Assembly (NCBI GenBank): GCA_937981455.1
Contig: CALJNV010000124.1
Location: 1-42,785, forward strand
Length of the DNA: 42,785 nt
Reading direction: 5' to 3'
Origin: an uncultured Bacteroidales bacterium
Lineage (GTDB): Bacteria > Bacteroidota > Bacteroidia > Bacteroidales > TTA-H9
The notes beneath the pieces were generated by a model, which saw nothing but the letters and a program-made list of their open reading frames with translations, ran no database searches and was not told the DNA's origin. The translations under genes and the position numbers were made by a program. Below are positions 1 through 42,785 of this stretch, in pieces. Positions within the stretch are counted from its first letter, which is position 1. Each line of letters begins with the position of its first letter.

Positions 1-368
1 GGGAATAGGTATAAAGCTTTGAGTTCTCCCAGGGGAAGTGTTTCCATTCCCTTGAACATGGCTTGCCCCGTATTTTCGTCTGTAACTATTCCAAACCCAA
101 CCAGCCCCTTGCCTGAGCTGAGTCCTTCGGGGAGTTTCTTAAAACCAAAAGCAGCTGCTGCAGCCGGACAAGCAATTCCCTCGGCGCTGAGTATGACGTG
201 CTCGCCATGGCGAGCTTTCATCAAAGCCTGACAGTAGCGATGGTTATTTAGAGTTTTACCCCTTGCTGGTAGGGTATCGGAATTAGATATGAACTTCACA
301 CCTACTAGCTTACTGGTCATGGTTAAAATTTCCTGGATTTGGATGGCTTGTTTATTCAGTGCTTTCAT
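1..368 (-). CDS. DUF169 (COG2043-like) domain protein. The 5' part only is present; the gene runs off the left edge of the window.
   Basis: Not in the ORF track because it is open at the edge. I translated the minus strand from the ATG at 368-366: MKALNKQAIQIQEILTMTSKLVGVKFISNSDTLPARGKTLNNHRYCQALMKARHGEHVILSAEGIACPAAAAAFGFKKLPEGLSSGKGLVGFGIV... There are no stops down to base 1. The CQAL..A..GE......IACP.AA.A.G pattern matches my recollection of DUF169 proteins. It starts 5 nt after the upstream USP stop codon, so it is probably co-transcribed. Confidence 0.6.
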   Translation of the reverse strand, partial: MKALNKQAIQIQEILTMTSKLVGVKFISNSDTLPARGKTLNNHRYCQALMKARHGEHVILSAEGIACPAAAAAFGFKKLPEGLSSGKGLVGFGIVTDENTGQAMFKGMETLPLGELKALYLF

Positions 369-372
369 TTTA

Positions 373-1305
373 TTAACAGGTTAATGGGATGAGCAAAACG
401 TGTGAGTCGGCATGGCGCGCCACATGGTAGCTTACGCTACCTAAAACTAACTCCGAGAGGTATCCACGACCTTGACTACCCAATACTGTTAAGGTAATCC
501 TCTCGTTTTGAATAAATTTAATAATTTCCTTTTTAGGTTTTCCATAAATCATTTTTATTACTATCTCACTTTCAGGATGTTTCTGGATGAAAGCCTGGGC
601 CAATCGATTCAATCTCTCATTATCAATCCTATTAAATTCTTCTAAACGATTTTTTAGATGAGAGCCAATTTTAACTTCATCTTGGACATGTAAAAGGGTT
701 AATCGTTTTATGGCAAAAGTCTGCTCGAGAAGGCATTGAAATGCATGTTCTGAGGGGTCAGAAAAATCCGTGGGAAAAAGAATATTTTCGGGGAGGTTTT
801 GGGTATACAATTCCCAGTCGGGCTCAAAGCTTTGCAATTGCTTGATGAGTTTCTCATATTCATAAAAATTCTTTTGAAAAGCAAGATCATCGATTGATGT
901 AGTTTGTTTTAAAACCATAAGCAAAACAGGAGATTTCATGCTGTGAAGGACTTCTGTGGCCGTTGTTCCTAATACTGATCCTCCCCAATTGGAGCCATTA
1001 GAGCCGACAATTATAAGGTCGGCTCCAATCGCTTTTCGTTTTCTCTCAATTTCAACACTGGGTATTCCAAATATTACCTCCGCATTTACGGCAAAACCTT
1101 TACGCTCGAGTATGCTCTTTTGAAAAGCAATTGAATTATCAATATCATCGAGTTTATAAGAGCTAAGCAATTGGGTATTTCGAAGGTCTAATACATGTAC
1201 AAGAGTAATTTTTTCGATGCCTATTTTACCAAATTCATCCGACGATTCGATCAATTTTGCTGATGCTTTGGAAAGATCGGTTCCAACTATTGCGTGTTTA
1301 AACAT
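373..1305 (-). CDS. Tandem universal stress protein (two UspA-like domains)
   Basis: 310-aa ORF with an ATG start. Two USP-like halves are visible. The first begins FKHAIVGTDLS and ends IIVGSNGS..GGSVLGTTATEVLHSMKSPVLL. The second ends LTVLGSQGRGYLSELVLGSVSYHVARHADSHVLLIP. G-x2-G-x9-G(S/T) USP ATP-binding-like motifs are present. Confidence 0.8.
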   Translation of the reverse strand: MFKHAIVGTDLSKASAKLIESSDEFGKIGIEKITLVHVLDLRNTQLLSSYKLDDIDNSIAFQKSILERKGFAVNAEVIFGIPSVEIERKRKAIGADLIIVGSNGSNWGGSVLGTTATEVLHSMKSPVLLMVLKQTTSIDDLAFQKNFYEYEKLIKQLQSFEPDWELYTQNLPENILFPTDFSDPSEHAFQCLLEQTFAIKRLTLLHVQDEVKIGSHLKNRLEEFNRIDNERLNRLAQAFIQKHPESEIVIKMIYGKPKKEIIKFIQNERITLTVLGSQGRGYLSELVLGSVSYHVARHADSHVLLIPLTC

Positions 1306-1341
1306 GGCTCAAAATTTTGCAATCGTTCAATGTAAAAAATG

Positions 1342-1878
1342 CTAAAAATTTTTCTTAAAATCGTCTACCCTGCTTGCCAGTAGGACAATACCACTGAAAA
1401 CCAAAGCAGCAATTGGGATTGCTAACCAGGTGTTAATTCCCAAAATTGTAGGTAAGTTACCAGGGATATTTTTGGTCATCAGGTTAGTTTTGAAGAATTT
1501 TACGTTTACGGCAAAGAACAGGACTCCCAGCACCATTCCCAGAAGACCAATCCAGGCATCTTTTTTGGCTTCACCTATTCTGGCAATCATAGTACCCGGA
1601 CAGTAGCCGAGCAAACCCATGCCGGCACCAAAAATGAGTCCGCCAACCACTTTTCCCCAGTCCAAGGGTTTTGGGTTTAGCTCAATAATGCCTAGGCTGC
1701 CTAGTGTATAGAAGCCAATCATAGAGAATGTTACGGCGGTAAGCATAAATTTGAGGATTTTAAAATCTTTAAGAAGTAACATTCCGGTAACGCGGGGGTA
1801 TTTAGTGATACCTGTGCGCTGAAGGGCATAGCCAAAAATCAGCCCAATAACCAATCCAATAAATGCTTGAAGCAACAT
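1342..1878 (-). CDS. YeeE/YedE family sulfur-compound transporter, second half-size subunit
   Basis: The track ORF 1342..2079 overlaps the upstream gene. The ATG at 1878 (MLLQAFIGLVIGLIFGYALQRTG...) gives a 178-aa polytopic membrane protein that starts 2 nt after the upstream stop. It contains a GYCPGT motif typical of YeeE/YedE repeats. Confidence 0.75.
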   Translation of the reverse strand: MLLQAFIGLVIGLIFGYALQRTGITKYPRVTGMLLLKDFKILKFMLTAVTFSMIGFYTLGSLGIIELNPKPLDWGKVVGGLIFGAGMGLLGYCPGTMIARIGEAKKDAWIGLLGMVLGVLFFAVNVKFFKTNLMTKNIPGNLPTILGINTWLAIPIAALVFSGIVLLASRVDDFKKNF

Positions 1879-1880
1879 GG

Positions 1881-2429
1881 TTAACGTCCTCCTAATTTTG
1901 GGTAGAGTAATTTTGCTACAAAAATTCCTGCCAAGAAGAAACAGGCACCTGCTACCATACTTCCTAACGATAGATGTGCCCAACCTTGCAGGATATTTCC
2001 TGTGGTGCACCCTACGGCAAGCATGGTGCCCAATCCGAGACAAAACCCGCCAGCCAGCACTACGGTAAAGCGTTTCCATACGTTTGAGCCGTGATATTTA
2101 ACCCAAACAGAAGGAATAACTTCGGGCGAGTAGTTTTTACTGTGTTTTGCGCCCCAGTAGGCCCCAATAACAATGCCGAACAGCATAATAAATTCGACAA
2201 ACGCCGCAGGGCTGGTGAGATTTTTCTGAACTACAGGATTTTCGGCCAGCGATGGAAACAGGAACTTCACATTTGCGGCAATATAGGCGATACCAGCCGT
2301 AATGCCAAAGGGATAATCCTTGTAATCTAATTTTTCGAAGAGCACATACGAGGTTATCGATAAAAACGAAACAACAATGCCTCCGATGAGCCAATGCCAT
2401 TCATCGTTTTGATTTACTTTTAGTTTCAT
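1881..2429 (-). CDS. YeeE/YedE family sulfur-compound transporter, first half-size subunit
   Basis: 182-aa hydrophobic ORF with an ATG start. It carries a GCTTGN motif (conserved Cys in a glycine-rich loop) as in YeeE/YedE. It sits directly upstream of a paralogous half-size gene. Confidence 0.75.
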   Translation of the reverse strand: MKLKVNQNDEWHWLIGGIVVSFLSITSYVLFEKLDYKDYPFGITAGIAYIAANVKFLFPSLAENPVVQKNLTSPAAFVEFIMLFGIVIGAYWGAKHSKNYSPEVIPSVWVKYHGSNVWKRFTVVLAGGFCLGLGTMLAVGCTTGNILQGWAHLSLGSMVAGACFFLAGIFVAKLLYPKLGGR

Positions 2430-2479
2430 TTCATTTGTTTTTAATGAGTTAGTAAGAGGCTGTACAATTATTACATGAT

Positions 2480-3910
2480 TTACTTGATCTTTTTATGTTT
2501 GTCCATTAAAACCTCATCGAGATTGTATGAGGCCTGAAGAGCGAACCAATTGGCGTTTTTAGCAGGATTTCCCTGAATGGTTTGAACATCGCCCGCCCAA
2601 AAGTAGCCAAATACACCAACCAATTGAAAATATTTCCATGGAGAATAACTAGAATAAATATTAAACTCGCTGCCCAGATGGTGTTTTCCGGGTTGTAGCT
2701 GAAGGGTACTCAGCAAAATGGCATCGGAGGGCTCTGGAACATAAAACCAGTGATAGTTTATCTCCAATTTCATTTCCTTAAACGGGGAAAGGTATACAAC
2801 GAGTTCCTTATCGTCGAGATTTGACCACGATGTGATATTCATTCGCCCATAATAGCTATCCTTTGCGCCATAGGCAGGGTCGAAAGTATGGATATGTTCA
2901 TCGTTGTTAGATCCACCACTCGCATATGTTTCTCTAATACCCAATATCGGCCTGGCAGGCAAATCCGAAAACCGATATCCGAGCAAAGCAGTGACGCCGT
3001 ATGCGCTTATTGTTTTACTATTATCCTGACCCCATTCGTAGCATAAAGTAAAGTCATAGAGAAAAGGATTATTATCGCTTGTTCTAAATACTCTGTTTCC
3101 AATCCAATGGTGGGTAAAATTTAATGTTCTAATATAATCAGCCGATCCTTGAGTTTTGATAGCATAAAATGGTTCAATGGCTAATGAGGGGAGTAAGCTC
3201 AAATGGGCATATGCCCCACCCCCCCAATGCTCAGTTTGCGTAAAGGGAATCGATAACTTTTCAGGATTATGAATTTTAGTGCCTCCACCAAATACATCCA
3301 ATGTGTTTTTCCCCTTTTTGTACGAAAGTCTCACTGCATCCCAGGTCCAACGCCCGGTATTTCCCCATTCTCCCGGACCAAACAATCGGTTGTCGCCAAA
3401 TGAAATTTTTTGTCGTCCAACCTTCAATGCTATATTTTTAACCATTTTATCCACCTGTAGGTACAAATCATAGATTTCAAAAAACTCCTCATTGGGATTC
3501 ATGGTATAGTAAGGTTCCTGGGTATTCTTCTTTTTTAACCTGAAAAGTTCAGGGTACTTTGCGTTGCGAAGCGACCATCCAAATGCTCTGGAATCCTGAA
3601 TATGGGCGGCAAGCAGTGTGCGGTTGCCAAATTTGTAGGTTACCCCTGCTACGATGCGCTGAAATAAAATTTTATCGTTAAGTGAACCTATACCGTAAGG
3701 GTCACCGTAATTTTTGGCATTCATTCCGTTCCAAAACTCCCATCGTTCACGTGCATTGAAATTAAACACGCACCCACCAGAGTCGCCCTGGATAGAGGCA
3801 AATAATGAATATGTTCCTTTAGCTATAAGACCTATTACCAGGATAATCCTAAGATACACCTTTTTAATAAATCTCTCCCTTGCAAAAAATAATTCATTTG
3901 AGATTTTCAT
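2480..3910 (-). CDS. Putative outer-membrane beta-barrel protein, alginate-export (AlgE-like) family candidate
   Basis: 476-aa ORF with an ATG start. The N-terminal hydrophobic segment looks like a signal peptide. The rest is rich in alternating aromatic/polar strands and Gly/Asn/Tyr (FNFNARERWEFWNG, VTYKFGN, LLGYRFSD, FALQASYNL). The family assignment is from memory of Bacteroidota alginate_exp proteins and has not been checked with a profile. Confidence 0.55.
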   Translation of the reverse strand: MKISNELFFARERFIKKVYLRIILVIGLIAKGTYSLFASIQGDSGGCVFNFNARERWEFWNGMNAKNYGDPYGIGSLNDKILFQRIVAGVTYKFGNRTLLAAHIQDSRAFGWSLRNAKYPELFRLKKKNTQEPYYTMNPNEEFFEIYDLYLQVDKMVKNIALKVGRQKISFGDNRLFGPGEWGNTGRWTWDAVRLSYKKGKNTLDVFGGGTKIHNPEKLSIPFTQTEHWGGGAYAHLSLLPSLAIEPFYAIKTQGSADYIRTLNFTHHWIGNRVFRTSDNNPFLYDFTLCYEWGQDNSKTISAYGVTALLGYRFSDLPARPILGIRETYASGGSNNDEHIHTFDPAYGAKDSYYGRMNITSWSNLDDKELVVYLSPFKEMKLEINYHWFYVPEPSDAILLSTLQLQPGKHHLGSEFNIYSSYSPWKYFQLVGVFGYFWAGDVQTIQGNPAKNANWFALQASYNLDEVLMDKHKKIK

Positions 3911-4482
3911 AATGATTCTAATCTTTCTTAATACAGGCAGCTATAACCTTTAAGACAAAATAAAATGCCTCAAAAAAGGATCCTATTCCTGTTTTTACAT
4001 TTATTTGTTTACCCCAACAATGCCCCTGACCGATTTCAATGCAAAGCATAAGCATCATTTCATCATTTCGCAAAATTATGAAATATTTGATTTAAAAATC
4101 GTAAATAAAAAAATTTACAGAGATCTTCACCAATTGCAAACTAACCTTTCTTCTGAATTCTATGAGCTATTATCCAGAAGAGTAATTTTCTGCCAATTAA
4201 TAGCTTGTAAGATAAATAAAAAAAATTTGAGCCCAAAGAGATTTGTATTCAACGTTTGGATTCTGATTTCTTTTTCAATTTACCATTTGGTTTAACTTTG
4301 GTTGCTTGTTTAAAGCCCAATTGCCCAGTGAAAAGCAATTTCCTTAAAAGATTTACAGACAAACAGATAAATTCATACTACAAGATTGAAAGTTTGTCCA
4401 TTTTCATCCTAAAAAGTCAATCATGATTTTCAATTCTGGCCCACCCAACCATCCCGCATGTATGGCAAAAAGAATCTACACA

Positions 4483-6939
4483 ATGATCCGGAAACGTAAT
4501 TTTTCCATCATTTTAAAAAAGATTTATTTAACCTATGGATTAGTGTTTCTGCCTATTGTCCTTTTGGCGCAGTGGGAGTTGAGTGGAAGAGTTGTTGATG
4601 CCTCCACAGGAAAGCCCTTGGCCTTTGCTAATATAGTTATGGATGATGGGAAAAAAGGTACAAGTACGGATATAGACGGGAAATTTATACTAAAAGCCTC
4701 AGGTACATTAAAAAAACTAACCATTAGCTATATAGGATACCAGAACGAAGAGATTTTTGTAGATAAAATGCAGCCTGGTCAAATCATTCGATTAAGGCCC
4801 AAAAAAATCGAATTACATGAAGTGACGATAGTACCGGGAGTAAATCCAGCGCTCAGAATAATCCGCAATGCGTTGGCCCACCGCGATAAAAACAACTACG
4901 AAAACCTGCCGGCCTTCACCTACGAGGCTTACGAAAAAATGGTTTTCAGAGCCAGCATCGACTCCACGCCTTTGCCCGATTCACTTTTAAGCGATACCAA
5001 TGAACTGCGGCTGCGAAAGTTTTTCGACGAGAGACATCTTTTCATGATTGAAAATTTTTACGAGCGCAAGCATCGCCGGCCTGGAGGTGATAAGCAGGAG
5101 GTGAAAGCCACCCGCGTGTCGGGGCTGAAAGACCCCATTTTTGTATTTCTTATCAGCCAGCTGCAATCAACTACGTTTTATAATGACGTAATAAGCCTCG
5201 GGGGCAAAAATTATATCAACCCACTGGCGCCGGGCAGCCTCGACCGCTATTTCTATCAAATGCACGATACCCTGATTGAAAACGGAGATACCCTTTACTC
5301 CATTGTTTACCGACCCTGGAAAGGAACTAAATTCGATGGCCTGAAAGGCACGCTTACCATTAGCAGCCGGGGTTGGGCTATTGCCTCGGTAACCGCCGAA
5401 CCTCACGAAAAACCCGAGGGAATTGGCCTACGCATTCAGCAGCTCTATCAAGTTGACAGCAATGGCGTGTGGTTTCCTCTACAACTGAACACCTACCTGG
5501 TACTTAACACGGTAGAAATTGCTGCCGGTAAAGGGAAAGATGCCCGACGCTATTATGTAACAGCCAGCGGTAGAAGCTATATCCGCAACATTAATCTTAA
5601 TCCTGACTTTTCGCCGCGTGAACTGGGCCGTATTGCCCTCGAGGTAAAACCTGGGGCAGCCACCCGCGATGAAAATTACTGGAGCATGGTACGCATAGCA
5701 CCTCTCGACAAACAGGAAGAAGCCACCTACCGTTTTATCGACAGCCTCGGGCAAAAGCAAAACCTCGACCGGGTAGCTTTTGTAATCGATGCCCTGATGA
5801 AAGGGAAAATAGCCTGGCATAAGATTTCTATTGATTTGCAACGTATGATCAAATACAACAGCCACGAAGGGTTCTATCTGGGCTCAGGGCTCGAGACCAA
5901 CGAAAGCATGTCGCAATTCTGGCAGGCAGGAACCTGGGGAGGCTATGGATTTAAAGACCGGCAGGCCAAATACGGTGGTTTCCTGAAGCTGACCCTGGAC
6001 CGTTATCAGGAAATTTACCTGCATTACAATTACCGCCACGAAAAGATTGAAAACGGGGCGCTGGAGTATCCGGGTCGCAGCATGTCGCTATTCGATCCTT
6101 ACACCTTTCGCGATCTGATGGTTACTCGCATGGATATGAACGACGAGCACCGCCTGGGCTTTTCGGTTCGCACCTTTAGCTATGCAACCCTGCGGCTCGA
6201 TGCTTTTAAATCGACTTACTCACCGGCATTTACATATGCCTTTGTGCCACAAGCAGGCGACACCCTTACACGTTTTGCCACGGGAGGACTCTCGGCCACT
6301 GTGCGCTGGGCATTCAGAGAAAAATTTATTCAAACCACTCGAGGACAAATGTCGTTGGGCACTCGATATCCCGTTGTCTGGTTTACCTTTTCGCGGGGTT
6401 TTAAAGTCTTTTTAAATGGGCATTTTGATTTTCTCCGCATGGGTTTCTCTTTGGAATATTCTTTCTTTACTCCTTTTGTTGGGAAAACTTTTATTTTAGC
6501 ATCAGCAGGTATGACCGAAAAAAAACTGCCTGCCTCGCTTTTATTCAACGCTCGCGCCTCGCATGGAAGCTTTACCCTTTTCTCGCCTGGAAGTTTTGCA
6601 ACCATGCGTATGAACGAATTTTACAGTGACCGCTATTTCTCTTTCTGGGTCTCGCATAATTTTCAAAATCTTTTGTTGAAGGGAAAGCATTTTAAGCCTG
6701 AACCCGAAATTTATACCGCTGTTCTATGGGGAAAACTCAGTCATCCCGCGTCGCATATTTTTGTCAATTTAAAGGCCCCAGAAAAAACTTACCTGGAATC
6801 GGGTTTGAACATGAACCACCTCATCGATTTAAAATTTTACAATCTGGGTTTGGGAGCAGCTTGGCGCTGGGGGGCCTACCACTTAGCTCAAACATGGGAT
6901 AATATAACCCTAATGTTGACCTTGAATTTTAATTTATAA
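4483..6939 (+). CDS. CarboxypepD_reg-like domain plus DUF5686 family protein (predicted outer-membrane associated)
   Basis: Large ORF 4423..6939. After a signal-like N-terminus (MIRKRNFSIILKKIYLTYGLVFLPIVLLAQ) comes SGRVVDASTGKPLAFANIVMDDGKKGTSTDIDGKFIL...ISYIGYQ, which is typical of carboxypeptidase-regulatory-like domains. The long C-terminal region resembles DUF5686 proteins of Bacteroidota. The start is ambiguous: in-frame ATGs lie at 4423, 4462 and 4483. I chose 4483 because it directly precedes the signal peptide. Confidence 0.7.
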   Translation: MIRKRNFSIILKKIYLTYGLVFLPIVLLAQWELSGRVVDASTGKPLAFANIVMDDGKKGTSTDIDGKFILKASGTLKKLTISYIGYQNEEIFVDKMQPGQIIRLRPKKIELHEVTIVPGVNPALRIIRNALAHRDKNNYENLPAFTYEAYEKMVFRASIDSTPLPDSLLSDTNELRLRKFFDERHLFMIENFYERKHRRPGGDKQEVKATRVSGLKDPIFVFLISQLQSTTFYNDVISLGGKNYINPLAPGSLDRYFYQMHDTLIENGDTLYSIVYRPWKGTKFDGLKGTLTISSRGWAIASVTAEPHEKPEGIGLRIQQLYQVDSNGVWFPLQLNTYLVLNTVEIAAGKGKDARRYYVTASGRSYIRNINLNPDFSPRELGRIALEVKPGAATRDENYWSMVRIAPLDKQEEATYRFIDSLGQKQNLDRVAFVIDALMKGKIAWHKISIDLQRMIKYNSHEGFYLGSGLETNESMSQFWQAGTWGGYGFKDRQAKYGGFLKLTLDRYQEIYLHYNYRHEKIENGALEYPGRSMSLFDPYTFRDLMVTRMDMNDEHRLGFSVRTFSYATLRLDAFKSTYSPAFTYAFVPQAGDTLTRFATGGLSATVRWAFREKFIQTTRGQMSLGTRYPVVWFTFSRGFKVFLNGHFDFLRMGFSLEYSFFTPFVGKTFILASAGMTEKKLPASLLFNARASHGSFTLFSPGSFATMRMNEFYSDRYFSFWVSHNFQNLLLKGKHFKPEPEIYTAVLWGKLSHPASHIFVNLKAPEKTYLESGLNMNHLIDLKFYNLGLGAAWRWGAYHLAQTWDNITLMLTLNFNL

Positions 6940-6981
6940 ATCTTTTATAATTTCGTATTAAATTATTAAATTTCAATCACC

Positions 6982-8292
6982 ATGAGAAGCAGACTGCTGG
7001 TTTTAATGTTTTTAATTTTGGGGCTGCACACCCAGGCTCAATATTATCTTCTAAATTTTAAAGGGGTTGGTGCTGCTACTACCATAGATAGCATTCGTGT
7101 GCTCAACCTGGCACAAAACACCACGGTAAAAATTAACGGAACAGATACTCTTTTGCTTGCCGGAGTTGTTGGTCAACCCAAGCCACAACTGTTCAATCAA
7201 CGCATTGATGCATGGCCCCTTCCATCAAATGGCGAGTGTAAAATCAAATTCTTTAGTCCCCTTAAGGAAAATGCCCACATAACGATTTTCGATGCATCGG
7301 GTAGGAAAATTTTAACAGAAGTCATCCCACTGGCGTCAGGAGAAAATTTTTTCGACATAAGCGCGTTGCCAGCTGGCATAAACATCCTTCATATTCAGTT
7401 ATCGAATTACAACCTTTCGACAAAAATACCGGTAGTTCAGAAAGGAAATTCCGTTCCTTCTATTCATAATTTTTCGCATCAACCTGTGCTTAAAAAGAGT
7501 AAAGCTGTTATTGTAATGCAGTACAACGATAACGAAGTGCTACTCTTTAAGGCATATTCCGGGAACTACGCCCGCTTTCAGCCCTGGATTATCAATGCCA
7601 GTCAGACGATTTACTTTGACTTTATTGCATGCACCGATGCTATAGGTAACAATTACCCGGTAGTAAGAATTGGCAACCAGGTTTGGATGGCACAAAACCT
7701 GAAGACCACCCAATTTAACAATGGAACGCCGATACCCATAGTGACCGACAATAATACCTGGCTTAATACTACCACCCCTGCCATGAGCTGGTACAACAAC
7801 AATGCAGCCGAGTATGGATACTGGGGAGCTTTTTATAATTTTTATGCCGTTGAAGGCGACAATATCTGTCCTCCGGGTTGGCATGTACCTTCGCTGGGCG
7901 ATTTCGAACAGTTGCTGGTAGTTTTACAAAACTTTGGTTACAACTACAATGGTATGATAGACCCCGACAACGATCCTTATTCCAACGATTTTACAGCCAA
8001 ATCGCTCTCTTCAAGATATTTTTGGAGTTCGACTGACGTAGCAGGTGCGCCCGGCAATACTGATTATCCCAATTATAGAAACCGTACGGCTTTCGAGGCT
8101 TTTCCTTATGGTGTTCGAAATGGATACACTGGAGCTTTTAACAATCATACCATTACTACTTTCTTCTGGAGCAAGACAGTTACGCCCAACCAAGAGGCGT
8201 ATAGAATGCAACTTTTCTATTCTAACCCCTCAAGCGGGCTATCCACAAATCCCAAAGTAACTGGCATGAACGTAAGATGCATTAAAAACTGA
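6982..8292 (+). CDS. Secreted protein with an internal T9SS-sorting-domain-like segment and a C-terminal FISUMP (Fibrobacter succinogenes major paralogous, TIGR02145-type) domain
   Basis: 436-aa ORF with an ATG start and signal peptide MRSRLLVLMFLILGLHTQAQ. Residues ~76-153 (WPLPSNGECKIKFFSPLKENAHITIFDASGRKIL...GENFFDISALPAGINILHIQL...STKIPVVQ) resemble a Por_Secre_tail domain. The C-terminal part (YPVVRIGNQVWMAQNLKTT...GYWGAFYNFYAV...CPPGWHVPS...FWS...NVRCIKN) matches the FISUMP signature. Confidence 0.8.
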   Translation: MRSRLLVLMFLILGLHTQAQYYLLNFKGVGAATTIDSIRVLNLAQNTTVKINGTDTLLLAGVVGQPKPQLFNQRIDAWPLPSNGECKIKFFSPLKENAHITIFDASGRKILTEVIPLASGENFFDISALPAGINILHIQLSNYNLSTKIPVVQKGNSVPSIHNFSHQPVLKKSKAVIVMQYNDNEVLLFKAYSGNYARFQPWIINASQTIYFDFIACTDAIGNNYPVVRIGNQVWMAQNLKTTQFNNGTPIPIVTDNNTWLNTTTPAMSWYNNNAAEYGYWGAFYNFYAVEGDNICPPGWHVPSLGDFEQLLVVLQNFGYNYNGMIDPDNDPYSNDFTAKSLSSRYFWSSTDVAGAPGNTDYPNYRNRTAFEAFPYGVRNGYTGAFNNHTITTFFWSKTVTPNQEAYRMQLFYSNPSSGLSTNPKVTGMNVRCIKN

Positions 8293-8585
8293 TCGTACTT
8301 GTATATCTTTTCAGGACTTGTCGGATTCTGGCGAATAAAAAAATCGGCGAGGAGGTTTCTTTTAGTTCAAAATTTAGGCTATCAGTTCAAAGCAGAAGGC
8401 TCTCCATAAACTTTATAGGATTTTTTAAATTGATATACGCTTCAATAAGTGGACAGGCAAAAAATAAACACTGATAATCAATAAATATTTCTCATCCTGT
8501 AACAATATGAAGGCGCCGATAAGGATTTAATAAGCTATGATTCAAAAGCCATATCCGGTAAACAATCTCCCCTTTCAAAATGAAT

Positions 8586-8609
8586 AAAAAAAGCCGACTG
8601 ATGCCGGCT
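8586..8609 (-). terminator. Rho-independent terminator candidate downstream of rpsP
   Basis: The minus strand reads AGCCGGCATCAGTCGGCT followed by TTTTTTT. The stem is 5-6 bp (AGCCG/CGGCT plus a possible G-U pair). It lies about 25 nt after the rpsP stop codon. Confidence 0.5.
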
Positions 8610-8634
8610 GTAGGGAATATTTTCGTACAATTTT

Positions 8635-9174
8635 TTATTCATTAGCAGGAGTTTCACTCGTTTCTCCTGCTGAACTGCCATCAGTAGAGATGTCAGGGGT
8701 ATCTTCCTGCATAGCAGCGGCGCGTTTTTTAGCAATTTCAGCTGCACGGTTTTCAGCAATTTTTCTTTCCTGATCGAGTTTGGTCTTGAGTGCATCGCGC
8801 CGAGCCTTTTCTGCATCGGTGAGCTTGGCCCGAATACGAGCCTCTTTTTCCTGGAGCCAAACATTGAACTTTTCTTCTGCCTGTTCCAGGGTGATAGCTC
8901 CTTTCTCAACTCCTTTGAGAAGATGACGTTTCAGCAACACACCTTTAAAGGAAAGCAGAGATTTAACGGTGTCGGTAGGCTGAGCCCCAACATTGAGCCA
9001 ATAAATAGCACGATCCATGTTGATTTCAATATCGGCCGGATTGGGTAGAGGATTGTAATAACCCAGTTTTTCAATGAAACGTCCATCGCGTGGTGCACGA
9101 CCATCGGCTACTACGATATGGTAAAAGGGCTGACCTTTTTTACCAAATCGCTGCAATCTCATTCTTACTGCCAT
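8635..9174 (-). CDS. rpsP: 30S ribosomal protein S16 with a long Lys/Glu/Ala-rich C-terminal extension
   Basis: The N-terminus [42 protein letters not shown] is the canonical S16 signature. The total length is 179 aa, as in the long bacteroidetal form. Confidence 0.95.
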
Positions 9175-9286
9175 AAAGCTTTGATTTAGTGTTATTAATA
9201 ATTAAATTCTATTTACGAAAAATAGGACTGCAAAGATGCAACAATTTTGCAAAAGATAAAAATTTTAGTTCGGTAAACATAAAAAC

Positions 9287-10096
9287 TTAGTCATCAGTTA
9301 CCGGATGCATTCCAGGCCCCTTAACAATTCCACGGGAAGCAGCCTCGCGGATAAAACGCAATACATGTTCACGTTCAGCGCAGTAGGGTATAGTATCTTC
9401 GATTATTTTAACGGCTTTGCTTACAATATGTCCTTGAAGATAAAGTATACGGTATATCTGTTGGATGATAGAGATCTGCTCGGCAGAAAATCCTCTGCGT
9501 CGCAAACCAATGGAATTGACCCCTGCATACGAAAGAGGTTCGCGAGCTGCTTTGATGTAAGGAGGAACGTCTTTGCGCACCAACGACCCCCCAGATATCA
9601 TGGAGTGGGCACCAATTTTAGAAAATTGATGTACAGCCGACATGCCTCCAACAATGGCCCAATCATCAATTTCAATATGACCTGCTAGATTCACCGCATT
9701 GGCCAAAATCACATGATTGCCAATAACACAATCGTGGGCCACATGCACGTAAGCCATCAATAAGCAATTATTTCCAATGGTAGTTTCACCCCTGGCCTTA
9801 GTCCCCCGGTTGAGGGTGACAAATTCCCGAAGTGTGGTATTATCGCCCACAACTACGGTGGTTTTTTCCCCTGCAAATTTTAAATCTTGAGGGATGGCAC
9901 TTATGACAGCACCAGGAAAAATACGACAATTTTTTCCAATACGGGCACCGTCCATAATCGTTACGTTGCTTGCTATCCAGGTTCCGTCGCCAATTTCAAC
10001 ATCGCCATGGATATGAGTAAAGGGGCCTATTTCAACATTGGTGCCAATACGCGCTTGGGGATGAATATAACTGAGCTTATGAATCATGCTCGCCAT
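9287..10096 (-). CDS. lpxA: Acyl-ACP--UDP-N-acetylglucosamine O-acyltransferase
   Basis: 269 aa with left-handed beta-helix hexapeptide repeats (IHPQARIG, VEIGPFTHIHGDVEIGDGTWI...). The C-terminal helical domain is typical of LpxA. It sits immediately downstream of lpxC/fabZ. A second in-frame ATG at 10087 is an alternative start. Confidence 0.9.
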   Translation of the reverse strand: MASMIHKLSYIHPQARIGTNVEIGPFTHIHGDVEIGDGTWIASNVTIMDGARIGKNCRIFPGAVISAIPQDLKFAGEKTTVVVGDNTTLREFVTLNRGTKARGETTIGNNCLLMAYVHVAHDCVIGNHVILANAVNLAGHIEIDDWAIVGGMSAVHQFSKIGAHSMISGGSLVRKDVPPYIKAAREPLSYAGVNSIGLRRRGFSAEQISIIQQIYRILYLQGHIVSKAVKIIEDTIPYCAEREHVLRFIREAASRGIVKGPGMHPVTDD

Positions 10097-10099
10097 GGA

Positions 10100-11500
10100 T
10101 TATACATTGGGTTTACGTGCAATTTGTGCTAGCATCTCGGCTTCCATGACTATTTTATTGCCAACCCAGGCTTTTCCACGCATTTGGCAAAGTCCGCGGC
10201 GAATGGGAGAGACCAATTCGAGGGAAAAAATAATAGTGTCTCCCGGTACAACCTTATTTCTGAACTTCACCTCGTTGATTTTCATAAAATAGGTGAGGTA
10301 ATTCTCAGGGTCGGAGACAGTAGACATAACCAGCACTCCTCCAGTTTGCGCCATAGCTTCGATCTGCAGGACACCTGGCATTACAGGCTCATCAGGAAAA
10401 TGTCCCACGAAAAACGCTTCATTCATGGTAACATTTTTAAGCCCCACAATATGCTTGTCGCTCATCTCTAATATTTTATCAATTAAAAGAAAGGGAGGCC
10501 GATGAGGAAGCAAGCGACGAATAGCCATAATGTCGAACAAAGGAGGGGTATTGGGGTCATAGACAGGAGGGAGCTCCTCTTTTTGTGTTTTGAGCAGAGC
10601 CTGTCGGATTTTGCGTGCAAATTCTACATTGGCTACATGCCCCGGTCGGGCAGCTATAACATGAGCCTTAAGGCGAGCACCTACAAGAGCTAAATCACCT
10701 AAAAGATCAACAAGTTTGTGGCGAGCAGGTTCATTGTAATACCTAAGTTCCAAATTATTAAGAATACCTTCTTCTCGCACTTCTATGTCATGCTTATTGA
10801 AAAATAAAGCAAGTCTTTTCTGTTGTTCTGGGCTGAGGAGATGATCTACAAAAACTATCGCATTGGTAACATCACCACCTTTTATAAGGTCATGATCAAT
10901 TAACTGTTCCAGTTCGTGAAGAAAAACAAAGGTACGGGCAGGGGCAAATTCTTTAGCAAATTCATTAAAATCTTCTAGGGCTGTATATTGTGTATCAAGT
11001 ACCTTAGAATTAAACTGGATCATTACTGAGTAACGGGGTTTGGCCGCCGGAACAGCTAATATTTCAGTTTTTCGACCTTCATCCACATGGCTGATGTTGG
11101 TTTTAAGTTCAAAATAAACTCTTTCGGCTTCCTGTTCCACCACACCGGCCTCTTGGATGAGGGCTACCCAAGGTGCAGCACTCCCATCAATAATAGGCAC
11201 TTCAGGACCATCCAGATCAATTAACGCATTGTCGACACCCATGCCATAGAGGGCTGCAAGCAAATGCTCGGTGGTACTGATGCTTACGCCATCCTTAAAC
11301 AGACGGGTTCCCCGCTCTGTATCTTTCACATATTCAACCAAGGCCTCCACGATGGGTGCCCCTTCGAGGTCGATTCTGCGAAATTTATACCCATGATGCG
11401 CAGGAGCAGGACATAACGTAAGGGTTACCTCTTGACCGGTATGTAACCCCGTTCCTCTCAAACTTGCGTATTTACCTAGTGTTTTCTGTAAATCTTTCAT
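10100..11500 (-). CDS. lpxC/fabZ: Bifunctional UDP-3-O-acyl-GlcNAc deacetylase / 3-hydroxyacyl-ACP dehydratase (LpxC-FabZ fusion)
   Basis: The N-terminal LpxC-like region contains QKTL...SLRGTGLHTGQEVTLTLCPAP and STTEHLLAAL. The C-terminal FabZ hot-dog region contains FFVGHFPDEPVMPGVLQIEAMAQ. The track start at 11509 is a TTG, so I use the ATG at 11500 (MKDLQKTL). Confidence 0.92.
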   Translation of the reverse strand: MKDLQKTLGKYASLRGTGLHTGQEVTLTLCPAPAHHGYKFRRIDLEGAPIVEALVEYVKDTERGTRLFKDGVSISTTEHLLAALYGMGVDNALIDLDGPEVPIIDGSAAPWVALIQEAGVVEQEAERVYFELKTNISHVDEGRKTEILAVPAAKPRYSVMIQFNSKVLDTQYTALEDFNEFAKEFAPARTFVFLHELEQLIDHDLIKGGDVTNAIVFVDHLLSPEQQKRLALFFNKHDIEVREEGILNNLELRYYNEPARHKLVDLLGDLALVGARLKAHVIAARPGHVANVEFARKIRQALLKTQKEELPPVYDPNTPPLFDIMAIRRLLPHRPPFLLIDKILEMSDKHIVGLKNVTMNEAFFVGHFPDEPVMPGVLQIEAMAQTGGVLVMSTVSDPENYLTYFMKINEVKFRNKVVPGDTIIFSLELVSPIRRGLCQMRGKAWVGNKIVMEAEMLAQIARKPNV

Positions 11501-11544
11501 TTTACACAAGAAAATATTATTTAGGGATCAAGTAAAACGAGCGG

Positions 11545-11552
11545 CAAAAGTA
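11545..11552 (-). promoter_or_regulatory. Bacteroidota-type -7 promoter box (TACTTTTG) upstream of lpxC/fabZ
   Basis: Perfect match to the TAnnTTTG consensus on the minus strand, 45 nt upstream of the ATG at 11500, in the lpxD-lpxC/fabZ intergenic region. Confidence 0.4.
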
Positions 11553-11668
11553 AAAATTATTGCAAACTTGAAGTTTTATCAAATTTTTCGAGAATTTCCA
11601 TAAAAATTATCGCCTGCCCATTATCCGACAAGTATCTCTATAGTGCTAAAATGTTGATTAAATGAATC

Positions 11669-12724
11669 TTATTGATTCCTGCTGAGGCCATTATGATTCT
11701 CCAACTCTTTTACCCTGGCCTCCAGCTGGTTGATACGGGTATAAAGTTCATGCAACTTTTTAAAATGCACATAAGATCGCTGATATTGCTTATATTCAAA
11801 AGCAGGACTGCCTTGCACAATAGCCCCAATTTCTTTAATGCTTGCTCCAATCCCTGATTGGGCTGCAATTTTCACCTCATCGGCAATGGTTATGTGCCCC
11901 ACTACTCCAACCTGCCCACCAATCATGCAATTGCGCCCTATCCGTGTTGAACCACTGATACCTGTTTGTGCAGCAATAACTGTGTTTTCCCCTATTTCTA
12001 CATTATGCGCTATTTGAATTAAATTATCGAGTTTAACACCCTTGCGAATAATTGTACTTCCGAGCGTCGCCCTATCGATGGTCGTATTGGCTCCGATTTC
12101 AACATTATCTTCTATGACTACATTACCGATTTGTGCCACTTTACGATAATCGGCTCCTTGAGGGGCAAATCCAAATCCATCGGCCCCAACAACAACCCCT
12201 GAATGCAATGTACAACAACGGCCAATTTGAGATAAGTTGTAAATACGAACTCCTGCATAAAGTATCGTTTCATTACCAATGACGCAATCGTCGCCAATAT
12301 ATACCCCGGGGTATATTTTTGCCTTATCCCCAATTTTGACATTTTCACCGATATAGACAAATTCTCCAACGTAAACATCCTTTCCCAAAACAGCAGAAGA
12401 GGAAACAAATGCCAGGGGAGAAATGCCCGTTTTAGCTTCCTGTAATTGCTGGTATTTTTCGAGCAATGTAGCAAAAGCCACGTAAGGATTTTCAACCCTC
12501 AACAAGGTCAAAGACAACTTTTCTTCTGGTATAAAATCGTTAGCCACAATGACGGCAGAAGCCTGGGTGGAGTAAATGTATTGAGTATATAACGGATTAG
12601 CAAGGAAGCTTAACGTGCCCGGCCGTCCATCATCGATTTTAGAAAAGCCTTCGATTTCCAGGTTGGGATTCCCCTCGATACGGGCATGTATGATTTGAGC
12701 TATATCGTGTACGGTAAATTTCAT
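11669..12724 (-). CDS. lpxD: UDP-3-O-(3-hydroxyacyl)glucosamine N-acyltransferase
   Basis: 351 aa. It has an N-terminal LpxD-type domain (MKFTVHDIAQII...), extensive hexapeptide repeats, and a C-terminal coiled helix. It sits in the lpxD-lpxC/fabZ-lpxA cluster. Confidence 0.92.
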   Translation of the reverse strand: MKFTVHDIAQIIHARIEGNPNLEIEGFSKIDDGRPGTLSFLANPLYTQYIYSTQASAVIVANDFIPEEKLSLTLLRVENPYVAFATLLEKYQQLQEAKTGISPLAFVSSSAVLGKDVYVGEFVYIGENVKIGDKAKIYPGVYIGDDCVIGNETILYAGVRIYNLSQIGRCCTLHSGVVVGADGFGFAPQGADYRKVAQIGNVVIEDNVEIGANTTIDRATLGSTIIRKGVKLDNLIQIAHNVEIGENTVIAAQTGISGSTRIGRNCMIGGQVGVVGHITIADEVKIAAQSGIGASIKEIGAIVQGSPAFEYKQYQRSYVHFKKLHELYTRINQLEARVKELENHNGLSRNQ

Positions 12725-12743
12725 GATCTCCGGTTCATGCAGG

Positions 12744-12751
12744 CAAAGATA
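12744..12751 (-). promoter_or_regulatory. Bacteroidota-type -7 promoter box (TATCTTTG) upstream of lpxD
   Basis: Perfect TAnnTTTG on the minus strand, 20 nt upstream of the lpxD ATG, between the pbpC stop (12770) and the lpxD start. Confidence 0.45.
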
Positions 12752-12769
12752 GATAATTCCAATAAAGCC

Positions 12770-15166
12770 TTATGGATATTTTTTACTATTTCCCATCACG
12801 ATGAACTGACATTCAAGGGTATTTCCTTGATCGTCGAGTAATAATAGGGTATGAGGGCCCAAGTTAGGTTTTAGCGCCATTTTATGAATATGAGTGCTCA
12901 TTCCAATATATACCCCATCGATGTGCCAATAGACAATTGCTCCCGGCTCCCGATGAGCGACTTCAGCAATCAATTCTCCTTTTCGGCCATCGGCAAGACG
13001 AGGCAAATACACGGCTGCATTGGGTGAAGGATAAATGATTTGCATGGGGGCAACAGGATGGGATACACCACACCCTGGTAAGGCTGGAGGCATAGGTCGA
13101 TATTGAGGATGATTGCGCCGGTAGTAGTATTCCATGGCAGGAGGTAGCACAAACCATGGCTCATGCCGTATACGATCTGCAGGAACACAATCGCTGTTGA
13201 CTTGAAAACGTCTTTCAGCATCCAAATGAATAAGATGATGATAAGGGCAAATGATGCTATAAACTCCAGCAGTAGGTACCCACATAGATAATGTATCAGG
13301 ACATAAATCTGAAGCTCTGTACCCACTTTGGCGACAAACAATAATGCGAGACATAGCATCGTAAGGGGCCTTAAACCAAGAAGTAGAGGGAATCAAAGAA
13401 AATACATCAAACATGATGGGCGCAGCGGCCTGCAGACCGACAATGCCCGGCCGACCTTCTCCTGTAGCATTACCCACCCATACGCCCACCAGAAAGCGGG
13501 CATTCATCCCAAGGGCCCAGGCATCTCTAAAGCCAAAACTGGTTCCGGTTTTCCAAGCAATTTTTTCTCGTAGATTGAGTTGCTTCCATATGGCCTCTTC
13601 CCCTGGCCGCTGAACCTCTTCCATGGCGTTGAGCATGTACCAAACAGCCCCAGCATCGGGCATAAAATTAGAAAGTCTTTGCCTCCCATGTTTGTTAATT
13701 TTTTTTGAAAGATTTAAATAAATGGGAGGATGAAAATCAGTTGTATCGTACTGGGCATCATAAAGGGAAAAGTGATTCAACATTCGGGTGAGACTGGCAT
13801 AGGCTCCAGCCAATTCCCACATACTTACCTCGAATCCACCCAAAATAAGTGCCAGCCCATAGTAGGAAGCCGGTTTGTCTAACCCCGAAAAACCTAAACC
13901 TTTGAGATAATGGTAAAATTTTTCCACTCCATACATCTGCAAAAGATTAACAGCCGGCACATTCAAAGAGCGAGCAATGGCTTGTGAGGCAGGCACAGCC
14001 CCATCGAAGGTTTTATTAAAATTTTGTGGGGCAAAGCCACCCCATTGCATAGGAATATCGGGTAAAAGGGTTTGAGGAAGAATTTTCCCTTCAGACAGCA
14101 AGGCCGCATAGAGTAAGGGTTTTAAAGTACTTCCAGGGCTTCGCCGTGCATTAATCATATCCACATAAGTATTTCTGGCCATATTGTCAGCAGCTGGAAG
14201 GTTTCCTACATAGGCCAACACCTCTCCTGTCTCAATATCCATTACAAGAATCGCAGCATTATGAATCTCATTGGATTTCAGAAATACGGCATCTTTTTCG
14301 AGAACAGCTAAACAAGCCTTCTGAAGGGAGGCATCAAGGGTTGTATGGTATTTTCCTGGGGGGTGGCTTAGGCGAATACGGTCGACCAAATGTGGTGCCA
14401 GGGAAGGCATAGGCAGGGGGCTCTCTGGTATAGGTTCTATCATAGATAGCTTTAACTCCCTGGCGTCCATCCAACCCAATTTTACCAGTCGTTTAAGCAA
14501 ATCATCTCGTTTCTTCAATAAAGAAGCCCTGTTGCGTCCCGGATGTATGAGGCCTGGGTTATTAGGTAAAACAGCAAGCATTGCGGCTTCTGCCCAGGTA
14601 ATATCAGAAGGAGGACGTCCCAGATACCGCCAACAGGCTGCCTCCAAACCTACAACATTTCCCCCAAAAGGCGCATGAGATGAATAGATTTGAAGCAGTT
14701 CATCTTTTGAATACTTACATTCCAAGTATAGTGCAATGAGAATTTCCCTGATTTTTTCTAATATGGTACGTTCGTGATTGCGACTCAGCCGAATAATCTG
14801 CATGGTAATCGTACTCCCCCCACTCACTACCCGTCGTTTAAGCAAATTTTGCCTCAGGGCCCTTAAGAGCGCCAGAGGATCTACGCCAGGATGATAGAAA
14901 AAACGTTTATCTTCGAACGCCAAGAGCGCTTTTTTAAACTTATCGGGTAGAGTATCCGTGGGTGAAAACCTCCACTGCCCATCAGCGGCAACAGTGGCCC
15001 CCAACAATTTTCCGTTCTTATCATAAACCACATAACTCAGTGGATCTTTAAATAATGGAGAAGGTAAATAACCGTAAACAATAAATGCATAGATCCCTAA
15101 ACAAACCAGTAAACCCGTTACTGGTTTACGGTGCCAACGATATAACCACACGAACCTCTCCAACAT
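12770..15166 (-). CDS. pbpC: Penicillin-binding protein 1C (bifunctional glycosyltransferase/transpeptidase)
   Basis: GT51 motifs are present (EDKRFFYHPGVD, GGSTITMQ). Transpeptidase motifs are present (SPGSTLKP = SxxK, SLN, KTGTS). There is a PbpC-type C-terminal domain. The track start at 15181 is a TTG, so I use the ATG at 15166 (MLERFVWLYRW...), which precedes the membrane anchor. Confidence 0.9.
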   Translation of the reverse strand: MLERFVWLYRWHRKPVTGLLVCLGIYAFIVYGYLPSPLFKDPLSYVVYDKNGKLLGATVAADGQWRFSPTDTLPDKFKKALLAFEDKRFFYHPGVDPLALLRALRQNLLKRRVVSGGSTITMQIIRLSRNHERTILEKIREILIALYLECKYSKDELLQIYSSHAPFGGNVVGLEAACWRYLGRPPSDITWAEAAMLAVLPNNPGLIHPGRNRASLLKKRDDLLKRLVKLGWMDARELKLSMIEPIPESPLPMPSLAPHLVDRIRLSHPPGKYHTTLDASLQKACLAVLEKDAVFLKSNEIHNAAILVMDIETGEVLAYVGNLPAADNMARNTYVDMINARRSPGSTLKPLLYAALLSEGKILPQTLLPDIPMQWGGFAPQNFNKTFDGAVPASQAIARSLNVPAVNLLQMYGVEKFYHYLKGLGFSGLDKPASYYGLALILGGFEVSMWELAGAYASLTRMLNHFSLYDAQYDTTDFHPPIYLNLSKKINKHGRQRLSNFMPDAGAVWYMLNAMEEVQRPGEEAIWKQLNLREKIAWKTGTSFGFRDAWALGMNARFLVGVWVGNATGEGRPGIVGLQAAAPIMFDVFSLIPSTSWFKAPYDAMSRIIVCRQSGYRASDLCPDTLSMWVPTAGVYSIICPYHHLIHLDAERRFQVNSDCVPADRIRHEPWFVLPPAMEYYYRRNHPQYRPMPPALPGCGVSHPVAPMQIIYPSPNAAVYLPRLADGRKGELIAEVAHREPGAIVYWHIDGVYIGMSTHIHKMALKPNLGPHTLLLLDDQGNTLECQFIVMGNSKKYP

Positions 15167-15196
15167 TTTTTGGGGCTTCAATGATAACCATCTTTC

Positions 15197-18100
15197 TTAA
15201 TAGCCAACTACCTCGGTGTAAAAACCTGGAACTAAAGCCCGAACAGACGGATTGTACATATCCTCAGCCAAAATAGCCGGCATGAAAAATCGGCCATTGT
15301 ACGAAGCATTAAGCTTAAAAGTAAAGACCTTTGATTCATCTTTGCCCAGATAGAAATAAGTATAAACACGGTCATCGCGGATATCCTGCCAGCTAAAATT
15401 TTGCTCTTCGCCATTGTCGTAATTTTGCATGAAGCGAGTATTTAGGATTTGCCAGCCTGACGCTAAAATCAAATTAAGGGCTCCATATTTTAGGGGTTTT
15501 CCTGAATGATTGGAAACCTTTACCTGGACTAAAAAATCACTACTCTGTTTGATATGTTTGGGATCCAGAGGTTTTTTATCACTCGTCAGGTAAAACACCT
15601 CTAGAGAAAGACCTTGACTGCGAGCGTTCATTTCTTCTCCAGGCATTGGGCGGTAGGTACGAGATAAACTCACATACAAAGGTCCATTGGACTTATTGTT
15701 CAGCCAGAATTTTCCTCCTCCACCCTTAAAAGAGTAGTACCAAACAGGAGAGTCAGGCTTTATAATCAAATTTTTCTTTTCGAAACCGAAAACAAACTCA
15801 GGCTTATAATGGGTTTTTTCTTGAGTGATATAGGCCTGCAGGGCAAGCATAGCCCATGCGATTTCGTGCGTGCTGAGATAGCCTTCGCCAGACAATTTTT
15901 TAGCAATCTCGCGGGCAAGGACAAAATTTTCTTTTTCATCGAATTTTAGCCTGGCTTTAACATAAAGTTGTAAGGCCTGGTTTCGCAAAACAGACCCAAG
16001 AGAGAGATCGTAGTCATTTAAGGGGCCGTTAGGTGCTCCACGGCGGTTCAGCAACTCTAGGGCTATCTCACTATTTCCGGTCAATGCATAGGCCTGTGCA
16101 AGCAATAGAAGGGCTTCCTGAGGCAGGGCACTCAAAGCTTGCAGCCGATTCATGGCTCCCATTTCTGGTTTGCCCGCCAGTGCTAAAGTAAATAGCCGAT
16201 AGGCCTGGACGGAAGCTGCAGAACTATTTTCTTGATGTCGCCATTGCACAGCCATTCTGCGCTGATAATTTAGCCATGCATCATAAAAAGTGGTGGGAAT
16301 TGCAAAGCCCTGTTTTTGAGCCTCAAGCATAAAATGCCCCACCCATGAAGTTACCCATTGGTCAATGGTTTGTGTACCGGGCCAAAAGGCAATTCCTCCT
16401 TCAGGCCGCTGCATTGCAGTGAGTTTTTGAATCCCAGCCCGGATGTATTGGATTCGCTTTTCTTCCTCTTGGGCATCCAACCCTACAAAACTCTTGAGTA
16501 ATAATTGAGGAAAAAGTGAAGCCACCGTTTGCTCAGAACATCCATAGGGATATTGAATCAACTCGGTAGCTCTTCTGTTAAGGTTAAAACCTGGGAAATA
16601 GGACACTTCCAACACTCTCTTTTCCTCGGAACCCATGATAGAGGGTTGAGTAAAACGAATGATTTGACCGGGTTTTACCAGATAATCCTTGACCTCGGTA
16701 ATCACAGGATTGGGATTTCGCAGGTCTATATCGCTATTCCAAACAGAAGTTTCGTTTTGCCAACGCGCAGTAAATCTTAAATTACAGATCCCACTGAGTT
16801 TTCCGGTTTTAATATTGAAGAAAACTGTTTTTTCTTTCTGCCCCGCATTAAAAACAACCTTTTGTTCATTGGATCCCATCAATTTTAGGTCGCCTTTCAA
16901 TTCCAGGCTTACTATGGGCATTTTCACAGAGGATTTAGTTCTCCATACTGTGGCTGCTACTTTCACCTCTTCACCCGGGCCTAAAACTCTGGGAATACTT
17001 CCTAAGACCATCACGGGTTTAGTAATTGTAACGTATTTTTCAGCCGATCCATAAGCCCCCTCACCGGCAGCCACAATCATTACCCTTGCCGAACCTACAT
17101 ACTCAGGGATATCGAGGGTATGTTTGCGGGTCTCCCCTTTTTTTAGCCAAAACGGGCCCTTAGCAAAAACAAAGGGTTTAAACCTTTGGGCTTGTAAGTT
17201 ACTGTGTGGAGACCGATATTCGTCACCCCCCACCATAAATATCCTATCCATACGGCTGGCAAACGAGCCCACAATCATACTATAAAGATCCCAGGTTTTT
17301 ACTACTAAAGATTCTTTTGCATTGAAAGCTTTGAAGGGATCGGGTGTGGCAAATCGTGTCAAATCGAGCAAACCTTCATCAACTATAGCTAGAGTATAAG
17401 CCATGGGTCTGCCGTTTTTTTCCGATACGGATAAAGTAGCTTTATGACCTGCACGTACCTCCGAAGCCATGTTTATCGAGGGTTCCAGTTTAGCATCAGG
17501 ATATTCTATTTCTTGGTAGGTTACTCCATAAAGGCGAAGGGGTAAGTCATTATTGTAAATTTGCCAGGGTTGCACTACTGATGCATAGATATAAACGCCC
17601 GGAGCCATATCAGGTGTGGTTGTAAACTTGAATTCAGTTATAATCCATGTACTTTGAATCCATTGATAATCAAGCACTTTACCTCCTGCCTCAATACTCA
17701 CCAATATTTGAGCTCCAGATATAGATGGAATAATGATAGACGCAGAATCACCTGCCACAACTTTCTTTTTCAAAGTTTTTAAAAAAATCATTCCTCGTGC
17801 TTCTGAAGCTTGCTCACCCCATTGATAACCTATCCTAATAATGCGACTGCTCTGATGACCTGTAAGCGAATCGGCTACTCTGAGTAAAAAACAACCATAA
17901 AGGTCCTGGATGGGTAAGGTATATCGTGCCCTTCCCTGGGTAAGCTTAATAAATGTTTTAACCTCGGGGTCATCCAGCTCGTTTTCTACAATGGCAGAGC
18001 GCGTGTTACTTTGGCTCAGCCACCAATGCCATTCGAGTCGATAAAGGCTTAGTTCGAGTGAAGATTGCTCGCGAATCGGATTTCCTTGTTTATCAACAAG

Positions 18101-20698
18101 GGCCAAATCGACCTCCAGCGGTTTTTCGCCAGAATAACTCCCCCAATCCGTTAAAGGAGCCAATACACGAAAGCCTGCATATCTTTCATAGGGATACATA
18201 GGTATTTCAACCTGATCGATACTGAATGCTCCCCCTGGCTCAAAGACTTTGGTTGTAAGTATGGCTTTAAGCACTCCCGGCGCATGATATAGGTCAGGTT
18301 TGTAACTAAATGAAACCTTACCCATGGTATCAAGATTGCCCGAAAAAATGACACGTGCCTCAGGCGTAAATGAACTCGACTCATCAAAAAATTGAAACCC
18401 CTTAAATCCATCTGGGGAAAAAGTTCCTTCTTTCAAATTCATCTCGACTACAGCCCGCAAACCTGATGCCGGCGCTCCATGCAACCAGGAAGCCTCCAAA
18501 TGAAAATTGTTCTCTTTTCCAACCTTTAAAATATCAGATGAATTCAAATGAATCTTCAGTCGATTGGGCTCAATGGCCTCAATACTAATATACTTTGTGA
18601 AAATTGCTTGACCTGCCTTCACTTGCACAATCCATTTGCCGGTTGGGGCATTGGGAGAGGTTACCAACTTAAAAGCATGAATGCCACCTATGCCCCGGGT
18701 GCTGAGTTTTTTTGCAACCGTTTGCCTAAAAGGATTCTTTAACTCCAAAATAATAGGATAATCTTCTGGCAATTGATGATACTTATTCTCAAGCATAAAC
18801 CAGAGATGAAGCGTATCACCGGGCCTCCAAACCCCTCTTTCTCCATAAATAAACCCTTTGAGACCTTTTTGCACCGGATCGCCATCCACATCGAAGGCGC
18901 TGAGAGAGAGCTCAGTCCCCTGCGCCATTTTTAAATACGACTTTTCCTTTCCTCTCGAGGCAACAACCAAAAAAGGATCTTCTTTTACCGGTAAAATAAC
19001 CAGCCCATCTTTTCCTGTTTTGCCAGACTCTAATAATAACATCTGATAATCAAATACTTCAACTTTGACGCCGCTCAAGGGTTGACCTGTACGGATGTCG
19101 GCTGCCCAAACCCAAACCTTCCCATCGGCTCCTGTCTTTGCGGTAAGGCTGATATTTGTGACCAAAAATTGTGTATTTATCCAACGCTCGCTGTTGTAAT
19201 AACTCACATGGCAGGGATTGTCCGACTCAGACCATTCGTATCCTCTGGGATAATAATAGTCTACATAATCATCCCTATAATCCCCATAATCATCCCTATA
19301 ATCTCCATATTCTTCCTCATCAACGTCGCTAAACTTTGACCAATCTTCATTTCTGCATGGATATAATGAGTATTGAGGCTTCATGCTGAGCGTGACTCGA
19401 TAAATTGCGCCTGGCTCGGCTTTAATTAGGTCGGTGATATTTACAAAATAGGTCTCCCATTGGGTGGGATCGGCTGTACCACTGGCTTGCAAATTCAACG
19501 TCGTACGCGCCACGACCTTACCCACCTTGCGCAAATTATAGGCATTGCTTAAATTATTATCCTGAAGAAAAAATGGGACATTCTGCTCAAGGACTCGCAT
19601 GACTTTTACATCAACAGCCTTCAGGCCCACAGCGGCAAAAGGAATATTAACGCTTCCATAAGTAGGTAAAATATTCCCACTGTGCAACCACTTCAGTGCA
19701 GGTTTGGGGATAATGCCTTCTATTCGAATTTCTTGATGGTATGAAGCATTGCCGCCCCTTATGTCTTTGATGCCCGGAAAGATTTCAACCCGATTACCCC
19801 CTTTAAAATCCCTGTCGAAGTAGCAAAATAGATGATTCTGGCGTATCATGAAGCGACGGGGAGCTATGCCATCAAGTAAAACCAATCCATGAAGATTTTG
19901 ATTGGGATCGAGGGGCTCGGAGAAGGCAATCCATAAAAAATTTTCTTCGCCAAAAAACATCCGCCATTGCAAGGGCCCTGGAGCTATATTGTCAAACTGT
20001 ACCGCTGTTCCTAATGTCTTAGGGATATAAATGTTGGCCTCCCTTGCGAGAATCTCAACTTTATTATAGGCCTTAAGTCTTCCAAAAGTGTCGCTTGAAA
20101 AATTAAATACCCTGGCACTTGCATCGGCCGTCCAATGCAAATTGCATTTATTATTTTCAACACTCAAATACAATCCTTTTTCAAGGGCTTTAATATCTGC
20201 AGGGTTTGCACTCTTTACCACTCCTGTTGCATAATACTTTGTAACACCCTGGCTATCAAAAGCATGAAGCATCCAGTCGCTCAATTGAAAACCCTGCTCC
20301 ATCACCCTAACCCCCCATTTGAACCGACTTAAGGATTTTGGTACATGGATGAACCGGTCCAGTCGAAGTTCAAAAATGTAAATCTTCCCTTCTTTTAAAG
20401 GCCTTTTAGGTTTGAAAACCAATGTATGGGCATCAACCCATGCAAGATTCCCTTCAACTTTTGGATTCGATGAAATCAAATCATCGGTTTTCCATTGCAC
20501 AAAAAGTGAGCTATCAACAGCAAATGTAAACCTTAGACTAATACTAACATCGGAAGCTACCATCCCTGAGGTATACGATTCAATATAGGGTTCAAAAGCA
20601 GGATCAAAAGCAGGAATCTGGGATTGCTTTGTACAGTTACTCAAACAAAGAACAAGAAAACCGATTAAAGAAATTTTCAGAAATTTTTTCGCAATCAT
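15197..20698 (-). CDS. Bacterial alpha-2-macroglobulin family lipoprotein (YfhM/ECAM-like) with a thioester motif
   Basis: Very large ORF with a lipoprotein-like N-terminus, MIAKKFLKISLIGFLVLCLSNC. The thioester motif GCSEQ (YPYGCSEQTVASLFP) is encoded at 16529-16543. It lies immediately upstream of pbpC, which is the classical pairing. The track start at 20728 is a TTG that overlaps a promoter box, so I use the ATG at 20698. Confidence 0.9.
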   Translation of the reverse strand: MIAKKFLKISLIGFLVLCLSNCTKQSQIPAFDPAFEPYIESYTSGMVASDVSISLRFTFAVDSSLFVQWKTDDLISSNPKVEGNLAWVDAHTLVFKPKRPLKEGKIYIFELRLDRFIHVPKSLSRFKWGVRVMEQGFQLSDWMLHAFDSQGVTKYYATGVVKSANPADIKALEKGLYLSVENNKCNLHWTADASARVFNFSSDTFGRLKAYNKVEILAREANIYIPKTLGTAVQFDNIAPGPLQWRMFFGEENFLWIAFSEPLDPNQNLHGLVLLDGIAPRRFMIRQNHLFCYFDRDFKGGNRVEIFPGIKDIRGGNASYHQEIRIEGIIPKPALKWLHSGNILPTYGSVNIPFAAVGLKAVDVKVMRVLEQNVPFFLQDNNLSNAYNLRKVGKVVARTTLNLQASGTADPTQWETYFVNITDLIKAEPGAIYRVTLSMKPQYSLYPCRNEDWSKFSDVDEEEYGDYRDDYGDYRDDYVDYYYPRGYEWSESDNPCHVSYYNSERWINTQFLVTNISLTAKTGADGKVWVWAADIRTGQPLSGVKVEVFDYQMLLLESGKTGKDGLVILPVKEDPFLVVASRGKEKSYLKMAQGTELSLSAFDVDGDPVQKGLKGFIYGERGVWRPGDTLHLWFMLENKYHQLPEDYPIILELKNPFRQTVAKKLSTRGIGGIHAFKLVTSPNAPTGKWIVQVKAGQAIFTKYISIEAIEPNRLKIHLNSSDILKVGKENNFHLEASWLHGAPASGLRAVVEMNLKEGTFSPDGFKGFQFFDESSSFTPEARVIFSGNLDTMGKVSFSYKPDLYHAPGVLKAILTTKVFEPGGAFSIDQVEIPMYPYERYAGFRVLAPLTDWGSYSGEKPLEVDLALVDKQGNPIREQSSLELSLYRLEWHWWLSQSNTRSAIVENELDDPEVKTFIKLTQGRARYTLPIQDLYGCFLLRVADSLTGHQSSRIIRIGYQWGEQASEARGMIFLKTLKKKVVAGDSASIIIPSISGAQILVSIEAGGKVLDYQWIQSTWIITEFKFTTTPDMAPGVYIYASVVQPWQIYNNDLPLRLYGVTYQEIEYPDAKLEPSINMASEVRAGHKATLSVSEKNGRPMAYTLAIVDEGLLDLTRFATPDPFKAFNAKESLVVKTWDLYSMIVGSFASRMDRIFMVGGDEYRSPHSNLQAQRFKPFVFAKGPFWLKKGETRKHTLDIPEYVGSARVMIVAAGEGAYGSAEKYVTITKPVMVLGSIPRVLGPGEEVKVAATVWRTKSSVKMPIVSLELKGDLKLMGSNEQKVVFNAGQKEKTVFFNIKTGKLSGICNLRFTARWQNETSVWNSDIDLRNPNPVITEVKDYLVKPGQIIRFTQPSIMGSEEKRVLEVSYFPGFNLNRRATELIQYPYGCSEQTVASLFPQLLLKSFVGLDAQEEEKRIQYIRAGIQKLTAMQRPEGGIAFWPGTQTIDQWVTSWVGHFMLEAQKQGFAIPTTFYDAWLNYQRRMAVQWRHQENSSAASVQAYRLFTLALAGKPEMGAMNRLQALSALPQEALLLLAQAYALTGNSEIALELLNRRGAPNGPLNDYDLSLGSVLRNQALQLYVKARLKFDEKENFVLAREIAKKLSGEGYLSTHEIAWAMLALQAYITQEKTHYKPEFVFGFEKKNLIIKPDSPVWYYSFKGGGGKFWLNNKSNGPLYVSLSRTYRPMPGEEMNARSQGLSLEVFYLTSDKKPLDPKHIKQSSDFLVQVKVSNHSGKPLKYGALNLILASGWQILNTRFMQNYDNGEEQNFSWQDIRDDRVYTYFYLGKDESKVFTFKLNASYNGRFFMPAILAEDMYNPSVRALVPGFYTEVVGY
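19265..19306 (-). repeat. In-frame 21-bp tandem duplication inside the alpha-2-macroglobulin gene
   Basis: The two units, 19265-19285 and 19286-19306 (plus strand ataatcatccctataatcccc / ataatcatccctataatctcc), differ at one base. They encode the repeated acidic/tyrosine-rich peptide GDYRDDY GDYRDDY. Confidence 0.85.
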
Positions 20699-20725
20699 GG
20701 CCTGAAATTTAAAAATGCACTTAGC

Positions 20726-20733
20726 CAAATATA
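20726..20733 (-). promoter_or_regulatory. Bacteroidota-type -7 promoter box (TATATTTG) upstream of the alpha-2-macroglobulin gene
   Basis: Perfect TAnnTTTG on the minus strand, 28 nt upstream of the ATG at 20698. It overlaps the TTG that begins the longest ORF. Confidence 0.45.
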
Positions 20734-20911
20734 AACCAAAAGTCAGCTGGAATTTAAGCTATAAAATCTTTTTATTGATAAATAGCTTGAGGGCAGAGAA
20801 TTGCCGTTTGACAGGAAAATTTATGATGCAGGTGCAACCAAAGGAAACATAAAAAGCACTGTATTAATAATAATTTATTGTTTGCCTTGCCCAACCAATA
20901 AAAAACTGTTG

Positions 20912-20919
20912 TAAGTTTG
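20912..20919 (+). promoter_or_regulatory. Bacteroidota-type -7 promoter box (TAAGTTTG) upstream of trkA
   Basis: Perfect TAnnTTTG, 28 nt upstream of the ATG at 20947. It overlaps the TTG (20917) that begins the longest ORF. Confidence 0.45.
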
Positions 20920-20946
20920 CCGGCTCAAATTTTGAACCCCCTGTTT

Positions 20947-21642
20947 ATGAACAGAAAGAAAGTGGCAGTCATAGGAATAGGTCAGTTTGGCGAAGCCATT
21001 GCCAAAAACCTTTCTCATAAAGGAGCCGACGTTTTGGCCATAGACAACGATCCCAAAAAAATAGATCGCATAGCTGAAGATGTTGCTTATGCAGTTGTAT
21101 TAGATGCCACCGATAAGAAAGCACTCTTAAGCCAGAATATTACCGATTTTGATGCCGTGGTGGTAGCCATTGGGGGTAAATTCGAGCAAAGGCTATTGTG
21201 TGCTTCACTCTTACTTGACCTAAAAGTAAAACGTGTTATTACCCGCTACCAGGGTAAAAATCAGAAAATTATTCTGGAAAAGCTAGGTATAACCGAACTA
21301 TGGGCGCCTGAAGACGAAGTAGGAGCAATAGTAGCCGAACGTCTTCTCAACCCAACTGTAATGTCGTATTTGCAATTACCTGATAACTATCGTATTGTTG
21401 AGGTACTTACCCCCAGGGGTGTGGTGGGAAAAAAAATTCAAGAAATTAATCTCCGCGACAATTACAGACTCTCTCTCATCACCATCAAAGAAGAATGCCC
21501 CACAACTCATAATGGAATTACCTGCATGGAATACCATGTTACGGGTGTACCCGACTCGAGCTACATTATAAAGGAAACAGATCGTATGGTACTTTTTGGC
21601 ACAAACAACGATATTGATAGATTTATAGGAATTAATGAATAG
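20947..21642 (+). CDS. trkA: Potassium uptake regulatory subunit, single RCK module (TrkA-N plus TrkA-C; KtrA-like)
   Basis: MNRKKVAVIGIGQFGEAIAKNL carries a GxGxxG Rossmann motif. The C-terminal TrkA-C-like region contains VVGKKIQEINLRDNYRLSLITIK. It is followed by trkH. I chose the ATG at 20947 over the TTG at 20917. Confidence 0.88.
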   Translation: MNRKKVAVIGIGQFGEAIAKNLSHKGADVLAIDNDPKKIDRIAEDVAYAVVLDATDKKALLSQNITDFDAVVVAIGGKFEQRLLCASLLLDLKVKRVITRYQGKNQKIILEKLGITELWAPEDEVGAIVAERLLNPTVMSYLQLPDNYRIVEVLTPRGVVGKKIQEINLRDNYRLSLITIKEECPTTHNGITCMEYHVTGVPDSSYIIKETDRMVLFGTNNDIDRFIGINE

Positions 21643-21682
21643 CCACATCTTTTTTTACTAAAGCAAACGACGATTTCTATCC

Positions 21683-23575
21683 ATGCTATCACGCATCTCC
21701 AAAATCCTCCGCAGGGCACTATCCCAAAGCCTGAACCTTACGGGTTTCAGCAAATATTTCACCCTTCGGGAAATAAACGAAATCAGAGAATCGATCAACT
21801 TGAGGCTGTACGGCCATAAAGAACAACTTTTGTATTATTTACGAATTTTGAGTTTTATGGTCTCAGTCCTAAGTTTGGCTGCAATAATTTATTACCACGG
21901 ATTTATTCAAACACCTAAAAGCCAATGGATTATTCAAAGATTCATCTATTATTCATTGTTGTTTTACGTCATAAAATTTTTCTTGAAAGTTTTTTATGAT
22001 TTTCATCCTCTAACTTTTTTAAAAAATAATTGGTTTGAGGCTCTTTTGGTTTCATTTATTTTACTTCTGGGTTTTTTTACCCTGCTATACGGCAAAGACA
22101 ATGTCTACGACTTTTTTGTACAGCAAGGATTTAAAGATGTACCGCAACTATTTATCATTTTTTTTCAGCTTTATATCTTCATCTTCATTGGTTCAGAACT
22201 TATCAAGGCCAGTCATTACATCGACAGACTACATATAGGCCCTGCAGGGATAATGATTTCTACATTTTTAATTATCATCTTCGGCGGCACCCTGCTTTTA
22301 ATGCTTCCAGAGATGACCCTCACACATTCTATATCTTTCTGGGATGCACTGTTTACAAGCACATCGGCCACCTGTGTTACAGGTCTTACCGTAGTAGACA
22401 CAGCCACTTATTTTACATTTAAAGGACAGTTAGTAATTCTGGTCCTTATTCAATTAGGGGGTATCAATATTTTAGCCTTTGCTTCCTTTTTTGCCAATTT
22501 TTATGGCGGTGGTGCTGGTTTGCGCCAACAATCCCTGCTAAAAGATTTACTATCTGCTAGTGGTCTGTCCGACACCCGGGCGATATTAAAAGAAATTGTA
22601 ATCTATAGTTTTATTATAGAAATCATCGGCACAGTCTTATTATATCTGTGCTGGGCGTCCACTCCTTACGACCCCCAGGTGGCAGGCATAGGGTGGGCAT
22701 CGCTTTTTCACTCGATTTCGGCCTTCAACAATGCAGGTTTTTCCATTTTTCCAGGAGGCCTAATGTACGACGGAATCCGTTTTAATCTTGCCTCACACTG
22801 GATTATTATGATTCTGGTAGTTTTAGGGGGATTGGGATTCAGTGTTATTCAAGATGTTTTTAGTATCAAGGCCATTAAAAAAAGACACAGAAACAAATGG
22901 ATGAAAAAAAAAGTACAGACCCGCATTGTGCTGGCTGTTTCCATTTGGCTCATTGTATTGGGAGCCATTTTAATCTTCCTTATCGAAAAGAATAATACAC
23001 TTTCGAAGCTTACCTGGGCAGAGAAAATCACCATGGCCTTTTTCCAATCAATAACCACTCGCACGGCGGGATTTAATACAGTGGACATTGGCAGTTTAGC
23101 CCTCCCCTCACTGGTTTTGTTTATGTTTTTAATGTATATTGGGGCAAGCCCTGGAGGTACCGGCGGTGGTATCAAAACCACTACCTTCCTGGTACTTATT
23201 AAATCGGCTGTGGCTACTATAAGGGGCAAAAAACACATCGAATCTTTTCAGCATACTATTTCATTTGAAACGGTAGATAAAGCCTACAGTATTTCGTTGT
23301 TCTCTATGATGCTTATATTTTTGGCGGTTTTTCTCATGACGCTTGCTGAACCACATTTCAGCCTATTAAGTATCGTTTTTGAGGTAATCTCGGCCTTTGG
23401 CACTGTAGGATTAAGTATGGGAATCACACCCTTTTTGAGCGAGTTTAGCAAATTAATAATAACCATTACCATGTTTATTGGCCGCATCGGAACGCTAACC
23501 CTTGCCATTGCATTCTTGAAAAAAGCCACTTTCAGCGACTACACCTACCCCAAGGCAGATATTATGATTGGTTAA
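21683..23575 (+). CDS. trkH: TrkH/KtrB family potassium transporter with an ~185-aa N-terminal membrane extension
   Basis: Four pore-loop signatures are visible: TSATCVTGLTV, AFNNAGFS, TRTAGFNTV and FGTVGLSMG. The canonical core appears to begin near residue 185 (LHIGPAGIMISTFLIIIFGGTLLLMLPE). The preceding ~185 aa contain about four additional hydrophobic helices. Confidence 0.88.
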   Translation: MLSRISKILRRALSQSLNLTGFSKYFTLREINEIRESINLRLYGHKEQLLYYLRILSFMVSVLSLAAIIYYHGFIQTPKSQWIIQRFIYYSLLFYVIKFFLKVFYDFHPLTFLKNNWFEALLVSFILLLGFFTLLYGKDNVYDFFVQQGFKDVPQLFIIFFQLYIFIFIGSELIKASHYIDRLHIGPAGIMISTFLIIIFGGTLLLMLPEMTLTHSISFWDALFTSTSATCVTGLTVVDTATYFTFKGQLVILVLIQLGGINILAFASFFANFYGGGAGLRQQSLLKDLLSASGLSDTRAILKEIVIYSFIIEIIGTVLLYLCWASTPYDPQVAGIGWASLFHSISAFNNAGFSIFPGGLMYDGIRFNLASHWIIMILVVLGGLGFSVIQDVFSIKAIKKRHRNKWMKKKVQTRIVLAVSIWLIVLGAILIFLIEKNNTLSKLTWAEKITMAFFQSITTRTAGFNTVDIGSLALPSLVLFMFLMYIGASPGGTGGGIKTTTFLVLIKSAVATIRGKKHIESFQHTISFETVDKAYSISLFSMMLIFLAVFLMTLAEPHFSLLSIVFEVISAFGTVGLSMGITPFLSEFSKLIITITMFIGRIGTLTLAIAFLKKATFSDYTYPKADIMIG

Positions 23576-25382
23576 TCTGTATCCAATCAAGTATTAACCG
23601 AGCGCGAGCCTTGCCCACTGCATTTTCGAGCGCTTCTGGAGTGGCCTCTTTGATTTTTTTTACTGAACCAAATATTTGTAACAATTTCTGAGCAGTGATT
23701 TTGCCTACGCCAGGTATGTTTGTGAGTTCTGTCTTAATCAGATTTTTTTGCCGTTTTTTACGATGATGCGTAATGCCAAAACGGTGGGCCTCATCTCGTA
23801 TCTGTTGGATCAAGCGAAGCGTTTCCGATTTTTTGTCAAGATATAAAGGAAGGGAGTCACCAGGGAAATAAATCTCCTCGAGTCTTTTGGCTATCCCAAC
23901 AATGGTGATTTTTCCACGCAGATCTAATTTTTCAAGGCTTGACAAGGCCGAAGACAATTGCCCTTTGCCTCCATCTATTACAATAAGTTGAGGCAAATCT
24001 TTACCCTCTTCAAGTAATCTATAATAACGACGATAGACAATTTCTTCCATCGAAGCAAAATCATTGGGCCCTTCTACGGTTTTAATATTATAATGCCGGT
24101 ATTCACTTTTCGAGGGTTTTCCATTGCGAAATACAACCATAGCAGCCACCGGATGCGACCCTTGTAAATTGCTGTTATCGAAACACTCGATATGCGTGGG
24201 TAAAACAGGCATACGCAAATCGTACATAACTTGCTTAAGAATACGTCGAGTATGCCTTTCGGGATCGACCAACTCGGCCTGCCGGAGCCTCTCTTGCCTG
24301 AAATATTCAGCATTGCCCTGCGAAAAACTCAGTAATTGTTTTTTATCACCCTTCTGCGGCACAGTAATAGTAACACCCTCCAGCTCGATGCCGGGGTTAA
24401 AAGGAACTATGATCTCTTGGCTATCGCTTTCAAAACGCAGGCGAAGCTCCATAATACCAAAAGCCAACAAATCTTCGTCAGATTCTCCCAATTTTTTACG
24501 AATGTGCAAAGTATGAGATTGCACAACTGCCCCATCAGATACTTTTAAAAAATTAATATATGCGTCTTTTTCGTCGCTAATGATAGTGAAGACATCAGCC
24601 TGAATGCTTGCCTGGCTGATGACAGGTGACTTGCTCTGATAAGCCTGCAACAACTCTATTTTCTCTTTAATCCTCTGGGCTTCTTCAAACTCAAGCTTTT
24701 CGGCATGCTCCATCATTTGCTGCTTAAGTCGCGCCATGATGCCCCCCAGATTACCCCTGATGACTTCCCTGATGGCGCCTACATTTGCATTGTATTCTTC
24801 TTCGCTTTGCAAGCCAATACACGGAGCTTTACAATTACCAATATGGTATTCCAGACAGGGCTTAAACTTTCCTGAACTTATGTTTTTAAGTGTTAAATTT
24901 AAATTGCAAGTTCTTCTAGGATAAAGATGCCTGATAAGATCAAGCAGATTCTTAAGCACTTTACCTGACGCATAAGGCCCGTAATACTTAGAGCCATCCT
25001 TAACGGGATTGCGTGTTGTAAAGATTCGAGGAAAGGGTTCATTTTTAATACAAAGCCAGGGATAAGTTTTATCATCTTTTAGGTTGATATTGTATCGAGG
25101 CTGATGCTCCTTTATTAAATTGTTTTCAAGAAGCAGGGCATCTATTTCGGTTTTAACAACAATTACTTTAATGTCGGCCACCTTGCGGGCCATCACCCAA
25201 ACCTTGGCACTTACACCACTATCTTTACTAAAATAAGATGAAACACGCTTTTTAAGATTGCGTGCCTTGCCTATATAAATAATTTCTCCTTTTTCGTCGT
25301 AAAATTGATATACCCCAGGATTTGTGGGAATAGTTTTTAATAAAGCACCAATTTTTTCCGCAAAAGGATGACCTTCGAGCAT
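23562..25382 (-). CDS. uvrC: Excinuclease ABC subunit C
   Basis: A GIY-YIG region is present (GVYQFYDEKGEIIYIGKARNLKKRVSSY). There is a UVR domain (EFEEAQRIKEKIELL), an endonuclease V-like domain, and a C-terminal HhH region (IPGVGKITAQKLL). 606 aa. Confidence 0.95.
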   Translation of the reverse strand: MLEGHPFAEKIGALLKTIPTNPGVYQFYDEKGEIIYIGKARNLKKRVSSYFSKDSGVSAKVWVMARKVADIKVIVVKTEIDALLLENNLIKEHQPRYNINLKDDKTYPWLCIKNEPFPRIFTTRNPVKDGSKYYGPYASGKVLKNLLDLIRHLYPRRTCNLNLTLKNISSGKFKPCLEYHIGNCKAPCIGLQSEEEYNANVGAIREVIRGNLGGIMARLKQQMMEHAEKLEFEEAQRIKEKIELLQAYQSKSPVISQASIQADVFTIISDEKDAYINFLKVSDGAVVQSHTLHIRKKLGESDEDLLAFGIMELRLRFESDSQEIIVPFNPGIELEGVTITVPQKGDKKQLLSFSQGNAEYFRQERLRQAELVDPERHTRRILKQVMYDLRMPVLPTHIECFDNSNLQGSHPVAAMVVFRNGKPSKSEYRHYNIKTVEGPNDFASMEEIVYRRYYRLLEEGKDLPQLIVIDGGKGQLSSALSSLEKLDLRGKITIVGIAKRLEEIYFPGDSLPLYLDKKSETLRLIQQIRDEAHRFGITHHRKKRQKNLIKTELTNIPGVGKITAQKLLQIFGSVKKIKEATPEALENAVGKARARLILDWIQINQS

Positions 25383-25393
25383 GGATTATCAGA

Positions 25394-26443
25394 TTAACTT
25401 CTCATATGATTCCACCCTTGGGCTTGCAGAGGTATTAGCTTGCGGTCGTTGGTGATAAGGTTTTTTCCTTCTGAGGCTTCGGTAATATGCCCAATGACGC
25501 TGATACCTGGCAAGCCTTGAATTTTTTCATAATCCGATAGGGGAATAGTAAAAAGTAATTCATAATCTTCTCCGCCATTGAGCGCCGCTACAGAAGGGAT
25601 AATCTTAAACTCTTCGCAAAGCAATAAAGTGGCGGGATCAATGGGAATTTTTTCTTCATACACAGCACATCCCGTTCCCGACTGTTGGCAAATGTGAAGC
25701 AATTCGCTGGCCAGTCCATCAGAAATATCTATCATGCTTGAAGGAACAATACCCGCATCGTGAAGCATACGAATGACATCGCGGCGAGCTTCAGGTTTAA
25801 GCTGTCGCTCAAGCACATAATCATTGCCTTCCAATTCGGGTTGAACGGCTGGATTGGATAGAAAGGCTTTTTTCTCGCGTTCAAGCACAAGCAACCCCAT
25901 GTAAGCACCTCCCAAATCGCCTGAAACGCAAATTAAATCATTGGGTTTGGCTCCATTTCTATAAACCACCTTATCTCGTTCGGCCTCACCAATGACTGTG
26001 ATACTGATGAAAAAACCTGTCCGGCTTGAGGTTGTATCACCCCCCACCATGTCCACCCCATATTTATCACACGCGATCTTCAACCCATTGTAAAATTCCT
26101 CCAGCGCCTCCACCGAAAATCGATTCGACACCGAGATGCCTATGATTAATTGCCTGGGCTGACCATTCATAGCATAAATATCAGAAAAATTAACCACTGC
26201 CGCTTTATAACCCAGATGCTTTAAAGGGGTGTAAGCAAGATCGAAATGTACACCTTCATTGAGCAGGTCTTGGGTAACTAAAATAAGTTTGTTGTCATAG
26301 TCAAGCACGGCGGCATCGTCGCCAATACCCTTCAGGGTGCTACTATTATGAATTTCTATGTTTGCAGTTAATCGGTCGATAAGGCCGAATTCGCCCAATT
26401 CACTAAGCTCGGTGCGGCCAGGATTTTGTTCATGAATTCCCAT
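25394..26443 (-). CDS. thiL: Thiamine-monophosphate kinase
   Basis: The AIR-synthase-related fold signature is present: RTELSELGEFGLIDRL...GIGDDAAVL...GVHFDL...GGDTT. The track start at 26458 is a TTG, so I use the ATG at 26443. Confidence 0.88.
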   Translation of the reverse strand: MGIHEQNPGRTELSELGEFGLIDRLTANIEIHNSSTLKGIGDDAAVLDYDNKLILVTQDLLNEGVHFDLAYTPLKHLGYKAAVVNFSDIYAMNGQPRQLIIGISVSNRFSVEALEEFYNGLKIACDKYGVDMVGGDTTSSRTGFFISITVIGEAERDKVVYRNGAKPNDLICVSGDLGGAYMGLLVLEREKKAFLSNPAVQPELEGNDYVLERQLKPEARRDVIRMLHDAGIVPSSMIDISDGLASELLHICQQSGTGCAVYEEKIPIDPATLLLCEEFKIIPSVAALNGGEDYELLFTIPLSDYEKIQGLPGISVIGHITEASEGKNLITNDRKLIPLQAQGWNHMRS

Positions 26444-26532
26444 AAAATTTTTATGCAAAAATAAAATAGCCGCTTCAATTCTACCTTCTATTGATAAGAT
26501 AAACCCAGAAATTGAAGAGCAGATGCTTCTTA

Positions 26533-27864
26533 CTAAAATACAATAGAAACTCCGTTTCCTTGTAATTCTTTTTGGAAAAGCCTGGCCAGTACCTCTTTCA
26601 CTTCTTCAATAGATGGACCAGGCTTGAAAACGTGGGAAGGCTGAAGATAATGGAGATTATGCGATTGCTTGAATAACTGTTCGCCACCACCCGTAATATT
26701 AAGCATGATTTCTTTTTGTGGATCGATAAGTTGGTTGGTTATTGCCTGCATTAAAGATGCTAAAGCCACGGCCGCAGCGGGATGAATATCTATACCTTCC
26801 GTTTCGGCAAAAAGCTCTGCCGCTGCAATGGCAGCAGTGTTGTTCACTTTGAAAATTTCACCATGGGTATCTTTCAATGCATCAAAGAGTCCACCGGCAA
26901 TACTATATGGAGGTCTGCGATTGGAGAGGACTTTGGAATAAATTTGTTCAACTTGGTGTCTGGCCACATCTTCATCGGTGGGCAAGAGCTCACGCGAACC
27001 AACTTTCCATGCATCATACATGGGGGTAAAGGGTTCGTTCTGAGAGACCATCAATTGCATCTTTTTATTCCCAAACCTTCCGTCGGCTAATAGTCTTAAG
27101 TTGGCTTCCCAGGCAGCAATAGCCCCTGTACCGCTACCCACAGCTTGAAAATAATAATCGGGAATATGGCCTATTACCGTGACGGCAGATAAAACTGTGG
27201 TGCCCATTCCATCGCGGCGAGCAATATTTTTGGCACCTCCCTCTGCTAAAAATCCTGGTAATGACGCTGCCTGGTTCGAAAGTGAAATGGCATCAAAATA
27301 GTCGCTTCCACTCGATGTACAAATCAGTTTAACCGTAGGAGCAAAAGGCCTGTCGCTCCACAGGGTATCTATGTTATCTTCGGGAACACACAAAAGCAGA
27401 GGAATATCATTATCTGAACAAATCCTTGCAAAAGCGCGTGCAGTATTTCCGGCCGAAGCCACGACTAAAATCTTTCCTGGATGACTCCCCAGGCGGCTAC
27501 ATACTGAATATGCTTCAAGCTCTTTAAAAGAACATGTAGTCATGCGAATACCACCAGCTGGCCAAAACCCGCTAAAAGTAATCCAGAGATTTTTTAAGCC
27601 CAATACACTGGCTAATTCCTTGCTTTTATAAGTAATTGGAGCCTCTGAACCTTCTATATATTGATGAAAAGGAAGCCAATCGACAAAACGAAAAATACCC
27701 CTATCCACACCTTTAAGGTTTAATTGCCGGCTATGGTATTCTGCCCTGATAAGTGTTGGGAGACTTTCATTGGGTGGATCAAGACTCCAGCCCTTATCAT
27801 CAAAAATTTCGCCAGTTCTTACAGAGCGCAGTTTATAAATTGTGGGAGCCAAAGAACTTCTCAT
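26533..27864 (-). CDS. Threonine-synthase-family (fold type II) PLP-dependent enzyme, possible cysteate synthase
   Basis: ~443 aa. The candidate PLP-lysine context is TTCSFKELEAYSV. A glycine-rich loop (AVGSGTGAIAAW) is typical of the ThrC/TrpB fold. The N-terminus (YKLRSVRTGEIFDDKGWSLD...LIRAEY) resembles what I recall of bacteroidetal proteins annotated as cysteate synthase. This has not been verified. I use the ATG at 27864, because the TTG at 27885 overlaps a promoter box. Confidence 0.6.
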   Translation of the reverse strand: MRSSLAPTIYKLRSVRTGEIFDDKGWSLDPPNESLPTLIRAEYHSRQLNLKGVDRGIFRFVDWLPFHQYIEGSEAPITYKSKELASVLGLKNLWITFSGFWPAGGIRMTTCSFKELEAYSVCSRLGSHPGKILVVASAGNTARAFARICSDNDIPLLLCVPEDNIDTLWSDRPFAPTVKLICTSSGSDYFDAISLSNQAASLPGFLAEGGAKNIARRDGMGTTVLSAVTVIGHIPDYYFQAVGSGTGAIAAWEANLRLLADGRFGNKKMQLMVSQNEPFTPMYDAWKVGSRELLPTDEDVARHQVEQIYSKVLSNRRPPYSIAGGLFDALKDTHGEIFKVNNTAAIAAAELFAETEGIDIHPAAAVALASLMQAITNQLIDPQKEIMLNITGGGEQLFKQSHNLHYLQPSHVFKPGPSIEEVKEVLARLFQKELQGNGVSIVF

Positions 27865-27882
27865 AAATATGTTTTGAAAATG

Positions 27883-27890
27883 CAAAAGTA
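27883..27890 (-). promoter_or_regulatory. Bacteroidota-type -7 promoter box (TACTTTTG) upstream of the ThrC-like gene
   Basis: Perfect TAnnTTTG on the minus strand, 19 nt upstream of the ATG at 27864. Confidence 0.45.
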
Positions 27891-27968
27891 AAAATATATA
27901 AAAAAATATAGAGCCTGCCTAATGAAACACCATGTCCCCTGGAAAACTCTAAATTTATAAATCACTAG

Positions 27969-30230
27969 CTAAGCCTGCCTGGCAGGGGCTGCCTGTATGA
28001 AATCGCGTTGCGATTTATAAAGTTGGATTAAAAAATTGGCAAGGTTCTTCGATTCAGCAAGCAAATTTAAAAAAAGAACAGAGTTTTTGGTGCCGGTTTC
28101 ATGCGCTTTGATCCGTTTTACCTGGGTTTTACGGGATTTTTCAATATCGTCTATCATTTTTTGCTGAAGAGCCACTACCTTTTCGCGGTGGGAATAATCA
28201 CCTGTTTCTACTGAAAACTTAATAGCGCGTGTTAACTTCTCAAAGTCATCACAAATATTTTGTAGTTCATTCTTTTGAGAAGGAATTAAGCCTTTATGAT
28301 TGTTTTCAACATGCTGTTGTACAGGGTCAGCAATATAGTTCACACAATGAGCTATCTCACGCAAAAAATCAATTACTTGTACATAAAAATGACCGGCTTC
28401 AAGAGCATCATCCTTCAGATGGTCCACTACATTATGAATGTTATTTTTCATTAATTTACTTTGTTTGTTGAATTCATAGACCTCTTCCAGAATCTTTTTT
28501 AGCTTTTTCCGGTCCTCTTTAAAAAGGGCGTTGAGTGTGCGTTTATAAAGAGAGAAAGCTTGATCAATAGAACGAATGATATCATCAGAGCATCGAGAGA
28601 CAATAGCATTGAGCGAGATTAACTCTGAAGTTTCGGCTAAATCTTTTGCTATTTGGTAATCTTTTTCCCGCTTCAGATAGCTTTTCTGCTGCTTGTAAAG
28701 AAGATAAGAGGCTAAAATCAATAAAGCAATAATTGCGTAAATTTCTCCATAGAAAATTATTGCAGCAAGTAAAAAACTAACGGTAAATGCAATAAAGGCA
28801 GTAAAAAACCATCCGCCAATGACCGTCATAACCCCTGCAACCCTGTAAACGGCACTCTCTCTGCCCCAGGCACCGTCGGCAAATGATGTACCCATTGCAA
28901 CCATGAATGTTACATAGGTTGTACTCAAAGGTAATTTGTGAGAAGTACCAAAAGCAATAAGCATAGAGGCTACCAACAGGTTGACACTTGCGCGGATAAG
29001 GTCAAATGAAATGCCTTTTTTGCGGGCCTCTTCTGATTCTTCACGAGGAGGGGGGCTGAATCGCAAAGAAAGAAAACGTACAAACGATGAAGGGAGAACC
29101 CTTTCGACAGAGTACCCTGTATTTATAAAGAAACGAACTAAAGCTCGTGAAAAAGCATTCGAAGGAAATTTTTCGATACCCTCATCCTGCCGGCTCAAAT
29201 CTACACTGGTGCTAATTACCGTTCTCGTCTTTCGCGAGAAAATCAAAGTAAGGCTCATTAATATACCGGCACCCAAAAGCAGATACCAGGGAGACTTTAT
29301 CGCTCCAGCCAACCCTTCCATGCTAAGAGTGTGCGCATCTGTGCCTGAATGAATATAAATTTTAAATGCCTCATACCCTGCCAGCGGAGCTCCAATAAAA
29401 TTCACTAGATCGTTCCCCGCAAAAGCCATCGCTAAAGAAAAAGTTCCTGTGAGTACTATAACCTTCAAAACATCTAATCGAATGACCCAGATAAGCAATT
29501 GAAAAATTATTGAAAAACCCAGAAAGCAATAGAGCAAAATAAGTGAAGTGTTCGTTTCGAAATATTGTAAAGTGGCTTCGCTAAGAAATGTAGTGCCCTT
29601 AGCTCCTTTAAGCACAAGAAAATAAACGATAGCTGTAAAAGAAAGTCCTCCCCATATACCTCCTAAATATTTTACCTTGTTCTTATAGTTGAAAGTAAAA
29701 AGAATTCGACTGAAGTATTGCACAATACTTCCAATAACAAAAGCAACTACAACCGACAAAAGTATACCTGAAATAATAGCCAGCACTTTTGAGGTATTAA
29801 TATACTGCGAAATACTTCCAACACTTCCCGTTACACTTAATTCTTTGAAGGTTGCAATGGAAACTGAAGCACCCAGCAATTCAAATATAACCGATACTGT
29901 GGTAGAAGTGGGTAACCCCAAACCGTTGAATGCATCCAAAAGAAGGACATCCGTTGTCATCACTGCCAGGAAAATATACATCACCTGGTTAAAATAAAAC
30001 ATTCCCGGATTAAATATTCCGCTGCGAGCTATTTCCATCATGCCACTTGAAAACAATGTTCCAACAAGCAGCCCAAGAAAAGCCACACCCATGATAATCC
30101 TCAATGAAGCCACCTTGCTTCCAATAGCTGAATTCAAAAAATTTACAGCATCGTTGCCTACTCCCACTATCAAATCAGTGATGGCCAATAAAAACAAAAA
30201 ACCCAGAATCAAATAATAAATTTGCTCCAT
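27969..30230 (-). CDS. PiT-family inorganic phosphate transporter fused to a C-terminal PhoU-like cytoplasmic domain
   Basis: Two PiT signature motifs are present (GVGNDAVNFLNSAIGS and FAGNDLVNFIGAPLAG) in a polytopic membrane region of ~510 aa. This is followed by a ~240-aa helical soluble tail (...DDALEAGHFYVQVIDFLREIAHCVNYIAD...) that resembles PhoU/DUF47-type domains. Confidence 0.8.
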   Translation of the reverse strand: MEQIYYLILGFLFLLAITDLIVGVGNDAVNFLNSAIGSKVASLRIIMGVAFLGLLVGTLFSSGMMEIARSGIFNPGMFYFNQVMYIFLAVMTTDVLLLDAFNGLGLPTSTTVSVIFELLGASVSIATFKELSVTGSVGSISQYINTSKVLAIISGILLSVVVAFVIGSIVQYFSRILFTFNYKNKVKYLGGIWGGLSFTAIVYFLVLKGAKGTTFLSEATLQYFETNTSLILLYCFLGFSIIFQLLIWVIRLDVLKVIVLTGTFSLAMAFAGNDLVNFIGAPLAGYEAFKIYIHSGTDAHTLSMEGLAGAIKSPWYLLLGAGILMSLTLIFSRKTRTVISTSVDLSRQDEGIEKFPSNAFSRALVRFFINTGYSVERVLPSSFVRFLSLRFSPPPREESEEARKKGISFDLIRASVNLLVASMLIAFGTSHKLPLSTTYVTFMVAMGTSFADGAWGRESAVYRVAGVMTVIGGWFFTAFIAFTVSFLLAAIIFYGEIYAIIALLILASYLLYKQQKSYLKREKDYQIAKDLAETSELISLNAIVSRCSDDIIRSIDQAFSLYKRTLNALFKEDRKKLKKILEEVYEFNKQSKLMKNNIHNVVDHLKDDALEAGHFYVQVIDFLREIAHCVNYIADPVQQHVENNHKGLIPSQKNELQNICDDFEKLTRAIKFSVETGDYSHREKVVALQQKMIDDIEKSRKTQVKRIKAHETGTKNSVLFLNLLAESKNLANFLIQLYKSQRDFIQAAPARQA

Positions 30231-30304
30231 AGATAAGGTTGATTACGAATACAAAACAGATTAAATTTTTACGCTCAAAAAGTTCCTCTTCGGATAGGTT
30301 CCTG

Positions 30305-30312
30305 CAAAATTA
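30305..30312 (-). promoter_or_regulatory. Candidate -7 promoter box (TAATTTTG) upstream of the PiT gene
   Basis: Perfect TAnnTTTG on the minus strand, 75 nt upstream of the ATG at 30230. Confidence 0.3.
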
Positions 30313-30488
30313 GAAATTGAAATTTGTATTCTAAAACGATTTAATTCAAAACTTATTAACACCAAATGTTCCCCGACTAATCTTTTGTAGTATATATTAT
30401 ACCCTGTCAATCAATACATAAATACAAATTTTACTTGATCATCTTTCATAGCATTAAGTGAATTTGGAGATTTTTTTCCTCTAGGGTC

Positions 30489-30517
30489 TTTGCGGGTTCA
30501 TTTTTTGTTTACCTTTG
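30489..30517 (+). promoter_or_regulatory. Promoter of the tetR-efflux operon: -33 TTTG (30489-30492) and -7 TACCTTTG (30510-30517)
   Basis: Both bacteroidetal promoter elements are present, separated by 17 nt. They lie 38 nt upstream of the tetR ATG. Confidence 0.5.
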
Positions 30518-30533
30518 CCGCCCATTTAATGAA

Positions 30534-30543
30534 TGAATATTCA
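30534..30543. promoter_or_regulatory. Perfect 10-bp palindrome TGAATATTCA, candidate TetR operator
   Basis: The sequence is its own reverse complement. The flanks extend it to an imperfect 16-mer (GAATGAATATTCACTC). It lies between the predicted -7 box and the tetR start codon. Confidence 0.4.
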
Positions 30544-30554
30544 CTCAAATATAT

Positions 30555-31139
30555 ATGGCACGAAATACTGACCCTTTGCGCCTCGATAACATTCATAAAG
30601 CCACCATGCACATGGTGGTTAAAAATGGTTATGGGGGAGCATCCGTTTCATCGATTGCAAAACAAGCAGGAGTAGCAGAAGGTTACCTGTATCGCTTTTA
30701 CAAAGGCAAAGCGGAACTTGTGAATGATCTATTTTATAAAGTTCTCAGCGAAGTTGCCGACCATATGGAGAAAGTCTTAATCCATGCACAAAATATTGAT
30801 GAAGTGCTTGACGAATTGCTGGATCAGATGCTAAAGCTCACCCATAATACCCCGGAAAAAATCATGTTTTTGTATAAGCTGATGCACGATCACAACTTTA
30901 GAATGGACGATAATTTGCGGGATCGTATTTTCGGGATTTGCAAGTATTTTCGGGAGTTTGGAGCACAAACAGGGCAGGTGGACCCTGAAATTTCAGAAGA
31001 GAACATTTATTTGCTTTGTGTGGCTTACCCCATTTCTTTTATCAATTCACGGCTCAAAGGTCTTTTCTATACTCAAAAACTCGATAAGGAAGAACTCATT
31101 GATGTTAAATCATTGATATTAAAATCGTTAAAAAAATAA
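30555..31139 (+). CDS. TetR/AcrR family transcriptional regulator
   Basis: 194 aa. The N-terminal HTH region is MHMVVKNGYGGASVSSIAKQAGVAEGYLYRFYKGKAEL, followed by a helical ligand-binding domain. It is the first gene of the efflux operon. Confidence 0.88.
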   Translation: MARNTDPLRLDNIHKATMHMVVKNGYGGASVSSIAKQAGVAEGYLYRFYKGKAELVNDLFYKVLSEVADHMEKVLIHAQNIDEVLDELLDQMLKLTHNTPEKIMFLYKLMHDHNFRMDDNLRDRIFGICKYFREFGAQTGQVDPEISEENIYLLCVAYPISFINSRLKGLFYTQKLDKEELIDVKSLILKSLKK

Positions 31140-31143
31140 TAGC

Positions 31144-32655
31144 ATGAAAATGAAGACTCTTATAGCGATGGCAGGATTGGTGTTGACCTTAGGAGCAGGC
31201 TACTTAAAGGCCCAGCGCCCGATTACCTGGAAAGAAGCCCTCGACCTGACGATAAGCAACAATCCAGCCTTGAAACAAGCCGACTTTCAAGTGAAGGAAA
31301 AGAAAGCATTGCAACAAGCTTCGCAAAGTTTATTCTTGCCCCAGGCCGATATCAGCGCAAATTACATGAAGCTTTCTGACGACATCCACCTCGATCTTAC
31401 ACCAGTGCGCGATGCCATCACACCTCTGTATGGAACCTTAGGAAAGTATGGAGTATTTGCGGGGGTTCCTAACCCCGACCCGGCAACTCAACATATTATG
31501 CCCATCTTACCCGATGACATCTCAACCCAGATTGTAAGGCAAAAAATGCTAGAAGGGTTGGAAAAGGTTCAAAATGGTGAATGGGATCAAATGATCCAGA
31601 AAAAAGAGTTTGCTACACTTCAGGCTTCCGTTAATTGGACGCTGTATGCCGGAGGAAGAATAAGGATGGCCAGCCGGGTAGCAAGTTTACAAAGTGAAGA
31701 AGCTGAATGGAAAAAAAGACAAGTGGTCGGAGATCTCATAGCAGAGTTAGCCCAAAGATATTATGGAGTAAATCTGGCATTACAGGCTGTCAAGGTAAGA
31801 GAAATGGTACTCGATGGCATGATGCGCCATTTAAATGATGCCACACGACTCCATGAACAAGGCATGATCGCAAAAGCCGAACTACTAAACGCAAAGGTAT
31901 ATACATCGCAAGCCCAGCGAGAACTCGACAAAGCCCGCCATGAATTGGAGACTGCTCGCGAAGCCCTTTGTAATACCCTCGGCCTGCCAGACAATGAAAT
32001 ACCTATGCCAATATCTCCACTATTTTACTTGGATAGCCTTCCCTCGGTCAATTATTTTCTGGATCAAGCCCTGCGCAATAATCCCCAATTGCGTCAGGTG
32101 GAGACAATCAGCCAGCAGACAAAAGCAGGAGAAAAAGCGAGTTTGGCCACTCTTCTTCCAGCCGTAGGGGTTAGAGGCAGCTATGATATAGCCAACAAAG
32201 ACCTTTCGGAACAAGCACCTCAATGGATAATGGCTGCGGGTTTGCAATGGACACTTTTCGACGGCACCGCCAGAATCAAAAGATTACAGGCGGCAAAAAT
32301 GAAAACCCATCAAGTAAAAGAAATTCAAAAAAAAGCAGAGGCTGATATAAACACAATGATTATCAAATTATATAATGATTTAAACATTTACCTGGAACAA
32401 ATATATCAAATCGAAAATGATCTAATGTTTACCGACGAGTTGGTAAGGGTGAGAGAAAAAGCATTCGAAGAAGAAATGGCTCCAGGCACCGACGTTACCG
32501 ATGCTCGGCTTTTGCAAGCAAAAACTCGCATAGAACGTTTACAGGCCATGTATGACTTTGATACTACTCTTGCCCGACTACTTCAGATTGCCGGTATGCC
32601 GGAACAATTTACCTATTGGCAGACATCGAATAAGGCAAAAACCGGATCACTTTAA
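31144..32655 (+). CDS. TolC-family outer membrane efflux protein
   Basis: 503 aa with a signal peptide (MKMKTLIAMAGLVLTLGAGYLKAQ). It opens with the ITWKEALDLTISNNPALKQA motif typical of OEP proteins. It has two coiled-coil/OEP repeats, the second beginning FLDQALRNNPQLRQ. Confidence 0.85.
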   Translation: MKMKTLIAMAGLVLTLGAGYLKAQRPITWKEALDLTISNNPALKQADFQVKEKKALQQASQSLFLPQADISANYMKLSDDIHLDLTPVRDAITPLYGTLGKYGVFAGVPNPDPATQHIMPILPDDISTQIVRQKMLEGLEKVQNGEWDQMIQKKEFATLQASVNWTLYAGGRIRMASRVASLQSEEAEWKKRQVVGDLIAELAQRYYGVNLALQAVKVREMVLDGMMRHLNDATRLHEQGMIAKAELLNAKVYTSQAQRELDKARHELETAREALCNTLGLPDNEIPMPISPLFYLDSLPSVNYFLDQALRNNPQLRQVETISQQTKAGEKASLATLLPAVGVRGSYDIANKDLSEQAPQWIMAAGLQWTLFDGTARIKRLQAAKMKTHQVKEIQKKAEADINTMIIKLYNDLNIYLEQIYQIENDLMFTDELVRVREKAFEEEMAPGTDVTDARLLQAKTRIERLQAMYDFDTTLARLLQIAGMPEQFTYWQTSNKAKTGSL

Positions 32656-32688
32656 TTCATTAATAATCAAACATAATTCTTCAACGCG

Positions 32689-33717
32689 ATGAATACATCA
32701 AGAGCAAATGAAATCAGGAAGAACGGCTTCATTCCAGCCGCCCTTGGGCTTGTTATTGTAGCCTTGTTTTTTAGCTATTCTGTTTGGATTCTATCCATTC
32801 CCAAACCTTTTGAGGTGCAGGGTGAGGTAGATGCTACACAAGTAAAAGTTGCTTCGAAACTCACAGGAAGGGTAGATAGTATTGCTGTACGAAAAGGAGA
32901 GAAGGTTGAAAAAGGCCAACTGCTTTTCATCATTCACAGTCCTGAAGTGGAGGCCAAGTTAGAACAGGCCAGAGCTGCCCTCGAGGCCGCTGAAGCCCAA
33001 AACCAAAAAGCCATCATAGGCGCACAGCGTGAAGACATTGAGGCAGCATATAACAGTTGGCTGAAAGCTGAAGCCGCCGCAGAACTTGCCGAAAAAACCT
33101 TCCGCCGCATCGAAAAGTTGTATCAGGATGGGGTAGTACCGGCTCAAAAACGCGATGAGGCAGAAACGCAATATAAAGTGGCCCGGCAAACCGCCCAGGC
33201 AGCAAAAGCACTTTACGATAAAGCTCTTAAGGGAACCCGTCCAGAAGATAAGCAAACGGCAAAAGCTATGGTTCACAAAGCCAATGCAACCATCAGCGAG
33301 GTAGAAGCCTATTTAACCGAAACCCGAATCTACGCCCCCATAGCTGGTGAGGTTTCAAACATTATTGCCGAAAAAGGCGAAATAGTTACTGCAGGCTACC
33401 CAGTACTGACCCTGGCAGACCTCAATGATTCCTGGATTAGTTTTAACCTGCGCGAAGATCTGCTGGCTGATATTCGGCAGGGAAGCCCACTCAAAGCATT
33501 TATTCCCGCTTTAGGGAACCAGGAAATTCAACTAAAAATAACTTATATCAACGCCCTGGGAAACTTTGCCACCTGGAACGCTACAAAAACATCGGGCGAC
33601 TTCGACCTGAAAACTTTCGAGGTGCATGCCCGCCCCCTAAAAAAAGTCGAAGGCCTGCGTCCTGGAATGAGTGCTTTGGTAGACTGGAATCAATTGAGAG
33701 CTTCTCAAAAAAAATAA
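32689..33717 (+). CDS. HlyD-family membrane fusion (periplasmic adaptor) protein, YbhG-like
   Basis: It has a single N-terminal TM helix, a lipoyl-like motif (VKVASKLTGRVDSIAVRKGEKVEKGQLLF), a long Ala/Glu/Gln-rich coiled coil, then IYAPIAGEVSNIIAEKGEIVTAG. Confidence 0.88.
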   Translation: MNTSRANEIRKNGFIPAALGLVIVALFFSYSVWILSIPKPFEVQGEVDATQVKVASKLTGRVDSIAVRKGEKVEKGQLLFIIHSPEVEAKLEQARAALEAAEAQNQKAIIGAQREDIEAAYNSWLKAEAAAELAEKTFRRIEKLYQDGVVPAQKRDEAETQYKVARQTAQAAKALYDKALKGTRPEDKQTAKAMVHKANATISEVEAYLTETRIYAPIAGEVSNIIAEKGEIVTAGYPVLTLADLNDSWISFNLREDLLADIRQGSPLKAFIPALGNQEIQLKITYINALGNFATWNATKTSGDFDLKTFEVHARPLKKVEGLRPGMSALVDWNQLRASQKK

Positions 33718-33723
33718 ATCGGC

Positions 33724-34899
33724 ATGAAAAGCCTCTTAAACTGCATCTTCGAAGTAATAAAACGTGAATATGAGCGGTTTAATAGTCGGGCCACCTATGC
33801 TTTTTTTGCATTTATTGGTCCATTGGTAGCTTTTACGCTTGTCATATGGCTTTTCTCGTACAATGTACCCCGAGAATTACCCGTGGCACTGGTGGATGAG
33901 GACTACACTACGCTGAGTCGAAAACTAGCCTCTGCTGCCAACGCCACACCTATTGCAGACCTACACTCCTATCCCGATTTCGCTGCGGCAAAGAATGCCT
34001 TGATGAAAGGGCAAGTAGATGCCATTTATTGGATCCCTGCGAAAACCGAGGAAAAATTGTTGAGAGGCCTGCAAGCTGACGTGGTGCTTTATCTCAACAA
34101 CACCAATGTACTCAAAGGAGGACTAATAACAGCAGGCATCATGAAATCGTGCTTAACCCTTTCGGCAGGTATTCAGGTGTTAAGCCGCACCAAAAGAGGG
34201 GAATCGTGGGAACAGGCCATTGAAGCGACCATGCCTGTAATGCCGGATACTCACATCCTTTTCAATCCCTACATCAACTATTCTTACTTCCTGGCTTCTA
34301 TGCTGATTCCGGTTATGTTAATCGTCTTTGTATTAATGGGCTCGACGTATGCCATCGGCACAGAGCTTAAGCAAGGCACAGGGCCTCAGTGGCTTGCTGC
34401 AGCCAGGGAAAACATCTGGGTGGCCATTCTAGGTAAAATGCTACCCTATACCCTTATTTTTCTCATTCAGGCCTGGATAATGGATTTATTACTATTTCAT
34501 TACCTCGAAGTTCCATTCCATGGACATTTGCACCTCTTGATTATAACTCAGATGCTACTCATTCTGAGCTATCAATTTCTTGCGGTTTTTCTGGTAGCTC
34601 TTACATCCAACCTCCGTCTATCTCTTTCTTTGGCTGCTGCCTACACCATGATGGCCCTCACTTTTTCAGGTCTCACCTACCCTCTGGCAGATATGCCACC
34701 TCTGGCCCGTAGTTTTGCCAATCTATTCCCGTTTACTTATTATTTGCAAAATTTTATTGGACAGGCCTTGCGCAATGAACCTATAGCCAATGGTCTCTCT
34801 CCTATGATGTGGCTCTGGGCGTTTATCGTACTGGGAACCCTTTTTGTGCCCAGGCTTCGATACATCCTAACCCATGAAAAATACTGGGGAAAAATCTAA
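33724..34899 (+). CDS. ABC-2 type transporter permease (YbhS/YhhJ-like)
   Basis: 391 aa. An N-terminal TM helix is followed by a large extracytoplasmic loop (VALVDEDYTTLSRKL...) and then about five C-terminal TM helices. It is paralogous to the next gene. Confidence 0.82.
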   Translation: MKSLLNCIFEVIKREYERFNSRATYAFFAFIGPLVAFTLVIWLFSYNVPRELPVALVDEDYTTLSRKLASAANATPIADLHSYPDFAAAKNALMKGQVDAIYWIPAKTEEKLLRGLQADVVLYLNNTNVLKGGLITAGIMKSCLTLSAGIQVLSRTKRGESWEQAIEATMPVMPDTHILFNPYINYSYFLASMLIPVMLIVFVLMGSTYAIGTELKQGTGPQWLAAARENIWVAILGKMLPYTLIFLIQAWIMDLLLFHYLEVPFHGHLHLLIITQMLLILSYQFLAVFLVALTSNLRLSLSLAAAYTMMALTFSGLTYPLADMPPLARSFANLFPFTYYLQNFIGQALRNEPIANGLSPMMWLWAFIVLGTLFVPRLRYILTHEKYWGKI

Positions 34900-34911
34900 A
34901 TAAGGGACTTT

Positions 34912-36120
34912 ATGAAAAAGACCAAACGCTTTCTCAATCATATTTCTGCCTTTTGGTACGACGAGCTCCGAATTATTTTCCACGACTGGGGCGCCATATT
35001 GGTATTTTTTGTTGCCATACTGGCTTATACTGTCATCTATTCATTAGCCTACCAAAACGAGGTGTTGCGTGAAATACCTGTTGCCCTGGTCGATCTCGAT
35101 CATTCGGCTTCCAGCCGCAGATGGGCCCGAATGATTGACGCTTCGGAACAAATTCACATCACTATAAAACCTACCAGCCTGCAAGAAGCACGCGACTTAT
35201 TTTACCAAGACAAGGTCAAAGGCATAGTGCTTATTCCATCAGAATTTGAAAAACAATTACTTGCAGGCCGTCAAGCCATGATACCAGTTTATTGCGATGC
35301 CAGCTATTTTCTTTACTATAAACAGGTTTACACTGGAGTTATTTCTACTCTTACACATTTTAATGGAACGATTAAAGTGCAAAAGACTATGATGGGAGGC
35401 AATGGGTATCAACAAGCAATAGCTGCATCCGAACCCATAAGTTTCCATTACCACTATCTTTTTAACCCTTCCGGCGGTTATGGTAGCTTTGTCATGCCCG
35501 GCATCATTCTCATCATCCTACAACAAACATTGCTCATTGGGATAGGATTGTTAGGTGGAACAACACGTGAACGCAACTATTTCAACCACAACCTGGGTGA
35601 TAAAGTTATCCCGGGTGGGGCAACATCGGCTGTATTGGGCAAAGCACTGGCCTACATTACCGTCTATATTTTTACATCAATCTACGCGCTGGTATGGGTT
35701 TACCACTGGTTTGGATATCCTGATAAAGGGGAAGGCATAACTATCATACTGCTCATGTTACCTTACTTACTTTCAGTGGCTATGATGGGCCTGGCCATCA
35801 GTGTACTTTTTAAAGAAAGGGTAGATGCCTTGATGTTTATGGTATTTTTATCGCCTGTAGTCCTTTTTCTGAGCGGTTTGTCGTGGCCAGCTACCTCAAT
35901 TCCTCCGGCATTATACCAATTAGGTAAAGTATTTCCCAGCACGCATGCAGTGCCAGCATTTATTAGAGTGAGAAGCATGGGGGCAAGTAAGGTTGACATT
36001 GGATATGAATTATCTATACTCTGGCTTCAGGTTTTTGTTTATTTTGTTTTAGCCGTAATTTCCTTTTCATTGGCCCGCCGTCGCTTCTTCAACATTCTGT
36101 TGAGCCGTAGACCCCTCTGA
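34912..36120 (+). CDS. ABC-2 type transporter permease (YbhR/YhhJ-like)
   Basis: 402 aa with the same topology as the preceding gene (VALVDLDHSASSRRW... loop, C-terminal TM bundle). Confidence 0.82.
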   Translation: MKKTKRFLNHISAFWYDELRIIFHDWGAILVFFVAILAYTVIYSLAYQNEVLREIPVALVDLDHSASSRRWARMIDASEQIHITIKPTSLQEARDLFYQDKVKGIVLIPSEFEKQLLAGRQAMIPVYCDASYFLYYKQVYTGVISTLTHFNGTIKVQKTMMGGNGYQQAIAASEPISFHYHYLFNPSGGYGSFVMPGIILIILQQTLLIGIGLLGGTTRERNYFNHNLGDKVIPGGATSAVLGKALAYITVYIFTSIYALVWVYHWFGYPDKGEGITIILLMLPYLLSVAMMGLAISVLFKERVDALMFMVFLSPVVLFLSGLSWPATSIPPALYQLGKVFPSTHAVPAFIRVRSMGASKVDIGYELSILWLQVFVYFVLAVISFSLARRRFFNILLSRRPL

Positions 36121-36145
36121 GTCTATCCATTCCCATATAAACCCT

Positions 36146-36153
36146 TACTTTTG
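36146..36153 (+). promoter_or_regulatory. Bacteroidota-type -7 promoter box (TACTTTTG) upstream of cysS
   Basis: Perfect TAnnTTTG, 22 nt upstream of the ATG at 36175. It overlaps the TTG (36151) that begins the longest ORF. Confidence 0.45.
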
Positions 36154-36174
36154 CAAGTCGCAAGCCCACACGTC

Positions 36175-37653
36175 ATGAATAGCATCCAACAAAAAATATT
36201 TCTTTACAATACACTTACCCGCAAGAAAGAAGAGTTTGCTCCTAACCATCCACCTTATGTGGGCATGTATGTATGCGGCCCCACAGTTTACGGCGATGCA
36301 CATTTAGGACACGCCCGGCCGGCTGTGACCTTTGATGTAATCTATCGTTACTTAAAATTTTGCGGATATAAGGTACGTTATGTGCGAAACATTACCGATG
36401 TGGGCCACCTTGAAAACGACGCTGATGAAGGCGAAGATAAAATTCAGCGCAAAGCCCGGCTTGAGCAACTCGAACCGATGGAAATAGTGCAACGCTACAC
36501 CAACAGCTACCATCGGAACATGGACCAACTGAATGTGCTCCGACCCGATATTGAGCCTCGTGCGACAGGTCATATCATAGAGCAACAGGCGCTGGTAAAA
36601 AAAATTCTGGAGAATGGATTTGCTTACGAAAGTGACGGTTCTGTATATTTTGACGTAGAAAAGTACAATCGCAAATATCCTTATGGTATTCTGTCAGGCC
36701 GCCGGCTCGAAGAGTTGCAAGCTTTTACGCGTGAGCTTGAAGGCAGCAGCGAAAAACGCAGTCCTTACGATTTTGCCTTATGGAAAAAAGCACAACCCAC
36801 GCATATCATGCGCTGGCCCTCACCCTGGAGCGACGGTTTCCCGGGCTGGCACTTAGAATGTAGCGCAATGGGGGCTCGTTATTTGGGAGAAACTTTCGAT
36901 ATCCACGGGGGGGGTATGGATCTGATTTTCCCTCACCATGAAGCCGAAATCGCTCAAAGTATGGCTGCTACAGGTAAACAACCTGTTCGCTACTGGATTC
37001 ACAATAATATGGTGACCATTAACGGTCAAAAAATGGGAAAATCACTCGGTAATTTCATCACACTCGACGAAATCTTTCGTGGGAAGCATCCGCAACTACA
37101 GCGGGCATATAGCCCCATGAACATACGGTTTTTTATCCTTCAAGCCCATTATAGATCTACTCTTGATTTTTCTAATGAAGCCCTTCAAGCTTCTGAGAAG
37201 GGGTATAAAAGGCTCCTGGAAGCCTATCGCACACTTCATACCCTATCGCCTGCACAAGAATCTACTTTCGACGTATCGAAATTACGACATAATTGCTTTG
37301 ATGCCATGAATGACGACTTCAATACCCCAGTCGTCATTGCCCATTTATTCGAGGGGGTAAAAGCAATCAATAGCACAAAAGCGGGAACAGAACAATTGAC
37401 TTCAGAGGATATTGAATCACTCAAAGACACTTTCCGAACATTTATCTTCGATATCCTTGGACTTCTCGACGAAAGCACTCTGGAAAATACACATCTGATC
37501 GAGGAACTCGTCGGCCTTTTGATTGAAATCCGATGGGAAGCCAGAGCACGTAAAGATTGGGCTACCAGCGATCGCATCCGCGATAGACTTAAAGATATCG
37601 GCATTCAACTCAAAGACAGCAAAGAAGGGACAGAATGGAGCTACATCACCTAG
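36175..37653 (+). CDS. cysS: Cysteine--tRNA ligase
   Basis: Class I synthetase motifs are present: HIGH-type ([16 protein letters not shown]) and KMSKS-type (KMGKSLGN). The zinc/cysteine-site context is WHLECSAM. I use the ATG at 36175 ([14 protein letters not shown]). Confidence 0.95.
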
Positions 37654-37769
37654 GTATTCAAAACTTTTCTACTAAAAATACACATAGCTAATTTTATAAC
37701 AGCCGGTTACATGCTTGACCCTACGAACAAAAAAGACACATCGGAGGGCTTTTGCATGACAGTTATATT

Positions 37770-40700
37770 TTAAAAACCTGGATTTGCTTCTTTAACGTGA
37801 ATCTGGATTACCGCTTGGCGTTTTTTGCCGTCCATTTTCACCCAAAGAGGATGATCAAACCTAATGTGTTTAAAAAATTTTGTCCGGTTAATGAGCGGCT
37901 GATTGTTTAATAATTCATAATTAATAAAATTTTCTTTGTTAAAGTGCTGAATGGAGAAATAACCCACATTCATACTTGTAACATTGTGGAAAAAATGTGA
38001 ACCTGAAGAAGCATCCAGAGGAAAATCATCAAGGGCTGTTTCTACGATTACCTTGGCCTGGGAAATCATAGGCCAGGCCACGGGAATACCTATCCAGCGG
38101 TCGCGTGTACCCCAACGGCCGGGGCCTATTAAAATGTATTTTTTCTCAGCCTTAATCATTTCTTGATTTAAAGCATCAATTTCGCGGGCCATTTCTTCAG
38201 TCATGCTTTTGTCGAAATCGGAAGGGTCTACAAAAATCACATCCTGAATATTGTCGATCAATCCATTACCCATAGTTCGAGTAGACGAAAGCACGAGAGA
38301 GGCCGGGTCAATACGTTCGAAGTCAATTTCGTAGTCCTGGGCTGAACCCAACAACGGTTTGATTTGCAATAAGTAAAAAGTGCCTCGTCCCTGCGCATCG
38401 CGAGTTAGGTCTACGGCAAATTCGATCTCTACAGGTGCACCCATGGCCTCCCTCACTACATCGAGAGAAATTTCTAGGGTTCGCGACAGGGGGATATAAT
38501 TGTATTTCAATATATCGGCAAAATTGAGAACCCTTGGGCCGGGCTTGGAAGTACCAGGACTCAAAACGTGCGTATCGGGATTATATACTGAAGCTAAATG
38601 CTTCAGATTTCCATGTCGTTCGGCGTCGTCAAGTTCAAGCTTGATCAAGCCCGCCTCTTCTCCCCGATTTAATAAATCTATCTCAATGTTTTTTAAATTG
38701 ACAGCGTAGAAATAGACCTGTGAACCTTTGTACAAGTCGCGAGGGGTTAAAATTTCAAGATTGGGGTAAGCGGGCGAGAATCGGTAAGCCTTTTCTCCCT
38801 CCACTACATACCTGCCTAAGCCCAACGCCAATACAGCAAAACCTTCCTCTGGTTTCATATGGGCAAAAGGGTAATAGTTGTACGACTGAGCCACCCCGCT
38901 GATATGGGGGTAAAAATACGATTCAAATTTTTGCCCTACAACCTCTTGAATTACCACAGCCATACGCTCTTCTTCTATCTTGTAATGAACCGCTTGTATG
39001 TACGCTTTGGCGGTTTTTGAGAAAACACTTGCATAAACCAGTTTTACGGCATCCGCACATTGCCGAGCTCTGTTTACAGGGTCGGGATGGTTATTAGGAA
39101 TAAGAAAAGTTTCGAAAATACCTGCAAAGGGTTGCATCATGCTATCCTCAAATAACCCTGAAGATCTTACCGCCAGGGGCTTGTTGATTGCCATAACCAC
39201 CTTTCGAATACGGCCCATCAGCAATTCGCTCAACTTAGCTTCAAGAAAAGCTTTTCTAATCTGTGCTTCATCCTCACTATGCAATGCAATATCCCATAGC
39301 TTGTTGCGCTCCATGAATCCCTCAAACTCATCGGTACCAATAATAAATGTTTTGGGTGCTCGGATGTTGATGTTTGGGATAATTTGATGAAAATCAAAAT
39401 TATAAATAAGAGTATTGATAAAGGCTACTCCTCGTCCTTTACCGCCCAGGGCACCCGAGGCCATCGAAAGTATAGTAGATTCATCGATCAGGTAGGCTTC
39501 ATCCCAGGGAATAACTTTACCACGATTTTGCTCGTTTCGATGCTGTACGATAGCTTCCAAAAGAAATTTGCGAACATCTTCAGGTTTCTCAAAATGTTCG
39601 AGCCGGAAGGGATAAATGGTTTTTGCGATCTGTACCTCACCCCGCGCCATAAACCATAAAGAAAAATGATTGCGTCGGGCATGATAAATCAACGAATCGT
39701 CGGGGATGGTGCGAAGCAACTTCTCAAATTCGCGCAGGGTGCGAGCCGTTGCAATAGGACGTCCATTGGCATCCTTATAAACAAAACTACCGAATCCTAA
39801 ATAAGTGCCTATAAAATATTTGATATCCTGAACCAAGGTATCCGATTCTTTATTAATGAAACTTGCTTTCAACAGAAAAGCCCGGTGCGAATTTTCAGGA
39901 TCTGATGACTGAATGATAACAGGAAGATCCTTATGATTTTGTCTTATTTCTTCGGTCAACTTAAAGCCTGCTTCTTCATCCCATACATTGTTGCGCTTAA
40001 ACTTTACATCAGTAATTACGCAGAGCATGAAATCACGATACTTATGATATATAGCAATAGCTTCTTCATAATCGGAAGCAAGCAAAATTTTAGGTCTGGC
40101 TCGTAGTTTCAGCACCTTGTATAGCTCGTCGGCGTTTACGTCTTCAATAAGTTGCCGGGTTTGGTCGAGTACGATAGAATACAAGAGCTGTAAATACCGA
40201 GAATAGTATTTCACACTGTCTTCAACCAAAAGAATAACGCGAACAAGACCCACCCGAGTATCGTTTTCAACATTGACCCTGTCTTCCAAATGTTTCACCA
40301 TAGCAAAAAATATCTTGCTATCGCCGTTCCACACAAATAGTTTATCAATGTTGTGGGTTAGTGATGGATTGCGCTCAAAATAAGCAAGCTCAGCATTGTT
40401 GTTGAGTAAAAGATAAACGGGTATATAGGGAAATTTTTCTCGAATAGTTCTGGAAAAATTCACAGGCATTTGTTTATCAGCCCCTACCATCATAATTACC
40501 ATGTCGTAATGGCGTTCCTGGAGGTTTGCCAAAGCCTCTTCTGCTGAAGAAACTCCAGTAATCCGGGGCACAGAAGTAAGGTTAAGGTGATAATATTCTC
40601 CCAAAATATGCTCTGAGAATTGGCCTTCACGTTCGATACTATAAGCATCATAGAGCGTAGCAACCAGCAAAATTTCCCTTACTTTAAAAGGCATAAGGTC

Positions 40701-41975
40701 ATGAAAAATATCACGGGTATAGTTGCTCCGGTTGAGAAAACGCTGAAGAAGCATTTTAGAATTGAGCAGCGACGGGGGTTTACCTTCCTGGGGCTCTTCT
40801 TTTTTATGCCCTACGAGCTCTCGTCCCCTCAGGGCATTTAAATAACCTGCCACCAATGAAGCGATGTTAATGAGCAATTGTCGCTCTTCCTTAAGAAAAG
40901 GGCCCTCGTCGAGTTCGGGAAAGCGCCGGGAATAAAAAACTTCAAGTGTTCCTTTCTTGTGGTCAATGGTTTCAAACTCTTGCTGCTGAACCCAACGGCT
41001 TTCAGAAAAATTTGTAGAAGTAAATTGTTTACCCTCATAAGTAATCCGTGCACAGGCATAATCGGGGTATTGCCAGGCCTGGGGCAAAATATTCACCAAT
41101 TTCTCAAAAGTCTCTTCAATGGATTTGGCTTCCCTTAGCAAGGCTGTTGTTTGGTTTATTGCAGAAAGCTCTTTTAATCGCTCGCGGGTCACCTGCTTAT
41201 CTTCTCTACCCTTCACACTGTTGAGGTATCCAGCTATAATGCCAGCAATGTTGTCAATCAGGTTGCGTTCTTCTTTTAGAAAGGGCCCTTCGTCGAATGC
41301 TGGAAAATCCTGTAAATAAAATACTTCCACAGCCCCAGTCTTTCCGTCAATGGTTTCGAAGTGGGCGGTCATCTTCCATTGCGAGGTAATAAAATTAGGA
41401 CTGGTGAAAACGGCTGTGTCATAAATGATTCGGGCCGTGGTATAATCGGGATATTGCCAAGCTAAAGGTAGCAAAGCAGCTATCTCGCGTAAAGTGTCGG
41501 GCACCGAACGTCCTTGCTTGATAAGCAGCGTTGTTTTATTGATAGCTTCCAATTCTTTCAGACGTTCGCGAGTAAACATCTGACTCTGTCGCCCTATGAT
41601 ACGATTGACGAATCCTTCCATGAGTCGTGCAATCTGATCAAGTGTGGCCTGATCATCCTCATGAAAACGCTTTTCGTCCTCAGGTGAATAAACGATTTGG
41701 AGTAAACCTTTTTTCCCATCAAAAGTTTCGAAGCGCGACTCAATGCTGTTGTTTGTGGCCCTGAACCTTTCAGTGCATGAAAGCAAGTTGTCGTATATCA
41801 CCCTTACTCCACACCCCTCTCTGTTGCAAAAAGCATCAGCTAGCGTTTGACATATTTCATCCATCACTGGCTTAATCTCCATTATCTCGGTTCGGGTTAC
41901 CTCCTCGATACGTCTCAAGAGGTTTAGATGATTCCGATTGTTAATCTCTTCAGATTTATTATCCTTTTCTTGCAT
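37770..41975 (-). CDS. Large multi-domain signalling protein: three tandem sensor-like modules, a pseudo-receiver, a receiver, a PEP/pyruvate-binding (PPDK_N-type ATP-grasp) domain and a conserved C-terminal domain
   Basis: 1401-aa ORF with an ATG start. The ATP-grasp signatures are GGKGRGVAFIN, PLAVRSSGLFEDSMMQPFAGIFETFL, MAVVIQEVVG, SGVAQSYN and GLGRYVVEGE. The second receiver has ILLVEDS, CVITDVKF, PVIIQSS and a later FINKES. The first receiver-like region (REILLVAT...DMVIMMVG) lacks the acceptor Asp. I see no GGxTSHAAI-type phosphohistidine motif. Confidence 0.85.
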   Translation of the reverse strand: MQEKDNKSEEINNRNHLNLLRRIEEVTRTEIMEIKPVMDEICQTLADAFCNREGCGVRVIYDNLLSCTERFRATNNSIESRFETFDGKKGLLQIVYSPEDEKRFHEDDQATLDQIARLMEGFVNRIIGRQSQMFTRERLKELEAINKTTLLIKQGRSVPDTLREIAALLPLAWQYPDYTTARIIYDTAVFTSPNFITSQWKMTAHFETIDGKTGAVEVFYLQDFPAFDEGPFLKEERNLIDNIAGIIAGYLNSVKGREDKQVTRERLKELSAINQTTALLREAKSIEETFEKLVNILPQAWQYPDYACARITYEGKQFTSTNFSESRWVQQQEFETIDHKKGTLEVFYSRRFPELDEGPFLKEERQLLINIASLVAGYLNALRGRELVGHKKEEPQEGKPPSLLNSKMLLQRFLNRSNYTRDIFHDLMPFKVREILLVATLYDAYSIEREGQFSEHILGEYYHLNLTSVPRITGVSSAEEALANLQERHYDMVIMMVGADKQMPVNFSRTIREKFPYIPVYLLLNNNAELAYFERNPSLTHNIDKLFVWNGDSKIFFAMVKHLEDRVNVENDTRVGLVRVILLVEDSVKYYSRYLQLLYSIVLDQTRQLIEDVNADELYKVLKLRARPKILLASDYEEAIAIYHKYRDFMLCVITDVKFKRNNVWDEEAGFKLTEEIRQNHKDLPVIIQSSDPENSHRAFLLKASFINKESDTLVQDIKYFIGTYLGFGSFVYKDANGRPIATARTLREFEKLLRTIPDDSLIYHARRNHFSLWFMARGEVQIAKTIYPFRLEHFEKPEDVRKFLLEAIVQHRNEQNRGKVIPWDEAYLIDESTILSMASGALGGKGRGVAFINTLIYNFDFHQIIPNINIRAPKTFIIGTDEFEGFMERNKLWDIALHSEDEAQIRKAFLEAKLSELLMGRIRKVVMAINKPLAVRSSGLFEDSMMQPFAGIFETFLIPNNHPDPVNRARQCADAVKLVYASVFSKTAKAYIQAVHYKIEEERMAVVIQEVVGQKFESYFYPHISGVAQSYNYYPFAHMKPEEGFAVLALGLGRYVVEGEKAYRFSPAYPNLEILTPRDLYKGSQVYFYAVNLKNIEIDLLNRGEEAGLIKLELDDAERHGNLKHLASVYNPDTHVLSPGTSKPGPRVLNFADILKYNYIPLSRTLEISLDVVREAMGAPVEIEFAVDLTRDAQGRGTFYLLQIKPLLGSAQDYEIDFERIDPASLVLSSTRTMGNGLIDNIQDVIFVDPSDFDKSMTEEMAREIDALNQEMIKAEKKYILIGPGRWGTRDRWIGIPVAWPMISQAKVIVETALDDFPLDASSGSHFFHNVTSMNVGYFSIQHFNKENFINYELLNNQPLINRTKFFKHIRFDHPLWVKMDGKKRQAVIQIHVKEANPGF
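40821..41924 (-). repeat. Intragenic triplication of a ~125-aa sensor-like module (copy 1 degenerate, copies 2 and 3 well conserved)
   Basis: Copy 2 (~41190-41573) and copy 3 (~40821-41189) share TRERLKEL.AIN.TT.L, LP.AWQYPDY..ARI.Y, F.S.NF..S.W, FETID.K.G..EVFY and DEGPFLKEER.L..NIA...AGYLN. Copy 1 (~41574-41924) keeps only the FETFDGKKGLLQIVY core. Confidence 0.8.
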
Positions 41976-42015
41976 ACCGATTAAAGATTTTTCATTTGCC
42001 GATAGCGGGTGCTCT

Positions 42016-42023
42016 CAAAATTA
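42016..42023 (-). promoter_or_regulatory. Candidate -7 promoter box (TAATTTTG) upstream of the 1401-aa gene
   Basis: Perfect TAnnTTTG on the minus strand, 41 nt upstream of the ATG at 41975. Confidence 0.4.
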
Positions 42024-42180
42024 ACGCAATTAGTCAACAATCCGGCAGATAAATCATGAATCCGAATATCGCGGCAAAGCCATTAAGGGAAACACGGATA
42101 AAACATCCGTAGGGGTTTGAATTTAAAGCCTATCATAACAAAATGCCATATAAATCCGGTAAAATTGTTCAACGTATTAA

Positions 42181-42785
<605 letters not shown>

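Follow-up and report, generated by a model that had tools for sequence, protein, structure and literature searches.

The window analysed here is a 42.8-kb stretch of DNA (42,785 nucleotides) from an uncultured Bacteroidales bacterium. Its minus strand carries a gene (37770..41975, stop codon included) that starts with ATG and encodes a protein of 1401 aa. Both the ORF list and the translation show that this ORF, already described in an earlier note, is real, and a homologue search recovered full-length relatives of the product with 47-89% identity. The gene is convergent with cysS (36151-37653, plus strand) and divergent from the conserved neighbour of the family, gdhA, encoding an NADP-specific glutamate dehydrogenase, of which the 5' part occupies 42211..42785 on the plus strand before the gene leaves the window. 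The 235-bp divergent intergenic region (41976..42210) presumably contains both promoters; a scan of it for the sigma-70 consensus, which does not cover Bacteroidota promoters, found nothing above expectation. No histidine kinase is encoded anywhere within the window, and no kinase of the HisKA/HATPase type lies near the gene.

Domain architecture of the 1401-aa protein

From N- to C-terminus the protein comprises a set of repeats, a pseudo-receiver, an intact receiver, a DUF5752-like linker, a PPDK_N domain and a C-terminal domain (CTD); the order of repeats, receivers and PPDK_N agrees with the earlier note, and all coordinates below are on the minus strand. The three N-terminal modules, read there as ligand sensors that gate the protein, are indeed repeats; their sensor role is putative. 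Repeat 2 (residues 131-258, 41202..41585; HMM 2e-53), with the motifs AWQYP and DEGPFLKEER, is 56% identical to repeat 3 (residues 259-390, 40806..41201; self-comparison and HMM), at E=1e-55, and repeat 1 (residues 20-130, 41586..41918; HMM 2e-25) is a diverged copy with 25-29% identity to the other two (E=1e-12 to 1e-15). Orthologues have between one and four copies. A Pfam search of the repeats gave no match and no ligand-binding family could be assigned; their sole profile match was a weak one to the Nlh2 GAF domain (E=0.0057).

The Pfam Response_reg profile scored 33.8 bits (cut-off 30.2), split over two stretches. The second of these, together with the family alignment and the motif positions, places a degenerate receiver at about residues 425-560 (40296..40703), in which the acidic pair, the acceptor Asp (MVIMMVG) and the Lys (FVWNGD) are missing; this first receiver is without acceptor Asp and Lys across all groups compared. 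The best Response_reg stretch (614-704) falls within the receiver at about residues 578-735 (39771..40244), in which strand 1 is followed by a long helical insertion and which retains E585/D586, the acceptor D656, S690/S691 and K709. These residues are kept in Bacteroidota, in 50%-identity representatives and in archaeal homologues, and the earlier division into one degenerate and one intact receiver stands on both motif positions and family alignment. Next comes a DUF5752-like linker domain (residues 743-830, 39486..39749; motif YHArrNHFSLW..ARGE), helical in the model, for which the Pfam match was below the cut-off (E=0.0022); DUF5752 is likewise recorded for many homologues.

The PPDK_N-type ATP-grasp nucleotide-binding domain (residues 842-1209, 38349..39452) was matched by its Pfam profile at 133 bits against a cut-off of 27 (E=1.7e-38). 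The assignment thus holds under HMM scoring, and the fold matches agree: a Foldseek search with a pLDDT-80 model returned rifampin phosphotransferase, PEP synthase, HpeI and PPDK (5hv1, 2ols, 9goj, 1kbl) at E=1e-8 to 1e-11. The best NCBIfam matches were PigC/RedH and PEP synthase, and BLASTP against E. coli PpsA aligned AVRSS..ED..FAG..ETFL. The domain contains K846, R937, E1183/E1185 and Q1204/K1206, and the motifs of its nucleotide site are intact; position 1206 is Lys in this subfamily, whereas PpsA and most relatives have Arg.

The C-terminal domain and the missing swivel domain

The family-specific CTD (residues 1210-1401, 37773..38348; 190 aa) always lies C-terminal to PPDK_N in the family and was defined from conservation over 33-140 diverse sequences and a model with pLDDT 88. 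The C-terminal motifs pointed out earlier are present and form the most conserved part of the family, with GxGRWG (1284-1289), G1296/P1298, E1312, S1323, G1325, H1327 and F1328 invariant. The loop around His1327, S-x-G-[ST]-H-F-F, has low model confidence and the remainder of the CTD is confident. Among the invariant residues, R1287, E1312, S1323 and H1327 are of catalytic type. Judged from its conservation, His1327 is the likely phosphoryl carrier; alternatively, it could be a metal or substrate ligand.

The CTD matched nothing in Pfam, NCBIfam, PDB sequences or PDB folds. PEP-utilizers (PF00391) matched neither the protein nor, even at E<=10, any of 33 diverse CTDs, and a PDB sequence/profile search of the CTD matched no dikinase and no Enzyme I. 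Neither a dikinase nor Enzyme I appeared among the 50 best fold matches, the best of which had E 0.04 with TM-scores of about 0.2, and hhalign of the CTD reached a probability of 3.7% with E. coli PpsA and of 0.3% with PtsP. The PEP/pyruvate TIM barrel is also absent from the protein. A canonical phosphohistidine swivel domain is thus not detectable by any method run, in agreement with the earlier failure to find a GGxTSH motif.

Family distribution and linkage to glutamate dehydrogenase

The homologue search gave more than 4500 matches. The core architecture occurs in Thermoplasmatota and Bathyarchaeia as well as in Bacteroidota, where at least 595 species genomes have it, and the CTD alone forms 1612 clusters at 50% identity. 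The family is very large, and its member here is not the orphan, in the sense of a rarity, that it had been called. The combination of receiver and PPDK is already listed as "Bacteroides-like" in a 2018 response-regulator census that also noted archaeal metagenome bins (PMC5847659). However, that census records the architecture only and is silent on the CTD, on the lack of a swivel domain and on the linkage to gdh; it raised the possibility of contamination for the archaeal cases, whereas the archaeal genes seen here lie within loci of archaeal type, the contigs being 1.9 Mb and 227 kb long. The searchable literature holds no experimental or biochemical work on any family member and no published function for the family, as the earlier note had supposed.

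The gdhA fragment in the window is 83% identical over 190 aa to the NADP-glutamate dehydrogenase of another family locus (L002), which scores 775 bits on NCBIfam NF006929. An NADP-glutamate dehydrogenase gene lies at most two genes from the family gene in 42 of 80 Bacteroidota loci (14 of the 80 are cut at a contig end) and in all three archaeal loci; counting gdhA, 2-oxoacid:ferredoxin oxidoreductase or Nfn/Stn-like genes, the bacterial figure rises to 58/80. Among six distant 50%-identity representatives, gdh is immediately upstream in two, no link was found in three, and one is on a contig too short to judge. The placement of gdhA depends on the lineage, either divergent upstream or downstream beyond a second paralogue, and frequent companions of gdh are an Nfn/Stn-type NADPH-generating transhydrogenase, 2-oxoacid:ferredoxin oxidoreductase genes, or glnA. 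In Thermoplasmatales and Bathyarchaeota, gdh, the family gene and nfnAB-like genes follow one another on one strand, with glnA near. In 10-11 of the 80 loci an orphan REC-LuxR regulator, with no adjoining kinase, stands between gdhA and the family gene.

The link to gdh is deeply conserved, and it is frequent rather than universal. The view of gdhA as a mere flank, with no obvious partner gene nearby, has to be given up: from Bacteroidota to Archaea, no other neighbour of the family is conserved as well as gdhA. The architecture and this gene linkage are both directly observed features of the family. Adjacency to gdh in both bacteria and archaea suggests that the family regulates nitrogen assimilation in a way that has gone unrecognised; gene neighbourhood alone would look alike for a protein that controls GDH and for an enzyme that works on one of the metabolites of that pathway.

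Proposed role and comparison with known systems

We tentatively favour a reading in which the protein, whose chemistry and target we infer, may well be a receiver-gated PPDK-type (di)kinase that regulates, post-translationally or metabolically, the NADPH-dependent ammonium-assimilation node, namely NADP-glutamate dehydrogenase and the suppliers of its NADPH and 2-oxoglutarate. The C-terminal enzyme would be switched on or off when a kinase encoded elsewhere phosphorylates D656, in combination with whatever ligand the N-terminal repeats may bind. The ATP-grasp domain would use ATP to phosphorylate the invariant His1327 in the flexible CTD loop; with His1327 as phosphoryl acceptor, the CTD would thus stand in for the missing swivel domain without detectable kinship to it. 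Glutamate dehydrogenase or a partner enzyme might then be the target of the phosphoryl group, or of the phosphorylated protein, with ammonium assimilation adjusted as a result. A precedent is VadK of M. tuberculosis: this truncated PPDK phosphorylates itself on a His and adjusts the enzymes of the methylcitrate cycle (PMC13400623). Against this reading count the Lys at position 1206, the lack of significant similarity to any phosphohistidine domain in the searches above, and the distant representatives with no gdh link.

It is possible, if rather doubtful, that the protein is instead a receiver-regulated small-molecule kinase or ligase whose ATP-grasp domain and CTD jointly phosphorylate or ATP-activate a metabolite of the glutamate/2-oxoglutarate pathway, the CTD binding the substrate much as the rifampin-binding domain does in rifampin phosphotransferase. 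The characterised PPDK_N enzymes, VadK excepted, all use small molecules, as do the best matches in fold (rifampin phosphotransferase, PEP synthase, HpeI) and in NCBIfam (PigC/RedH, PEP synthase). The CTD has a conserved pocket-type residue set, and the archaeal operon-like place between gdh and nfnAB would be as fitting for a pathway enzyme as for a regulator. However, signalling proteins are the usual setting for tandem paralogues and for input repeats that vary in number, receiver domains usually gate signalling outputs rather than bulk metabolic enzymes, and the conversion of 2-oxoglutarate to glutamate has no obvious missing step. Moreover, no gene for a swivel-His partner lies nearby, and every small-molecule dikinase that we know of uses a swivel His domain, be it in cis or in trans. 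We consider it unlikely that the protein is a non-canonical sensor histidine kinase passing phosphate from the ATP-grasp domain through His1327 to its own Asp656 and/or to a separate LuxR-type regulator of gdhA transcription. The orphan REC-LuxR genes without a kinase beside them, the sensor-kinase-like layout of the input repeats, the absence of a HisKA/HATPase kinase nearby and the description of VadK as a PPDK-derived histidine kinase would all fit, yet the LuxR regulator is missing from the window and from most loci, receivers N-terminal to the catalytic part are in the order expected of a regulated output, and to our knowledge His-to-Asp transfer from a PPDK-type His is without precedent.

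Slightly less probable still is that the gdhA adjacency reflects inherited gene order and has no functional meaning, the protein belonging to an unrelated signalling pathway. The 80 loci are not independent, because most come from a single phylum, and several distant family members have unrelated neighbours; against this, the link recurs in Archaea, in distant bacterial subfamilies and in three gene arrangements, and chance would put a given single-copy gene within two genes of another in only about one of 1000 genomes, a rough estimate rather than a computed value. Least probable of all, we think, is that the CTD is an extremely diverged, insertion-bearing swivel phosphohistidine domain, which would make the protein a VadK-type truncated dikinase fused to receivers. 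Its elements do follow approximately the order in PpsA (QxRP strand, G-x-G strand, hydrophobic strand, 'IV[ET]' strand, Gly-rich loop to [ST]-H, helix), and hhalign sets the CTD start on the linker and start of the PpsA swivel domain, but with a probability of 3.7%; the profile and fold searches described above, with PF00391 unmatched in all 33 sequences and neither dikinases nor Enzyme I among the PDB profile matches or the 50 best folds, also argue against it.

The protein has its closest known relatives, by sequence and fold, in PPDK, PEP synthase and rifampin phosphotransferase, with which it has the N-terminal PPDK_N domain in common and, as in PEP-utilising dikinases, the motifs GGKG, AVRSS..ED, FAG..ET, IEF and Q-x-[KR]-P. 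Unlike these enzymes it is without the PEP-utilizers swivel, the PEP/pyruvate TIM barrel and the rifampin-binding domain; its ATP-grasp domain leads instead into an unrelated domain of 190 aa and is preceded by two receivers and, over the family, one to four repeats. VadK (Rv1127c) is also PPDK-derived, has lost the PEP/pyruvate domain, is tied functionally to one metabolic node, and has the presumed role of regulating enzymes of central metabolism, not of making PEP (PMC13400623). However, VadK has no receiver and keeps the canonical His domain, whose His422 was shown to be phosphorylated (PMC13400623), whereas here a His domain is not detectable and the linked node is glutamate dehydrogenase. 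That a PPDK_N polypeptide can do without its own His domain is illustrated by the two-subunit aromatic dikinases, phenylphosphate synthase and HpeHI (PDB 9goj), the latter providing one of our best fold matches in HpeI; in those systems the swivel subunit is encoded separately, adjoining the ATP-grasp gene, whereas none is found near this family. In Enzyme I-Ntr (PtsP), a sensor of nitrogen status, a PEP-utilising phosphotransferase carries a fused GAF domain. The likeness is one of analogy, an N-terminal small-molecule input on a nitrogen-linked, phospho-His-forming enzyme of the same superfamily, with no detectable sequence kinship (hhalign 0.1% for the N-terminal repeats, 0.3% for the CTD), and the phosphoryl donor would be ATP rather than the PEP used by PtsP. 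By this analogy, the family is possibly a functional counterpart of PtsP in PTS-less Bacteroidota and archaea.

Domain architecture of the 1401-residue protein

The open reading frame at 37770-41975 on the minus strand translates into 1401 residues, and translation, Pfam matches and alignments agree with the earlier note in its description of both the gene and its domains. Gene calls likewise place a convergent cysS on one side and a divergent gdhA on the other, as had been read from the sequence; gdhA starts at 42211, 235 bp upstream of the gene, and its product shares 83% identity with a protein accepted by the equivalog model for NADP-dependent glutamate dehydrogenase (GDH). Annotation of the window's genes bore out the absence of a histidine kinase nearby; indeed, none is found anywhere in the window. 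A scan of the gene's flanks for promoters and terminators, using a sigma-70 consensus that does not cover Bacteroidota promoters, returned nothing above shuffled expectation.

Several other genes in the window were recorded. An efflux operon (30555-36120, plus strand) lies directly upstream of cysS and encodes a TetR regulator, an outer-membrane factor, an HlyD-type adaptor and two ABC-2 permeases, with no ATPase gene seen among its genes. On the minus strand are a PHO4-family phosphate transporter of 753 aa (27969-30230; Pfam matches it in two stretches, the stronger at residues 25-327, and part of the protein may be unassigned), a bacterial alpha-2-macroglobulin (1843 aa) adjoining a PBP1C-type transglycosylase/transpeptidase (803 aa) in the usual A2M-PbpC pair (12770-20728), and a fused LpxC-FabZ (10100-11509) inside an lpxD / lpxC-fabZ / lpxA cluster.

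The ATP-grasp domain proposed earlier from motifs holds under HMM scoring, with PPDK_N (PF01326) matching residues 842-1209 at E=1.7e-38 and 133 bits against a cut-off of 27. Residues 740-1401 were modelled with AlphaFold2 (pLDDT 80.5, pTM 0.80), and among PDB folds Foldseek matched the model best to the rifampin phosphotransferase 5hv1 (E=8e-11), with PEP synthase (2ols, E=5e-9), HpeI and PPDK among the other top matches. In BLASTP against the E. coli PEP synthase PpsA, the core AVRSS..ED..FAG..ETFL aligns, and the motifs GGKGRG (K846), EIEFAVD and LLQIKP are present. Since these motifs and the PpsA-aligned core are in place, the nucleotide site looks functional at the level of sequence. Against the NCBIfam models for PEP synthase, PigC/RedH and rifampin phosphotransferase only the first ~200 positions match, far below the cut-offs, and a whole-protein phmmer search of the PDB gave noise-level matches only.

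Two receivers precede the ATP-grasp domain, and Response_reg (PF00072) matched in two stretches, scoring 33.8 bits where the cut-off is 30.2. The second receiver keeps its phosphorylation-site residues, namely the acidic pair E585/D586, the acceptor D656, S690/S691 and K709, and all of these are conserved in alignments of Bacteroidota homologues, 50%-identity representatives and archaeal homologues. The first receiver lacks such residues in every group aligned. A sub-threshold Pfam match to DUF5752 covers residues 743-820.

The N-terminus carries three genuine repeats, of which the second and third share 56% identity and the first is 25-29% identical to either. Orthologues have one copy (~1150 aa), two (~1280 aa), three (~1400 aa) or four (~1560 aa), so that the input region grows and shrinks by whole modules; such variants of the segment at 40806-41918 in the window occur in L003, L009, L027, L034, L080 and other related genome loci. 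As to an identity as GAF or PAS small-molecule sensors, none of 22 repeat sequences had a Pfam match at E<=10. A profile of the repeats matched the Nlh2 GAF domain in the PDB marginally (E=0.0057), over the first helix only, and hhalign against the GAF domain of PtsP (Enzyme I-Ntr) gave a probability of 0.1%. With a divergent repeat as query, a word-index search, insensitive for such short queries, returned 23 small proteins of ~223 aa, none of which has an annotated domain or is a kinase. These metagenome proteins (P0389-P0411) consist of a coiled coil and one repeat copy (AFQYPE ... DEGPFLKEE), and one of them comes from a Thermoplasmatota bin.

A C-terminal domain in place of the swivel

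The last 192 residues form a separate domain. In a database search it occurred nowhere but at the C-terminal end of PPDK_N proteins, in 1612 clusters at 50% identity (E<=1e-3). Across 33 diverse sequences, each 30-50% identical to the query, N1270, G1284, G1286, R1287, W1288, G1289, G1296, P1298, E1312, S1323, G1325, H1327, F1328 and Y1339 are invariant, and so are the motifs GxGRWG ... S-x-G-x-H-F-F. Modelled alone, the domain reached a pLDDT of 88, with confidence dropping across the loop that bears His1327.

The earlier claim that the canonical phosphohistidine domain is missing withstood every search made. The swivel domain PF00391 (G-G-x-T-S-H) was absent from the protein at E<=1 and from the 33 C-terminal domains at E<=10, a threshold at which no Pfam family at all matched any of them. 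A profile of the domain recovered no dikinase or Enzyme I among PDB sequences; Foldseek with the domain model gave nothing better than E=0.04 at a TM of ~0.2; and hhalign probabilities were 3.7% against PpsA and 0.3% against PtsP. Two other identities were considered and set aside. A Longin domain was suggested by a profile match to VAMP7 (E=0.012), which we judged to be chance because it covered a short stretch and had no support from the fold search, and a Pol-beta nucleotidyltransferase reading of GxGRWG[ST]xD found neither a DxD motif nor a fold match. In the domain that replaces the swivel, [ST]-His is invariant and sits in a flexible loop, which makes this histidine the obvious candidate for a phosphoryl carrier.

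A large family linked to glutamate dehydrogenase

The earlier note called the protein an orphan, a description that no longer fits. In a search of 5.8 billion proteins, more than 4500 of the 8000 candidates scored were significant matches, and the best 120 homologues listed are 47-89% identical over their full length. Two peptide motifs of the C-terminal domain occur in at least 595 species genomes, almost all from Bacteroidales, Marinilabiliales or Lentimicrobiaceae and including that of the cultured Marinifilum. When a family representative served as query, every protein recovered was ~1000-1015 aa long and had the order REC-REC-DUF5752-PPDK_N-CTD (REC, receiver; CTD, C-terminal domain), many from Thermoplasmatales and one from Bathyarchaeota. 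The ancestral unit is therefore the ~1000-aa protein, and the 1401-residue protein is a variant of it from Bacteroidota to which N-terminal repeats have been added. Proteins of ~570-625 aa that resembled a stand-alone PPDK_N+CTD core are probably fragments, as the one followed (P0156) comes from a contig of 2 kb and aligns end to end with proteins of ~1015 aa. NCBI names the otherwise unnamed family 'PEP/pyruvate-binding domain-containing protein', and a census of archaeal two-component systems records REC-PPDK as 'Bacteroides-like' without a function (PMC5847659). In the literature we found nothing on DUF5752, the C-terminal domain, the gdh link, the function of the family or any experiment on it, nor any work tying the REC-PPDK_N-CTD family to GDH regulation in Bacteroidota. 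The protein belongs to a large family that is catalogued but unstudied.

Open reading frames were called and clustered in 80 related genome loci, 14 of them cut at a contig end. The earlier note had mentioned the flanking genes only in passing; gdhA proved to be a conserved partner. NADP-specific glutamate dehydrogenase is the commonest neighbour, lying no more than two genes away in 42 of the 80 loci, and the proportion rises to 58 of 80 when Nfn/Stn-like genes and those for 2-oxoacid:ferredoxin oxidoreductase are included. Bacteroidota show two arrangements. In one, gdhA is divergent and upstream, as in the window, sometimes with a REC-LuxR regulator between; in the other, oorA-oorB come first and are followed by the long paralogue, the short paralogue and gdhA. 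Recurrent neighbours comprise NfnA/NfnB-like pairs (annotated as a sulfide-dehydrogenase-like protein and 'NADPH-dependent glutamate synthase', TIGR01316), NuoE/NuoF/GltD-like sets resembling Stn-type transhydrogenases, and 2-oxoacid:ferredoxin oxidoreductase, all of which, going by what is established for Nfn and Stn, supply GDH with NADPH or 2-oxoglutarate.

The gdh link was present in all three archaeal loci. A 1.9-Mb Thermoplasmatales chromosome has a divergent glnA, gdh, the family gene and then NuoE-like and GltD-like genes; a 227-kb metagenome contig has a divergent glnA, gdh, the family gene and then nfnA-nfnB; and on a Bathyarchaeota contig the family gene is followed by a regulator, gdh, a NuoE/NuoF-GltD fusion and glutamate synthase. 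Bacteroidota-type gene order was also seen in L011 (SACF01000021.1) and L045 (JAADHC010000029.1), from metagenome-assembled genomes labelled Alphaproteobacteria and Chlorobiota, labels that may reflect mis-binning or transfer.

In 32 of the 80 loci, a ~990-aa paralogue without repeats (REC-REC-DUF5752-PPDK_N-CTD) follows the long gene directly on the same strand, in the place that cysS occupies in the window; examples are L005:5499-8486, L030:9981-12947 and L053:10072-13059. The two paralogues may form a heteromer. At L091:4792-7968, a variant that has no receiver lies downstream of gdh and an ordinary family gene. Its single N-terminal repeat and a helical region are followed by PPDK_N, by the C-terminal domain (GPGRWGS ... 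FGTHFFQ) and, at the C-terminus, by a nucleotidyltransferase of Pol-beta type (GS...DIDLL), a hint that the same system may involve protein nucleotidylylation.

A possible switch on nitrogen assimilation and its precedents

Glutamate dehydrogenase is the main ammonium-assimilating enzyme in many anaerobic Bacteroidota, and the PTS-Ntr system is missing from many of these organisms, as it is from many archaea. To our knowledge, the short-term regulation of GDH in Bacteroidota is not understood. The present family joins a signalling receiver, a dikinase-type ATP-grasp domain and a histidine-bearing C-terminal domain, and its genes sit beside gdh and an NADPH-generating transhydrogenase in two domains of life; it is therefore a concrete candidate regulator. 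We see a moderate chance that the protein works through a new regulatory mechanism. In the scheme that we put forward, the receiver, and perhaps the repeats too, would control a phosphoryl transfer of PPDK type, with ATP as donor and His1327 as acceptor, and the enzyme would next act on GDH or its partners. In a bolder version, the family would make up a new, receiver-gated class of protein (di)kinases that carry the phosphoryl group on a histidine of an undescribed domain and covalently switch NADP-GDH or its NADPH-supplying Nfn/Stn partner on and off, a tentative proposal that we place on the unlikely side. If true, it would supply a missing nitrogen-status control device of anaerobes, bacterial and archaeal, that lack the PTS and NtrBC, and it could account for the reversible in-vivo inactivation of GDH that was reportedly seen in Bacteroides fragilis decades ago.

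Other readings of the same data have to be weighed. The protein could be a small-molecule kinase of the same pathway, which we regard as possible, if doubtful. It could also be a non-canonical sensor kinase that feeds the neighbouring LuxR-type regulator, a reading that we consider quite improbable. A REC-LuxR (GerE) regulator of ~217 aa, itself an orphan with no adjacent histidine kinase, stands between gdhA and the family gene in L001, L002 (5268-5921), L003, L006, L009, L010, L054, L077, L078 and L080. Neither HisKA/HisKA_3 nor HATPase_c, the marks of a classical sensor histidine kinase, has a Pfam match in the 1401-residue protein at E<=1.

Less probable again is that the gdh synteny is meaningless. 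Of six distant representatives at 50% identity, gdh stands directly upstream and on the same strand in two, the neighbours are unrelated in three, and the contig of the sixth is too short to judge; taken as a whole, the linkage is frequent, occurs in bacteria and archaea and is independent of arrangement, and it is not universal. Least probable of all is that the C-terminal domain is a swivel domain diverged beyond recognition. A loose motif parallel between the two persists, and a hidden swivel was sought with negative outcome by Pfam in the 33 sequences, by profile against the PDB, by Foldseek on a confident domain model and by hhalign against PpsA and PtsP.

The closest parallel to the proposed receiver-gated (di)kinase is the M. 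tuberculosis protein VadK (Rv1127c), a shortened PPDK that phosphorylates itself on His422, binds enzymes belonging to the methylcitrate cycle and adjusts their flux (PMC13400623). VadK keeps the canonical histidine domain, whereas the 1401-residue protein is without it. Compared with the PEP-utilising dikinases, the protein has PPDK_N and lacks both the swivel and the barrel; neither the PEP/pyruvate TIM barrel (PF02896) nor any other characterised substrate domain was found in it (Pfam at E<=1, NCBIfam). Every characterised member of the PPDK lineage that we know of uses the swivel phosphohistidine domain, and a family without one would extend the chemistry of the lineage. Annotation pipelines label the family's genes 'pyruvate, phosphate dikinase' or 'PEP synthase'. 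Two of the three dikinase-defining features fail. The dikinase name should not be trusted; both labels are very probably wrong for this family, and they can mislead metabolic reconstructions. To conclude, we rate the 1401-residue protein as a variant of kinds already known, the ATP-grasp enzymes of the PPDK lineage and the response regulators whose output is enzymatic.
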